64,000 nucleotides of DNA from a bacterium (GTDB taxonomy: Bacteria; Hinthialibacterota; Hinthialibacteria; Hinthialibacterales; Hinthialibacteraceae): positions 1,376,001 to 1,440,000 of the forward strand of contig CAXXMV010000008.1 in the NCBI GenBank assembly GCA_963662285.2. The letters run 5' to 3'. Of this stretch, positions 1 to 64,000 are shown piece after piece. The translations under genes were made by a program, and so were the position numbers. Position 1 is the first letter of the stretch, and each line of letters opens with the position of its first letter. Below the pieces are notes generated by a model. It saw only the letters and a program-made list of their open reading frames with translations, made no database searches and was not told the origin of the DNA.

Positions 1-2358
1 AGCAATGCCCAGGGCGACTGGAGCGCCCGCCAATACGCCGATCAATGTCAACATCACCGCTTCCCGCAGAATTTTCAATGCTACATCGCGGGATTGGGCG
101 CCCAGCGCCATACGGATGCCGATCTCATTCCTGCGCCGCGTCACGGTATAAGCCATCAAACCATACAGACCAATGCATGAAAGAAAGACGGCCAAAGCCG
201 CGAGCGATCCGCATAAGATGGAAAACAAACGCTCTATCATTATCGATTCATCGAGTTGCTGCTGCTGGGTCTTGATTTTTTCCAGTGGAATTGTTTTATC
301 CAATGCGGCCACGCTTTTGCGTACAGCGGGAACCAGCGACAAAGGCGGCAGGCTGGATCGCACCTCAAAATACACAGAAGAGACCGTTTTTTGCTGTTGG
401 GGAAAATACATTATGGGCGACAAATCATCCCTCAGGCTTTTATATGATGTGTTACCGCAGACGCCGACGATCCGGTAATTGGTTTCACCAATACTGAAAG
501 AAAGCCCCAAAGGAGATTCGTTCTCTAAAAACATTTTAGTGAACTGTTCATTGACTACCGCCACCTTGGAGCTGGACGCGCTATCTGAATCATCGAAACC
601 ACGGCCCAGCATAATGGGTAATTCCATAGTCGAAAAAAATGTATCGTTCACAACTAATTGACAGGCCTGCATGTGACTACCCGGTTCGGTCGGGCGGTCT
701 GGAAAAGAGAAGCCATTCTCAGATGACCAACCGCCAGCGAAAGAGAGGTCTGAATAGGCCACGGCGCGTACACCGGGAATGCCGCTGAGAGAACGACGGG
801 TATTTTCATAGAAATCCTTTTGCTCCTGATCGGTATATCCTGCCTGGGCGGCGTCCAATCGAAACAAGAGAATGTTTTCAGCATCAAAACCGGGATTGAG
901 GTTTTTGAGATTGGCGAATGATTGGATTAACAAGCCTGCACCCATCACCAACAAGACAGTCATTCCCACCTGCACCGCGACTAATACCTTGCCAATGCGC
1001 AGCCGGGGAGCTGCGTTAGCAGCGCGATCCTTTAATCCTTCGGCGGGATCAACCCGCGCCGCACGCATGGCCGGAATCAAACCAAACAGAAGAGTAGTCA
1101 AAACCGCCAGCCCCAGAGTAAAGATCAAGACATTACCATCCATACCGGCGTCGAATCGCAGATTGCTTTCATATTTCAACAGAAAATCCATCAGAAGTTC
1201 TTTGCACCATAAGGCGACTAGCAAACCCATTCCGGCGCCCATAAATGACAAAACCATACTTTCCGTCAGCGATTGCCGTATCAAACGCCAGCGTCCGGCG
1301 CCCAAAGCGGAGCGGATGGCCATTTCGTGATGCCGCGCTGCGCCGCGCACCAGCAGCAGACTGGCGAGATTGGCGCAGATAATGGCTACCACCAACCCCA
1401 CCAAGACCATCAGCGCCCAGAACGGTTCGGCCATGCGTTGACGCTGCATCAAAGGGCCGCGGCTGCCGTCCTCCAACCAGATGCCCGGTTGATCCATTGT
1501 GGTTGTAGAATCTTCGAGCACCCGCTCGAAAAGCACGGCCAGCGAGGCCTGGGCCTGGGCGTCACTGGCGCCGGGCGCCATGCGGGCCATGATCTGCACC
1601 CACCAGTGTTTGGATGATTCCAATGGATTGCCTGACGTAAGATGGGGTTGAGCTGCCATAGTGACGTAAAAATCTGTTGGATCGCCGGGTTGAGGCCCCA
1701 CGAAATCTTGCGATAATACGCCGATAACAGTAAAAATTTTGTTGTTGATTGAAACGACCTCTCCCAATACATTGGGATCAAGGGCGAAGTATCGTTCCCA
1801 AAAACGGTATGTAAGCACAGTAACCGGATCAGCGCCGATTTCACCCTCTTCAGCAGCAAAGGTGCGTCCCAAGGCCATGCGCGAACCATAGCCGTTGAAG
1901 AAATTTTCTGAGGTCATCAGGCCATCCACAGTTGAAGGCAAACCGCGGACCTGGACCGTCGCCCGTGAGATAGAAAAAAAGGCGAAGACATCCGAAAATC
2001 CTTTCCCCTTTTCGCGGAATTCACGGTAGGCGGTGTAGGGAAAAGAATTTGAATAAACCAATCCCTTCGAGAAATTACTCATACCGCTTCCAGTGTAATA
2101 GCTCAATTTGGGGCTGCGTCCCGTCCAGTTGATATTGCGTAATTCGTGGGGATTAGGAACCGGCAGCGAACGCAGCAACACGGCGTTGATCATACTGAAG
2201 ATGGTAGTATTTACGCCAATACCGATTGCCAATATCAACACGGCGACGATAGTGAAACCAGGCGTCTTAACAAGTTGCCGCAAGCCGTAGCGGACGTCCT
2301 GATATAAAGTGATGAGTGATAGGTGATTAGTTATAAATTTTGATTTGGTTGATTCCAT
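1..2358 (-). CDS. ADOP/MacB-FtsX family duplicated ABC permease (copy 4 of array; 3' end runs off window)
   Basis: Not in the ORF track, presumably because it has no stop inside the window. Manual translation from ATG at 2358 gives MESTKS...YQDVRYGLRQLVKTPGFTIVAVLILAIGIGVNTTIFS. The same frame at the window start reads IGLYGLMAYTVTRRRNEIGIRMALGA. Only the two ends were translated by hand. Confidence 0.92.
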   Translation of the reverse strand, partial: MESTKSKFITNHLSLITLYQDVRYGLRQLVKTPGFTIVAVLILAIGIGVNTTIFSMINAVLLRSLPVPNPHELRNINWTGRSPKLSYYTGSGMSNFSKGLVYSNSFPYTAYREFREKGKGFSDVFAFFSISRATVQVRGLPSTVDGLMTSENFFNGYGSRMALGRTFAAEEGEIGADPVTVLTYRFWERYFALDPNVLGEVVSINNKIFTVIGVLSQDFVGPQPGDPTDFYVTMAAQPHLTSGNPLESSKHWWVQIMARMAPGASDAQAQASLAVLFERVLEDSTTTMDQPGIWLEDGSRGPLMQRQRMAEPFWALMVLVGLVVAIICANLASLLLVRGAARHHEMAIRSALGAGRWRLIRQSLTESMVLSFMGAGMGLLVALWCKELLMDFLLKYESNLRFDAGMDGNVLIFTLGLAVLTTLLFGLIPAMRAARVDPAEGLKDRAANAAPRLRIGKVLVAVQVGMTVLLVMGAGLLIQSFANLKNLNPGFDAENILLFRLDAAQAGYTDQEQKDFYENTRRSLSGIPGVRAVAYSDLSFAGGWSSENGFSFPDRPTEPGSHMQACQLVVNDTFFSTMELPIMLGRGFDDSDSASSSKVAVVNEQFTKMFLENESPLGLSFSIGETNYRIVGVCGNTSYKSLRDDLSPIMYFPQQQKTVSSVYFEVRSSLPPLSLVPAVRKSVAALDKTIPLEKIKTQQQQLDESIMIERLFSILCGSLAALAVFLSCIGLYGLMAYTVTRRRNEIGIRMALGAQSRDVALKILREAVMLTLIGVLAGAPVALGIA

Positions 2359-2409
2359 TTTCTTTCTACCTTTATGTAGTTTTGATACTAAGAGTTCTAT
2401 GTAACAACC

Positions 2410-2466
2410 TTATTCACACCGCAGCGTAACCATGGGATCGACTTTGGTTGCTTTTCGCGCGGGGAG
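2410..2466 (-). repeat. 57-nt near-identical permease 3' end, copy A
   Basis: 2412-2466 is identical to 4833-4887 (55/55). There are 3 mismatches in 57 nt versus 7263-7319. Confidence 0.95.
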
Positions 2467-4803
2467 CCAGCAGGCCATTATTGCTACCACTCCGAGCACC
2501 AGGGTGACGCCTACTAGCGTGACCGGGTCAGTTGGTGTGACGCCGAACAGAAGATGCGTCAGGACACGGGTTAGAACCAGCGACCCCAATAGACCTATAC
2601 TCACACCCAACGCGATTAATTTCATTCCTTTCCCCAAAATGAGGAAAAGCACTTTGCCGTACTGCGCTCCAAGCGCCATACGGATGCCGATTTCCTTTGT
2701 GCGATGGGAGACCAATTGCGCCATCACTCCATAAAGGCCAATAGCCGCCAACAGCAGAGCCACTCCGGCAAAAATGCCAAGCAGTATAAAAATCAGGCGG
2801 CGGTCTGCAATGGAATCGGCTACGACCTGCTCCAGGGTGTGGATATTAGAAATGGGTTGATCGGGATCAAGTTTGAAGATTTCACTACGGATAGTCTCTA
2901 CCAGACTCAGCGGCGGCGCTTTGGTGCGCACTACCAGATTGCACTGAAAGGAACTGAAGGCTTGCGGCATATAAATACGCTCCATGCGGTCTCGGTCGAG
3001 GCCGCGATGCCGGACATCTCCGACCAGGCCGATAATTTCCCACGAATTACCCAGGAATTGCACACGCTGACCGATTGGATTGTCATGGGGAAAAACCTTG
3101 CTGGCGAGAGTCTGGTTGATGATTACTGCTCGCGGCGCACTGGTAGTATTGTCATGTTCTGTAAAAATCCGGCCTTTTAACAGCGGGATACCCATTGTCT
3201 GATAGTAATTACCGGAAACGAAATCGTAATCGGTGCTGATGTAGTAATCATCCTGATCAGGCTGGCTTTCAGCGCGGACTGAATTATCCGTGGCGCCGCT
3301 CATGGGCAGGGTGGTCACCGATCCAGCCGCCTCTACTCCAGGCAGAGATTCCACTCTTTGAATTATCTGTCTCAGAAAAACGGCGCGTTGTTCTCCATCA
3401 GGATATTTCTGATCATTGAGGGAAATACCCATAGCCAGCACACCCTCAGGATTGAATCCCGCCGGAACGGATTGCAATTGATACAGTGTTTTCATTAGCA
3501 GTCCGCTTCCCGCCAGCAGCACCAGCGCCAAGGCGATTTCCAGAACTATCAAGCCTCCACACAGGAAACCGGAACTGGACCGGGAAGTACGCGTCCCTTC
3601 TTTTAGGGTTTCGTTTAAGTTGGAGCGGACTAGTTGCCAGGCTGGCGCAAGGCCGAACAACAAACCTGTCAGGATGGATGCCAGCAGCGCGAAGCCAAGG
3701 ACATACGCATCAATGCTAATCTCTTCCACACGGGGAATGCTGGCCATTCTCCATTGCTTCAGCAGATCCACTCCCCAGATAGCCAGCAGTAATCCTAATC
3801 CTCCGCCGATCATTGAAAGCGTCAGGCTTTCGGTCAACAGTTGCCGGATCACACGCCATCGCGTACCGCCCAGAGCCACGCGCAGGGCGATTTCTTTGCG
3901 ACGCACAGTTGTCTTGGCCAGCAGAAGACTTGCGACGTTAGCGCAGGCAATCATTAGGACGAAGCCGACCGCGCTGAATAGAATCCAGAGTTGAGGACGG
4001 ATCTGACTGGTAAGTTCTTCATGCAAAGGGACGACCGCTACCCCCCACTTTTGCTTGTATTCGGGATAAAGTTCTTTAATTCGCTGCTTGATGGATTGCA
4101 TTTCCGAACGCGCCTGTTCGACCGTCACGCCTGGCTTAAGGCGTCCAATTACTCTAAGACGATTATCACGCCGTGAGTGGTGCCAGGATTCACTGCCAAA
4201 TACAAAAGGTACTATAACATCACACTCATTAGGGATTTTCGGTCTGGGAGGCAATACACCGATTACCGTGCAACTATCATTGCCTAAGCGGATTGAACTG
4301 CCAACTATATTCTCCGCACTGCCAAAGTACCGTTTCCAAAACCGGTGAGTCAGCATGACCACTTTTTCTTGCCCCGGTTTATCTTCATCGGGCAGGAATC
4401 CCCTGCCCTGCAACGGTTGTACGCGAAGGATGCGCAGGTAACTGGCCGAGACCTGAAGGACGCTTAGTCGTTCCGGTTGACCATTGCCTGTGATATTCAT
4501 ATTAACCCGGCGAACCGCCGAGATATTTTCCAGACTTCTATTCTGTTCTTTCCAATCATTAAATTCAGCGGCGGCGACAGAGTTTCGACCCCGCCCGTCT
4601 GAGGTTGGATCGCCCCAAAGTTGCACCAGCTGCCCCGGTTGATCGAATGGCAGGGCTTGTAACAATACGCCGTTGACAACGCTGAATATCGCCGTGACCG
4701 AGCCGACGCCAATTGCAAGAGTTAGCACGGCGGTAATCGTGAAACCAGGTGATTTAGAGAACATGCGGAAAGCAAATCGTATGTCTTGCCAAAGTGAATT
4801 CAT
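2410..4803 (-). CDS. ADOP/MacB-FtsX family duplicated ABC permease (copy 3)
   Basis: DIRFAFRMFSKSPGFT start, LIACANVASLLL..RRKEIALRVALG, second FtsX half EIGIRMALGA, C-terminus ARKATKVDPMVTLRCE. Confidence 0.95.
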   Translation of the reverse strand: MNSLWQDIRFAFRMFSKSPGFTITAVLTLAIGVGSVTAIFSVVNGVLLQALPFDQPGQLVQLWGDPTSDGRGRNSVAAAEFNDWKEQNRSLENISAVRRVNMNITGNGQPERLSVLQVSASYLRILRVQPLQGRGFLPDEDKPGQEKVVMLTHRFWKRYFGSAENIVGSSIRLGNDSCTVIGVLPPRPKIPNECDVIVPFVFGSESWHHSRRDNRLRVIGRLKPGVTVEQARSEMQSIKQRIKELYPEYKQKWGVAVVPLHEELTSQIRPQLWILFSAVGFVLMIACANVASLLLAKTTVRRKEIALRVALGGTRWRVIRQLLTESLTLSMIGGGLGLLLAIWGVDLLKQWRMASIPRVEEISIDAYVLGFALLASILTGLLFGLAPAWQLVRSNLNETLKEGTRTSRSSSGFLCGGLIVLEIALALVLLAGSGLLMKTLYQLQSVPAGFNPEGVLAMGISLNDQKYPDGEQRAVFLRQIIQRVESLPGVEAAGSVTTLPMSGATDNSVRAESQPDQDDYYISTDYDFVSGNYYQTMGIPLLKGRIFTEHDNTTSAPRAVIINQTLASKVFPHDNPIGQRVQFLGNSWEIIGLVGDVRHRGLDRDRMERIYMPQAFSSFQCNLVVRTKAPPLSLVETIRSEIFKLDPDQPISNIHTLEQVVADSIADRRLIFILLGIFAGVALLLAAIGLYGVMAQLVSHRTKEIGIRMALGAQYGKVLFLILGKGMKLIALGVSIGLLGSLVLTRVLTHLLFGVTPTDPVTLVGVTLVLGVVAIMACWLPARKATKVDPMVTLRCE

Positions 4804-4830
4804 GTTTTTCTTTCTATTGAGTTATATCTA

Positions 4831-4887
4831 TCATTCACACCGCAGCGTAACCATGGGATCGACTTTGGTTGCTTTTCGCGCGGGGAG
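4831..4887 (-). repeat. 57-nt near-identical permease 3' end, copy B
   Basis: tcattcacaccgcagcgtaaccatgggatcgactttggttgcttttcgcgcggggag. Confidence 0.95.
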
Positions 4888-7239
4888 ATAACAGGCCAAA
4901 ATCGAAATGCTGATCAGTAATAGAGAGATAAATAAGTAGGTTGATGGATCGGTTGGAGTAATTCCATAAAGAATGCTGCTCAAAAATCGTGTAACAGCAA
5001 ACGCAACGACCAGGCCAATCGCGATGCCAATCAGGATTAATTTAATTCCCTGCCAGATCACCATTGATACTACATCACCGAATTGGGCGCCGATGGCCAT
5101 TCTAATACCAATTTCATGCCCCCTTTGGCTTACGGAATATGACATAATTCCATAGATGCCAAGTGAAGAGAGAATCAGCGCAATAACCGACAACACCGAA
5201 ACAAGGATCATATTAAAGCGATTCATAACCATAGTATCGGCGATGAGTTTATCCATCGTACAGACATTTTCTATTGGCATATCAGGATCAATGGTCCAGA
5301 TCTGTTGCCGGATAGATGTTGAAAGCCGTTGAGGATTACCGCTGGTTCGGATAGCGAAACAGAGTGAACTATAAGGACGATGCAAGAATGGTACATACAT
5401 GGTTGGCCGGTCTTCACTGGTTAAACCGAAATGTTTGATGTTGTCTACAACGCCGACGATCTGGTATATTTTAGAATCCCAGTCAGGTATCTTGATGAAT
5501 TTGCCGATTGGATCGCCGATATTTTCATATCTCCGCGCCATGAATTCATTTATGATGATTCGATTGACGTCTGGATCTTCATCGTCGGAATTGAAATAGC
5601 GGCCTTTCAGCAAGGGTATCTTCATCGATTGAAAATACTCTGGATTGATATGCCGTATTTCGCCAAACTGAACATTGCCTTCACTCGACGCTTGCTGGTC
5701 TTGAATTTCAAAAGATAGAGATTTTCCCCATGTAAGAGGGAGAATGCTGGGTGCGGCTACGGATTCTACGCCGGGTAAGTTTTCAATTCCTTCCATGATG
5801 TTGCGATAAAATGTGAGTTTTTTAGAAACTGTATATTTGGAACCTGTAAGCGGCAGATGAAATGTCAACATATTACTGGAGTCGAATCCCGGATGTATGC
5901 TTTGCATTCTAATGAAACTGTTCACCATCAATCCTGCCGCGATAAGTACTACCAACGAGAAAGCAATTTCCACAACAACGAGATTACGAAGAATTCGCTG
6001 ACTCTTTGTACGTCCAACAGAACTACGGCCGCCTTCGTTTAAAACTGCCGTCAAGTTGGTTTTTGACATCTGCAGCGCTGGCGCCAGGCCAAACAGAAGG
6101 CTGGTTATGATGCAGACGGTGAAGGTGAATCCAAGCACAACATGATCAATGCCCACGCGGGTAACGTAAGGCCCCAATTCAGAAGGCAGAAGGATTTTTA
6201 ATAAATCAATGCCCCACAATGTAAGCAATAAACCACTCAACCCTCCCAGAAAAGAGAGAATAATGCTTTCCATCAGCATCTGGCGGATAACCCGCATACG
6301 GGTGGCGCCCAATGATGCACGGATGGTGATTTCCTTTTGTCGAACGCCCGCTTTGGCAAGCAGTAAACTGGCCACGATTGAACAGGCAAGTAAAAGGACA
6401 AAACCCACTGCTCCATGAAGCACAATGAAGGTTGGAGTCATCATCTGGATCAATCGTTCTGCTATAGGTTCGATAAAGATGCGGTAATTTTTATTGGTTT
6501 CGGGATACTCTTTGGCCAGGCTGGTGGAGATAATATCTAATTCAGCGCGGGCTTGCTCTAGCGAAACGCCTTCTTTGCGCATTCCAATTGCATCACAGTC
6601 ACGGGCGCCGCGATTTTTCTTTACGCGATCACTGGAAAGAGGAATCCATATTTTCGCTTGCCCATCAAAGAATCCTAAATCGGAGGGAAGGATGCCAATG
6701 ACAGTATAGGGGATATCATTGAGGAATATTTGCTGGTTTAGAATATCTTTTTTGCCGCCATACCGGTTATTCCAGTACCCATAACTCAGGACGACGACTT
6801 TATCTTTCCCCGGTTCCTCTTCCTCTTCGGTGAATTGGCGACCATACGCCATTGGCGATCCAATCGTATGGAAAATACCTGCTGTCGCAAGAAATGAAGC
6901 TATTCGTTCAGGTTCTCCATGACCAGTTACATTGAATCTGCGCACTGTAATTAAAGAGATTGATTCATACGATTGGCTTCGTTCTTTTAAATCTAAATAA
7001 TTGGGACCGGATATCCCTATATTATTCTTGTCTTTCCCTTCTCGAATCTCACAAATCCTCACCATGCGCTCGACATTGGGGAACGGCATGGGGCTGAGCA
7101 GTATTGAATTTACCATGGTGAAGATAGTTGAATTGGCGCCGATGCCGATAGTTAAGGCCAATATTGCCAGGCAAGTTATGCCTGGCGTTTTTAGCAGCAT
7201 CCTTATTCCGTACCTGATATCCTGCATAAGAATTGTCAT
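4831..7239 (-). CDS. ADOP/MacB-FtsX family duplicated ABC permease (copy 2)
   Basis: Same duplicated MacB_PCD+FtsX architecture: QDIRYGIRMLLKTPG ... EIGIRMAIGA ... ARKATKVDPMVTLRCE. Confidence 0.95.
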   Translation of the reverse strand: MTILMQDIRYGIRMLLKTPGITCLAILALTIGIGANSTIFTMVNSILLSPMPFPNVERMVRICEIREGKDKNNIGISGPNYLDLKERSQSYESISLITVRRFNVTGHGEPERIASFLATAGIFHTIGSPMAYGRQFTEEEEEPGKDKVVVLSYGYWNNRYGGKKDILNQQIFLNDIPYTVIGILPSDLGFFDGQAKIWIPLSSDRVKKNRGARDCDAIGMRKEGVSLEQARAELDIISTSLAKEYPETNKNYRIFIEPIAERLIQMMTPTFIVLHGAVGFVLLLACSIVASLLLAKAGVRQKEITIRASLGATRMRVIRQMLMESIILSFLGGLSGLLLTLWGIDLLKILLPSELGPYVTRVGIDHVVLGFTFTVCIITSLLFGLAPALQMSKTNLTAVLNEGGRSSVGRTKSQRILRNLVVVEIAFSLVVLIAAGLMVNSFIRMQSIHPGFDSSNMLTFHLPLTGSKYTVSKKLTFYRNIMEGIENLPGVESVAAPSILPLTWGKSLSFEIQDQQASSEGNVQFGEIRHINPEYFQSMKIPLLKGRYFNSDDEDPDVNRIIINEFMARRYENIGDPIGKFIKIPDWDSKIYQIVGVVDNIKHFGLTSEDRPTMYVPFLHRPYSSLCFAIRTSGNPQRLSTSIRQQIWTIDPDMPIENVCTMDKLIADTMVMNRFNMILVSVLSVIALILSSLGIYGIMSYSVSQRGHEIGIRMAIGAQFGDVVSMVIWQGIKLILIGIAIGLVVAFAVTRFLSSILYGITPTDPSTYLFISLLLISISILACYLPARKATKVDPMVTLRCE

Positions 7240-7262
7240 TTTATTACTCCATTAGAGATACC

Positions 7263-7319
7263 TTATTCACACCGCAATGTAACCATCGGATCGACTTTGG
7301 TTGCTTTTCGCGCGGGGAG
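7263..7319 (-). repeat. 57-nt near-identical permease 3' end, copy C
   Basis: ttattcacaccgcaatgtaaccatcggatcgactttggttgcttttcgcgcggggag; its last 32 nt are identical in all three copies. Confidence 0.95.
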
Positions 7320-9707
7320 ATAGCAGGCCACTAGAGCCACGGCGATTAATAGGATTGAGACGCTGATGTATGTTATGGGATCAAATCCGCTTACGCCGAA
7401 TAGTTGGGAGGAGATAAAACGGTGCAACGCCAGCGATCCAAGTAATCCCACGAATACTCCGATTCCGGCGAGGGATAATCCTTTTTTTAGAACAAGCCAC
7501 AGCACATCGGAAACCTTCGCGCCCATGGCCATGCGAATGCCGATTTCGTGGGATCGTTGCGCTACAGAATATGAAATGACGCCATAGATGCCCAGCGCGG
7601 CCAGGAATAAGGCGGTTAGAGCGAATGTTCCCAGTAGTGTAGCAAAGAAACGCCGTCCATTGGAACGATCTATGTTAATATCCATCAGAGTTTGAATACC
7701 GGCCACAGGGAGTTCATTATCCATCAAGGCAATTTCATGCCGGATAGGATTCACAATATTCATAGGCTCGCCCTTGGTTCGAACAACCAGGGTAAATTCT
7801 CGCCCGTTCCTTTGCTCGAAAGGCAAATAAACGGATTCGCGTGAATTTTGGTCAACTCCGTAATGCTTGATATGCCGAACCACTCCTACTACTTCCCGCC
7901 AGGAATCATCATCACTAGGCGGCCCGCCTTGCGCTAAGCGCTTGCCAACCGCACTTTGATCGGGCCACCACTTTTGCGCGAAACGTTCATCAACAATTAC
8001 GACCTGTTTTGAATCTTCAACATCATGTTGATTAAAATAACGGCCTTCGATCAGACGGATGCCCATAGAATTAAAATGATCAGCACTGATAACATTGAAT
8101 TCCGCATGAAGGTTTTGCCCCGGTTCGGGGATGGGGGCGTGTTCCACATAATAGGTAGATTGCCATTGCCCCAGGATATTGGATGACAGGCTGGCATGTT
8201 GAACGCCGGGAATCGCGTTTACCCTTTGCAGAAGGCTACGATAGAACTCTTTGGTTTGAGCGTCTTCGGGGTATTTATGTTCGGTTAGGGATAAATCCAT
8301 TTTGACGACGTTGCGTGGATTATATCCGGGATCGGCGTTTAGATAATTGACGAAGCTGCGCATCATTAATCCCGCTCCCACCAGCAACATGAGGGCGAGA
8401 GAGATTTCGGAGATAATTAGTAGTTCCCGGTAGCGTTTACGTTTCATGCCGCCAGTAGATGAGCGGCTGGTTTCTTTCATTGCATCATTCACATTAATGC
8501 GGGATGATTGCCATGCGGGAACCATGCTTAAGAGTAAGCCGGCGCCTAATGTGATGCCGCAAGAAAACAGTAATACAGTAGTATCGATACGGAAAAATTC
8601 GTCGGGATTCATGAGTGATTGATTGGGGATAATGCGTATAATCAAATCGCTGGCCCACAAAGAGAACAATAGTCCTGCAAGCCCACCAGCACAAACCAAG
8701 ATCATGCCTTCGCACAAAATCTGCCGGATGATTTGCATCCGCCCCGCTCCCAGAGCGCTGCGCACGGCGAATTCCTGGTTCCTGGCCGAAGCCCGGATCA
8801 TAAGAAGGTTACCGATGTTGGCGCTGACGATCAGCAGAACAAAAAATACCGCGCCCATTAAAAGCATTAAGCCCGGTTTTATATTTCGGGTGATTCTCTC
8901 TTGGTAATTAGTCAGTTGAACCGTGCAACCGCTATTGTTATCAGGATATTCTTCTTGTAATTGAAGAGCGATAGAATCCATATCCGTTTGGGCTTGAGCC
9001 AGTGAAATTCCCGCCTTGAGTTTGCCTATCGAACCACTGCCGGCATGATTATTTCGATTCAAAAACCATTCCTCCCGCTTCAATAATTCCATTGGAGTCC
9101 AAACATCATTGCTGGATGAACGGAATGGAGGAAAAATAAAATCAACTGGCATAACGCCGATAACCGTATAAGGCAAACCATCGAATAGTAGTTTTTGCCC
9201 CAGCGCGTCTTTGCTGCCCTCGAACTGTTCCTGCCAATACCCATAACTGAGAACAACAGTCCGTTCTGCATCCAAACTTATGTCGCTATCTTCAAAGGCT
9301 CTTCCCGCTATTGGTTTAACGCCGAGAATGGGGAATAAATTCGCTGTAACCTGTTGGGATGAAACAACCTCCGCCCGGTCAACGCCAGTACGGTTATACC
9401 GGGCGCCCCGGTAACAGGCCATTTCTTCAAATGATTTATTGCGATCCCGCCAATCCTGGTAATTAGCGTAAGCGGTCGACATCCCCCCGAATGTTGCATG
9501 TCTCTCCTGAAGATCAACCAATCGCTCAGAAGCTTCATAAGGCAGGGGACGCAGAAAAAAAGCATTGATGGCGGTAAAGATAGTAGTATTTGCGCCGATG
9601 CCGATGCCTAGAGTCAGGATGGCGATGAGGGTATAGCATGGCGATTTAATCAGCGCCCGGAATCCATAGCGTATATCTTTAAATAGAGATGTCATTATAT
9701 TTACCAT
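7263..9707 (-). CDS. ADOP/MacB-FtsX family duplicated ABC permease (copy 1)
   Basis: KDIRYGFRALIKSP ... EFAVRSALGAG ... EIGIRMAMGA ... ARKATKVDPMVTLRCE. Confidence 0.95.
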   Translation of the reverse strand: MVNIMTSLFKDIRYGFRALIKSPCYTLIAILTLGIGIGANTTIFTAINAFFLRPLPYEASERLVDLQERHATFGGMSTAYANYQDWRDRNKSFEEMACYRGARYNRTGVDRAEVVSSQQVTANLFPILGVKPIAGRAFEDSDISLDAERTVVLSYGYWQEQFEGSKDALGQKLLFDGLPYTVIGVMPVDFIFPPFRSSSNDVWTPMELLKREEWFLNRNNHAGSGSIGKLKAGISLAQAQTDMDSIALQLQEEYPDNNSGCTVQLTNYQERITRNIKPGLMLLMGAVFFVLLIVSANIGNLLMIRASARNQEFAVRSALGAGRMQIIRQILCEGMILVCAGGLAGLLFSLWASDLIIRIIPNQSLMNPDEFFRIDTTVLLFSCGITLGAGLLLSMVPAWQSSRINVNDAMKETSRSSTGGMKRKRYRELLIISEISLALMLLVGAGLMMRSFVNYLNADPGYNPRNVVKMDLSLTEHKYPEDAQTKEFYRSLLQRVNAIPGVQHASLSSNILGQWQSTYYVEHAPIPEPGQNLHAEFNVISADHFNSMGIRLIEGRYFNQHDVEDSKQVVIVDERFAQKWWPDQSAVGKRLAQGGPPSDDDSWREVVGVVRHIKHYGVDQNSRESVYLPFEQRNGREFTLVVRTKGEPMNIVNPIRHEIALMDNELPVAGIQTLMDINIDRSNGRRFFATLLGTFALTALFLAALGIYGVISYSVAQRSHEIGIRMAMGAKVSDVLWLVLKKGLSLAGIGVFVGLLGSLALHRFISSQLFGVSGFDPITYISVSILLIAVALVACYLPARKATKVDPMVTLRCE

Positions 9708-9756
9708 TTGAAGTGAGTATTTTTTTGTTACGGATTAATCTATAAATCGTGCGCTA

Positions 9757-10497
9757 TCAGGAAAGCGCTTCGACGGTATCTATAGGTATTTGACTAGGAG
9801 ACTTACGTAAGACGGTATCTTCCACAATCTGTCCATCGAACAATTGAATGTTGCGGTCGGCGTGTTTGGCGTAACGTGGATCATGAGTCACCATACAGAT
9901 GGTCGCGCCCTCACGGTGCAGATCAGATAGTAATTCCATGACCGCTTCGCCGTTATGTGAATCGAGATTACCCGTCGGTTCATCGGCCAGAAGGATTGAT
10001 GGGTTGCCGCATACCGCCCGCGCTACGGCGACGCGCTGTTGCTGACCGCCGGATAGTTGAGCGGGATAATGCTTCATGCGATGCGACATGCCCACCTTCT
10101 CCAAGGCTTCCACCGTCTTGGTTTTGCGCTCGCTGGATGACATGCCCCGGTAGGTCAGAGGCAGTTCAACATTTTCATAGACGGTCAAGTCGCCGATCAG
10201 GTTAAAGCTCTGGAAGATGAAACCGATTTCACGGTTTCTGATACGCGCGCGATTCGCTAGAGTAAGGTTAGAAACGTCCTCTTCATTCAGTAGATATTCA
10301 CCTTCTGAAGAGGTATCCAGCAATCCCATAATGGCCAGAAGGGTGGATTTACCGCAGCCGGAAGGTCCGGCGATGGAAAGGTAGTCGCCTTTTTCAATGG
10401 TGAGATGAATCCCGGTTAGAGCGTGAGTTTCGACCTCTTCAGTAATGAAGACTTTCCTGAGATTGGTCATTTTTATAAGGCTTTGTTTTTCGGGCAT
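9757..10497 (-). CDS. ABC transporter ATP-binding protein (MacB/LolD-like)
   Basis: Walker A GPSGCGKST, GFIFQSFNL Q-loop, signature LSGGQQQRVAVARA, Walker B ILLADEPTGNLD, H-loop VTHD. Confidence 0.97.
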   Translation of the reverse strand: MPEKQSLIKMTNLRKVFITEEVETHALTGIHLTIEKGDYLSIAGPSGCGKSTLLAIMGLLDTSSEGEYLLNEEDVSNLTLANRARIRNREIGFIFQSFNLIGDLTVYENVELPLTYRGMSSSERKTKTVEALEKVGMSHRMKHYPAQLSGGQQQRVAVARAVCGNPSILLADEPTGNLDSHNGEAVMELLSDLHREGATICMVTHDPRYAKHADRNIQLFDGQIVEDTVLRKSPSQIPIDTVEALS

Positions 10498-10518
10498 TGC
10501 GGTCTCCTTGGTGGTTCA

Positions 10519-10561
10519 ATCAAGGGCTGAGCGCAATGCGCTCTTGCCCTTGGCACCCAGT
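10519..10561. repeat. REP-like palindrome (GGGTGCCAAGGGC...GCCCTTGAT family)
   Basis: Its reverse complement matches 12209-12251 at 40/43 nt; internal hairpin present. Confidence 0.85.
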
Positions 10562-10592
10562 AATATCAATAACTTAAGTTATTGGAATGTAT

Positions 10593-10627
10593 CCCTCACC
10601 CTAGCCCTCTCCCAGCGGGAGAGGGGA
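10593..10627. repeat. CCCTCACCC...CCCTCTCCC-GGGAGAGGG intergenic palindromic repeat
   Basis: ccctcaccctagccctctcccagcgggagagggga. Related hairpins lie at 12129-12174 and 47083-47108. Confidence 0.7.
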
Positions 10628-10679
10628 CTTGGTTTATCGACAAAACTTTGGCGCCAGACATAATGAGATGAACGGAGTA

Positions 10680-11933
10680 TTAACGTAGATTAATACGATC
10701 CACTTCGTCCCACTCGCTCATATCAGAAAGAATGATTTTGTCGCCTTCATCCAATCCATCCAGAACCTCGACGGTATTCACCGAACTGCGCCCCAGTTTT
10801 ACTCTGACGCGGTTGGCGTTGGCGCCATCTTCGTTCAGTTTAAATATGCCGAGAGTAACATTGGGCTGAGCAAATACAGGTCGACCGACATAAAGAATAT
10901 TGGTTAACTTTTCAATCTGGATATTACCATCCAGCGTCTGATCGGGGCGCGCCCCGTCCGGCAGAGGATCATCAAGGATAATGTCAACTTCAACGGTTCC
11001 CTCTCTGACCGATGGATCGATGCGGGAAACTTTTCCATTTAAAACCGTGCTGCGTATATCGATCTTGGAGGATAAACCAATCTTGACTTCCCTGGCCTGG
11101 TTCTGATCAATACGCAAGACCGCTTTCAATAATGAAGGATCGCTGACTTTGGCCAGATTGGTGATCGAACTGACCTGATGGCCTTCTTCGACCAGCAGTT
11201 GTTCCAGCACTCCATCGAACCCGGCTATCACCATCAACGACTGAATTTGTCTTTCTTTCAGACCCAGCGACGCTTGGGCCTGTTCGATCTGGGCTTGTAA
11301 AACATCCAATTGCGTTTGGGAGAACTGGCTTTGGATGTTAACCCGTCTTTTTTCGATTTCCTTTAGTTTTTCAAGTTCTTTGACGCGAACTAACGATACT
11401 TGAAGTTGTAGATCGGAGATTAATCCATCTTTGGCCAGTTGAGTATCCGACTTGGATTTCAACCGCGCTTCGACCAGATCAGCATCTACCCGCGCAGCTG
11501 CACTTTCGAGGTTCAGTAGGGTGTTTTCCAGTTCAACCTTTTTAGCCGCTAACTGCGATTCCGCTGATTTTACTCTTAACTTGGCTTCTTCGAGGGCTAA
11601 TTCCAGTTCGGGATTACTTAGTTCCAGAATTATGGTGTCTTTAGTGACTGAGGTTCCGGGACGAACCAGAATCTTCTCCACCCGGCCCGCGGTTTCCGGC
11701 GCCACCCAGCGGATATCAATCGGAACCAAACTGCCCGGCCCCCGTACTTCGCGGATCATGTCGCCGCGTTTGACTTGCTCGACCCACAAAATCGCCCGGT
11801 CTACAGTAGGCGAAGCCGGTTCGAGATCTGATAGAGCAACCGTTATTCCACCGATTACCATTAGGGATATAACGATGTAAATAATGCGTTTAATCAATTT
11901 TCTTTTTTTTGATGATGGTCTTGGGATGTCCAT
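10680..11933 (-). CDS. Membrane-fusion / periplasmic adaptor protein (HlyD/MacA family)
   Basis: N-terminal TM anchor, lipoyl half-motifs (GRVEKILVRPG; IAGFDGVLEQLLVEEG), coiled-coil hairpin, C-terminal VKLGRSSVNTVEVLDGLDEGD. RBS GAGGTG upstream. Confidence 0.93.
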   Translation of the reverse strand: MDIPRPSSKKRKLIKRIIYIVISLMVIGGITVALSDLEPASPTVDRAILWVEQVKRGDMIREVRGPGSLVPIDIRWVAPETAGRVEKILVRPGTSVTKDTIILELSNPELELALEEAKLRVKSAESQLAAKKVELENTLLNLESAAARVDADLVEARLKSKSDTQLAKDGLISDLQLQVSLVRVKELEKLKEIEKRRVNIQSQFSQTQLDVLQAQIEQAQASLGLKERQIQSLMVIAGFDGVLEQLLVEEGHQVSSITNLAKVSDPSLLKAVLRIDQNQAREVKIGLSSKIDIRSTVLNGKVSRIDPSVREGTVEVDIILDDPLPDGARPDQTLDGNIQIEKLTNILYVGRPVFAQPNVTLGIFKLNEDGANANRVRVKLGRSSVNTVEVLDGLDEGDKIILSDMSEWDEVDRINLR

Positions 11934-11963
11934 ATAAATACACCTCTTTTACCGTACTCTTAC

Positions 11964-11979
11964 TCAAGTAATGTGCCAA
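11964..11979 (-). promoter_or_regulatory. Putative sigma54 (-24/-12) promoter of MFP-ATPase-permease operon
   Basis: Minus strand TTGGCACATTACTTGA: GG-N10 spacing is correct but -12 is GA instead of GC. It lies 30 nt upstream of the MFP start and next to a sigma54 activator gene. Confidence 0.65.
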
Positions 11980-11985
11980 TTGATG

Positions 11986-11998
11986 TAAATAATTGATA
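11986..11998 (-). promoter_or_regulatory. Putative IHF site
   Basis: TATCAATTATTTA matches WATCAANNNNTTR and lies between the enhancer and the sigma54 promoter. Confidence 0.55.
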
Positions 11999-12054
11999 TC
12001 CATATACTTGAACATCTTAAAGCGATTCAAAGAAAACAAACATGTAATTATTAA

Positions 12055-12092
12055 TGTCCGTCAGCGTACGGTTGGTTGTCCGAAAACGGACA
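12055..12092. promoter_or_regulatory. Tandem enhancer (UAS) palindromes for the NtrC-family activator
   Basis: Perfect TGTCCG-aaaa-CGGACA (12077-12092) and degenerate TGTCCG-tcag-CGTACG (12055-12070), offset by 22 bp. Confidence 0.7.
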
Positions 12093-12208
12093 TTAGCCCT
12101 GATTTTTAATCCAAGTTTTTTGCTAACAACCCCCTCTTGTGTGAATTCTCCCCCAAACTTGGGGGAGAGGGGTTTTAGAGATATAACCAGTTATATTGTT
12201 TTGACTTG

Positions 12209-12251
12209 ACTGGGTGCCAAGGGCAAGACCGCAATGCGGTCAGCCCTTGAT
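12209..12251. repeat. REP-like palindrome (GGGTGCCAAGGGC family)
   Basis: actgggtgccaagggcaagaccgcaatgcggtcagcccttgat; inverted copy of 10519-10561. Confidence 0.85.
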
Positions 12252-12305
12252 CAAACCACTTAAGATAGGATGAAAATACCTTAACTTAATGATATTGCCT
12301 TTCAT

Positions 12306-12390
12306 GGGCGCCCGATATATCAGGCGCCCTGAGAAATTGAAAAAGCTAAAGGGGATTTGTAATCGGGTAACCACAAGGGATTACCCCTAC
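12306..12390. repeat. Two further REP-like hairpins (one GTAG-footed)
   Basis: GGGCGCCcgatatatcaGGCGCCC (12306-12329) and minus-strand GTAG-GGGTAATCCCTTGTGGTTACCC (12365-12390). Confidence 0.65.
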
Positions 12391-12443
12391 GGTTATTTGG
12401 GAGAGGTTAGGTTAGGTTTGATATCAACCACATTTTTTTAGGG

Positions 12444-13829
12444 TTAAATAGGCAGATAAAGTTTAGCGATGCATCCCTGACAATCAGTGCGGTTTTCGAG
12501 CATGAGGTTTCCGCCATGCGCTTCAGCAATCTGGCGGCTGATCATAAGACCCAAACCTGAGCCTTTCGGTTTGGTTGTAAAGAAGGGCACGAATAAGTTA
12601 TCAGGATTTGAAATCCCGACGCCTTGATCTTCGACGAAGATTACCAGATAACGATTGGGTTTGGTTTGAATAGACCAGCCGACTCGAACATCGCCCCCGG
12701 TTTCCTCAACCGCTTCGATAGCATTTTTTATCAGATTTATTAGAACCTGATCCAATTGAGCGCGGTCTGCTTTGATTATTATCGAAGAGCCGGTTATTAG
12801 TGAAACGCATGGATTTGGTTCAAGGTTTACAATAGATTGTATCCACTCGGCTACATTGATCGGCTGCAAGTCGGGCTTAGGCAGTTTGGTCAGCTGGGCG
12901 TAAGAAGCCATAAAGCGATTCAAACCCTCGGATCGACCTGTAATGACATTCAAACCCTGGGCGACGTCATCTTCCCAATCATCAGGCCTTGGGTCGCGCG
13001 ATAATAAATTTCGCAGACTATCGGCTAATGAATGAATAGGCGCCAGGGAATTATTGATCTCATGACGAAGCACCTGCACCAGGCGCTTCCAGGCCTGACG
13101 TTCTTCAGAACGTAATGCGCGGGTTAAATCCGACAGCACCACCAGTTGATGCGATTGCCCCTGAAGCCGGAATTCACCCCGGCGCAGTTCCCATCTTCCA
13201 ATACCCCCCGGTAAGGAGAGTTCCTGGATGCGAGGCGACTCGCCTTCCAGTACTCCGCCAAGACCCAGTTCATCGGCGATTCTGCCCTGAAGCGCTGAAT
13301 CAGGCGTATCGAGCAGTTGCTGCGCCCGGTTATTAAATAAGCGCAGTTTTTTCCGGTTATCAAAAGCCAGGATAGCTACATCGATTTCATCCATTACTTT
13401 CCGTAGAAGAGTAGTCGATTCCATAGCGCTGATGCGTTGCGCGCGCAGCGTATCGCCCAAGGCGTTAATTTCTCTGGCGACTTCCTGCAAGACATCATCT
13501 CCGGCGCCGCGTACTGAACGCATCGAATAATCGCCTTCATGATAAGCCGCCAATAGACTGGATATGGTTCGCATAGTGCTAACGATTCGTTCTCTCACCG
13601 CAAATGAGAAGCCAAACCAGAACAGCATAACGAACAAAGTAACGGTAAGTTGCAGCTTAAAACTATAATCTCCTGACCATATTAAGAACAACGCGATAAA
13701 CGAACCGGGAAATCCGGCCAAAAGGGTGGATAATAGAATCCGGGTTTCATAATACAAAAAATGCCTGGCGGAGGGGATGCGCTTGGAATTTGGATTGCCT
13801 GATGGAGAACGGGGGACGTTATATATCAT
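12444..13829 (-). CDS. Sensor histidine kinase (2 TM, HAMP/PAS-like, HisKA, HATPase)
   Basis: H-box LRHEINNSLAPI, N-box QVLINLIKNAIEA, G-boxes DQGVG and PFFTTKPKGSGLGL. Overlaps the regulator by 11 nt. Confidence 0.95.
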   Translation of the reverse strand: MIYNVPRSPSGNPNSKRIPSARHFLYYETRILLSTLLAGFPGSFIALFLIWSGDYSFKLQLTVTLFVMLFWFGFSFAVRERIVSTMRTISSLLAAYHEGDYSMRSVRGAGDDVLQEVAREINALGDTLRAQRISAMESTTLLRKVMDEIDVAILAFDNRKKLRLFNNRAQQLLDTPDSALQGRIADELGLGGVLEGESPRIQELSLPGGIGRWELRRGEFRLQGQSHQLVVLSDLTRALRSEERQAWKRLVQVLRHEINNSLAPIHSLADSLRNLLSRDPRPDDWEDDVAQGLNVITGRSEGLNRFMASYAQLTKLPKPDLQPINVAEWIQSIVNLEPNPCVSLITGSSIIIKADRAQLDQVLINLIKNAIEAVEETGGDVRVGWSIQTKPNRYLVIFVEDQGVGISNPDNLFVPFFTTKPKGSGLGLMISRQIAEAHGGNLMLENRTDCQGCIAKLYLPI

Positions 13830-15186
13830 ATTTTTCCATGCGGCGATACATTGCCGGGCGGCTCATTCCCAGCGCTTTGGCTGCTTTGCTTACATTGCCT
13901 TCGCTGCGGGCCATGGCTTTTTTTATCAGAAAGCACTCAACTTCTTCCAAACTCATATCCATCAAGCCGAGCGATTCCTGAGTTGCGCTTTGCAAACCCA
14001 GGTCTGGAGCGTGAATCGCATCCTTTTTAGCCATCAGGACAGCGCGTTCGATGGTATGATCTAATTCCCGGATGTTGCCCGGCCAGCTGTAATTCAGCAG
14101 TTTTTCCATGGCTTCTCTTTGGATATGCAAAACATCCTTGCGATATTGCCGGGCGTAACGTTTTAGAAAATGAGTGGCCAAAAGAGGAATATCTTCAAGA
14201 CGTTCGCGAAGAGGCGGCAGAAAGATTTCCACCGTATTGAGCCGGTATAATAAATCCTGCCGGAACCGCCCCTGGTTTAATTCCACAGAGATATCTGCGT
14301 TAGTGGCGGACAGAATGCGTACGTTGGTCTTGCGCGTTTTAGATGAACCGATCCGTTCAAATTCTCCGGTTTCCAAAACGCGCAGCAGTTTCGGTTGTTC
14401 CTTAAAAGGTACATCAGCGATTTCATCTAAAAAGAGCGTTCCCTGGTTGGCTAATTCAAAGCGACCCACGCGATCAGTCTTGGCGTCGGTAAATGCGCCT
14501 TTGACGTGCCCGAAGAGTTCGCTGGCAAAAACGCCTTCGGATAATCCACCCACATTTACGGTAATTAATGGTTCATTGCACTGCTTTGATGCGGCGTGTA
14601 ATGCACGGGCGACGACGCCTTTGCCAGTTCCATTCTCGCCCAGAATCAATACGTTGGCGTTTGATGGACCAACCCGCTCAATCAATTCCAAAACGGGTTG
14701 CATAGCTGCCGATTTGGCGATGAGGTGAGAGTCTTTTTTCTCACGCAGCAACTGGTTTTCCGCCCGCAGCCGTTTTCCATCACGCAATGCCTTACTGAGT
14801 GCAACCTGCGTTTTAAGAATAGTGAGCAGACGGGTATTATCCCAGGGTTTTTGAATAAAATCCCGGGCGCCCCGTTTCATGGCTTTGACCACAAGTTCAA
14901 TACTGGCCCATCCGGTGATCACCACTACCGGCAGGGTTTCATCCATTTCGCGCAGTTTGGCCAGCAGATTAAGACCTTCTTCTCCCGAAGTAGTGTCACG
15001 GGTGTAATTCATATCCATCAAGACTACGTCGAAATCCCGCTCTGCAACAGATTTAATAATACCCGACGGCGACTGAGCTTCGTGAATATCGAATCCTTCA
15101 CTTTTAAGCATCAATCGAAGAGCGGTCAACACATCGGGCTGATCATCTGCAATTAGTATTTGGAATTGGTTGGATTCAGAAATCAT
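13819..15186 (-). CDS. Sigma54-dependent response regulator (NtrC family)
   Basis: Receiver domain (IADD, LMDMN, KP), AAA+ GENGTGK, SELFGHVKGAFTDA (GAFTGA-like), WPGNIREL, C-terminal Fis HTH. Confidence 0.97.
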   Translation of the reverse strand: MISESNQFQILIADDQPDVLTALRLMLKSEGFDIHEAQSPSGIIKSVAERDFDVVLMDMNYTRDTTSGEEGLNLLAKLREMDETLPVVVITGWASIELVVKAMKRGARDFIQKPWDNTRLLTILKTQVALSKALRDGKRLRAENQLLREKKDSHLIAKSAAMQPVLELIERVGPSNANVLILGENGTGKGVVARALHAASKQCNEPLITVNVGGLSEGVFASELFGHVKGAFTDAKTDRVGRFELANQGTLFLDEIADVPFKEQPKLLRVLETGEFERIGSSKTRKTNVRILSATNADISVELNQGRFRQDLLYRLNTVEIFLPPLRERLEDIPLLATHFLKRYARQYRKDVLHIQREAMEKLLNYSWPGNIRELDHTIERAVLMAKKDAIHAPDLGLQSATQESLGLMDMSLEEVECFLIKKAMARSEGNVSKAAKALGMSRPAMYRRMEKYDI

Positions 15187-15189
15187 ATT

Positions 15190-15837
15190 TTAAGGAAAAA
15201 AAACGATCCGTTCAATTTTTGATTCAACAGCGCCGATCCGGGCCGTGCTGTGCAGCATCAGGGTTGAATTCGTTAATTGGTTTTCAGAGTTTTGCAGTTC
15301 TTTTCTGATCGGCTTGACTTCAATCATTCCGCCATCAAATTCTCTTGGGCTGATAGAGCAAAATTGATCATCTCCATCTAAATCCTGTAGTATATAAATG
15401 ATCATTCCCGCAGCAAGATTTTCTTGCACTGCCGAAATGAGCCTTATTGTGTTTGAATTACCCATTTTACTGAATGGAATAAAATTTCTTAGAGGATCGC
15501 CATTAAAGGAAACAGAACCATTTGACGGTATTTGATTTATATCTCGTACAACAACGTCCTTGGAATTTTTTTTGACATTCTCACTGATTTCAGTACGGCC
15601 TTGAATTTCAAGCAGAGCTAACTGTATAGCGCTTTTGGCTAGATACTTAACCCGCAATGATTGGATGCGGGATGTTTCGGTCGATATCCGGGAATTCACC
15701 ATTAAGGTTAATATTAATCCAATCATAGTTAATAATACAAACACAGGTAGAACCAACAGCAGAGCGATGCCGCTATCCTGTTTGTTGCGGCTGCGTCCTT
15801 GCGTCCATTTTCCAATACTCATCATTACGTTTCTCAC
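15190..15837 (-). CDS. Hypothetical protein with PilX/GspK-like N-terminus
   Basis: Basic leader then G|IALLLVL hydrophobic helix and YLAKSAIQLAL, ending HSTARIG..ESKIE. This resembles PilX-type minor pilins. Confidence 0.55.
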   Translation of the reverse strand: MRNVMMSIGKWTQGRSRNKQDSGIALLLVLPVFVLLTMIGLILTLMVNSRISTETSRIQSLRVKYLAKSAIQLALLEIQGRTEISENVKKNSKDVVVRDINQIPSNGSVSFNGDPLRNFIPFSKMGNSNTIRLISAVQENLAAGMIIYILQDLDGDDQFCSISPREFDGGMIEVKPIRKELQNSENQLTNSTLMLHSTARIGAVESKIERIVFFP

Positions 15838-15929
15838 CTAAAATCTTTTGCTTTTGGCCTATGCGGTAATCAGATATCTTATAATACTCTGAATAGTATT
15901 ATAGACCATTCTCATTCGTTATAATCAAC

Positions 15930-17300
15930 TCAAAACTGCCGCCAATTATTAAAACTCATTTCTTTGGAAACGGATACTACGCCTAACACAAAAATTCTAT
16001 CATGGAATTCTCCGACATTGGCGAATTTAATTGATGACCCATGTCCTGATGGATCGGGAATTTCAATGGCTAGTTTCAAATCAACGGATTGATCTACTGC
16101 TGGCGTTAGAATCGCTATATTAATTTGATGAGCGCCAGGCAACCATTGCCGGATATCAATATCTGTTGTCTGGGTTGCAATTACTTCATTATTGCTATTG
16201 AGCCATTTTATATGCAACGGCCAGCGGTAATAAAAGGGCGCTGAACCGACATTTTCAATGTTGAGATTAAGTTCATTTGTACTATTGCTAACTTGATTTT
16301 GGGAGAACCGCGCATTACGAAGCGCAAAGCGATATCCCAGTGAACGCTGCATGGCATCAATGTTCTTTTGATGAGTATCATCACTGGCCTGCATGGTTCC
16401 ACCAGCAGGGCCTAAGTGAGAAAAATGGCCTTCCCGAATAAGCCGGATGCATTTTTCGGGATCAGCCAGAGTCTTAGTTATAGCGCCTGAACCGCCTCCG
16501 CAGAATTCACCGCCAATCGGTTGGGTTTCCCAAATAGACTCTGCCTGGGCGCTCTTGAAACGACTGAAAAAATACCAGTCTTCAGTTCCCTCAGTATCAT
16601 CATAAAAACAATCATCACGATAACCAACCGGTTCCAGGGCAGTCCAGGAATTTGGATAACGCAGCATCATCTTTTTGTTCTTGAATGCCCCGGTAAAACT
16701 ATCCACTATCTCGCGTTGCACTCTCTGCGGAGCAAACAACTCTTCATTAGGATAAGTGTGCCATTCACCCCAATGCCCCAGAATCCCGACATCCAAGAAA
16801 GCCACTCTTGGATCATTGTCATAGCGCTCACCCAATTTCTGAATCAAAAGTTTAACTTTTTCCAAAAATAATGGATTTTTATAATCTGGAGAAAATCCAC
16901 CGCCATATTCTTCATACCGGGTAATGGAGACGCCCGCATCAATCAACCACTGTGGAGTTCCTATCGGGCGCCCCGGATAATCAAGATATATCCGGAAAAC
17001 CGCTTTCATTCCCTGGTTGGTCCAATGATCCCAAATTTCATTTTCCCAGGATTCAAAATCAAACTGCCCTTCCTGAGGTTCCAGACTTCGCCAACTTCGA
17101 TAAGTAAAAAACAGAGTCGTCGGCTGAGGTGGAGAATTTGACCCTTCTCCCCAAACCACCCAACCTTTCAGCGGATTGGCGATAACCTCATGGTGTTCCT
17201 GATATTCCAATTCATATATTTCATTGGCATTGGTTTGAGCGCCGCACAGAAAAGTTACTAACAGCAGGAGAATAAGATAGTTTCCAGGCTTAGAAATCAT
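15930..17300 (-). CDS. Secreted DUF4832/DUF4874-type putative glycoside hydrolase
   Basis: Signal peptide; NPLKGW, WRSLEPQEGQFDF, YDNDPRVAFLDVGILGHWGEWH, PIGGE, LGYRF, NVGSAPFYYRW, WLPG motifs. Confidence 0.75.
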   Translation of the reverse strand: MISKPGNYLILLLLVTFLCGAQTNANEIYELEYQEHHEVIANPLKGWVVWGEGSNSPPQPTTLFFTYRSWRSLEPQEGQFDFESWENEIWDHWTNQGMKAVFRIYLDYPGRPIGTPQWLIDAGVSITRYEEYGGGFSPDYKNPLFLEKVKLLIQKLGERYDNDPRVAFLDVGILGHWGEWHTYPNEELFAPQRVQREIVDSFTGAFKNKKMMLRYPNSWTALEPVGYRDDCFYDDTEGTEDWYFFSRFKSAQAESIWETQPIGGEFCGGGSGAITKTLADPEKCIRLIREGHFSHLGPAGGTMQASDDTHQKNIDAMQRSLGYRFALRNARFSQNQVSNSTNELNLNIENVGSAPFYYRWPLHIKWLNSNNEVIATQTTDIDIRQWLPGAHQINIAILTPAVDQSVDLKLAIEIPDPSGHGSSIKFANVGEFHDRIFVLGVVSVSKEMSFNNWRQF

Positions 17301-17349
17301 GGCAGGAATTCTTTCTTAAAGTGGAAAAAAATAGGTAACTATGCGCGTC

Positions 17350-17370
17350 GTAGGCGGTTTTGAAACCGCC
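17350..17370. terminator. GTAG-footed hairpin downstream of mutL (REP/terminator)
   Basis: GTA-GGCGGTTT-tg-AAACCGCC. Confidence 0.5.
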
Positions 17371-17390
17371 GCGGCAGCCCATTATTTCCT

Positions 17391-19454
17391 CTAAAAACCG
17401 GTTCGCTTAAACACTCTCAGTAATGTTTGTTCAGCAATAAACAACAATGCCGGGCGTCCATGGGGGCATACATTGCGGCGCGGGATTTTCTGTAATCCCT
17501 GAATAATGCCTTCCATCTCGTGGATGCTGAGTTCATCTCCGAATTTCACCGCCGCCCGACACGCCAGGGTATGCAGCGCTTTATCTTTGTAATCTTCAGA
17601 ACTGCCTTCATGCCGCACTTCACCCAGAAAATCCTTGATAAACTGTTCGGATTCTTCGATGGTTAACGATGAGGGGATGGATCGAACCACAAAAGTGCTT
17701 CCACCGAACGGCTCGATTATAAAACCAAGTGATTTTAAGAGGTCGGTTATATCTTCAACCAGTCCCACTTCATCCGGCGCGAAATCGAGCGTTATGGGAA
17801 ACAGTAATGTCTGGCTGGCCAGTGGAGCGTTTTTTGATTGATTATGAAATTTCTCAAATAACAGCCGTTCATGCGCTGCGTGTTGATCAATGATGAACAG
17901 GCCGTCTTTACCTTCGGCCATAATGAAATTGTTCATCAGCTGACCCAGAACCACCAACTCACCAGCATCCTCCAGCGAGCGGGCGTCGAAAAGCATATCG
18001 GGCTTTTTGTCGATTTCAATCAAATCGCGGATAGCGCCTAACGTAACTCCTTCCGATCTAACTGGTTTAACATCCTCCGTCGGCGCCGCTGGCGCTTCTA
18101 CCTCGTCAGGTGAATCAGGCTGTTGCATTGCGGTTTGCTCTACCACAGTAGATGATGAGATTACCTCAATGCCGCCGGGCTTAACCTCTTGAACCTCAGG
18201 TTCAGAATTTATGCCTTGGTCTTGGGCAGTGGGGGAACTCTCGTTTGGTATATCAGGTTCCCGGTTTAACTGTTTGATAACGGATGGCTTAAACGGCTCT
18301 GGCGCCGAATGAGGTTCGTGATAAGTCTGTGGTTCAGCATCATTAGTCGACGGCTGCTGAGGCGCGGCGTAAACCGGCGCTTTTTTATCCATCTCTTTAA
18401 GTAGTTGTTCAGTTTCTATAAGTGGATCATCTTCTTGTTTGACCTGATTAACTACTTCTTTTTTAACTTGCGGTTGTACATCCCACGCCTGACGAATCGA
18501 ACCGTATACTGCTGAAAAAATAGCGTCTTCTCTGGCAAATTTAATCTCCTGTTTGGTTGGATGAACATTGACGTCAATCTCCGCCGGATCAATTTCCAGA
18601 TATAAAAATACTACCGGATATCGTCCCCCATGAATCAGGTTGCGGTATCCATTCATCAGGGCGCGGTGCAGCAAGCGGTCTTTGATATAGCGGTTGTTGA
18701 CGAAAAAGAAAACATGTTGAGCGCCATTGCGCGTAAGAGTCGGCCGGGAAATAAAACCTGACAGAGAAATGATCGGATTATCGAGACTTACCGGAATCAT
18801 TTCATCCAGCACTTTTTTACTGAATAACTGTTGAATACGTTCCGCCCGGCTGGAGACACTGGGCAAATCAATCGAACGGCGGCCATTATGCGAAAAAGTG
18901 AAATGAATGTTTTCGTGCGCCAACCCATTCCAGGTTACCGCCGACAAAACATGATTCATCTCTGTGGCCGGTTTCTTAAGAAATTTACGCCGGGCTGGAG
19001 TATTAAAAAATAAATCGCTGATAGTGATGGAAGTTCCAATCCCCGTTCCGATATTTTGCGCTTCTTTTTCGGCGCCTCCTTCACTAATTATCTGCGTACC
19101 CCATTCACTGTCGGCTGGCCGGGTTTTCAAGTCGAGCCGGGATACAGAACTGATCGCGGCCAGCGCTTCGCCCCGGAATCCTTTGGTCAGAATGGCGTCT
19201 AAATCACTGGCATTATGTATTTTACTGGTTGCATGACGCTTGAGGCATATAGCCGCATCTTCCCGCGTCATACCACAGCCATTATCCGTAATGCGGATGG
19301 ATTTCAATCCGCCCTGTTCGATATCCACATCAATACGGGTAGCGCCCGCATCAACCGCGTTATCAATAAGTTCGCGTACTATCGAGGCGGGACGCTCAAC
19401 AACTTCGCCAGCGGCGATTCGATTGGCAATTTCTGGTGGAAGTATATGTATCAT
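17391..19454 (-). CDS. mutL: DNA mismatch repair endonuclease MutL
   Basis: RIAAGEVVERPAS, HATSKI, GFRGEALAAI, DVNVHPTK, endonuclease motif DQHAAHER, ACR, CPHGRP. Confidence 0.98.
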   Translation of the reverse strand: MIHILPPEIANRIAAGEVVERPASIVRELIDNAVDAGATRIDVDIEQGGLKSIRITDNGCGMTREDAAICLKRHATSKIHNASDLDAILTKGFRGEALAAISSVSRLDLKTRPADSEWGTQIISEGGAEKEAQNIGTGIGTSITISDLFFNTPARRKFLKKPATEMNHVLSAVTWNGLAHENIHFTFSHNGRRSIDLPSVSSRAERIQQLFSKKVLDEMIPVSLDNPIISLSGFISRPTLTRNGAQHVFFFVNNRYIKDRLLHRALMNGYRNLIHGGRYPVVFLYLEIDPAEIDVNVHPTKQEIKFAREDAIFSAVYGSIRQAWDVQPQVKKEVVNQVKQEDDPLIETEQLLKEMDKKAPVYAAPQQPSTNDAEPQTYHEPHSAPEPFKPSVIKQLNREPDIPNESSPTAQDQGINSEPEVQEVKPGGIEVISSSTVVEQTAMQQPDSPDEVEAPAAPTEDVKPVRSEGVTLGAIRDLIEIDKKPDMLFDARSLEDAGELVVLGQLMNNFIMAEGKDGLFIIDQHAAHERLLFEKFHNQSKNAPLASQTLLFPITLDFAPDEVGLVEDITDLLKSLGFIIEPFGGSTFVVRSIPSSLTIEESEQFIKDFLGEVRHEGSSEDYKDKALHTLACRAAVKFGDELSIHEMEGIIQGLQKIPRRNVCPHGRPALLFIAEQTLLRVFKRTGF

Positions 19455-19695
19455 TTATCTCTTGTCATCTTAACGGTTTTAGTGATTTCTGTTAATTATA
19501 TGCTTGAATTTCCCGGCGATCTAATTGGACAAAATACGCCGATATTTGCATTATGTCACTAATAATGCAACTGTCTAGCCGATTTCAAGTTACATTGTTC
19601 CGATTCCCTGTAGACATAACCATTATCAAAGTGCTAAAGTGCATCCGTGTAATAAATAAGTTTTGTAAAATCAGAAACAATAAGGAGACAATGAG

Positions 19696-20751
19696 ATGAA
19701 ATCCCGAATTACTATTCTTTTATGCGCTGTTGTAATGACGGCGGTAGCAATGGATTCGGTCGCTCAGATTCAAATTGGCGGTATCATGCGTGATGAGTAC
19801 TCATTAGGACTTACCCCCTCAATCAAAAGCGCTGGAATGGGCGGCGCCTATGTGGCGGTTGATAAGAACTTTTCCATGAATCCAGCGGCGCTGGGCGGCA
19901 TCCAGGGGATTGAAGGAACCATGTCTTATGGTTTCTATGATCACGACGCTGGGCCATCCGGTCATAGAGGAAAAATGGACGTCGCATTCAAAAATCCATT
20001 AGCCAGCGTGGTTACAGAATGGTTTCCCGTGCTTGAATTTTTGAACACTAACGGCATCCGGTTAATGTTGGATGGAGTTGGCAGCGATGGCGCAGGAACC
20101 TCTAAACTACGCGACGCCGCAGGAAACCCAATGGATATTGATTTCGATTCAATGACCTTCGGGATGCATTCTGGAGTTGACATCTGCGATTGGCTCTCTA
20201 TCGGATCAGGTATGTATCCTTATGAAAAATCCAATGTAGAACTCACCGGACCGGGCGGAAAACTGGATGGCGAAGGCCTTTCCCAATTTGGCAGCATGCA
20301 ATACGGCGCTATCGTCAGACCATGCGATTTCATCCACTTTGGCGCTGAATTTATTTACATCAAAGATGATCTGGAAGTAAATACCCCCGCCGGACACATG
20401 GGAGATTATTTCTACATCAATTATTTCGCCCTGGGCGCGGCCATCATGCCCTTTGACGGAACTATTATCGCTGTCGATTATTGGAACGGCGAGATCGAAG
20501 GCTCCATCGATAACACCACCCGCTTCGATCAGGACGTAGACCGCTGGAACGTCGGCGTACAGCAAAAAGTATGCGACTACTGCGACCTGCGCGTTGGTTC
20601 AAACAACGGCGGATTAACGGCTGGCGCCACTTTCCATATCAATGAAAACATGGAATTAGATTACGCCTACGTAAATCAAGCGTTACGCGACAAAGAAAAC
20701 ATCTTCGGCGACACCCAATACCACGGCATTTCCTTCACCGCTCGTTTCTGA
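19696..20751 (+). CDS. Outer-membrane beta-barrel protein, FadL/PorV-like
   Basis: Signal peptide, SAGMGGAYVAV...NPAAL hatch motif, amphipathic strands, C-terminal beta-signal HGISFTARF. RBS AAGGAG. Confidence 0.7.
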   Translation: MKSRITILLCAVVMTAVAMDSVAQIQIGGIMRDEYSLGLTPSIKSAGMGGAYVAVDKNFSMNPAALGGIQGIEGTMSYGFYDHDAGPSGHRGKMDVAFKNPLASVVTEWFPVLEFLNTNGIRLMLDGVGSDGAGTSKLRDAAGNPMDIDFDSMTFGMHSGVDICDWLSIGSGMYPYEKSNVELTGPGGKLDGEGLSQFGSMQYGAIVRPCDFIHFGAEFIYIKDDLEVNTPAGHMGDYFYINYFALGAAIMPFDGTIIAVDYWNGEIEGSIDNTTRFDQDVDRWNVGVQQKVCDYCDLRVGSNNGGLTAGATFHINENMELDYAYVNQALRDKENIFGDTQYHGISFTARF

Positions 20752-20758
20752 TTCTAAC

Positions 20759-20792
20759 ACAGGATGGGTCAGTCAGTACTGGCTCATCCTGT
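20759..20792 (+). terminator. Hairpin after beta-barrel gene
   Basis: ACAGGATGGGTCAGT-cagt-ACTGGCTCATCCTGT, 8 nt after the stop codon. Confidence 0.55.
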
Positions 20793-21013
20793 TATACTGA
20801 TTTTCACCAACGGTGGCATGATCACCAAGATTATGGCTAAGAGTATCTAAAACCTTAAGATACAGCATCAAGGGCTGGACGCAATGAGCACCAGGAAAAG
20901 GACGACTCGACAGACGTGACATGCCAAAAATTCAACCCAATCTAGAAAAAAACTCATAAATCTGGCAATCTCTCCATAAATAGATTTATTCTATAACTCA
21001 GAGGGCTTCGATC

Positions 21014-21556
21014 ATGACCAAACCAAGAGGGTTCACGCTGATTGAATTGCTTATCGTCGTCGCCATCATTGGAGTTCTGGCCGCCATAGCCGTTCCCAAT
21101 TTTCTCCAGGCTCATACCAAGGCGCAGGTTACCGCCGTGATATCGGAGATGAAGGTCTTGGAACAGCAGTTGCGTATATACTGGTTGGATTTCGGACGTC
21201 CTCCAGTCTCGGATTACATCAAAGGCAAAAACAGCATCGTAGGCATCTCGACGCCAGTGGCCTATATGCCCAATATCCCAACCGATCCTTTCAGGGCGGA
21301 CCGGCAGGATTACAAGGAAGCCTATGGCTATTTCTACAATTATTGGTATAACGAAGAAGACCCGTCCAAACGCTATAACCGGGGCGGCACGGAATGGAAT
21401 AGCCAGGGCTGGGTACTGTATCTATACTCGCTGGGTCCCAATTTCGACGACAATACCCGTTGGGTCACCTACAACCCATCCAACGGCATCCGCTCCACCG
21501 GAGTAGTCCGCCTCTTCACCCCCAAGCGAACCGAGGATTGGCAGGATTTGTTGTAG
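21014..21556 (+). CDS. Prepilin-type N-terminal cleavage/methylation domain protein
   Basis: RG|FTLIELLIVVAIIGVLAAIAVPNF. Confidence 0.92.
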   Translation: MTKPRGFTLIELLIVVAIIGVLAAIAVPNFLQAHTKAQVTAVISEMKVLEQQLRIYWLDFGRPPVSDYIKGKNSIVGISTPVAYMPNIPTDPFRADRQDYKEAYGYFYNYWYNEEDPSKRYNRGGTEWNSQGWVLYLYSLGPNFDDNTRWVTYNPSNGIRSTGVVRLFTPKRTEDWQDLL

Positions 21557-21681
21557 TGATTCCAATGGGACACGTCGCAGAGGTGGTTTTGAGGATGAAA
21601 TTTGTTTTGCTTTGTCCCATCCTACGCGTTAGATTAAAGGATGAACAGGATTTTTTATACGAGGGATGCCCGCTATCAATC

Positions 21682-24000
21682 CTATTCCAGGTTGCGCAGA
21701 CATGAAACGACTATACGGATATCTTCATAGGATATCTCGCCATTGAGCAATTCGAAGATCGGCTTCAAGCGTTCTTCGTCAACCTGCATGGCGGCGTCGG
21801 TGATCCGTTTAGCTATATCAGGTTTGATCCAGGGCGAGGGATCGGTGATTTTGTTCTGCGCAATATAATCAAACAGGTATGTATAAACGGTTGAGATTTT
21901 ACGGTCTACTTTATTAACTACATAATCCAAAGATTTTCCTTGCGCAAAAAAGTCATGCGCCTGGATGGCGGTTGGATTATTCATAACCATCTTCATATCG
22001 TGTTCACCACCGATAGCCAGTTTCTTTTTGCGGCTGCGAATGGCGCCGACATCACGTTGCAATAATTTTGCAATTTCACTGATGGTTTTTCGATCCATCA
22101 GATGCGCAATTAATTGATCATCCTCTTTTTGACTCCAAGGTTCGTAGGCTCTTTCGGAGTGTTTTGGTTCTGCAAAAGCAGCTGATGTTTTCTCTTTAGA
22201 TTTGGCGAATGCTTCGGGGCGGGCTTTTTCCAAAGCCGCGAGAAACCGCTCGCCATACTTTTTGCATTTACTCTCACCCACTCCCTGCACGGCAAGGAAT
22301 TGAGCCAGATTGGCGGGGATGCGGCGCGCCATGTCGCGCAACGCGGCGTCGCCGAAAACCACGAAGGCGGGCACATCGTTTTCATTGGCGATTTCGCGGC
22401 GCACCTCGCGTAATATTTCAAACAGATCGCGGTCCACGCCTTCCCAGGAATCCTTAGCAGCCTTAGAGAGTTTGGCGGCTTTCTTGGCTGGTTGCAGAAG
22501 CCGGGGCGTTTCATTTCCCCGGATAACCCGCCAGCCCGCTTCGGTAACATTGAGAACGTTATAGTCTCCGGTTTTTTGCAGGTATCCCTGAGATATCAAT
22601 TGCTCGATCCAGTCGCGCACAATTCGTTTGTCATATTCGGATAAAAGGTTGTAAGTACTTAACTCGTCATGCTTGTTTTGCAGGATGCGTTTATCTTTAG
22701 AGCCAACTAACACCAGTGAGGTATATTCGCCGCCGAAACTCTGATCCAAACGCACTACGCATGACAATATCTTCTGAGAAATCACCAATGAATCTTTGAC
22801 GCAATCCAATTCATCCAGACATACATCACATGCGGAGCAATTCGGTTTATCCAAATCCTGATCGAAATACTGCAACAGCGCCTTGTGGCGGCAAGTAACG
22901 CCCGTGCAGTAGTTGAACATATCATTGACTTTATCCAGAGCGACTTTCTTTAATTCCGGCTCTGCGTCGCGCAGGATACTACTCCATATTCCATAATCTT
23001 TACTGGAGTAAAACAGGCAGCATTCGGCTTCAAGACCATCACGTCCCGCCCGACCGCTTTCCTGCTGATAATGCTCCAGCGATTTAGGCATTCCAGCATG
23101 GATCACATAACGGACATTTGATTTATCGATCCCCATACCAAAGGCCACCGTAGCGACGATAGTATCAACTTTATCCAGAATAAATGCTTCCTGGTTGCGC
23201 TTGCGCTGTACATCGCTCATCCCTGCGTGATAGGGACGCACTGCATAATCCAGGCGGCTCAGATCGGCGCACATCTGATCCACATCCTTACGCCGGATGC
23301 AGTAGATTATGCCCGACTCATTTTTGTGACGATCCATAACAGCGCAGACCTGTTGGAGAAGGTTGTTGGAACGTTCGGCCTTAAACACCAGATTGGGACG
23401 GTCAAATGAGCCAATCAGTATTTCAGGATTTTCAAGCTGCAATTGTTTGGAAATATCATCCCGCACCATACCAGTGGCCGTGGCGGTATATGCGTGGATG
23501 GCGACTCCCGGCAGCATAGTTTTCAACTGCCCCAACTGACGGTATTCAGGCCGGAAATCGTGCCCCCACATGCTGACGCAATGAGCCTCATCCACTGCGA
23601 TAAAAGATATCTTCTGTTTTTTGATAAAATCAATAAATCCATTGGCGAACATACGTTCCGGCGAGCAATACAATAGTTTAAGCGAACCATCCGCAATATC
23701 ATCGAACACCATGTTGCGTTCCTGCGGCAATTGGGCGCTATCAATGCGGGCTGCTGAAACGCCGCACTGGATCAGGGCGTCGACTTGATCTTTCATCAAT
23801 GAGATCAAGGGCGAAATAACCACCGCCATACCCGGCATAGTCACCGCCGGCGCCTGGAAACAGAGCGATTTCCCCCCTCCGGTAGGCAGGATAACCACCG
23901 AGTCGCGCCCGTCGCGGACGCTCTGCATAGCCTTCTCCTGCAAAGGCCGGTATTCATCATAACCCCAGTATTCTTTAAGCGCTTTTTGGATATTCCTCAT
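21682..24000 (-). CDS. recQ: ATP-dependent DNA helicase RecQ
   Basis: [47 protein letters not shown], Zn-binding CRH..C..CD.C, RQC, HRDC ([11 protein letters not shown]) and C-terminal HTH. Start placed at ATG 24000. Confidence 0.97.
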
Positions 24001-24187
24001 ATTCCCAACATGTTCCTTAAAATCTACAGATGATTCACATTGGTACAATTATGCCTCATACCAACTAAGCGGGCAATGTGACCATATTTATGTTTAGACC
24101 GAAAGCAAAAAAAACCGTATACAGCAAGGGTGAAAATCCTATGCTGTATACGGTGTATGGTAATTTTATGTTGCTATTCGCCTTGGG

Positions 24188-24943
24188 TTATTCAACCACC
24201 CGGCGGAAATCGAAGGTTGAGCAGACCAGTCTGGCGTTAGTCCAGCGTCCTCTAATTGTCTTGGTATTATCAGGCGAGTAGGCCACTAAACCAAGCAGCA
24301 CTTCTTTTCCCGCCCAGTCGCTCAATAGCGCGTTGTATGAATGAGAGATTATATTCTCTCTTTCCCTGGTTTCGGCGTCAGCGAATTCGCGGGGTCTCTT
24401 GTTTTCAAAATCAAGTTTATCCTGTCTCTCATGGATTTCACCCGACTTGACCCATTCATCATCAGAGGTTCCGGTGCGTTCGTATACATCAATATAGAAT
24501 TCAGTTGTAGTGGCCGTTTCGTTTTCATCCAGAGTTACAAAGTAATCAACCTCCAGCTGAATCCTTATTACTTTGGGCAATGTAACCTTATACATCCCTT
24601 TGACAAGATGACGGGTTGCATTGTCGTTGGCGGGGACATTGATATCCAGCGTAGTATCAACGCTGGACGGGTAACCTTCACGGTATGGTTGTCCGGGTGA
24701 TAATATTTGACCTTGTCCGGCGCCTTCTGATGCTTTACTGCTTTTGGATTGCAATTGGCTGGATTTGATAATGCGTTCGTCCGTATCAATCCAATTGATC
24801 TTTTCGAACTCACGATTAAGAAATCCCATCTCGAAAATTTTATGTTCCTGCTGTTTGGCATCTTCCTGGGCGGTCGCCGGGAGAATTGACAGCGCTAGAA
24901 CAAGCGAACTTAATATTAATGCATAGTAATTAGACTTATTCAT
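24188..24943 (-). CDS. Secreted hypothetical protein (beta-sandwich-like C-terminus)
   Basis: Signal peptide ending ATA|Q; LSDWAGKEVLLGL...W.NARLV motif; co-oriented with short gaps to neighbours. Confidence 0.75.
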   Translation of the reverse strand: MNKSNYYALILSSLVLALSILPATAQEDAKQQEHKIFEMGFLNREFEKINWIDTDERIIKSSQLQSKSSKASEGAGQGQILSPGQPYREGYPSSVDTTLDINVPANDNATRHLVKGMYKVTLPKVIRIQLEVDYFVTLDENETATTTEFYIDVYERTGTSDDEWVKSGEIHERQDKLDFENKRPREFADAETRERENIISHSYNALLSDWAGKEVLLGLVAYSPDNTKTIRGRWTNARLVCSTFDFRRVVE

Positions 24944-24961
24944 GGTTTTCCTTTCTTGATC

Positions 24962-26245
24962 TTAATCAAACAGACTGAATTCATCAACAAAACTGTCTTT
25001 CGGCAGAAGAATACGGTGATCCTGGTTTTGCGTACTATACAAATGCAGTTTCTGATCCTGTAATAACATGAAATAATTGCCGCTGGGGTGAAACGGTTGC
25101 AACAACAATGGGTTGAATGATGGGCTTTCTATGTTACGACTTGCTATGACTCCAATATAAATTCTCTGATCATATGGATCTGAATCCATACTGTGAATCT
25201 TGGCTTGGATAGTTTCATTCTCGTCAGTTATAGGAAAATGAATTAACGTACCTATATGAGACTCTGGCTGAGACCATTGACTATCCAAGTAAGCAGCCCG
25301 TATGCAGTAAGGCGATTCTATTAGTGCTTCATCTTCATATTGCAGTGTTTCAATGCATTTTTTCTCATAATTCATAAAATAGTATGGGTAATACCATTTT
25401 GATGAAATTAAATACAAATTCACTGCTTTATTATACTTACCATTTCCCTGATTCTTATTAACTTGAATTATGTCAAAGAATAGATAACTAGTTAATACTG
25501 ATAAACTTGTTGTTAAGTAAGATATACCTTGATAATCTTCGTTGATAAGTAAATCAGGATCGGTAAAGGCTTGGAATCTTTGTTGCTCCAAATCATAGAT
25601 ATATATATTACCATTCGTAGTTGATGCAAATGTAGATTTCAATGTGTTCTCGACCGAGATGATAGGATAATTTATTGGAGAATGTACACCCAATTTTGCT
25701 CCACTGTATTGATCATAAATCACGATTCGGTTTTCATCATTAATCAGATAAATATTTTCATTTTTAAGGATTGAATAAGGAGTTTGAACGGATAAACCAT
25801 TGTGGTTCCAAGCGGACTTGTCGGGTCGATCAAGAAAATGGATATAGTCTTCTACCTGATCGGGAAGGTTGTATTTTCCAGCGAACCAGCGTACGCGGTC
25901 ATTAATATCAAACAAAACCTTTCCTGCATCAATATCAATAACCGAATAAACCGCTGCGGATTGATCAACATTTTTATCCCAGTGAGCAGCCACCACAATT
26001 CTGGCTAATCCCTTATATTCAGAGTCCCTACCCCACTTGATAAAATGAACCGCGTTGGGCGTTTCAATGAACTGCTCAAGTTCCATTGTTTCGAAGTTAT
26101 AGAGATACACCCCATCGTTTCCTCCAACGGCTAGGGTATCGCCATCATAAGAGAAAACCGCATCTTGGATAGTCTCTAGCGGTAAAGCCATTGCGATGTT
26201 ACAACACAGGATCAGAAACATGCATGTTAGACGCAAGACTCTCAT
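24962..26245 (-). CDS. Secreted hypothetical protein, WD40/beta-propeller-like ends
   Basis: Signal peptide AMA|L; AVFSYDGDTLAVGG..GVYLY and FHPSGNYF blades; RBS AGGAG. Confidence 0.75.
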   Translation of the reverse strand: MRVLRLTCMFLILCCNIAMALPLETIQDAVFSYDGDTLAVGGNDGVYLYNFETMELEQFIETPNAVHFIKWGRDSEYKGLARIVVAAHWDKNVDQSAAVYSVIDIDAGKVLFDINDRVRWFAGKYNLPDQVEDYIHFLDRPDKSAWNHNGLSVQTPYSILKNENIYLINDENRIVIYDQYSGAKLGVHSPINYPIISVENTLKSTFASTTNGNIYIYDLEQQRFQAFTDPDLLINEDYQGISYLTTSLSVLTSYLFFDIIQVNKNQGNGKYNKAVNLYLISSKWYYPYYFMNYEKKCIETLQYEDEALIESPYCIRAAYLDSQWSQPESHIGTLIHFPITDENETIQAKIHSMDSDPYDQRIYIGVIASRNIESPSFNPLLLQPFHPSGNYFMLLQDQKLHLYSTQNQDHRILLPKDSFVDEFSLFD

Positions 26246-26258
26246 TTAGATTCTCCTT

Positions 26259-29075
26259 CTACCACCACTGCGTAAACCTGAATTTCGTGCGTGGCATACC
26301 ATTCAAGTCGCCTAAACCCATATATAGATATGCCTCTTGACCACATTCAACAGCGCTTCCTAAGTCGCACTCGCTTGGATCATTATTAATTAGAAACGAG
26401 CTAACATATTTATTATCAGGCGTATTAGCATAATCATCTTGAATATCAAAACGCATTTCCGTGCTCCATTGCGTTAAATCGTTATTTAGACTTTTTGCAA
26501 TATATAGATAATATTTGCCATTATCTATACCTCTTGATAGCAAGATATAGGGCTCGTCTGATAAGTATTTGCTTTTTGTTACAGACGGGAGTTCTCTATA
26601 CTTATTAGTTGTAGAAGGTAAAAAAAGTGGAGTAGACCATCCTCCATTTGCAGGTTGACCAAAACTAGGAGTTGGGCTCACTGGAGGAATAAAGAACTTT
26701 TTCCAAGGACTATCTGTTGATGAATCATAACTATTCACACTCGTTTTCAAAGCACGCGCAACACAGATTGAAGATGGCCATTGAACCATTCCTCTAGTAG
26801 CTGCTTGTAGTAAGTCATATTCAAGTTCACCATCTGTATCTCTTGCTTCACAATACTGCAAAGATAAGTTTCTGTCATAAAAAACATACAAGTAGTTATC
26901 TTTTTCAATCAACCAGGGATGCCGTACTCCTACTCCATGTTGAGGAGGGGTATCAGTATCAAACCAATTATCATACGTTGGTTCTGGAATTGGCGTGCCT
27001 GGTCCTGGAGTACCTTCAGGATAAAGCCAATCTGTTTCTGACATAAAACACTCTATTAATGGACCCGGGGTTCTCTGTTGCCTTGGGGTAGGCGTTGTTG
27101 TCATCTCTGGCTTCATACTTACAATATCGAAATCAACTGCATTTTCAGAACGTGCATAGCCGATACGGGCGTAATTCGCATGAAGCCATATATTTGGATT
27201 GCTTGGATATTGATAAATCCCATAGGGTCTACCTCCATAATCATGCGTATCTTCTGCATGGAATACAGAATGGATGATCGGAGTAGACGACGCGTTTGCA
27301 CCAACGTTATGCGAAAACAATGCATTCATACGGACATACCAGTCACCCGGAGTGGGAGTGATAAAATCTTCTTGGTGAGCTAATGGTTCTAATACAGGGA
27401 AAGGCGTTCCTGTTGCCTGGGGAGATGGAGTTTGGGTTCCAACGTTTCTGTACATATAATCAGAGATGTTAGAAATATCCCTGGTTGCCATCCCTTTATC
27501 ATCATCATTGATCTGAATGGCAAAGGTTTTGGGAATCTGGTCATTATTCGAATTATATTGACCGCCCGTGATATAAGTATACCATTTACCATCGAATTTG
27601 ACTGGAGCATATTGGTTGTCCGGCACTGGTGAAAGTAAATCAGAGAAAGTCGCGGTTTCATAATCATAGTTGACATACAACTTAGGCCTTTTAGAAGTGA
27701 CTGACCCATCGTTTGTATAAATGCGAATTGCGTCAGTATCCGCACTTTGATCGCGCTTTAATAAGATGCCTTTTGTTTTAACATCATCTTCTGAATCATC
27801 AAGATGAGAATTTAGTATATTCGAGATATACAAATCCTGGAAATCACCTTCAAAATCGTAAGGTATAACAAGCCTATCAGAAGCGACGCTACTATCATAA
27901 TCACCTCCGGCTGTAGTCCAGTTTGCGCCATTCTTAGCTACCGTCCAAGTTGCATAGTTTTCTTCCCAATCACTAGTAACTTTATAGGCAGTAAATGCAG
28001 CATCAGATGATGTTCGGTTCTGATAGATATTAAATTCAAGAGATGAAGAAATAATATCACTGCCATTTGGAAGTGAACTTATATCAAAGCCGAACAGCAA
28101 CCGCTCATCATCGCTCCAACTAACGATACCAACAGAACCATTCACAGTACTACCATCCAACATTGTATCACGATCAGGATTAATCACGCCCAAGCCAGGA
28201 TCAATAACCAACCCCCCCTTCGGGGGCTTTAGCCAAATCGCCAAGACAAGCAGACATCTCTGCTACACCGGACGCATCCTTGTTCAACTGCCAAAGTTGG
28301 TTGGTGCGGATAGCGCTTTCTTCATCAAACGAATAGATGGGGTCACCCATGCTATCTAAAACATATGCGGTTACTGGACTCAATTTGTGTACTACCTTGT
28401 CATTCTTTACAAACTGTAAGGGTTCATCCAAGTTTTCAGTGTAAAGATCAACCTGCTTTTCGCCGAGACATGCATCACTGGTAATCCACACGCTAGGGAT
28501 GTCAAAACGCGCAGTAAGATAATCCTGCGCATCAAGAGTTCCTTGTTGAACATCACCCCTGATCTGTTTCATCAAATCCGCTCTGACAATAACATCCACT
28601 TTCAAGATATCGTGAATATACCGCACAGAGAGATCGACGTCAGGGAAAACGTTATACCAGTAAACCTGGTCGCCCTGCACCTCGATTTCCGACCAGTTCG
28701 GTTCGCCCCAGTCAAAGGCATGGAAGGCTCCATTACGGCGAACGCCCATACCAGAGAATGGTATGTGAAGACGTCGCCTTCATGCTCCGCCTGGAAAAGG
28801 CCATTAGCGTTCACCTTCAGATTCCAGATGCCCTTAATGACTTCATAATCCCAATCGGGATCATCGGAAAACTCCAGGTTGGTATTAACCTCCTGAAATA
28901 TTCCCGCTTTATCCTGGTAATACTTGGGATAACTCAGGAACGTCATAGTTCCCGGCCCGGTTTGCTCAGCATACTCCGTTACTGGCTGGGGATAGATATC
29001 CTGAGCATGACTTACAGCCACCCCCGCGAATACGAGGCTCAACATACAGCTGATTCCTACAAGGCGTCTAATCAT
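26259..29075 (-). pseudogene. Large secreted DNRLRE-domain protein split by two frameshifts (~28752 and ~28215)
   Basis: RBS GGAGG plus signal peptide at 29075. Three overlapping ORFs join into one continuous protein if one G is added at CTGG/TATG and one G is removed from the G7 run at 28212-28218. DNRLRE motifs: RLLFGFDISSLP, VTSDWEE..ATW, GILLK, RPKLYVNY. Confidence 0.75.
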
Positions 29076-29095
29076 TGATGCACCTCCTGATATTG

Positions 29096-29119
29096 TTTGC
29101 ACACAAAAATATGTGCAAA
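29096..29119. promoter_or_regulatory. Perfect 8-8-8 palindrome (candidate operator)
   Basis: TTTGCACA-caaaaata-TGTGCAAA, just upstream of the RBS of the DNRLRE gene. Confidence 0.5.
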
Positions 29120-29336
29120 TTATACGCAAAGCGTATTTTTCAGTAGTATTAAGAAAATACTGATAAGTCAGATAATCCGGGATTCCCCAAAAAAAAGCAA
29201 AAAGATACCCTGTAATAAGCATCATATAGAAAAGATGCATATCCAGAAATTTTATTGTAATATTTTATGAAACAAGAAATGCAATATAAACAAAACCAGA
29301 TAATAGCCCCTATTTATCTAATTTTGTATAAATTAT

Positions 29337-29365
29337 ACTATATTTTAATTTATTTATATTGTCAA
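29337..29365 (-). promoter_or_regulatory. Candidate sigma70 promoter
   Basis: TTGACA-N17-TATAGT in an AT-rich region about 260 nt upstream of 29075. Confidence 0.45.
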
Positions 29366-29589
29366 CAATAAAATGTTTAAATATGCATTTAAAAATAACT
29401 CAATGGATACAATTATAAAGTACTACGTATATTGCAATACATCTCATAACATGTAAAAACACAAGGATATACATGGCAAGCATAATGAGGCATATTCAAA
29501 CTAAACTTTATTGAAAAATCGAGAAAAAGAGTTGGAGTTGATCCAATTCCGCTCTTAAGCAGGAGAAGATCAGGTGAGAAAAATCTATC

Positions 29590-31389
29590 TCATTTCACAT
29601 AAAACACAAACATAGTATCAGCGATGACGTCATCGGGTTGACGATTGGAAAATGAGATTAATTCGGGCATGAAGTATGAAGCTATGTACTGCCTTAACAT
29701 GGTTACGCTGATGACATAGGTTCCCGGTTGCAAGGTTTTTTGTTGTTTATATTTCCGGTGGGGCACTCCATAAGCTTCCGGCAGCGTCTTGGGACCGAAA
29801 TATAGTAGATAGGCGTCATTGATATTATGCTCCGCCAGATAATCCTTCAGCTCCAATAAATCCTGCCCCCAATCGAGGTTAGAATCTACTGCGTAATAAT
29901 GTCCGTTCGACGGGCCGCCGATCAATGAGTTATAGTAGGTTAAATAATTGGGATGCACCGCCAGAACATCAACAAACAGCCATACTGCAAGACCGCATGA
30001 CAATGCAATGCCAATCAGTGTATTGTTATCCAAGCGCCTATTATCTTTACGTAGACTACTAGGCAAGAGCGTCTTAAACGCGGCGCCGCCCATAACCACC
30101 AGCAGAAATGGAACCACTGGCAGCGCATGACGGTAGCCGATATAAGCCCGGTTGCATCCTATCAGTATAGCGGCGTAGACCACTGGTATTATTAATCCCA
30201 GGATTAACGCCCGCCGGCCGGGACGCGCCAGACGCAACGCCAGCGCGATAATTCCTATAAACAGAATTATCAAAAGCGGCAGGGGAGTCTTGGTTAGAAA
30301 GAGAAAGGGATAATACATATCCTTTTTTCTATAGGATGTTTCTCCCAGAAAGAAGGCGGGTGAACCGCGTTGCGCGTTAAGGCGGTTGGCGCAGAAGCCT
30401 TCCCAATGGCTGTAGGCGGGGAGCCATCCTGAAATCAAGCGCCAGTAGGGATCATCCGTGTTGGTTTGATCAAAGGGATAACGCTCTTCGAGACCGAGAA
30501 TATAGGTCGCCGTCTGTATGGGTAGTTGGGTTTGCATCCACAGAAGACTGCGCTTCGGCTCGCGCTTGCCTTCAATGCTATCGCCCACCTCAAAACCATA
30601 TACCGCCCATATCACCAATAACCCGACAAATAGAATAATCGCTGAGAGCATAGCGGAAAGCCAAAGCGAACGCCGCAAACCCGACTTTTTCTTCAATCCG
30701 GGAATCCACCGGAAACCAAGCGGTTGTGAATGGCGTTGAAATAGCAGGCTGAATCCAAAGAACAATGCAATAATCATAACCGGCCCGGAATGTTTGGAAG
30801 ACCAGGTTAATCCAAAAGCAACCCCAACCGCAATCAACCTCTGCCAGCTAGGCTTTTTGACAAAACGCCAAGCCAAGTAGCCGCTCAATAAGAAGAATAA
30901 CGTCGGCGCCGCGTCAGCGGTAGTCAAACGCCCATGAGCTATAAAGTTCGGCTCAAACACGGCTAAAGTCAAAACGCCTAAAGCTGGCCAATAACCCCAG
31001 ATATCCCGGCTCCAGATAAAAATCAACAGACACAATAATATTGATAACGCCATCGATCCATATCGGCCAAGAGTCAAATTTTTATGGAAGGTTGCAGGAT
31101 TAGCCTCGACAAAACGGTCGCCCAGTCCATTCCAGACGCCCTCTTTCCAGCATGAATGATCGTAGGTCAGTTTGTAATCGCCGAAGAGATAAACCGGAAG
31201 GGCGCAAAGCATGTTCTGCAAGGGAGGCGAAAGACGGTTGCAACGGAAATCATTATGGTTCAGCGCATAAAGCCCGGCGGTCAGATGCCCTAATTCATCA
31301 ACCGTGGCCGTCTTATTACGAATGCTATGAGCCATAATGACCCCATGAAGCAACAAGAGCAGCAGAACGGGAGCAATTTTTCCAGACAT
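29590..31389 (-). CDS. GT-C integral membrane glycosyltransferase (ArnT/GT39/PMT-like)
   Basis: ATVDELGHL loop, PPL, FEPNFIAHGRLTTAD, SKHSG, GYRHALP, DSNLDWGQDL; many TM segments. Start placed at ATG 31389. Confidence 0.88.
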   Translation of the reverse strand: MSGKIAPVLLLLLLHGVIMAHSIRNKTATVDELGHLTAGLYALNHNDFRCNRLSPPLQNMLCALPVYLFGDYKLTYDHSCWKEGVWNGLGDRFVEANPATFHKNLTLGRYGSMALSILLCLLIFIWSRDIWGYWPALGVLTLAVFEPNFIAHGRLTTADAAPTLFFLLSGYLAWRFVKKPSWQRLIAVGVAFGLTWSSKHSGPVMIIALFFGFSLLFQRHSQPLGFRWIPGLKKKSGLRRSLWLSAMLSAIILFVGLLVIWAVYGFEVGDSIEGKREPKRSLLWMQTQLPIQTATYILGLEERYPFDQTNTDDPYWRLISGWLPAYSHWEGFCANRLNAQRGSPAFFLGETSYRKKDMYYPFLFLTKTPLPLLIILFIGIIALALRLARPGRRALILGLIIPVVYAAILIGCNRAYIGYRHALPVVPFLLVVMGGAAFKTLLPSSLRKDNRRLDNNTLIGIALSCGLAVWLFVDVLAVHPNYLTYYNSLIGGPSNGHYYAVDSNLDWGQDLLELKDYLAEHNINDAYLLYFGPKTLPEAYGVPHRKYKQQKTLQPGTYVISVTMLRQYIASYFMPELISFSNRQPDDVIADTMFVFYVK

Positions 31390-31393
31390 GGCC

Positions 31394-33292
31394 TCACACA
31401 GTTTCGCAGGAATTTTTATCGCTTTCATTGCTGAATTGCAGGTGATACAAACGTCCATACAAGTCGCAACGCTCTATTAATTCATCATGCCTTCCGATGT
31501 CAACAATGACGCCGCGCTCCATTACCAGGATGCGGTCGGCTTGCAGGATGGTTGATAAACGGTGCGCGATTACAAACGAAGTGCGCCCCTGCATCAGTTC
31601 ATTGAGCGAGCGCTTGATATGCAATTCCGATTCGCTATCCAGAGACGAGGTTGCTTCATCAAGTATCAGAATCGGCGCGTCGCGCAAAAAGGCGCGCGCA
31701 ATGGCGATGCGTTGACACTGCCCGCCGGAAAGCGACTCGCCCCGTTCGCCGATAATCGCATCGTAACCATAAGGCAATTTAGCGATAAATTCATCAGCAT
31801 AGGCCGCACGGGCCGCATTCACTACCTGCTCATCAGTGTATGATTCATCGCCGCAAGTGATATTCAAGCGCACTGTATCGCCCAGGATCATAACATCCTG
31901 ATAGACCATACCGATCTTACGCCGTAGGTCTTCCAGTTTTAGTTCGCTAAGGTTAATGCCATCAATAGAAATACTGCCGGATACGGGATCATAAAAACGC
32001 GGGATCAAATTAACCAAAGTGCTCTTCCCCGCCCCGCTGGGACCAACCAAAGCAATCTGCTGGCCCTTTTTGGCGGTGAAGGAAATATTCTTTAATACAT
32101 CCTCTTCACCATCATAAGAGAAACTTACATTATCAAAACGGATTTCATTATCAAATGAATTCAATGTCTTGGCGTCTTCTATTTGCGGAAGAGATGCATC
32201 GGTATTAAGCGCATCAAAGATGCGCTCCGCCGCCGCGATGCCGTGTTGGATCTGTTGGATAGCACGCTCAATGCGTTTGATGGGTTGATACAAAAGAACC
32301 AGTGCGGCGACGTAAGTCACAAAATCGCCGCCGTTGATGGCGATGTCGCCTTCCCCGGATTTAAACATAATCAGCGCCGCCAGAATCACTACGCTGCATA
32401 CCGCGAATATACCCAGGAACTCATTGATGGGAGACGAGGCGCCCATGGCCCGCGCCATCGACATGCTGGCGTCGAATACGCCCCGCGTCTCGTGCTCGAT
32501 GATTTTGCGCTGCCGGGGGTACATGCTATAACCCTGGATCAGACGGATGGCGCTGAAATGCTCTTGCAGAAAGGCCCCCAGACGCGCCGTAATATCCTGC
32601 GCCTTGCGCCCGGCCTTGCGGTTCTTACGCGCAAAAAAGCGTATAGTTATAAAGATAAACGGGAATATCAAAGCATATAATAAGGTGAGTTGCCACTGCA
32701 TCCACACCAGAAAAACCAGCGTGCCCAGCAGCATAACCGGATCAAGCATTAACCTTCCGAAAACATAAAAAACCGTCATCCCGACAACGCGCGTATCAGC
32801 GGTGAAATAGGATATCAGATAACCCACTTTTTGTTTGGTATAGTAGGCCGCATTGAAGTTCAGCATGTGATCGAATAATTCACGCTGAATATCGAGTATG
32901 ACGCGGTTGCCGATCCACTGCACCATATAGGTATTGATATATTGAAAGATGCCTTTAATAAAAACCGTGAAAAGAATTAACACGCAGATAAAGCAGAGCG
33001 TCAATAATATATTACTCTCCGCCGACTCCGCAATCAGACTGAATAACCAATTTTTTACTGCATAAATATAACCAACCATACCACCCAAACGACCATCGGG
33101 CGGTGGAATCTTACCTTCTTTATCAAAAATAATTTCAAACACCGGCTTAAGGAAGATGGCCAGCATCAGGGTAGATAATGAAATGGCGATGCTACACCCG
33201 ATAACATAAAACAGACGGGTCTTGTACCGCAATCCATAAGCGGCGAATTGGATGAAAATATCATTCTTACTACGTTTGTTTGCTGTGTTCAT
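31394..33292 (-). CDS. ABC exporter, MsbA-like fused permease/ATPase
   Basis: TM domain plus GPSGAGKST, LSGGQCQRIAIARA, ILILDEATSSLD, IAHRLST. Confidence 0.93.
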   Translation of the reverse strand: MNTANKRSKNDIFIQFAAYGLRYKTRLFYVIGCSIAISLSTLMLAIFLKPVFEIIFDKEGKIPPPDGRLGGMVGYIYAVKNWLFSLIAESAESNILLTLCFICVLILFTVFIKGIFQYINTYMVQWIGNRVILDIQRELFDHMLNFNAAYYTKQKVGYLISYFTADTRVVGMTVFYVFGRLMLDPVMLLGTLVFLVWMQWQLTLLYALIFPFIFITIRFFARKNRKAGRKAQDITARLGAFLQEHFSAIRLIQGYSMYPRQRKIIEHETRGVFDASMSMARAMGASSPINEFLGIFAVCSVVILAALIMFKSGEGDIAINGGDFVTYVAALVLLYQPIKRIERAIQQIQHGIAAAERIFDALNTDASLPQIEDAKTLNSFDNEIRFDNVSFSYDGEEDVLKNISFTAKKGQQIALVGPSGAGKSTLVNLIPRFYDPVSGSISIDGINLSELKLEDLRRKIGMVYQDVMILGDTVRLNITCGDESYTDEQVVNAARAAYADEFIAKLPYGYDAIIGERGESLSGGQCQRIAIARAFLRDAPILILDEATSSLDSESELHIKRSLNELMQGRTSFVIAHRLSTILQADRILVMERGVIVDIGRHDELIERCDLYGRLYHLQFSNESDKNSCETV

Positions 33293-33395
33293 GGTTATTA
33301 TTTAGCTGGCAAATTGAAATTAAGACTAGTACTCTAGTACTCTTACCACTAACAAATATTAGTTATATTTACGGATTGAGGATAAGACCAATAAC

Positions 33396-33594
33396 GGGTG
33401 CCAAGGGCAGTGTATTTTCTGCCCTTGATTGAGTTAACCTCATTTATTCCCATAGTTCTTATCAACAATTCACGTTGAATACAGAATCAAATACAATTTA
33501 TTGTACGTGTGGTTGGATTATAAAGAATTTAAGGATTATTTCGTTTTTATAAAGTTTTCAGTCAAGAGCAGAAAGGACGCTGCCCTTGGCACCC
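33396..33594. mobile_element. REPIN-like inverted pair of GGGTGCCAAGGGC repeats
   Basis: GGGTGCCAAGGGCAG..TTCTGCCCTTGA (33396-33428) and TCAAGAGCAGAA..CTGCCCTTGGCACCC (33562-33594) enclose ~130 nt of AT-rich DNA. Confidence 0.7.
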
Positions 33595-33623
33595 TTATAT
33601 CTTTATTCACCACAATGAATTCT

Positions 33624-33657
33624 CGTAGGATGGGATAAAGCGAAAGCGCGTCCCATC
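33624..33657 (+). repeat. GTAG-type REP
   Basis: CGTAGGATGGGATAAAGC..GTCCCATC; 17/18 identical to the reverse complement of 21609-21626. Confidence 0.65.
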
Positions 33658-33732
33658 TTTTCTTCCTGATAGATTCAATATTGGTAATCAAAACCACAAA
33701 TTATCTTACCTGAAATATAGCGCAATGGAAAT

Positions 33733-33762
33733 AGCGCAATGCCGTATAAACGACATTGCGCT
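33733..33762 (-). terminator. Hairpin downstream of rho
   Basis: Minus strand AGCGCAATGTCGT-ttat-ACGGCATTGCGCT followed by ATTT. Confidence 0.55.
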
Positions 33763-33800
33763 TGAGGAATCAAATGGTTAACCAATCATATATTCAGAAA

Positions 33801-35264
33801 TTAGAATGCGGACTTATGAAGGGTTTCGAGGAAATCTTTATTGCTCTTGGTTTTGCGCATACGCTCAATCAAGAGTTCGACCGCCTCACTGACGTTCATC
33901 TCGTTGAGCACTTTACGCAGCAACCAGACGCGTTCCAGATCAGCCGGTTCCAGCAATAGTTCTTCTTTACGGGTCTTGGAACGGTTGATATCAATGGCTG
34001 GATAGATGCGCCGTTCGGCCAATTTACGGTCAAGATGCAGTTCCAGGTTACCGGTACCCTTAAATTCTTCGTAAATAACGTCATCCATCCGGCTGCCGGT
34101 GTCGATCAACGCAGTAGCCACGATAGAGAGGCTGCCGCCTTCTTCGATGTTACGGGCCGCGCCGTAAAAGCGCTTAGGTGGAATAAGGGCGCTGGAATCG
34201 ATACCGCCGGAAAGTATCTTGCCGCTGTGCGGCGCCGTCTGGTTATAAGCCCGCGCCAGACGCGTAATACTATCGAGCAGGATAACTACGTCATGACGGT
34301 ATTCGACCAGACGCTTGGCCTTTTCGATAACCATCTCCGCAACCTGGATATGCCGCTCCGGCGGTTCATCAAAAGTCGAAGATATAACTTCGCCCTTAAC
34401 CGTGCGCTTCATCTCGGTAACTTCTTCAGGCCGCTCGTCAATCAGCATAACGATCAGGGCTACGTCCGGATGATTGGTGGCGATGCTATTGGCGATTTCC
34501 TGCAGCAGCATAGTCTTACCGGAGTTAGGCGGCGCCACGATCAAGGCGCGCTGTCCCAGACCCATGGGCGTGATAAAATCTATAATTCGCGCCGAAAGAT
34601 GCTCCGGAGTAGTTTCTAGTTTGATGCGTTGATTAGGAAAGAGCGGAGTCAGATTGTCATAAAAGATTTTGTCTTTGGCCGCTTCAGGCTCTTCGCCATT
34701 AATTGAAGTAACTTTCAACAAAGCGAAATAGCGCTCGCCCTCTTTAGGAGGACGGATAACGCCAGTCACGGTATCGCCCTTACGTAAACCAAAGCGCCTG
34801 ATTTGAGATGGCGATACATAAATATCGTCCGGTCCGGGAAGGTAGCAATAATCTGCGCTGCGCAAGAATCCAAAGCCTTCAGGCAAGGCTTCCAGTACGC
34901 CGGAGCCTTCCATCTCGCTATTGTCTTCCGGTTCCTCTTTAGCTGAATGTTCGAGGATCTTATAAATCAGTTCCTGCTTACGCAGACCGCTGATTCCTTC
35001 CAAGTTAATCTCATGAGCTAATTTAATCAGTTCAGCGATGGTGTTTTTCTTAAGAACTTCCATCTCTAACTTTGGTTTACGGGTATGCGTAGTACTTCTA
35101 CTCGATGCTGCTCCGTTGGAGTTAGCCGGATTGCCATACATTTTGTTACTGCTTCTGTTGTTGTTGCTGTTTCTATCGCTGCTTCGTCCGTCGGGAGTTC
35201 CGCTTCGCCGGGTATTGGTACTACGCGGCGATCGTGGCCTTTTAAACTGTGTCTTGGTTTCCAT
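33801..35264 (-). CDS. rho: Transcription termination factor Rho
   Basis: [27 protein letters not shown]-loop [37 protein letters not shown]. Confidence 0.99.
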
Positions 35265-35280
35265 GATCCTCTTTAATCCT

Positions 35281-35928
35281 TTAACTTTTCATAAACTCTT
35301 CGATTTTGCATCGAAGGTCATTCAAATCTGTTTGGTTATTTATAACGGCGTCCGCCAGCCGTTTCTTTTCTGCTTCAGTCATCTGCGCCGCCTGACGGCG
35401 GTCAAAATCACCAGAGGCCGCATTTCGCGCCTCCTCAAATCTTTTACGGCGTACATCTTCTGGAGCGGCAATCACCAGCACGGCGTCAAACCGGTTGGAA
35501 ACATTCCATTCAAAAATCAGCGCCGCATCCACTACCAGCGGCCCCGGTTCATCCGAAGCGCGGAACTGCTGGATTTCATGCTCAATCTGCTGCAACAAAG
35601 CGGGATGAACAATATCATTAAGACGTTGTAGACATTCAGGCGCTTGAAAGACTATGGCGCCCAATTTTTTCCGCTCTATTTCCCCTTCAGCATTCAAAAT
35701 CGATGAGCCAAACTCGCTGATTAAATTATCAAATACAGGGGAATTACGCTTTAACAATCCATGTCCAATGCAATCGGCATCCACGATGCGGGCGCCGCAA
35801 TCTTGCATAATCCGGGCGACCGCCGATTTCCCGGCGCCGGGATTGCCGGTTAATCCGATAACTTTACGCTGCGGCGCAATATCCCGCGAACCGATGGCGC
35901 TTAATGTAATAATATCATCTTGGCTCAT
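35281..35928 (-). CDS. coaE: Dephospho-CoA kinase
   Basis: [32 protein letters not shown]; follows polA. Confidence 0.95.
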
Positions 35929-35931
35929 TTA

Positions 35932-38604
35932 TTATTTCAAATCCGCCCAGTTAGTTCCAATAATGGTTTCCACCGGCGTCGGGACGGAAAATTCCAAAGC
36001 TGTTTCCATTCTTTTACGGCATCGTTGGCAAATCTCTTCGGCGCGGTCTTCCCGTACTTCCAGAACAAGTTCGTCATGCACAGTTAAAAGTATCGATGCG
36101 ATATCAGATTCTTGTTTTAATTCATGGTGCACGTCAATAATCGCCTTCTTCATCAAATCGGCGGCGGAACCTTGGATGGGAGCATTGATAGCGGCGCGGC
36201 GCGCATTGTCTTGAATCATGCGGTTGCTATCCCGTATGCCTGGAGTTGGAATTCGCCGACCATGAACCGTCTTAACATATAGATGCTCCTGAGCGAAGAC
36301 AGTAGTATTATCCATATAGGTCTGAACCAGCGGGTAACGTAAAAAATATGTTTCAATATATGAAGTTGCTTCTTTATTATCTATATCCAACCGCTTGGCC
36401 AAACCATAGGGAGACATCCCATAGTTCAAACCGAAATTAATCTCCTTGGCTTTTCTCCGCATATCGGCAGTTACCTGATCTATCGGCACGCCGAATATTT
36501 CCGCCCCGGTACGGGAATGAATATCTTCACCTTGGGTAAAGGCGCTTAATAATCCCGGATCTTTTGTAATATGAGCCAGGATGCGTAATTCAACCTGTGA
36601 ATAATCCAGCGATATCAAAACGCAGCCTTCTGCGGCAACAAACGCACGACGAACCCGCCTTCCGAGTTCGGAGCGAATAGGAATATTTTGCAGATTGGGA
36701 TCGCTGCTAGAAATTCTCCCTGTATTAACAACCGCTTGATTGTATGTCGTGTGTACGCGTCCCGTATCCTTACGGATCAGTTTTTGCAGCGCATCAAGGT
36801 ATGTAGATTTGATTTTTTGCCGATGCCGGTAATCCAGTATCTGGCGGGCAACCTCAACTCCATCCGCCGCCAGCTTTTCCAGGATATCAGCGCGAGTGGA
36901 TCTCTTGCGCCCACTCAAAAGCTTAAGATCATCATACAGGATTTGCGCCAATTGCGAAGGGGAGTTGATATTAAATTCACGTCCGGTTGACTTGAAGATA
37001 TCACCGACCAAAACAGCCATTTCAGATTCCATCTGATCCGATTGCTCTTTCAATACGGACGGATCAACCAGGATGCCCTTCCTTTCAATAGCGGCTAATA
37101 TGGAAATCAATGGAATTTCAATCTCGTTATATAGAAAATCCATCTGGTATTCTTTTATCGCCAAACTTAGAATATTCTTAAGTTGCAACGCTGCGTCGCT
37201 ATCTTCACATGCATAGGGAGAAACAATGTCAATATCGATATCAGCCATGCATTTTTGATCGCGCCCGGTTCCGATCAATTCAGTTATGGGGGTCATCGCC
37301 ATACCCAATTCATCTCTCGCCAGATCGTCAAGTTTTCTGCCGCCTCTATATGGTTGTGCAATATAAGACGCAATCAAAGAATCGTCTCGTATACCGCGAA
37401 GATCGAAACCTTCGTTAATCAGAATATGCAGATCGTATTTCAGGTTATGCCCCGTCTTGCCGATCTCATCGGATTCAATAATTTTCCGCAGCAGCGCATA
37501 GGCCTCTTCGCGGGGCAGGTTGCCTGTTTGATTATGGCCAACCGGTATATACCAGGCCTGATGATCTTCAACGCTGATCGACATCCCCACCATCCGGGCG
37601 TCTAATATATTAAGGGACGTTGTTTCAGTATCTATAGCGCAACTGCCTTTTTGCATTACGCAATCAACTACTTGTTCTAATTGTTTTAGCGTAGAGACCG
37701 TCACATAATTGGCCTCTACTTTTTTCACCTCTTTTATTACGCCATCGTCCAGCTTTAATTCATTGGCGAATCCCTTAAAATCCAACTCTTCATAAATCGC
37801 CAGTAAATCATTTTTATCGACTGGCTTCATACGGGTGAAACCTACGGAAATATCAATCGGCGCATCGGTCGCCAAAAGGACCAGGTCGCGTGATTGAAAA
37901 GCGGCTTCTTTATTATTACTAATATTTTCCTGCCGCTTCTTGCCTTTGATTTCATCTACATGTTCATAAATAGCTTCCAATGTTCCGTATTGCTGAATCA
38001 AGGCAATAGCGGTTTTTTCTCCCACGCCGGGAACTCCGGGGATATTGTCGCTGGCGTCTCCCATCAGAGCGAACACATCAGCAATCTGCTCTGGCGCTAC
38101 GCCGTATCGTTCTTTTACTTCTTCGACGCCATAAACTTTAGTTTTTCCCATAGGCGCCAGGCGGAGGATGCGAACTGATGAACTCACCAGTTGGAACAGG
38201 TCTTTGTCGCTGGAAACGATCATTACATCATTTCCCTGCTCCGCTAGATGCATCGCCATAGTTCCGATAAGGTCGTCGGCTTCATACCCAGGCAGTTCAA
38301 CCTGTGAGATGCCCAGTTTTTCTGTAACTTTTTTTATATAAGGTATTTGCGCAATTAACTCATCCGGTGGTTTTAATCGGTTGGCTTTATAATCCTTAAA
38401 GACCTTATGCCTGAACGTCGGTTGAGGAAGATCAAAAGCCACTATCATATCGGTGGGCTTATAATCCTTCATAACAGTCCGTAAAGTATTGATATAACCG
38501 AACACAGCATTAGTAGCCATGCCATCCGAACGACGCATATCCCGTATCGCATGAAAGGCGCGAAAAAAAATTGAACTTCCGTCGATTAGTAGAATTTCAC
38601 TCAT
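35932..38604 (-). CDS. polA: DNA polymerase I
   Basis: LIDGSS..FRAFHA, EADD, GDASDNIPGV, DTETT exonuclease, TGRISSSDPNLQNIP, DYSQVELR, NAPIQGSAAD, VHDEL. Confidence 0.99.
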   Translation of the reverse strand: MSEILLIDGSSIFFRAFHAIRDMRRSDGMATNAVFGYINTLRTVMKDYKPTDMIVAFDLPQPTFRHKVFKDYKANRLKPPDELIAQIPYIKKVTEKLGISQVELPGYEADDLIGTMAMHLAEQGNDVMIVSSDKDLFQLVSSSVRILRLAPMGKTKVYGVEEVKERYGVAPEQIADVFALMGDASDNIPGVPGVGEKTAIALIQQYGTLEAIYEHVDEIKGKKRQENISNNKEAAFQSRDLVLLATDAPIDISVGFTRMKPVDKNDLLAIYEELDFKGFANELKLDDGVIKEVKKVEANYVTVSTLKQLEQVVDCVMQKGSCAIDTETTSLNILDARMVGMSISVEDHQAWYIPVGHNQTGNLPREEAYALLRKIIESDEIGKTGHNLKYDLHILINEGFDLRGIRDDSLIASYIAQPYRGGRKLDDLARDELGMAMTPITELIGTGRDQKCMADIDIDIVSPYACEDSDAALQLKNILSLAIKEYQMDFLYNEIEIPLISILAAIERKGILVDPSVLKEQSDQMESEMAVLVGDIFKSTGREFNINSPSQLAQILYDDLKLLSGRKRSTRADILEKLAADGVEVARQILDYRHRQKIKSTYLDALQKLIRKDTGRVHTTYNQAVVNTGRISSSDPNLQNIPIRSELGRRVRRAFVAAEGCVLISLDYSQVELRILAHITKDPGLLSAFTQGEDIHSRTGAEIFGVPIDQVTADMRRKAKEINFGLNYGMSPYGLAKRLDIDNKEATSYIETYFLRYPLVQTYMDNTTVFAQEHLYVKTVHGRRIPTPGIRDSNRMIQDNARRAAINAPIQGSAADLMKKAIIDVHHELKQESDIASILLTVHDELVLEVREDRAEEICQRCRKRMETALEFSVPTPVETIIGTNWADLK

Positions 38605-38946
38605 GCTTTGTATTTCTAGGTGGAAAATGATTCAAGTTAGTTAATGTTAGAGTGATTTGCAATATTTGAATTTGGATTAAAGTAATCCATAAAAAAGTTG
38701 TTCAGAATCGATTACATCAGAATCGTATCAAAACAAATTAATTTCATCAAATTAATCAACTACCCATTCACAGCAAAGTCCATTCTTCAGTTTTGACTTA
38801 TGAAACCGGGAAATGGAACAAAAAATAATAATTACATGAAACAATACTCAAAAATATGTTCGTTTATTTGAACGCCTGTTTTTGTAAAATCCAATCATTC
38901 AATCTTGGCGTGAGATTGAATAATATAGATATTATGAAAACCAGCC

Positions 38947-39054
38947 TAGAGATATTTTAGAACTAAAGTGCATCAAAGCAGTCGTTCAAAGCCCACAACA
39001 GACGAGACGCGAAGCAAGCCTACGGATAGGCATATACGTTTGATTATCGCTATA
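38947..39054 (-). mobile_element. ~110-bp MITE-like element
   Basis: Reverse complement TATAGCGATAATCAAACGTATATGC...GGGCTTTGAACGACTGCTTTGATGCAC...CTCTA aligns with 61377-61490. Confidence 0.7.
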
Positions 39055-39603
39055 TAGCGCACGCCAAGTAAATCTTTTGATGAAAAAGTACAACCCTAAC
39101 AGTAGAAAAACATCAAATGATTGTCATGAAATAACTTGGGGATTATCCTCAATTAGGCGTGCCGGAAGCAAATCGTTAAGATCAACTGATATTAATTATA
39201 TTCATTTCTTATTAAGAAACAAGGATTTTCTTGTAATTAATCATTTTTTTTTGAATATATTTTAAACTCATTTTACCGATTTATTAAACAAGGCGCAATC
39301 AACCCAATAATCCGAACCTAAAGACGCCTCTCCATTCAGCTGAACTGTAAAACATAGCAGTAGTTATTGTATACTGTTTAAAAAGAGTTGCGATATTTGA
39401 GATTAAGGTTATCAGAAAGATAAAATTTTGTCATAATTAGAGAGATTATCAAAAAAGTATATTCGATGCCAAATAAAATATTTTTTCCCGAAGCGACCAT
39501 TCGTGTTTCAGGAGCGCTATTCAAGAAAGTGATAATGCATATTGCGGTTAAATACTGAAACTCATAAAATCTCTTTATAATTGGAGAGAATGGTGCCACA
39601 TAA

Positions 39604-40587
39604 ATGAATGAATCATTATTTAGTTCTCTATCTAAAGAAGCAGTAAGCATCAAGAAAAGCACGGTGGTGATGCGCGAAGGAGAAGTCGGTCAATGCGCAT
39701 ATTTCGTAGTGCAGGGGCGTTTATTGGTCGAAAAGGAAATTGATGGAGAAAGCGTCCCCATAGCGGAAATCGGCCCACGGGATATGGTGGGTGAAATGGC
39801 GATTCTTGATGACGCTCCCCGTTCCGCATCGGTTATCGCAATGGAAGACAGCATCTTAATCGTACTCAACAAACATCGCATCCGTTCATTGATTCGACGT
39901 TCACCGGCTGTGGCCGAGGTCATCATGAAACTGCTGTGTCATAAACTGCGCAGTAGACATTTCTCTCTAAGTCAATCCCACCAACTCAATGATCCCGACA
40001 TTTGGCGTAAAACAACCACCATTCTCCTGCTGTGCGCCAAGGGAGACGACAATCCCGCGTCATTATATTTACAGTTCATTCAGAACCTGGAATACCTATT
40101 GGAATTACCTCCGGTTGTAATAAAAGATATCCTGACGCGACTTGAAGAGGCGGGCATAATTGAGACGCAAAAACAGAAAACTCTATGCATCAATGAAGAG
40201 AAATTAAAGATTTTTCAGGTTTTAAGCACTGAAGAGTACGCCAATATCCCTTTAAGGTCATTTACTTCAGCTAAGGAATATCATACGGCTCAGATACTAC
40301 TGCAAGTCTTTCCCAATGACTCAGGAGGAGAAGAATTAATCGAAATAGATAAAAAAGACCTAGTACAGGCGCTGGCTGGTTCCCCTTTATGGAAAGAATT
40401 GAGACCGCACTATCAGGAGCAACGTTCCCGCGCCATTTTAGACCATCTTGTTGCGCGGAAAATTATCTCTCAAAGCCCCGCATCCAAGGAAGTACTGCAA
40501 ATCACGCCGAGCATCCTTCAACAAGTGGAAGTCCCTCAGGAAATTATCATAACTTACGAGTCGCTTAAGAGATTATTGATTAAATAA
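39604..40587 (+). CDS. Cyclic-nucleotide-binding (Crp/Fnr-like) protein
   Basis: REGEVG..AYFVVQG, GEMAILDDAPRSASVIA cNMP pocket; C-terminal winged-helix-like segments. Confidence 0.85.
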   Translation: MNESLFSSLSKEAVSIKKSTVVMREGEVGQCAYFVVQGRLLVEKEIDGESVPIAEIGPRDMVGEMAILDDAPRSASVIAMEDSILIVLNKHRIRSLIRRSPAVAEVIMKLLCHKLRSRHFSLSQSHQLNDPDIWRKTTTILLLCAKGDDNPASLYLQFIQNLEYLLELPPVVIKDILTRLEEAGIIETQKQKTLCINEEKLKIFQVLSTEEYANIPLRSFTSAKEYHTAQILLQVFPNDSGGEELIEIDKKDLVQALAGSPLWKELRPHYQEQRSRAILDHLVARKIISQSPASKEVLQITPSILQQVEVPQEIIITYESLKRLLIK

Positions 40588-40609
40588 GCCCTATCGACTG
40601 CTATTCCGC

Positions 40610-41206
40610 TTATTTATTCAGAAAACTCTGTTGAGAATAAGTGATATCACCTGGAGACATAAGCCCATTGGAAGCATCCCACGGCGGCGCTAACCACTGT
40701 CTATCCAACACATTAATTAATGCCTGATCAGGACCGGCGCTGCACAATCTCCACAACGAACCGCCAAAAAGACGCTTCCAGACCGGAGAAGGATTGCTCA
40801 CTCCTCCATTGAAATATATCGTCGTATAATCATAGGCTAATTTCCCCCCGGTTTTGCCTCCCACAAAGTGCGATCCAGAGAGCATCTCAATCACATCTTT
40901 GGCTTGAAATACATCCGGCAACACCACGCTCATATAAGAAATTGGAGTGGTAAGCCGCGAGAGACAGGAAGACCATCCGTGGTCGCCTGATGGACATGGT
41001 TTATCCCAGGGAGCGGAATTATTGTCAAGAATATATATTTCGATAGCGGTTCCATTAGAACGGAAATCTCCCATCACTCTTGCGACCTTGGCGCGCAACT
41101 GCGCATTGAGGAAATTCGGCACGGCTATAGCCGCCAGGATGCCGATAATCGCCACCACGATCAGCAATTCTATGAGCGTAAAAGAATAGCGCCATTTATT
41201 CTGCAT
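40610..41206 (-). CDS. Prepilin-type N-terminal cleavage/methylation domain protein
   Basis: S|FTLIELLIVVAIIGILAAIAVPNFLNAQLRAKVARV. Confidence 0.92.
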   Translation of the reverse strand: MQNKWRYSFTLIELLIVVAIIGILAAIAVPNFLNAQLRAKVARVMGDFRSNGTAIEIYILDNNSAPWDKPCPSGDHGWSSCLSRLTTPISYMSVVLPDVFQAKDVIEMLSGSHFVGGKTGGKLAYDYTTIYFNGGVSNPSPVWKRLFGGSLWRLCSAGPDQALINVLDRQWLAPPWDASNGLMSPGDITYSQQSFLNK

Positions 41207-41344
41207 TATGAATCAACCTTCCCAAAAACATCTTTAATAAGAAAAAGTCTACCAGTTTTTCAGCAATAATAAACGCCTTTAAAAACGCTCTACCAGCGGC
41301 CAAGGATGAGAGGGAATTATCACATCCTCTACTCCAACTAATAA

Positions 41345-42955
41345 CTACAAAATCGAGGCGCCGGAAACAGGACGGCAACGCTCAATCCACGGTACTTCAG
41401 CGCGCCATTTTGACATTTCCTGCTTCAACTTATCCACCACCTGTGATGTCGCATCACATCGAGTTAAGACCAAAATCGCCCCTCCCAATCCGGCGCCGGT
41501 TAATCCAGCGCCAAAGACGCCATCTAATTTTTTGCAGAAATCCACCATACGGTCAATTTCCGGGACGCTGCAACGATACCCGCCCGGTTGATAGGCCAGT
41601 TGCAGATTATCATCATCAGGAGATTGCAGCGCTTTTTGAGCCAATTCATCTAAATAAGCATTATCATAAGGATTGCGAAAAGGACTGGATACACCGTCAT
41701 TCCAAAGAGACACTCTATCTCCGTCATGAGAGATATACATGAAACGTCCAGCGGCGCCAATATCGCCTTTTTGTAGAAGTTGAGGAAAACGCCGCGCCCG
41801 TTCGCATTCAGCAACGCCGAAAAGAAGCGCTTCACGAACCGGAAGAGATTGCCCGCTATCTCCATAAGTATTTTGTATTCGACGCCATACTGCGGACAAA
41901 TGAGGATATTGCTGATTCAATTGAACATAACTGACCGAAACGGGAGTAGTTTTTAATGCCGTATAAAAATCACCCAGCGGCATCGCCAGATTATCGGGAG
42001 AGATATCTCTTAGATATTGCAAACGATCTACTAGATCAGGATGATTATCTTTGAATAATTCAAAGGCAACCTCATAAGCAGCGATACGCGAATTAAATTG
42101 TTCACGGGCCTGAGATGATTTTTCAGCCTGGACTCCGCTTTGAGCTATAATGATTTCGCATTCTTCAGGAAATGGAGAATATGCAGCCGTTAATGGCTTA
42201 AAACCTGTATGAGTTATATGGTTAAGGCGACCCAGAAGAATCGCCGCATGATCTCCACACCCGCCGCGCGTTCCAACATACCACTCCGCCTCACCGCAAA
42301 TCTCCGCCAATTTGAATCTATCTATATCGATATCGTCCAGTTTATTACTATGAAATAATGCCAGCATCATACCAACCACCAGAGTTGATGATGATGATAA
42401 TCCCGACTGGGGAGGAATATCCCCATAAACCATAAGATTCACGCCCCTGATTGAGGCATCTTTTAAATAATCCTGAAGTTTCAAAGCCCCTGCTTTTAAA
42501 TAATTGCCCCAGAATCCCCGTTTTAAGGTTACCGATTCGATATAATCCATCCATTGCCCTCTATGGGAAACAGGCAATTCATCACCAATGCTGAAATCAC
42601 AATCAGGATATAATGACGAAACATTCTTGGCGACTATACGATCATCATCTCTAAGAGAAAAACAGAAAAGCATCTCACGGGAAATCGATTTGTAATTACA
42701 CCAACCACCCCGGTGATCAATATGCACTCCCATCAGATTAATCCGCCCCGGAATGCGAAGAACCGCAACTTTTCTTTCATTGGGATAAACTTGCTTAAAA
42801 GCAAGCAATAATTTGATTAATCTTTGTTTGGCGGCGGAAATAATTTCCGGTCTATTTCCATAATGAATTGGCATGATATTATCGGCATTTACGCCAGACA
42901 TATCTTCGATAAAATGATCAATATCCTTGACAAATTCTGTATCCAATTTAAACAT
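41345..42955 (-). CDS. Galactokinase-family (GHMP) sugar kinase
   Basis: PGRINLMGVHIDHRGG, IPPQSGLSSSS, GTRGGCGDH, GAGLTGAGLGG. Confidence 0.88.
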   Translation of the reverse strand: MFKLDTEFVKDIDHFIEDMSGVNADNIMPIHYGNRPEIISAAKQRLIKLLLAFKQVYPNERKVAVLRIPGRINLMGVHIDHRGGWCNYKSISREMLFCFSLRDDDRIVAKNVSSLYPDCDFSIGDELPVSHRGQWMDYIESVTLKRGFWGNYLKAGALKLQDYLKDASIRGVNLMVYGDIPPQSGLSSSSTLVVGMMLALFHSNKLDDIDIDRFKLAEICGEAEWYVGTRGGCGDHAAILLGRLNHITHTGFKPLTAAYSPFPEECEIIIAQSGVQAEKSSQAREQFNSRIAAYEVAFELFKDNHPDLVDRLQYLRDISPDNLAMPLGDFYTALKTTPVSVSYVQLNQQYPHLSAVWRRIQNTYGDSGQSLPVREALLFGVAECERARRFPQLLQKGDIGAAGRFMYISHDGDRVSLWNDGVSSPFRNPYDNAYLDELAQKALQSPDDDNLQLAYQPGGYRCSVPEIDRMVDFCKKLDGVFGAGLTGAGLGGAILVLTRCDATSQVVDKLKQEMSKWRAEVPWIERCRPVSGASIL

Positions 42956-43104
42956 TAAGACCTCTCCCGCTCAATAAAATACCAATATTAAAACATTTTT
43001 AAATCAACACGGATAAAATAATATACTATTGATTATATTATTCTTAAAATATATGAAAGTTTCAATAATAGTAATATAGTCTCCAAGGGTTTTCAAGCAA
43101 TTAC

Positions 43105-43134
43105 TTGACGCTAGAATACTGTAATTGCTATAAT
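43105..43134 (+). promoter_or_regulatory. Sigma70 promoter with extended -10
   Basis: TTGACG-N18-TATAAT with TG immediately upstream of -10; GGAGG RBS at 43197. Confidence 0.7.
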
Positions 43135-43207
43135 AATTATGTATAGATTCAACTTTGTATACCTTAGGGTTTAATAAAAAATCAAAAAAGAATGTCGGAG
43201 GCGAAGA

Positions 43208-44056
43208 ATGATGCTTTCTCGGTCAATAATAATTGGATGTGCCTTTCTACTAATATTTGCAGGATTATCTTACTCACAGGATCCTGCCAATGACCAGTTG
43301 TCGCCGCCTGAAATGCAAACTGCTGATGAAAATAACACCAACACCAACGCCGATGTCGGTGTTACCACAGGAATGGATTCAGCCTTGGCGCAAGCTAATC
43401 AGGCCTTTCTCGCTTTGTATAACCGGCAGTTTTTATTAGCTAAACAGCAATACGAAGCAGCAGCATCATCAAACGCCGAATATGATAAGATGGCTCAATT
43501 CTGCCAGAATATCCTTGATCGGCTTCGCGAAGTATATGACGAATATATGGAAATTTACGGAAAAACAATGTCCCAGACCTTCCGCATCGAACAATTAACC
43601 AAAGCAGAAGTCGATCGGATGTTGGATTTTCAAATGCGCCAAAACATAGCGGGACAAACGTTAGGTGAAATCGGGCTAATCGCCGATATCCCCGTTTCAG
43701 ACCTGGGTCTGGATTTTGAAGGTTCTGATCAACTCTCACTGGCCGAATACGTCATGTGGGTTAAACCTCGCAGCACTAACGAACGAATTTGGCAACGCGC
43801 CCGCAAACGATCCCTGAAACGCTCTATGACTATGGCGCGGCAAGAAATCAAACAACAACAACGCCAGGAACATTTCTCACGTCTGGAAGAAGCCCGGCGG
43901 CGTAGACTTGATCGCCAAGGCCAAGGCAATATGGGAGTTGGGGGCGGTATGGCTGGCGGCGGCGACTTTGGCGGCGGCGGTGGTATGGGCGGCGGCATGG
44001 GCGGCGGTATGATGGGTGGTATGGGCGGCGGCATGGGCGGCGGCATGGGCTTTTAA
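43208..44056 (+). CDS. Secreted hypothetical protein with C-terminal Gly-Gly-Met repeats
   Basis: Signal peptide SYS|Q, helical core, tail GGGMGGGMGGGMMGGMGGGMGGGMGF; has its own promoter, RBS and terminator. Confidence 0.85.
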   Translation: MMLSRSIIIGCAFLLIFAGLSYSQDPANDQLSPPEMQTADENNTNTNADVGVTTGMDSALAQANQAFLALYNRQFLLAKQQYEAAASSNAEYDKMAQFCQNILDRLREVYDEYMEIYGKTMSQTFRIEQLTKAEVDRMLDFQMRQNIAGQTLGEIGLIADIPVSDLGLDFEGSDQLSLAEYVMWVKPRSTNERIWQRARKRSLKRSMTMARQEIKQQQRQEHFSRLEEARRRRLDRQGQGNMGVGGGMAGGGDFGGGGGMGGGMGGGMMGGMGGGMGGGMGF

Positions 44057-44106
44057 GTTATGCTCAGCCAACCCATGTTTTGTTTATAAATTCAGAAAAT
44101 TAATGC

Positions 44107-44132
44107 AGAGCGGCGATTTCGCCGCTCTCTTT
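44107..44132 (+). terminator. Intrinsic terminator
   Basis: AGAGCGGCGA-tt-TCGCCGCTCT followed by CTTT. Confidence 0.75.
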
Positions 44133-44200
44133 GTATAAAGTCCTAATATAAAAAGATTCATAAATCACTCTGTCGATTAAACAACCGGGATATCATTAAC

Positions 44201-44902
44201 ATGACCAATCCAACTAAAGGAGAAAATGTTTTCTTCGCCGATCTTCATCACCCTGGAGGAGAAACAGAAGAAATCACCCGTTTATTGAACGAAATCCCAA
44301 CCAACGCACAACGCATTTTCTTCCTGGGCGATCTATTTCATTTCTGGATCAATGAACAAAGTTTTATTCAATCAAAATATGAACCATTCCTCAATCATCT
44401 AGAACAATGGGCTAAACAAGGCCTTCAGTTATTTTTTCTGGAAGGCAACCGCGATTTCTTGGCCTCGCATTTTTTCGAAAACCAACCCTGGATTGACGTC
44501 CTGCCGAATCCGACTGTAATCGACATTGGCGGGCGAGCAGTATATATCGGCCATGGTGATGAACTATGCTGGAATGACTGGGCTTATCAATTATATAAAA
44601 GTATCATACGATCTGCTCCCATGCGATATCTTGCCGACCGATTACCAGCCCAAATCAGACTTCGCACTGCACTACGACTTTCACAGGCAAGCAACAAAAT
44701 CGTATCTAACAAAACAAAATCAACCTTAGCCGTACCTCAACGCGCTTACGAATCTATCATCAATTCCGGAATTGACGTTATCGTTCATGGACACTTACAT
44801 CAAACTTATCAACGTATAATCTCAGTAAACGGAAGACAAGGACAAGTTCTTGCCTTCGGTTGGAAAGATGGTCAACGCAACATTATCCACTTTAGCGACT
44901 AG
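44201..44902 (+). CDS. lpxH: UDP-2,3-diacylglucosamine diphosphatase (LpxH-like metallophosphoesterase)
   Basis: ADLH, LGDLF, GNRDF, HGD.LC..D..YQ, HGHLH. Confidence 0.85.
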   Translation: MTNPTKGENVFFADLHHPGGETEEITRLLNEIPTNAQRIFFLGDLFHFWINEQSFIQSKYEPFLNHLEQWAKQGLQLFFLEGNRDFLASHFFENQPWIDVLPNPTVIDIGGRAVYIGHGDELCWNDWAYQLYKSIIRSAPMRYLADRLPAQIRLRTALRLSQASNKIVSNKTKSTLAVPQRAYESIINSGIDVIVHGHLHQTYQRIISVNGRQGQVLAFGWKDGQRNIIHFSD

Positions 44903-45012
44903 AGCGGTTAACAAAAATTTTTGGGGTTATTATCACGATTGATCTAAAAAAAACCAATCTTTTCTTGCTTGTTAAAATTGCTATCCAGAACGTTATTATT
45001 AAAATCGCTCAA
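44900..45012 (+). mobile_element. ~113-bp MITE-like element
   Basis: TAGAGCGGTTAACAAAA...ATCCAGAACGTTATTAT..AATCGCTCAA; begins on the lpxH TAG stop codon. Confidence 0.7.
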
Positions 45013-45103
45013 AATCTTCGATTGAGATATTGTACTATTTCAATAAACTACCTAATATAATACTTTCCGAAAGGGAATAATGCGATAATCCGCCACTGGC
45101 GAT

Positions 45104-45218
45104 TAGAGCGATTAACAAAATTGTGCTGTTGTATAATCACGCGTGGTCTTCGAAAAAGCTTATCTTTTTCTGGATTTTTCGAATCGCCATCCAGAACGTT
45201 GTTATGCAAAACACTCTA
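45104..45218 (+). mobile_element. ~115-bp MITE-like element
   Basis: TAGAGCGATTAACAAAA...ATCCAGAACGTTGTTAT..CACTCTA; colinear with 44900-45012. Confidence 0.7.
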
Positions 45219-45231
45219 ACGGATAAAACCC

Positions 45232-45723
45232 ATGACAACTCTTCGCAATAAAATATTAGAAATCCTTGACGCCGATGCACGCAATACTCCTGCTGAAGTA
45301 GCAGTGATGATTGGAGAAGAGGAACAAACCGTAGCCAATGAAATTGATAATATGGAAAAAGAAGGCTTGATCCTCGGCTACAGAGCAGTCGTCAATTCCG
45401 ATAAAATTCTGGAAGACAAAGTCTCATGCGTTATCGAAGTATCAGTACAACCCGAACGAGGTCACGGATTCGATAAGATTGCCGAACGGATATATCGCTT
45501 TCCTGAAGTTAGATCTGTATTTTTAGTTTCAGGCGGGTATGACCTGTTAGTTATTCTTGAAGGAAGAACCATGCGGGAGATTGCGGACTTTGTCATCGAA
45601 AAACTATCGGTTCTTCCTAACGTACATGCAACTTCGTCTCATTTCCTTTTGAAAAAATACAAAGAATTGGGTACTATTCTGGTCCAATCCGGTCAAAGAG
45701 AAAGAATGCCTGTTAGCCCATAA
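45232..45723 (+). CDS. Lrp/AsnC family transcriptional regulator
   Basis: ILEILDADAR HTH, GLILGYRAVVN, FPEVRSVFLVSGGYDL; paired with an aminotransferase as in yugG-yugH. Confidence 0.93.
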   Translation: MTTLRNKILEILDADARNTPAEVAVMIGEEEQTVANEIDNMEKEGLILGYRAVVNSDKILEDKVSCVIEVSVQPERGHGFDKIAERIYRFPEVRSVFLVSGGYDLLVILEGRTMREIADFVIEKLSVLPNVHATSSHFLLKKYKELGTILVQSGQRERMPVSP

Positions 45724-45790
45724 ATAAGTTGCAGAATAAATGCCTGTTAGTCATTAAAAGGTATAGAAAGAATGCCTGCTAGTCATTAGA
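45699..45790 (+). repeat. Three ~26-nt degenerate direct repeats of the lrp 3' end
   Basis: agaaagaatgcctgttagcccataaa / agaataaatgcctgttagtcattaaa / agaaagaatgcctgctagtcattaga at 45699, 45733 and 45765. Confidence 0.85.
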
Positions 45791-45806
45791 AAAAGGCGAA
45801 AAAGAA

Positions 45807-47006
45807 ATGAATGTAACTACATTACCCCAAACTGTTTATTCTAAATCACGCATCAATACAAGGGTGGAACAAACAGTTCCATCAGGCATACGTGCATTTT
45901 TTGATCTAGTCATAGGAAAAGACGATGTAATATCTCTGGGCGTTGGCGAACCGGATTTCGCTACTCCCTGGCATATTTGCGAAGCGGGAATCCACTCTCT
46001 TGAAACCGGGCGAACCAGTTATTCATCAAACAATGGTCTGCTGGAACTGCGCGAGGAGATATCTTTATTTTTACATAAAGCAACAGGCGCATCTTACGAC
46101 CCGGTTGATAATATTATTGTAACCGTCGGCGGCAGCGAAGGTATTGACCTGGCCTTCCGCACATTACTTAATCCCAATGAAGAAGCCATCATAGTCGAGC
46201 CATCCTTCGTGTCATACGCTCCACTCACATTCCTGGCGGGCGGCATCCCCATCCATCTACCCACTTATGCGGAAAACGGATTTGCGCCTACTATAGAAGA
46301 CTTAGAGAAAGCCGTCACTCCATCGACTCGCGCCATGATTGTTAATTATCCCAACAATCCAACTGGAGCAACTATTTCAGATAAACAGATCGATGAGATC
46401 ATAGAATTCGTAATACGTCACGATCTTGTCCTTATCAGCGATGAAATCTATGTTCCATTAACTTATGAAAAGGAATGTAAATCATTTGCATCCCGTGAGA
46501 AAATACGGGATCGGTTGGTTCTGCTTCACGGTTTTTCCAAAGCCTGGGCCATGACTGGATGGCGCTTGGGAATTGCGGCGGGTCCATCCGATATTATTAA
46601 AGGCATGGGGAAAATTCATCAATATAATGTCATGTGCCCACCCACTGTAGCGCAATACGCCGCCATCGAAGCGCTGAGGCATGGTGATGAAGAGGTGGAA
46701 AATATGCGCAGGGAATATGACCGGAGACGGCGATTCATCACTCATCACTTTAACCGGATTGGTTTGGATTGCTTTGAACCTTTCGGAGCTTTTTACGCTT
46801 TCCCGTCAATAAAAATTACCGGAATGACATCACAGGAATTTGCGGAAAAACTACTGGAAGAAGAGAATGTAGCTGTAGTCCCGGGTAATGTGTTCGGAGA
46901 ATGCGGCGAAGGTTTCGTGCGATGCTCTTACGCCACATCGTTGGATGAAATCAGAGAAGCGGTTAAACGTATAGAGAATTTCGTTAAACGTCACCAACAG
47001 GCATAA
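45807..47006 (+). CDS. PLP-dependent aminotransferase class I/II
   Basis: SLGVGEPDF, NYPNNPTG, SDEIY, GFSKAWAMTGWRLG, GAFYAF. Confidence 0.96.
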   Translation: MNVTTLPQTVYSKSRINTRVEQTVPSGIRAFFDLVIGKDDVISLGVGEPDFATPWHICEAGIHSLETGRTSYSSNNGLLELREEISLFLHKATGASYDPVDNIIVTVGGSEGIDLAFRTLLNPNEEAIIVEPSFVSYAPLTFLAGGIPIHLPTYAENGFAPTIEDLEKAVTPSTRAMIVNYPNNPTGATISDKQIDEIIEFVIRHDLVLISDEIYVPLTYEKECKSFASREKIRDRLVLLHGFSKAWAMTGWRLGIAAGPSDIIKGMGKIHQYNVMCPPTVAQYAAIEALRHGDEEVENMRREYDRRRRFITHHFNRIGLDCFEPFGAFYAFPSIKITGMTSQEFAEKLLEEENVAVVPGNVFGECGEGFVRCSYATSLDEIREAVKRIENFVKRHQQA

Positions 47007-47127
47007 AACCAACAAGCCTAAATTAAATAAACCACTGTAGTCGAAGAGTTTATAGGAATTATTCTAAGGTCAGGTCGCCAAGTCTCCTCTCCCTTCCGGG
47101 AGTGGGTGAAACTGTAATACGTCTGCC

Positions 47128-48234
47128 TTAATCGTCTTTCAAGTCATAGAGTTTATCGAATGTTCCCTGATTCACAAGATGAACCAGGGCGCCGACTACC
47201 TTGGGATCAAAAGCTGTGCCGCTGTTTTCCTGATAGAATTTTATGATCTTGCTTTTGGTCCAGGCTTTTTTATAGACTCGTTCTGTTGCCAAAGCATCGA
47301 AAACCTCCGCTACCATCAAGAAGCGGCTATTGAAGTGTATTTCATCGCCTTTCAAACCTCGCGGGTAACCCTTGCCATCCATTCTTTCATGGTGTTCGTG
47401 TACATACATACTAACTTCCCGCAGGGATGGAATCGGCGCAAGAATTTTATAACCGATATAGGGGTGAGTTTTCATGATATTATATTCTTCATCCGTCAAT
47501 TTATCCGGTTTGAGAAGAATTGAATCAGGCACTCCAATTTTACCGACATCATGCAATAAAGCGGCAAGACGAAGTGAAATATCATACGATTCATCAATAC
47601 CCAATTCGCGGGCGAAGGTTATCACCATATCCGAAACCCGCTTGGCATGACCCTGAGTATACGGGTCTCTGGCTTCAAGGGCATTTGACAAAGATTTAAC
47701 TGAATTAATCAAAAAATCCTGTAATTCCCTGGTACGTTCATTGACCTCCATCTCAAGATTTTCCTGATAAGATCGGTTCTGCATAGCCAAACGCCGATAA
47801 TGCAAAGCCCGAGTTAAGGTAACTTGTACATAATCAAGATTAAAAGGTTTGGTTAAATAATCATAAGCTCCAAGGCGGATGGCATCGATGGCGTTATCCA
47901 AAGTAGGACGACCGGTCATTAAAACAAAAGGGGTCAGAGGAGATGTATCCAAAGCGATTGCTAAAAGATCGTGCCCGGTAACTCCGTAAGGCATATATAT
48001 ATCAGACAGAATCGCATCATAAACGTTTTCTCTATTCTGAATCCAACTGGCAGCTTCCTTCGGATCAGAGGTGGCATCGCAATGTACGCCTTTTTGACTT
48101 AAAAATTGAGTTAAAATATCACAAATAATTTCATCATCATCAATAACCAGAATACGAGCGCCAATGAAAAAACCGGCATCTTCTTCAGGAGTTATAAACT
48201 GAGATGTAGAAGTTAAAAAGTCCTTCTCTTTCAT
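47128..48234 (-). CDS. Response regulator with HD-GYP phosphodiesterase domain (RpfG-like)
   Basis: Receiver (VIDDD, SDIYMP, KP) plus RDPYTQGH, LHDVGKIG, HHERMDGKGYP. Confidence 0.95.
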   Translation of the reverse strand: MKEKDFLTSTSQFITPEEDAGFFIGARILVIDDDEIICDILTQFLSQKGVHCDATSDPKEAASWIQNRENVYDAILSDIYMPYGVTGHDLLAIALDTSPLTPFVLMTGRPTLDNAIDAIRLGAYDYLTKPFNLDYVQVTLTRALHYRRLAMQNRSYQENLEMEVNERTRELQDFLINSVKSLSNALEARDPYTQGHAKRVSDMVITFARELGIDESYDISLRLAALLHDVGKIGVPDSILLKPDKLTDEEYNIMKTHPYIGYKILAPIPSLREVSMYVHEHHERMDGKGYPRGLKGDEIHFNSRFLMVAEVFDALATERVYKKAWTKSKIIKFYQENSGTAFDPKVVGALVHLVNQGTFDKLYDLKDD

Positions 48235-48410
48235 AAGTTTAACTAATTCCTATTTCAGTTTAATTAAAAAAAATCAACCTTCCATTTGCATGGAGTCAAG
48301 AAAGAACCTATTATAATTTCTTCTCTTATAAATGAAGTGTAACTTCTGCAAGCGTTAGTTTACAGAGGTAAAATGGTTTTAATCTTTTATCATGTTAAAA
48401 TCACATAGAG

Positions 48411-49346
48411 ATGGAAAGGAACGTTACAATGTTCGAAGGATCTGCAGTTGCGCTTATTACCCCATTTACCGAAAATGGCATTAATTTCGGCGCATTAGAG
48501 AAATTAATTGATTTCCATGTTCTAGCCGAGACCGAGTGTATACTAGTCTGCGGAACAACTGGAGAATCATCAACCCTGACGCACAGCGAACACAAAGAGT
48601 TAATCAAACATTCAGCAGCTTATTTAAAATCAGTCAGAGGTGACAAGCAATTCCCTTTACTAATGGCTGGTTCGGGCAGCAACAACACACGTGAAGCTTT
48701 AGATTTAACCAAAGCAGCCCAGGAAGACGGCGCTGATATATCACTACAAATCACTCCTTATTATAATAAGCCAACTCAACCTGGTTTATTATATCATTTT
48801 CAAACATTGGCGAGAGAAATTGACATTCCCCAGGTGGTCTATAACATTCAAAGCCGTACAGGCATCAATGTCAGCCTGGAAACAATGGTGGAACTGGCCC
48901 ATGAAAAGAATATTATCGGAGTAAAAGAAGCCAGCGGCGACATCAATCAGATATCAGAGGTCTGCCGTTTGACGCCGGACGATTTTTACGTCTGGTCGGG
49001 AGATGACGGCCTGACTCTTCCTCTCTTGGCGGTAGGCGGCAAAGGAGTGATTTCAGTATCGGCCAATATCATTCCCAAAGACGTCCGCGCTATGGTTCAC
49101 GCCTACTTAAAAGGCGATCATGCAGAAGCATTGCGATTACACAGAAAAATGACTCCGCTAAACAAAGCGATGTTTATTGAGACTAATCCCATTCCAGTAA
49201 AAACAGCTGTCTCAATACTCAGCGAATCACCAGAAACCGGATTGCCTCATTGCGGACTGTTTCGACCTCCGATAGTACCCTTAACCGCTCCAAGCGAAGT
49301 TATACTTAGATCGGCTATGAGAGATTACGGATTGCCCGTTGCTTAA
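48411..49346 (+). CDS. dapA: 4-hydroxy-tetrahydrodipicolinate synthase
   Basis: ALITPF, GTTGES, TPYYNKP, YNI..RTG, GVKEASG, SGDD, ETNPIPVK. Confidence 0.97.
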   Translation: MERNVTMFEGSAVALITPFTENGINFGALEKLIDFHVLAETECILVCGTTGESSTLTHSEHKELIKHSAAYLKSVRGDKQFPLLMAGSGSNNTREALDLTKAAQEDGADISLQITPYYNKPTQPGLLYHFQTLAREIDIPQVVYNIQSRTGINVSLETMVELAHEKNIIGVKEASGDINQISEVCRLTPDDFYVWSGDDGLTLPLLAVGGKGVISVSANIIPKDVRAMVHAYLKGDHAEALRLHRKMTPLNKAMFIETNPIPVKTAVSILSESPETGLPHCGLFRPPIVPLTAPSEVILRSAMRDYGLPVA

Positions 49347-49392
49347 TCTGTTTTTTTTGTCAAACGCACCGATTGCGCAAGGTCCAGCCGCG

Positions 49393-51942
49393 ATGATGAA
49401 GATGACCAATCGTTTCTTGATCTACATAATGGTATTTTTGATTACCGGCGGGTGTTTTTTGTCTATATTACCATCCGCCGGTCTTACCCAGGAAGAAATG
49501 CCTCCTCAAACATTGAGCGCAGAGGATATCAATTCGCTTCGAACCAAGATTTTCTCCAATGCTACGGATTTCAAACAAAGAACAAAAATCGCTTCCACAT
49601 TGACCCGATTGCTGCAGATCAAAAACCGCAGCCGTCATGCACGACGATTATGCCTTGATTTTTATTCTTCTGCTGCAATTCAAATAAAAGACTCATCACC
49701 TTCATCATCAATCACCCTGGCGCAGCCCTATGAAGAATGGGCGCAGGCAATCGATAAAGGCATACGTCAAGAAACAATCTCAAAGATAGATGCCTATCTC
49801 AAAACAAATCCCGATGCAGCGCCGCATCCATATCTGGCGCTTTTAGCGCTTAAAGCCAATAGTATGAATCTGGCCTACTATGCGCTATTTGAGGATATAT
49901 CCGATAAACTAGTCGAGACCAGTTCACTCTACGTTCTCGGCATCCTCGCCGCCCGTGAAAGCCGGTTTATCGAAGCCGAACGCTTTATGATCCGGGCGCA
50001 GAACGGATTAGGTTCACCACTCCTGGAACGATGGCTTCTGCTCGATTTAGCCAAAATATCCATCGTTAATAAAAAAATCGACGAAGCCCATAGATTTATT
50101 CAACAATTGCTCAATCAGAATCCAAAAGACGCTCAAGCCTTATGTATTATGATCATGAGCAACATGGATAATAAAAAAGATCTGGCCCGGCAGCAGTTAT
50201 CCCAGTTAATCGATATCCTTTACCCGGATCCTTACCTCATCGCAGAGACGGCGAAACTGGCCATCAAACTGATGGAAATGGATACAGCGTCAAACATTCT
50301 TGAAAAATTTGCGCCTCAAGTCGAACCGAACCGTGACTTTTATGAGATATTCGCATTCGTCAGAAAGAATCAAGGCAAAGAAGACCAGGCTGAAGAATGG
50401 GCCGCCAAAGCTCGCCAAATTCAAGAATTTAGAGTTGCCGTATCTATGGAGACTCCTCTCGACAAAGAGTTGAAAGAGGCTGTCGATCTCCGGAATCAAC
50501 GAAAAGCCGATATCGATAAATTAGAAGGCATGGATAGGATATCAAAGGCCTATTATTGCCTGTTAGATGCAGATCATGAAAATGCTATTGCTATTCTGCA
50601 ACATCCCCAAGCAACCACATACGAGTCCTTCATCCTGGCCGATATCCAACGGAGGGCCGGTTTGATTAGAGATGCCGCAGGCGTCCTTCGCTCGCTGAAA
50701 ACTAATCACCCGGATTTCAGGCCATACCAGGTACTTACGCTTCTGGCCGATTTCAATGTACGTCTGGGAGATACAACACAAGCAATCGCCTTATATACAG
50801 AATTAAAAAATCGCTTCCCTCTATCATATCAAGCCGAAGTCTCTAAGAGAGTTTTAAGCAATCCCAAAATACTTGAAGCCCCCCAATGGAATCAACCAAT
50901 CCCCATATCTAACAGAGCATCTCGTTTCGCTCAGTATGCGGCGCCTTTCGCGTTGACGGAAATCAGGAAATATTGGGGCGACCCCATCTCGTTCGCTTCT
51001 TTAGCCAATCTACTTGGCGTATCACCTCACCGGGGAGTTTCGTTTGCTGAATTAGTTACTGTCATCAATTCATTAACTCGTTACCAGGTCACGCCTTTCA
51101 CCGGCGTGAAAGAAGCCATTTTCGATTGCCTACAGCAAAAAATTCCCATTTTATACTGCCAGGGAGAAATGTTCAGCAATCAGTTGATCACTCGTTTAAC
51201 CTTACTGACCGGAGCGGATGAATCCAGAGAGATATTCTATGCCGAAGGCATCACTCCCTATGAAACGCACATATTAACCGAAACAGAAACCATGGGAGGG
51301 ATATGTTGCGCTCTATACCCATCAACCATGGAACCACAATGGAGCAATGAGACGCTATCAGCCATCGAAAAGGGTAAAGAATTTATAAAGCTGCACATGG
51401 AAGCATCCCGCATCCGCACCGATCCCAATTATGATGCTCTGAGTTTTATGGAACGACGTAATACAATCTTAAAAGAAACGACCCCACAATCAGTGGCTCT
51501 TCAACTTGCCTTCTGCCATTGGATAACCAAAAACCAGCCCGCCTCAATCGCCCTTCAGTATTTGAAAAAGGCTGAAGAATCATGCGGAGAAAATGCTATT
51601 TTCCAGTTCTTACTGGCTGAATTGAATTCCCGACTTAAAAAGCCTGAACAAACCAATACCGCTCTGGATAAAGCTATTAATCGTAATCCGGAGACGCCCC
51701 GTTTCGAACTGGCGAGAGTACGTATTTTAAGCCAGTCTGATAAAACAGAGATTGCGATAACAGAAGCGGAAAAACTCCGCGATCAGTTTACTGATGATCC
51801 TACTATTTCTTTTCAGCTCCTTTTGTTATATAAAGAATCCGGCAATACTGAAAAAATGATTGCAGAAGAAGCGCGACTCGAAAAACTTATTCACCGGAAT
51901 ATCAATATTGATCCTGAAACAGATGTTGAACCAATGCAATAA
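49393..51942 (+). CDS. Exported TPR-repeat protein with degenerate C39-peptidase-like domain
   Basis: Signal/TM segment, many TPR-like helices, internal ..APFAL..IRKYWG...GVSFAEL...CLQQKIPIL...LLTGAD segment. Start placed at the first ATG. Confidence 0.75.
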   Translation: MMKMTNRFLIYIMVFLITGGCFLSILPSAGLTQEEMPPQTLSAEDINSLRTKIFSNATDFKQRTKIASTLTRLLQIKNRSRHARRLCLDFYSSAAIQIKDSSPSSSITLAQPYEEWAQAIDKGIRQETISKIDAYLKTNPDAAPHPYLALLALKANSMNLAYYALFEDISDKLVETSSLYVLGILAARESRFIEAERFMIRAQNGLGSPLLERWLLLDLAKISIVNKKIDEAHRFIQQLLNQNPKDAQALCIMIMSNMDNKKDLARQQLSQLIDILYPDPYLIAETAKLAIKLMEMDTASNILEKFAPQVEPNRDFYEIFAFVRKNQGKEDQAEEWAAKARQIQEFRVAVSMETPLDKELKEAVDLRNQRKADIDKLEGMDRISKAYYCLLDADHENAIAILQHPQATTYESFILADIQRRAGLIRDAAGVLRSLKTNHPDFRPYQVLTLLADFNVRLGDTTQAIALYTELKNRFPLSYQAEVSKRVLSNPKILEAPQWNQPIPISNRASRFAQYAAPFALTEIRKYWGDPISFASLANLLGVSPHRGVSFAELVTVINSLTRYQVTPFTGVKEAIFDCLQQKIPILYCQGEMFSNQLITRLTLLTGADESREIFYAEGITPYETHILTETETMGGICCALYPSTMEPQWSNETLSAIEKGKEFIKLHMEASRIRTDPNYDALSFMERRNTILKETTPQSVALQLAFCHWITKNQPASIALQYLKKAEESCGENAIFQFLLAELNSRLKKPEQTNTALDKAINRNPETPRFELARVRILSQSDKTEIAITEAEKLRDQFTDDPTISFQLLLLYKESGNTEKMIAEEARLEKLIHRNINIDPETDVEPMQ

Positions 51943-51962
51943 CTTATTACAAGTAAAAAATT

Positions 51963-53588
51963 ATGCATACAAAATCCTTCAGTAAATCAAATATCACCCT
52001 CAGATTTTTCTTCAGTTTACTGTTACTTATTTTTTGTTTGTCATCTTATGGTCAAACGACATTCACTAAATCACTTCAGATTGAACCTGGAGAGAGATGG
52101 TGGGGAGGCGCCATAGTTGATGGCCATATCATGCCCTTTGGAGATGATTTTTACTCATACGACATGCTGGGCGACACCAAAGGCAACCAGAGCCAGCCAT
52201 TACTGATATCCAATCATGGCCGCTATGTATGGTGCGATGATCCATTTGAATTTGAATTTAATGAAGGAGTCTTAAAACTATCATCCTCATTCAGCGATTT
52301 CCAATCAGGAAAAGCTGGCCAAACCTTAAAAGACGCATATTTACATGCCAGTCAAGCATTTTTCCCCCCAGCCGGAAAGATTCCAGCGGAGATTCTATTC
52401 ACTCAACCTCAATACAACACTTGGATAGAATTAATGTATGACCAGAACCAGGATGATATCCTGCAATATGCTGAAGATATTATCAAACATGGATTCCCCC
52501 CCGGCGTTTTAATGATTGATGATAATTGGCAGGAAGATTATGGAACATGGGAATTCAAAGCAGAACGTTTCTCTAATCCCAAAGGAATGATCGATAAACT
52601 TCACGCAATGGGCTTCAAGGTTATGTTATGGGTATGCCCCTTCATCAGCGCCGACTCTCCCGTCTACCGAGAACTTAAACGCAAAAGAGTACTGATGTCC
52701 GAAGACGACAATCAAGCCGTTCCGGCCATAGTACGCTGGTGGAATGGCGCCAGCGCATTGATTGACTTGAGCAATCCTGAAGGAGAGCAATGGTTTCACC
52801 AGCAACTGCAAAATCTGGTTGATAAATACCAGGTGGATGGCTTCAAATTGGATGCCGGAGACGCTCTATACTATACTGGAGATATTTGCGCATCACAGGA
52901 ATTGCATGCCAATCAACATACCGAACTTTTCGCCAAAATCGGATTGGATTTCCCCATGAACGAATACCGGGCCTGCTGGAAAATGGCCGGACAGCCCCTG
53001 GTTCAACGCCTGCGCGACAAGAGCCACAGCTGGGATGACCTGCGCAAACTAATTCCGGGCATCCTAACCCAGGGCTTAGTAGGCTATGCCTATACATGCC
53101 CCGATCTGATCGGTGGAGGCGAATTCACTTCTTTCTTGAATCTGGATAAAATTGATCAGGAATTGATAGTACGTTCGGCGCAATGCCATGCCTTGATGCC
53201 CATGATGCAGTTTTCCGTTGCGCCTTGGAGAGTTCTGGATCAAGAAAAACTGGATATTTGCAGGAATATGGCAGTATTGCATACCCGAATGGCCGATGAG
53301 ATAATCAATCTGGCCAGGCAATCTTCCAAAACTGGCGAACCAATTGTAAGGCACATGGAATACGCCTATCCAAACCAGGGATTCACCAACATTCAAGACC
53401 AGTTCATGCTGGGTGATGATATCCTTGTAGCGCCGGTGCTACAACAAAACACGGATGAAAGAATAGTACTTTTCCCCAAAGGAAAATGGCAAGGCGACGA
53501 TGGCGCAATCATCAACGGCCCCTGCCGCATAACCATAAAAGCGCCCTTGCATCGTTTACCATGGTTCAAACGCCAACCAAGCCAATAA
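51963..53588 (+). CDS. Glycoside hydrolase family 31
   Basis: PQYNTWIEL, LMIDDNWQ, GFKVMLWVCPF, DGFKLDAGD, PDLIGGG, DQFMLGDDILVAPV; signal peptide. Confidence 0.92.
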   Translation: MHTKSFSKSNITLRFFFSLLLLIFCLSSYGQTTFTKSLQIEPGERWWGGAIVDGHIMPFGDDFYSYDMLGDTKGNQSQPLLISNHGRYVWCDDPFEFEFNEGVLKLSSSFSDFQSGKAGQTLKDAYLHASQAFFPPAGKIPAEILFTQPQYNTWIELMYDQNQDDILQYAEDIIKHGFPPGVLMIDDNWQEDYGTWEFKAERFSNPKGMIDKLHAMGFKVMLWVCPFISADSPVYRELKRKRVLMSEDDNQAVPAIVRWWNGASALIDLSNPEGEQWFHQQLQNLVDKYQVDGFKLDAGDALYYTGDICASQELHANQHTELFAKIGLDFPMNEYRACWKMAGQPLVQRLRDKSHSWDDLRKLIPGILTQGLVGYAYTCPDLIGGGEFTSFLNLDKIDQELIVRSAQCHALMPMMQFSVAPWRVLDQEKLDICRNMAVLHTRMADEIINLARQSSKTGEPIVRHMEYAYPNQGFTNIQDQFMLGDDILVAPVLQQNTDERIVLFPKGKWQGDDGAIINGPCRITIKAPLHRLPWFKRQPSQ

Positions 53589-53608
53589 ATATCACATATC
53601 ACTAACCG

Positions 53609-54193
53609 CTAATTACTATTGGTTTTAGTATAGTTACCATCTTCCGGCGTCAGGGGGAACAATCTATTTACAGTTGTTAAGAGGTCCTGCACAACCAAAT
53701 CTGGAAACTGATCGGAGTTTCTCAGAATTTGCATTGTTTTATATGGTTTGCCAGTTTTGACAAAACCCGTTTTACACCCGGCAGCCCATCCTGCCCGTAA
53801 ACTTAATATATCGCTGGTAATAAAATAGGTCTCAGATAATACAAATCCAAACTTTTGCTCCGCCATTTGGATTATTGCTGGATCAGGAAATCCATTCGAT
53901 TCTCCACCGGGACCATTTCCGGAACAAGTTAATATCTCTTCAACCCGCCCTCCTTCCTCATCAATAATACTCATCATTTTTTCATGTATTGCATCAACGG
54001 TAGTTCGATCAATCTTGCCAGGGAAAAACTTGCTTTGATCGCTTATAATTATAGGTTTAACGCCTTGTTGCTCCAGATGAAGCAATGATTCAGAAACAAA
54101 CGGCAGAACAAGGCAGTCCTCTGGTTTTGCTATACCCTCATCAGTACGCACAGTAATAATTCCATCACGTTCAATCAGCAGATATCGATCCAT
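53609..54193 (-). CDS. GmhB/HisB-like HAD family protein, degenerate active site
   Basis: LLIERDGII (vs FLDRDG), IISDQS (vs TNQS), AGWAAGCK..VKTGK; overlaps the recF stop. Confidence 0.75.
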   Translation of the reverse strand: MDRYLLIERDGIITVRTDEGIAKPEDCLVLPFVSESLLHLEQQGVKPIIISDQSKFFPGKIDRTTVDAIHEKMMSIIDEEGGRVEEILTCSGNGPGGESNGFPDPAIIQMAEQKFGFVLSETYFITSDILSLRAGWAAGCKTGFVKTGKPYKTMQILRNSDQFPDLVVQDLLTTVNRLFPLTPEDGNYTKTNSN

Positions 54194-55277
54194 TTTTCAC
54201 CTTGAAAATTCTGGCTGGCTCTACGCCAGCTCCGAGATATTCACGATCCGTAGCAGTGACGATTATTTGCCCTGCAGGATCAATGTGACGCCAAAAACGC
54301 TCACGCCTATTATTATCCATTTCATGGATTACGTCGTCAATCAATAAAAGCGGCCAACTACCAACGCATTCACGGCAAAGACGCGCCTGAGCAAGACGCA
54401 AAGCCAATACCGCCGCCCGGCGCTGTCCTTGAGAACCGAATTGCCCCAGGTTTTTACCAGCCAGTATTAAAAGCAAATCGTCTCGATGAGGCCCGAACTG
54501 ACTGCTGCCGCGTTCAATTTCCGACTGTTGAATACGGTTGAGTTTATCACGCAAATGTTTTTCAATAATGGCAATATCATCTTCAATATGCAGCGAATAC
54601 CCCACTTGAAACGGACCATCATCCGCTAAAACCGCGTAATATTCCTCAACGTATGGCGCCAGTTGGCTTATGGTTCTGGTGCGTTGAGCAATCACTTGCG
54701 CTGCGTAGGAAACAAACGAAAGATTCCACACTTCCAGTTCCTTATCTCCAGCAGCGCTCCTTTGCTTTTGAAGACGTTTCAAAATCCAATTCCGTTGGCG
54801 TAATGCATGACGGAATTGCTGTAATAAATGTATATATGACGGATCGATCTGGGCAATAGCAATATCCAAAAAACGCCGCCGGTCCTGCGGACTGCCGCCG
54901 ACGATGGAGAGGTCTTCAGGAGCAAAGAGAACCGTACGCAACTGGCCATATAAATCGCCAACCCGTGGAAGCGTAACTCCATTGATTTTTATAACTTTAC
55001 GCTGTTTTTCCAAACCGCATTCGATAGTGCGTTGTTCGCCTCCGTCATCTACTACTCCCCGAAGAAAAGCAACTTGTTCATCCCAACGGATCAACTCTTC
55101 CTCACGCCGGGTTCTATGGGAAGTGGAAGTAGATAGAAATAAGACCGCCTCAACCAGGCTGGTCTTTCCCTGGGCATTCAGCCCCAGAAACAGTTGCATA
55201 CCTGAATCGAGAGCAAGCGAAGTTTCCTGAATCATACGGAAATTGCGAACGAGCAGTGAAGTTAAAAGCATGGACAT
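54171..55277 (-). CDS. recF: DNA replication and repair protein RecF
   Basis: NFR, GLNAQGKTSLVEA, SHRT, FAPEDL, RRRFLD, GPHRDDL, GSQGQRR, LLIDDV..EMD. Confidence 0.97.
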   Translation of the reverse strand: MSMLLTSLLVRNFRMIQETSLALDSGMQLFLGLNAQGKTSLVEAVLFLSTSTSHRTRREEELIRWDEQVAFLRGVVDDGGEQRTIECGLEKQRKVIKINGVTLPRVGDLYGQLRTVLFAPEDLSIVGGSPQDRRRFLDIAIAQIDPSYIHLLQQFRHALRQRNWILKRLQKQRSAAGDKELEVWNLSFVSYAAQVIAQRTRTISQLAPYVEEYYAVLADDGPFQVGYSLHIEDDIAIIEKHLRDKLNRIQQSEIERGSSQFGPHRDDLLLILAGKNLGQFGSQGQRRAAVLALRLAQARLCRECVGSWPLLLIDDVIHEMDNNRRERFWRHIDPAGQIIVTATDREYLGAGVEPARIFKVKNGSISAD

Positions 55278-55312
55278 ATTTTATAAATAAATTTTGCAAT
55301 CATAACAATCAA

Positions 55313-55813
55313 TCAACACATTTTACGAAGCGCTTTAGGAGGTAATAACCAAACCAATACTCCCGAACCGCGCACTGGATTCCCGAAGACATCCACCCTA
55401 CAAACTGCGCCTTTTTTCATCTCAATATCCGATACTCCCGCCCCGGTGACCAGTGTTGATATAATCTGGCTGAAATCAGGTTCATGTCCGGTAAATCCAA
55501 CTCTGGCATATTGAGGATTCTGTTGAATAATTTCTAGAATAACTTCATAATCCGCCCCCGGCGCCAAAAAATCAACTTCTTCAATCAGCGGTTGCTCTTC
55601 ATAAACGCCAGCGACGATATCCGCCGTCTGACAGGCGCGAACATATGGACTGGTAAAGATAATATCTAAATCCGGTACAATTCTTTTCAAGCCTTGAGCG
55701 GCCTTTTCCATCTTTTGAATGCCTTCGTCAGTCAACCAGCGTTCCGCATCAGATTTTAACGAAGGGTCCATGCGATCAACAGCAATAGCATGACGAATAA
55801 AATAGAGTTCCAT
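55313..55813 (-). CDS. sixA: Phosphohistidine phosphatase SixA
   Basis: MELYFIRHAIA, DAERWLTDEG, TSPYVRACQTA, GHEP. Start placed at ATG 55813. Confidence 0.9.
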   Translation of the reverse strand: MELYFIRHAIAVDRMDPSLKSDAERWLTDEGIQKMEKAAQGLKRIVPDLDIIFTSPYVRACQTADIVAGVYEEQPLIEEVDFLAPGADYEVILEIIQQNPQYARVGFTGHEPDFSQIISTLVTGAGVSDIEMKKGAVCRVDVFGNPVRGSGVLVWLLPPKALRKMC

Positions 55814-55923
55814 GGCATCACTCTTCCGGTATTTATTTATTCTAATACTCACTCCATACAACTCATTTAGGTCGCGCCTCTCGTGGGCGCCCGAATTACC
55901 CAACTCCCAAGATTTTCTAAATA

Positions 55924-57540
55924 TTATCCCTGCTGAGATTGCCTTTTGGCTTTACGCGCTTCGCGCTCCGCTTTAATGCGTTCGAGTTCAATGCGTTCTT
56001 CTTCATCGCGTTTTTTCTTGGCTTCTTCCAGTTCGATCAATCGTCCAAACATGCCGCCGCCCCGCAGTTTATCCTTAACCTCATCAGCGAAGGGAAGGTT
56101 ATGCCAGAAAAATTCACGGAATCTCTTTTCCAACTTAGGAATTCGTCTGGATTCACTCATAACCCAAAGGGTAAACGAATCCTGGAACCATTCTTTGAGG
56201 TCTTTGCGCTGCTCTTTTTTATTGAAGAGAGCGATCCATTTCCCAGTCATTCCTTCGGTCAACCAATAATGCATGGCATCCGCTTTGGCGTATTCCCAGC
56301 GATAATCAGATAAACCCAGGATCAGAGCTTTTATACTTGAACGGGGAGGAAAAGCGCTAATGCAAATCCGGGGGCCTGTGTCGCCTTTTTTACCGGGCGT
56401 GTAAGGCTCCCAACAACCAGCCCGCTGACCATAACCCGGATTAATGATAAAAAGCGGTTTAACCACAGATTCCTTACCCTTATATTTTCTATGAAACATT
56501 AAATGATCGCAGGGCAGAACCTCTTTCATGGCTGTTTGAAGCCATTTACGGTTCACTATGGGAGTATCCCGGCTGGGATTACAATAATCCTGCGCCAGAA
56601 TGGTAATCATGTTAGCGCGCGGACCAACGCACATGCGCTGCATTTGAGGCACAGTCATAACCTCATAAGACAAGGCCACTGCGCCGGTTGCATGGGGATC
56701 AGGCTTTGCGCCGCCCAAAGACATTTCATCAATAGTGCTGTATTTCAACTCGCCGCGGGATATGGCTTCATACCATTCATCAACGAAATAGATGCCGGTA
56801 TCCTCAGGCTTACTTTTATCCATATAGAGTTGTTGCCAGACATCCATCTTATCGGCCATAAGTTTTTCGTCCAACATGCCATAGCGCATACACAGCCGTT
56901 TTTCCCAGCACAAATTCTCTCTCGCCATTCTTTTAGCCATGTTGACGGTCATACGCCAATACACGCTGGTGAGAGACAACATGATATTACGCCGTTTATC
57001 AGGTTCGCATTTATCCAGGCTATCCAAAAGCGCTTTAACTTCATCGATTTCTTCTTCTCCATCCAGCACAGCGCTTAAGAACTCTCCCGCTTCAAAATTG
57101 ATCAATGGTATAGGAGGAGCGGCTTCCTCTTCCTGCGCTTCAGCTGTGATCGCTTCTTCAGTCTGATCAGGTATAGGGATATCAGGTGAAGGAGGAGGTG
57201 GAGTTTCTTCTGTTGGGGGAAATAATTCCATCGATGTAGTTTTAGCCTGGACTGCTTGTTTGGCCCTTTCATCAGCGCCCAGGTTTGCTTTTTTAATGAA
57301 TGTTTTGGTACGCTCTTCGAGAGGTTTGGTTTTCAATTTGGGTTGGGCAATAGCAGATTCAATAGCGCTATTATCAGGTTTGACAGATGGATCGCCATTC
57401 CCGTTAGTAATAAGATCAAGGTCATTTTTCAATTTGTCTATTTCAGCATCACGTCTTTTCAAAACAACCTGATATTTCTTAATCTTGACCTCAAGACTTT
57501 TTATATATTGCACCAACTGCTCACGCGTCAAAGGCGGCAT
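55924..57540 (-). CDS. Hypothetical protein (coiled coil, Pro/Glu linker, Trp-rich conserved domain, coiled coil)
   Basis: 538-aa ORF with RBS AAGGA; motif-like PGYGQRAGCWEP, DYRWEYAK, HYWLTEGMTG. Confidence 0.85.
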   Translation of the reverse strand: MPPLTREQLVQYIKSLEVKIKKYQVVLKRRDAEIDKLKNDLDLITNGNGDPSVKPDNSAIESAIAQPKLKTKPLEERTKTFIKKANLGADERAKQAVQAKTTSMELFPPTEETPPPPSPDIPIPDQTEEAITAEAQEEEAAPPIPLINFEAGEFLSAVLDGEEEIDEVKALLDSLDKCEPDKRRNIMLSLTSVYWRMTVNMAKRMARENLCWEKRLCMRYGMLDEKLMADKMDVWQQLYMDKSKPEDTGIYFVDEWYEAISRGELKYSTIDEMSLGGAKPDPHATGAVALSYEVMTVPQMQRMCVGPRANMITILAQDYCNPSRDTPIVNRKWLQTAMKEVLPCDHLMFHRKYKGKESVVKPLFIINPGYGQRAGCWEPYTPGKKGDTGPRICISAFPPRSSIKALILGLSDYRWEYAKADAMHYWLTEGMTGKWIALFNKKEQRKDLKEWFQDSFTLWVMSESRRIPKLEKRFREFFWHNLPFADEVKDKLRGGGMFGRLIELEEAKKKRDEEERIELERIKAEREARKAKRQSQQG

Positions 57541-57823
57541 CTCATTATCCTTCCCTTACTTCCAACCATATAAACTGAACACAAACATCGAAGCATGGAA
57601 AATAGTATACCATTAAGAAAGGATTTATTGAACGCAAAAAGCAAAATGAAATATGAACAATTTACCCTCTCCCAATCCAAATATACTATTGACGACCTCC
57701 AAAAGGAAGCAATGAATCACTTCTTAGTTATTAAAGACTCATTACAATACATAAGGACGCAATTTCAAGAACTACTCTAATTACCAATTATAATTTAATT
57801 CTACCGGAGAGATAAAACCTTTC

Positions 57824-60271
57824 ATGAATAAAACTATTACTTTGCTTGCCGCAGGATTATTTTTGATCAGCATAATTCTACTGATATCAATACTACTTTT
57901 GTTATCATCCGATGAATCCGCCATAGAATCTGTTTCTCGGTCTTCACAGTCAGCCTCAGGCGCCATAACCGCTTCGCAGCCGGACAGCGCGCCAGAAGAA
58001 CTCTCTTCACTCAAAACCAGCGCTGAAGTTTCAACCTTTACCATCGTTTGTCACATCAAAAACAGCTCAGACCAATCAATGGAGAATGCCTCAGTAACGC
58101 TAGAATCCATACCGGGATCAACTTATCAACATTCCGCATCCACCGACGTCATGGGAGTATGCCGCTTGATCGCGCTTCATCCCGGCCAATATAAGTTGAG
58201 CGCCAAAGCCGAAGGATATACAGCCGCCGAAGAAACTTTAACTATATCGCGGCATACTAATCGTAAACAACTGCGCGTTTTGGTTTTACAGCCGCCCGCA
58301 TATACCCTATATGGCAGGATATTATCCCATGACAATACGCCAGTATCAGGCGCCAGGATATACTGCGCTTCCACCGCTTCAACTCAAACATCTTTCATTC
58401 CAGAAACAGAACAATTCAGTCAAGCCTCTCCCCATGCTGTTTCTCAACCAGATGGTTCATTCATTATCAAAAACCTCGCCTCCAGTAGTTATCTGTTATA
58501 CGCCACAGCCGATGGTTGTCTGCCCAACTATAAGAAAATCCAGATCAAACATGATCACACGGAAATTACCCGCCTGGATGCCAAAGCCCGTTTAGATGGC
58601 ATTATTAGAGATCAATGGAATAGAGCCGTCGCTAACGCTACTGTTACTATTTCCAGCCAGGGCGATGACGGAGTATTCAACAAAACCGTTATATCACAGG
58701 CGAATGGATGCTTCAAAATACTCGGATTACCTCCTCATAATTCTACACTTACCGCCTCAGCGGATGGATACCAGACCAGCCGGAAAGAAATCGATATTTC
58801 TCTCTCCGGCCATAACACAAATTTAACGCTGGATGCAGCATCCATAAGCATTACCGGAAAATTGATTCATGCAGATACAAAACAACCCTTGGAGAACATT
58901 TCTCTTGAACTATACGATTATCGAGTCGGCGCCGCTCATCCCACTCTGGTTCAAAAGATCATCAGCAGCGCCAATGGTTCTTTTCAATTCAAAGATGTGA
59001 TTCCGGCAATATATACCATCCGGTTTGACCAAACGGATCACCGGCAATTCGTTCCACATGCTATCTCTTTACCACTCTCACTGCGTAACATTTCCAATGT
59101 TGTCTTTGAGATCGAGCAATATGGAACAGCAACAGGTAAGGTGACGGATCAGCACGGACAACCAATCGCCAATGCTGAAGTTGAGTTATTGACCAACAAT
59201 TCAGACCTGACTCGAGTTATGACCGACCAGCAGGGACGATATATATTTCCCCGGCTATCGACCGCAAGACAAATCAAGCAATCAGAAGAAGAGTCAGGAC
59301 GATTGATGGCCAGCCATCCCGATTACGCGGCAGGATGCAGCGACGCCTTCAAATTCAAAACCGGACAAAATCTGGAAAATATCGACATAACACTGAACCA
59401 AGGCATATCCATCAACGGCAAGGTCTTCAGCCAGCAAGCCAGGCCGATTCCAAACGCTTTGGTATTTTGCCAATCATTCCCAAAACGCGGCGACCGGCGT
59501 GAAACATATACCGATAATAAGGGGAATTACCTACTTACCCATATCCCCCTGAAATCGTTAGACCAAAGTAGTTTTACATCCATTGGCGCCAGCGCTGATG
59601 AATACGAATTGCTAATTCACACAGTGGAACTCTCCGGTCAGGATATTAATGGGAGGAATTTTGTCCTGCGCAACGCAAAGGAACTGGCAGGTCAGGTTCT
59701 TTTACCCGATGGCTCTCCCGCAGCAGGCGCCAAACTGATGCTAATGGTTAAGGACGCTTATCCGAAGATTACCTCATCGGATGATAATGGTTGCTTTCAA
59801 TTCAAGAATATCCCCGAAACAAGCGAAGCGCATATTGCAGCGCTATATGGAGAGTCCCGTTATCAATATCCCGCAAAACTGCGCGAACAAAGAGATATGT
59901 TCGGCTACGGAGCTTATTTCGCTTATAAAGCATCGTTACAAGCGGGCGATAAAAATATCAGCATCCGGCTCCAACCGGAAAACGGCGTCATAGGGCAGGT
60001 AAGTGATAATGATAGCAGCGCACCAATTACTGATTTCAGGGCGGTATTATCATACCAAGCGCCCGGCTCTTCAAATCCTCTCACATGGTCAATAAGAAGC
60101 GGCCAATGGATCAGCCCAAGTCCAGGTGAATTCGGTTTTTCAGCGCCGTTAATAGGAGAATTTACTTTAACCATTACCAGTGAAGGATATCGCCGATATC
60201 GGAGTAAAATTAATTTTGAAGAAAATGCAATAGTAAAAACATTAGATATTAAATTAAGCAAAATAAACTAG
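57824..60271 (+). CDS. Membrane-anchored carboxypeptidase-regulatory-like (Cna-B-like) repeat protein
   Basis: N-terminal TM then about 7 repeats of G.V.D..G.P..NA.V...T...G.F....L..G.Y.L.A.A.GY. Confidence 0.85.
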   Translation: MNKTITLLAAGLFLISIILLISILLLLSSDESAIESVSRSSQSASGAITASQPDSAPEELSSLKTSAEVSTFTIVCHIKNSSDQSMENASVTLESIPGSTYQHSASTDVMGVCRLIALHPGQYKLSAKAEGYTAAEETLTISRHTNRKQLRVLVLQPPAYTLYGRILSHDNTPVSGARIYCASTASTQTSFIPETEQFSQASPHAVSQPDGSFIIKNLASSSYLLYATADGCLPNYKKIQIKHDHTEITRLDAKARLDGIIRDQWNRAVANATVTISSQGDDGVFNKTVISQANGCFKILGLPPHNSTLTASADGYQTSRKEIDISLSGHNTNLTLDAASISITGKLIHADTKQPLENISLELYDYRVGAAHPTLVQKIISSANGSFQFKDVIPAIYTIRFDQTDHRQFVPHAISLPLSLRNISNVVFEIEQYGTATGKVTDQHGQPIANAEVELLTNNSDLTRVMTDQQGRYIFPRLSTARQIKQSEEESGRLMASHPDYAAGCSDAFKFKTGQNLENIDITLNQGISINGKVFSQQARPIPNALVFCQSFPKRGDRRETYTDNKGNYLLTHIPLKSLDQSSFTSIGASADEYELLIHTVELSGQDINGRNFVLRNAKELAGQVLLPDGSPAAGAKLMLMVKDAYPKITSSDDNGCFQFKNIPETSEAHIAALYGESRYQYPAKLREQRDMFGYGAYFAYKASLQAGDKNISIRLQPENGVIGQVSDNDSSAPITDFRAVLSYQAPGSSNPLTWSIRSGQWISPSPGEFGFSAPLIGEFTLTITSEGYRRYRSKINFEENAIVKTLDIKLSKIN

Positions 60272-61354
60272 TTATTTCTTGCCACCAATGCCTTGCTTTA
60301 CCCATTCCCAAGCCAGCCGGGGATAATTTGATTTACCGAAAAGGATGCTGGCGGTCAGAAAACATTCATGGGTGCATGAGCAATTAGTCTCAATGATCCA
60401 CTCACGGCAACGCTTCGCGTTTTCAGAATGCCATAATTTATAGAAGTCGGAATGCGCTTTTATGACATTTCCCAGATAGGGATGGGGATTGATTACTCCA
60501 CTGGCGGAAGATAACTCCTTGTCGAGCATTTCGCAGAGATAGACGTCTCCATCAGAATACATTACCCCGATAGCAGAACCGGCCAGACAGGGTATATCAG
60601 ATTTCCCCCGTTTGTCGATTTGTTCTATAGCCTTGCGGGTTAAACGGTTTTTGGCCCTCTGAACTCCCGCTTTCCACGAACGGTCCCGATCCAGATGATA
60701 TCGCTCGCATTTCAAAGCGAATTCCCGGTATTTATCTTCTGCGACATTCAACAGAGATTGATCGCAAGTCTCGCCCCGCACATGGTTTACCGAAAGACGA
60801 TCTACTCCCCACGAGGCAGTCTCATCATACAATGCATCCAATTCATCCTGATTGGCGGCAGTGACTGTCATTACGATGGAAGTTAACAAATTCGGGTGAC
60901 GTTTTTTACATTCCAATAAGGTTTCCACAGTTCGATAAGCATTATCGAAGGCGCCATCCAAGCAGCGGATTGCGTCATGCGCCTCTTTCAATCCATCAAT
61001 TGAAACGCCGATATCCACCACCAGACCGGGGCATAGCGTGAAGAGTTGATCAATGGCTTTCTCTACCCATTCAGGACGGGAACCATTAGTTATTATTCCC
61101 ATCCGCCTGGTATTGGATAACTTATAAAACGCATGCAGCGCTTCGGGCAGGTCTTTACGCAGAAAAGGCTCGCCGCCAGTGACGCGCAGAAAGGGTAAAG
61201 ATTTTATGCTAGCCGCAACTCGTTCTATTTCCTCAAGTTGCATATCCTTATGCTGGTTTATATCATTGATATAGAAGCAGTGACTGCACCTCATATTGCA
61301 GCGGGAAGTTATATAGAATATGAGATATTTAAGATATGGATTATTTATATTCAT
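60272..61354 (-). CDS. Radical SAM protein with SPASM/twitch-like C-terminus
   Basis: CNMRCSHC, TGGEPFLR, SIDG, CLAG...DGDVYLCE, C.CTHEC. Confidence 0.93.
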   Translation of the reverse strand: MNINNPYLKYLIFYITSRCNMRCSHCFYINDINQHKDMQLEEIERVAASIKSLPFLRVTGGEPFLRKDLPEALHAFYKLSNTRRMGIITNGSRPEWVEKAIDQLFTLCPGLVVDIGVSIDGLKEAHDAIRCLDGAFDNAYRTVETLLECKKRHPNLLTSIVMTVTAANQDELDALYDETASWGVDRLSVNHVRGETCDQSLLNVAEDKYREFALKCERYHLDRDRSWKAGVQRAKNRLTRKAIEQIDKRGKSDIPCLAGSAIGVMYSDGDVYLCEMLDKELSSASGVINPHPYLGNVIKAHSDFYKLWHSENAKRCREWIIETNCSCTHECFLTASILFGKSNYPRLAWEWVKQGIGGKK

Positions 61355-61376
61355 TTTAATTAATCAATAATTCTTC

Positions 61377-61490
61377 TATAGCGGCTAACAAAAATATATG
61401 CGCATTGAAAACTTTGGATTTGTTAAAAGTCCCATCTTTTGGGGACTTTTAACAACCGCATAGATGTACGTAGTTTTGAGAATCGCTCTA
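61377..61490 (+). mobile_element. ~114-bp MITE-like element with internal hairpin
   Basis: TATAGCGGCTAACAAAA...GAATCGCTCTA; internal GTTAAAAGTCCC...GGGACTTTTAAC. Confidence 0.7.
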
Positions 61491-61516
61491 AAGAAGAAGG
61501 CGGCATAAGCCGCCTT
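61490..61516 (-). terminator. Intrinsic terminator after amidase
   Basis: AAGGCGGC-ttat-GCCGCCTT then CTTCTTT on the minus strand. Confidence 0.65.
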
Positions 61517-61557
61517 TCCTCGAATAAATCTATTGTATGCTATAAACATTAAGCCGA

Positions 61558-63228
61558 CTATTGAACACGAATTTTGTCGCCGGGGAAAATTTTTGGATTC
61601 TTGGCTGTAAAACCATTTAATCGCTTAATTTTCAAAACCGAGGTACTGTATCTTTTAGCAATCTTATCCAGGGAATCCCCCGATCTTACGGTATAATTAA
61701 GTTGTTTTGCCGAAGCAACGCGAACATTTCCAGAAACAGGAACTTTAATTCTGTTGCCAGGATAAATTTTGGGATTTTTGGCGCTGAAGCCATTCAAGAC
61801 TTTCAAATTTTGCACAGTGGTATGAAAGTCACGTGCGATTTTATCCAACGAGTCTCCCGATCTTACTTTATAAGTAGAATAACTTGAGGTTGAGTTGTTG
61901 GGAGTTGTTTTTTCCGGAGTAGGCATCGCCTTTGGATAAGGTTTCTGCAAAGCGGAGGGATCAGCGGCGATGAAGACTGGTTTTGAAGGTTCAAAGAGAT
62001 GCTGGCAAACGCCTTTATAAACCGCTGCGGCCATTTGGGTTCGATAACTATCGCTACGAATCAACTCGTGATCATCTTTATGGGAAATATAAGCAAACTC
62101 AATCAGAACTGATGGCATTTGCAGATGCTTAATAACGACGAAACCCTTATGCGACAACATGGGATAATCCAAAATCGGCATCCAGGGCAGTTTCTTAATT
62201 TCCTGTGTTATAGCGCCAGCCAGCAATACATTCTTTTCAGGAATGCTCTCCTTGGTCAATTTAGTCATTAACTCCGAAAGGCCGTCAGCCTGTTTCACAT
62301 TAATAACCTTGCTCTCCCAATCTTCGATATCCGGGTTGTATGGAATATTATCGGCCTGATCATTGCCCATGTAATAGATCGAAAAGCCCCGCGTATTTCT
62401 TTGTTTACTGCGCACAATGGAATTCAAATGCAGCGAAAGGTATACATCGCCTTGATACTCTTTAGCCATTTGAACGCGATAGGAAAGAGATTCTCTGCGG
62501 TAATCATTTCTGGAATAACCCTTTAATCCAAATGGAACAGGTAAATAATCGCCATAGCGAGTCAAAAAAACCTTTGTCTTGGGATTAGTCATGAACTGCT
62601 TTTCCAATTGCCGGGCGATATCCAAAGCCATGTCTTTTTCTTTTAGACGGGGATATTTAGTATATCGTCCACCTGTGGCGCCAGAATCCCATGCACCATG
62701 CCCGGCGTCAATAACGACTACCTTGCCGCCATTATTCCTGAATTCCTGAATATCATCTTTTGTTGGGACTTTAGCATGATTAGGGATTTTGAGAGGCAAA
62801 TCGATGGTAACAAGATCAGACCATTTATGCCAAACCATTTTAGACAGGTCTACAGACTCACGGCATGGAATGGTTAAGGTTAGAACACGTGAAGAAGAAC
62901 TGTAATTAAGATCAATGTTGTTTAACAGGACTTCGCTATCAACGGGAAGTTGGTTTGGCTGAGAACCCTGATTAACACCACTAAGTTTAACGGTTAAAAC
63001 CGGGTAATTACCGTTGGATTGACGCTGAATATCGACTTTACTGGCGCCACCGGATAATTCGAGACAGATGTGCGTATAATAGACGTAATCGGCGACAATA
63101 ATTTCATTTAACGCCGAAGTCCTTACACGACCTTCCACATCTCCCGCAAAAAATGGGAGCAATAAAGTCAGCATCAGAAGACGTTTCCAAAGCTGAGTAT
63201 ATGACAAGTGCATCCTAGGAGCCTCCAA
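61558..63228 (-). CDS. N-acetylmuramoyl-L-alanine amidase (Amidase_3) with two LysM domains
   Basis: VVIDAGHG..D.GA, EKD, LTR, LSLHLNS, PSVLIEFAYIS; two Y.VRSGDSLDKIA LysM repeats. Confidence 0.95.
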   Translation of the reverse strand: MEAPRMHLSYTQLWKRLLMLTLLLPFFAGDVEGRVRTSALNEIIVADYVYYTHICLELSGGASKVDIQRQSNGNYPVLTVKLSGVNQGSQPNQLPVDSEVLLNNIDLNYSSSSRVLTLTIPCRESVDLSKMVWHKWSDLVTIDLPLKIPNHAKVPTKDDIQEFRNNGGKVVVIDAGHGAWDSGATGGRYTKYPRLKEKDMALDIARQLEKQFMTNPKTKVFLTRYGDYLPVPFGLKGYSRNDYRRESLSYRVQMAKEYQGDVYLSLHLNSIVRSKQRNTRGFSIYYMGNDQADNIPYNPDIEDWESKVINVKQADGLSELMTKLTKESIPEKNVLLAGAITQEIKKLPWMPILDYPMLSHKGFVVIKHLQMPSVLIEFAYISHKDDHELIRSDSYRTQMAAAVYKGVCQHLFEPSKPVFIAADPSALQKPYPKAMPTPEKTTPNNSTSSYSTYKVRSGDSLDKIARDFHTTVQNLKVLNGFSAKNPKIYPGNRIKVPVSGNVRVASAKQLNYTVRSGDSLDKIAKRYSTSVLKIKRLNGFTAKNPKIFPGDKIRVQ

Positions 63229-63509
63229 TCTTTACTTAACTCCTCCCAGGGAATCAGGAAATAACATAAGTTTCAATAGATATTATATATTTTCATCAAA
63301 TTACATAATTCAAACTAACATAGCACCTTTTCCAGATGATTACAATAGTAAAGTTATTATTTTTTTACGGTTACATCCTTCCGCTTGATGCTCTTTATAA
63401 GTCTTATACATATAACTACCCCCATTAGCGTATGATCGTCATATTATCAGTAAACTTAATTATTTACGGATAATAGCAGTATAGACATATTAAAAACGTT
63501 ATAATATTA

Positions 63510-64000
63510 TTACTTTTTAATAATTCGAGCGCCATCGCCAATACCGCAGATCATAGTTTTGCATGGTCGTCCGTAATGCTCTTCATACAGTGTAGTAATG
63601 GTTTCAATAAATTGATCAACTCGACCCCGTTGAATGAGATTCACCGTCCAGCCAGCGAATCCACCTCCGGTTAATCGGGAACCATAGCAACCATCAAAAT
63701 TAACCGCTTGTTCGACTAACCAATCCAATTCAGGACAGCTGTTTTCAAATAAATCGCGCGAACTCTGATGAGACTGATACATCAATTCGCCTAGTTTATT
63801 GAGATCATTAACCTTAACTGCCGCGATTCCTTGCTGGACCCGTTGATTCTCAAAGAAAACATGGCGCGCCCTCATGCGTTGCACTTCATCAAGTACATCT
63901 TCATTACTGGTGAATTCTTGCATAGAAATATCGCGCAATAATTTAACCGGACGCCCCAGACGTTCGCCCAGGACGCTTGCGGCGCCTTCGCATTGCGCCC
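63510..64000 (-). CDS. galK: Galactokinase, C-terminal part (5' end off window)
   Basis: Frame is open to the window edge (AQCEGAA...LLRDI); RARHVFFENQRV, LGELMYQSHQS, SCPELDWLV, GSRLTGGGFAG. Confidence 0.88.
   Translation of the reverse strand, partial: AQCEGAASVLGERLGRPVKLLRDISMQEFTSNEDVLDEVQRMRARHVFFENQRVQQGIAAVKVNDLNKLGELMYQSHQSSRDLFENSCPELDWLVEQAVNFDGCYGSRLTGGGFAGWTVNLIQRGRVDQFIETITTLYEEHYGRPCKTMICGIGDGARIIKK

Follow-up and report, generated by a model that had tools for sequence, protein, structure and literature searches.

A nearly identical 3'-terminal block in three divergent tandem permease genes is probably a short tract of ectopic gene conversion

Three adjacent permease genes of one operon, here called A, B and C, end in a nearly identical block of 55 nt, and this tail identity exceeds chance. 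It seems quite likely that the block is a short tract of ectopic gene conversion, in other words a case of concerted evolution between neighbouring paralogues. The copied tract would be about 54–57 nt long, running from the Leu codon of ..LPARKATKVDPMVTLRCE through the last sense codon. Gene C would be the recipient and either A or B the donor, as the tail comparisons fit either. The event between B and C would be the most recent one (0 differences), A's copy having since drifted at three synonymous sites. The evidence comes from one sample and one close relative, whose array lies on the 12-kb contig L101.

The array that contains these genes is only partly covered by the window (the whole stretch of DNA analysed, 64,000 nt; Table 1). 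An earlier note on this DNA had described four tandem ADOP permeases; the tandem arrangement holds, but the number does not, since the array has seven permeases, A through G, followed by a second ATPase gene and a TolC-like gene. Three of the seven lie wholly outside the window (at G000:C8:1368485-1375828). Its other statements about the layout stand. The separations given as 23–51 nt measure 23, 27 and 51 nt, the proteins do differ heavily (A, B and C are 38% identical), and the base composition does vary from copy to copy (GC 0.44 to 0.54, against 0.44 for the genome). The A, B and C DNA that flanks the shared tract is about 49% identical. Each of the four permeases in the window has two PF12704 (MacB_PCD) and two PF02687 (FtsX) stretches in one polypeptide. 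All seven score 822–970 bits against TIGR03434 (ADOP; cut-off 622.3), a model that finds nothing above its cut-off in any of 14 control genomes, and the ADOP genes above cut-off in the assembly are all (7/7) inside this array, with none unlinked.

A MacB-type permease, an adaptor, an ABC ATPase and a TolC-like outer-membrane protein are encoded together here, with the ATPase gene separate, unlike MacB. The locus resembles the MacAB-TolC system (type VII ABC) in that one string of genes supplies the MacB periplasmic core plus FtsX, an adaptor, an ATPase like MacB/LolD and a TolC-like protein, and in that the C-terminal peptide aligns with the MacB C-terminus. It differs in its internally duplicated ADOP permeases of about 800 aa, which carry no fused ATPase; seven alternatives share two separate ATPase genes.

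Table 1. Features of the permease array and its upstream region (positions in the window)
Feature	Position	Strand	Remarks
Permease D	1-2358	-	838 aa when whole; final 158 nt fall ahead of position 1; ORF runs off the window
Permease C	2410-4803	-	797 aa; GC 0.52
Tail block of C	2412-2466	-	last 18 codons; 55/55 identical to the B block
Permease B	4831-7239	-	802 aa; GC 0.44; 85% identical to off-window gene F
Tail block of B	4833-4887	-	5/18 residues differ from the tail of F (85% paralogue)
B tract identical to F (G000:C8:1371585)	5486-5717	-	232 nt exact, against 85.5% background
Permease A	7263-9695	-	810 aa; GC 0.48; heads the array; ORF spans 7263-9707 (-), ATG at 9695 taken as start
Tail block of A	7265-7319	-	3 differences from the B and C blocks, all synonymous
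ABC ATPase, MacB/LolD/DarD type	9757-10497	-	
Membrane-fusion adaptor (HlyD/RND_mfp)	10680-11933	-	
Histidine kinase	12444-13829	-	upstream of operon
Sigma-54-dependent response regulator	13819-15186	-	upstream of operon

The near-identity of the 3' ends, synonymous sites included, had been the starting observation of the earlier note and is borne out: the B and C blocks agree at every one of 55 positions, and A departs from them only at three synonymous sites. The longest exact runs are 55 nt (B–C), 35 nt (A–B) and 32 nt (A–C). The internal control that it had offered is equally sound, as C and B differ in 5 of the 7 codons of the conserved EIGIRMA motif. Among informative codons, B and C use the same codon at 17/17 in the tail and at 99/277 elsewhere (binomial P=2.5e-8), and the A–B and A–C pairs each agree at 14/17 tail codons (P=2e-4 and 8e-5, respectively). 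When windows of 18 codons are slid along the genes, the tail is the best window in all three pairs, and the runner-up has a P of at least 6e-3. Only A, B and C carry the block. The other four of the seven permease tails are not homogenised; that of D is of a D/E type, and its 23-nt exact run with E begins 60 nt from the 3' end. A search of the 7.29-Mb assembly with the 55-mer, allowing up to 10 mismatches, returns the three copies, and the 32-nt invariant core has no exact match among the metagenome contigs of the collection. No prior report of such a block was found among the papers listed for duplicated orphan permeases or for Acidobacteria, MacB and gene conversion.

The tail blocks amount to three 55-bp direct repeats in the same orientation, 2.4 kb apart. 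The 3' edge of the tract is the stop codon, and the three repeats bracket whole genes, as a site-based system would also give; these features count against conversion.

The tails and the bodies of these genes have different histories. The bodies of B and F are 85% identical and their tails share only 13/18 residues, whereas the tail of B matches those of A and C at 18/18 residues, though the bodies are 38% identical. Among the 44 nearest homologues of C (52–74% identity), the tail carries PARR in 42 and ALR in 43; PARK, as in C, occurs in 0/44 and TLR in 1/44, so the tail of C is foreign to its own lineage. B's clade typically has a tail of the PARKA...TLRCE type, as does the 90% orthologue of A. 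Comparison with the close relative points the same way. Body identity to L101 is 85.9% and 83.8%, and the tails of the orthologues agree at 42/54 positions for A and 44/54 for G; within the tract, the paralogues A, B and C are more alike (51–54/54) than these orthologues are (42–44/54, in one relative only).

Genes B and F supply another case. The 232 nt that they share exactly occur in just two copies in the genome, and one 232-nt contig from the sample spans exactly 5486-5717. This stretch is a second, independent conversion tract and speaks for active conversion in the array. The homology between B and F takes in the upstream spacer (A→B and E→F spacers, 18 of 23–24 positions alike) and not the downstream one; the duplicated unit thus consists of the upstream spacer plus the gene body, with its edges at the tails.

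Similar tracts are found in the arrays of other genomes, where they lie at the tail, at a 5' motif or at the EIGIRMA motif. Tail codon identity of at least 0.9 is present in 5/205 adjacent pairs, in 1/308 non-adjacent pairs of the same array and in 2/39,556 between-genome pairs, and none of the 39,556 between-genome pairs has 100% identical tail codons. Independent tail cases occur in L021 (16/17, P=3e-5) and L054 (14/15, P=7.5e-5), in genes whose bodies are 51–56% identical. A wide survey for tracts gave 15 matches at P<1e-4, where about two are expected by chance; this estimate takes each of 515 pairs to offer about 45 independent windows, or about 23,000 effective windows in all. A trio in L082 with exact tails of 48–51 nt was set aside as a tail-conversion case; it is weak (P 0.006–0.03) because of the codon bias of that genome (0.70–0.73 identical codons in the body).

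The position of the tract is probably explained by how such events start, because the C-terminal motif is among the stretches that hold the longest exact runs between the paralogues, where recombination or a template switch can seed. Three of the four longest exact runs among the non-converted pairs fall in the tail region (D–E 23, B–E 18 and C–E 18 nt); the fourth, of 20 nt between C and D, is at the EIGIRMA motif. The protein would tolerate the change because the tail peptide aligns with MacB up to residue 645–646 of 648, at the end whose "minor coupling helix" touches the ATPase; contact of this C-terminal helix with the nucleotide-binding domain is described in PMC5985334. All seven permeases presumably have the same one or two ATPases as docking partners. 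The copying could have proceeded by RecA-dependent conversion or by template switching during replication; flanks of about 49% identity are a poor substrate for classical RecA conversion and count against the conversion reading.

Concerted evolution by ectopic gene conversion is familiar from the duplicated tuf genes of enterobacteria and from rRNA operons, and gene conversion in the gene families of Mycobacterium tuberculosis has reportedly been the subject of published studies (PMC13061034, PMC12046097). The present case is like tuf and rRNA in that paralogues are more alike than orthologues, the identity includes synonymous sites, the tract edges are sharp, and little distance separates donor from recipient on one replicon. 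It is unlike the classical cases, which concern near-identical genes, in that the tract is only about 55 nt long, protein identity between the genes is otherwise 38% and DNA identity 49%, there is no flanking homology, and the tract recurs at the same conserved motif in the arrays of other genomes. Very divergent tandem genes can, on this evidence, become identical at synonymous sites through a conversion patch of about 55 nt that starts on a conserved motif and needs no dedicated machinery, and this is a caution for anyone inclined to take such blocks as new recombination sites. Since the patch appears in several arrays and close relatives differ by whole genes, the multi-permease pumps of soil bacteria probably evolve by frequent local recombination.

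Whether the tails also guide the turnover of whole genes is a separate matter. The conserved tails could be homology anchors, maybe kept alike as such, at which ordinary homologous recombination adds, deletes or moves units of one spacer plus one permease body, without a dedicated recombinase. The B/F copy fits this, as it runs from tail to tail with the upstream spacer in and the downstream spacer out. So does L101, in which a D-type spacer and a D remnant come straight after A'; B and C are absent exactly between the tail of A and the spacer of D, that is, as exactly two tail-bounded units. The 55-bp direct repeats at their 2.4-kb spacing, and the array content and order, which vary among the genera of the family, agree with it as well. 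However, two other rearrangements in L101 are deletions that broke within gene bodies (D:504/E:148 and E:664/F:2387) and left pseudogene remnants, 4/7 tails are not homogenised, and no rearranged junction is present among the contigs of the one sample, which cannot reveal rare junctions (joints with sides of less than 30 nt were ignored). Tail-edged gains and losses are moreover explained by survivorship, because any whole-gene change that survives must break near gene ends. On balance, turnover guided by the tails is unlikely. The B/F unit and the absence of B and C agree with a cassette picture, and they are also expected from ordinary homologous recombination together with the survival of intact genes.

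For both the duplicated B/F unit and the presence or absence of B and C relative to L101, the edges are at the tails, an observation that sits against conversion. One contig joint seemed to go back, from 7242 to 2410; it contains the E→F spacer and represents a cross-match to a paralogue, at the E/F junction.

A more far-reaching form of the same idea would have the final 50–60 nt nearly alike in all ADOP genes, with neighbours kept identical there by conversion. The coupling-helix codons might then be a portable homology anchor by which ordinary homologous recombination duplicates, deletes or moves whole permease units or takes them from foreign DNA, always in frame, a recombinase-free cassette system that varies the permeases of one pump; this, too, we consider improbable. 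Tail-guided turnover of whole genes, should it occur, would account for the high and variable copy numbers of this family. On the conversion reading, whole genes could in any case be lost or duplicated by homologous recombination between the three 55-bp repeats, as a consequence and not as a demonstrated function.

Selection on the mRNA or DNA could in principle keep the block identical, were it a nucleotide-level functional element, such as one that serves in processing, in targeting by a small RNA or in coupling to the next cistron; the identity does include synonymous sites and does stop at the stop codon just before the next start. This is very unlikely, as the block is present in only 3/7 cistrons, the spacers that follow it are unlike in length and sequence, and the orthologous tails in L101 have diverged at least as fast as the bodies (42–44/54 against 84–86%). 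RNA folds of each tail plus its spacer are not significant (z +0.4, -0.3 and +0.6), and Rfam has no match at E<=1 in positions 1-13000. A scan for promoters and terminators inside the array did not rise above shuffled sequence, and the sigma-54 promoter consensus has 20 matches where 29.8 are expected. One sigma-54 site with two mismatches (11963-11978, minus strand), 30 nt upstream of the adaptor gene, was considered and does not count as evidence of a promoter.

The earlier note had taken the block for a recombination or gene-conversion anchor, and its gene-conversion half is upheld by the tail-confined synonymous identity and the discordant histories; its proposal of integron-like capture and shuffling, through a site lying within the coding end, is unsupported. 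In that scheme the block would be an att-type site for a recombinase encoded elsewhere, with B and C as captured cassettes. Three direct repeats in one orientation do bracket genes that lack promoters and share one upstream regulatory region, GC differs among the genes, and L101 lacks B and C. Against this, the block occurs in none of the other four permeases and nowhere else in the genome, its 32-nt core is without an exact match in the metagenome collection, and the comparable tracts of other arrays sit on other conserved motifs. The integron integrase model TIGR02249 has no match above cut-off in the whole genome, and the nearest tyrosine (PF00589) and serine (PF00239) recombinases are about 123 kb and 95 kb from the array, respectively; the genome-wide search covered these three families. 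The remark that no recombinase gene is visible extends to the genes scanned with Pfam to about 14 kb past either end of the array, and the eight antisense ORFs scanned inside it have no Pfam match. Neither attC core (GTTRRRY or RYYYAAC) occurs on either strand of the three tails, each taken together with about 12 nt of sequence to either side. Folds of the tails as DNA, in search of an attC-like hairpin, are not significant (z -0.7 to -1.9); the DNA of the block can form a weak imperfect hairpin, and 9/200 shuffles fold equally well. Site-specific recombination at the block is accordingly highly improbable.

The likeness to integron arrays (IntI, attI, attC) lies in same-orientation promoterless genes with short repeats between them, one upstream control region and variable content; the array is unlike them in having no IntI, attC core or significant fold, in a repeat that is coding sequence of the preceding gene, in its restriction to 3/7 genes, and in its single gene family. 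Integrative elements insert at gene 3' ends and carry a copy of that end, as at tRNA-gene att sites, and here also identical direct repeats from a gene 3' end bracket the DNA between them. Unlike such elements, the intervals contain no integrase or element genes, each being one spacer plus one permease of the resident family.

That assembly or polishing made the tails identical is extremely improbable: the genome apparently comes from a low-depth metagenome (4–9x word depth), but each tail copy with its unique flanks is reproduced with 0 differences by independent k-mer contigs (two runs, one sample), which answers the earlier note's concern about assembly collapse, A's copy has three natural-looking synonymous changes, and the same pattern is present in unrelated assemblies. 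Reads cannot be misplaced here, because any read is longer than the 55-nt block and the flanks share only about 49% identity. The pieces listed leave 7235-7292 without contig cover, and the sample contigs break inside the repeat, as expected of a real repeat of at least 31 nt.

The permease genes of the window belong to a run of seven tandem ADOP genes, A to G, rather than the four counted in the earlier note, and this array, lying within a MacAB-TolC-like operon, is the setting of the conversion discussed below. On the minus strand, a histidine kinase and a response regulator are followed by the adaptor, an ATPase and the permease run; a second ATPase lies after G, so the operon has two ATPases for seven permeases. 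All seven permeases pass the ADOP model TIGR03434 (822-970 bits; cut-off 622.3), their intergenic gaps are 13-51 nt, and no other ADOP gene occurs in the assembly (92.5% complete). Their proteins are 30-43% identical in pairs, except for B and F (85%), and the gene GC contents of 0.44-0.54 (genome GC 0.44) bear out the differing base composition noticed before. Most of the named relatives that a wide scan turned up are MAGs of Blastocatellia and Pyrinomonadaceae (37-44% identity).

Genes of the ADOP array and its operon (window positions unless marked C8, the contig of source genome G000 that holds the array and whose stretch 1376001-1440000 is the window, or L100, a piece of that genome)
Feature	Position	Strand	Remark
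Histidine kinase	12444-13829	-	
Sigma-54-type response regulator	13819-15186	-	
Membrane-fusion adaptor	10680-11933	-	
ABC ATPase	9757-10497	-	
Permease A	7263-9695	-	
Permease B	4831-7239	-	
Permease C	2410-4803	-	
Permease D	ends at 2358	-	continues beyond window
Permease E	C8:1373366-1375828		off-window
Permease F	C8:1370930-1373341		off-window
Permease G	C8:1368485-1370905		off-window
Second MacB-type ABC ATPase (257 aa) and TolC-like outer-membrane protein (566 aa)	L100:10056-12472 = G000:C8:1366056-1368472	-	after G

The spacers preceding B (window 7240-7262), F (C8:1373341-1373366) and G (C8:1370905-1370930) are alike, with an ATCT..TGGAG core that includes the ribosome-binding site, and F and G have a rare ..LRSE ending in common; neighbouring genes of the array thus sort into the tail groups A-B-C, D-E and F-G. 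A GC-rich hairpin at 10605-10625 is part of a short dispersed repeat in the ATPase/adaptor spacer (window 10498-10679); the spacer has 291 BLAST matches genome-wide, and contig depth there peaks at 173-290 compared to ~5-20 nearby. A sigma-54-like -24/-12 match with two mismatches (11963-11978, minus strand) precedes the adaptor gene by 30 nt, with a sigma-54-dependent regulator gene above it; matches of such quality are not above chance frequency in the window.

A, B and C all end in the same peptide, encoded by their last 18 codons. This block (the tail of the gene, the remainder being its body) is identical over 55 nt in B and C, and A has three synonymous differences, which confirms the terminal identity reported in the earlier note; its internal control, the EIGIRMA motif with its differing codons, was also correct. 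All 17 informative B-C codons of the tail are alike, compared to 99 of 277 outside it (P=2.5e-8), and A-B and A-C are each alike at 14 of 17. With a sliding 18-codon window the tail ranks first in all three pairs and no other window falls below P=6e-3. The genome holds only three copies of the block (≤10 mismatches allowed) and no ADOP genes outside the array, where further copies had been thought worth seeking. An assembly artefact is rejected as the source of the identity: in k-mer contigs assembled independently for two runs of a single sample, every copy reappears together with its flanks, and the contigs terminate inside the block repeat.

The mechanism is quite probably ordinary short-tract gene conversion. 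Judged from their sequences, tail and body of these permeases have had different histories. The sister of B is F (85%; FastTree body tree of 22 sequences, last 20 residues removed, midpoint-rooted), yet their tails differ at five of 18 residues, and B has the same tail residues as A and C, with which its body is 38% identical. In a close relative, represented by a 12-kb metagenome contig (L101; 11966 nt, ~86% nucleotide identity), the A and G orthologues match the source at 42/54 and 44/54 tail positions (bodies 85.9% and 83.8%), whereas the source A, B and C tails match one another at 51-54/54. Paralogues more alike than orthologues are the signature of concerted evolution, and they rule out a special nucleotide-level constraint on the tail. 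Among the 44 nearest homologues of C in a large protein collection (52-74% identity), the tail string PARK occurs in none and PARR in 42, and TLR in one and ALR in 43. C carries PARK...TLR but retains its own lineage's Cys-Trp immediately ahead of the tract, and this kind of tail is the native one in B's clade and in A's 90% orthologue; C thus appears to be a recipient, with A or B as donor. B and F have a 232-nt exact run (window 5486-5717/G000:C8:1371585-1371816) against an 85.5% background, 9.9 kb apart, and 5486-5717 is also the exact extent of a 232-nt contig with roughly double depth. This run is a second conversion tract, a visible sign that the process is active in the array. The tail contains seeding homology; of the four longest exact runs in non-converted pairs, the tail region has three (D-E, 23 nt; B-E and C-E, 18 nt), and the fourth (C-D, 20 nt) is at the EIGIRMA motif.

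Through 55-bp direct repeats, homologous recombination would yield whole-gene changes, so the tails may be homology anchors for these as well, though we consider it unlikely. The L101 array (1319-7326) is a decayed one: A' comes first, then pieces of D (nt 67-504) and E (148-664), then only the final 26 nt of F, and lastly G'; the A and G orthologues are intact, the D and E remnants are out of frame, and B and C are absent. Their absence falls precisely between the tail of A and a D-type spacer, and the B/F homology takes in the upstream spacer and excludes the downstream one, both of which fit the tail-bounded units proposed earlier, but the same picture is expected from survival of intact genes alone. 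The earlier note had called the block a recombination or gene-conversion anchor; its gene-conversion part stands, on the different tail and body histories and the paralogue likeness. Its integron-like, dedicated cassette system with a site in the coding end is not supported: only three of seven tails have the block, no integron integrase in the genome scores over the cut-off, the nearest tyrosine and serine recombinases lie ~123 and ~95 kb from the array, the scanned neighbour genes and antisense ORFs have no recombinase domains, the tails contain no attC core motifs and no significant RNA or DNA folds, an Rfam search gave no match, the metagenome collection contains no exact copy of the 32-nt core, and the L101 array was reshaped by two deletions within gene bodies that left pseudogene remnants behind.

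Gene conversion was also sought among 279 ADOP-type ORFs from 87 loci of other genomes (seven loci yielded none and 16 yielded one) plus the seven source genes. Tail codon identity is ≥0.9 in 5/205 adjacent, 1/308 non-adjacent same-array and 2/39,556 between-genome pairs. B-C is the strongest case of the whole survey; two loci, L021 (tail 16/17 codons, P=3e-5) and L054 (14/15, P=7.5e-5), are independent cases with bodies 51-56% identical, a third, L095, has weaker support (1e-3), and codon bias makes L082 unconvincing. Windows at P<1e-4 occur in 15/515 same-array pairs, with ~2 expected by chance on an estimate of ~45 independent windows per pair. Four are terminal (two in the source array, L021 and L054), five fall on the conserved motif at the very 5' end, another three sit 17-21 codons before the end, two are in the EIGIRMA region and one is elsewhere; tracts thus follow conserved motifs generally and not one special site. 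At another locus (L013, G013:C32), the array's first two permeases, which belong to the family tree's two deepest clades (bodies 33% identical), both end in the unusual ..AANVDPMIALRCE; they share a 23-nt exact run and agree at 12/16 codons there (P=3.5e-3), which may reflect the same process in another genus.

The permease tail aligns with the end of MacB (residue 645-646 of 648), where, according to a review (PMC5985334), a minor coupling helix at the C-terminus touches the nucleotide-binding domain. The seven permeases presumably share the two ATPases, and hence would tolerate a common tail. MutL and RecQ homologues (17391-19454 and 21682-24048, minus strand) lie 8-14 kb from the array; these are probably housekeeping genes whose proximity is coincidental.
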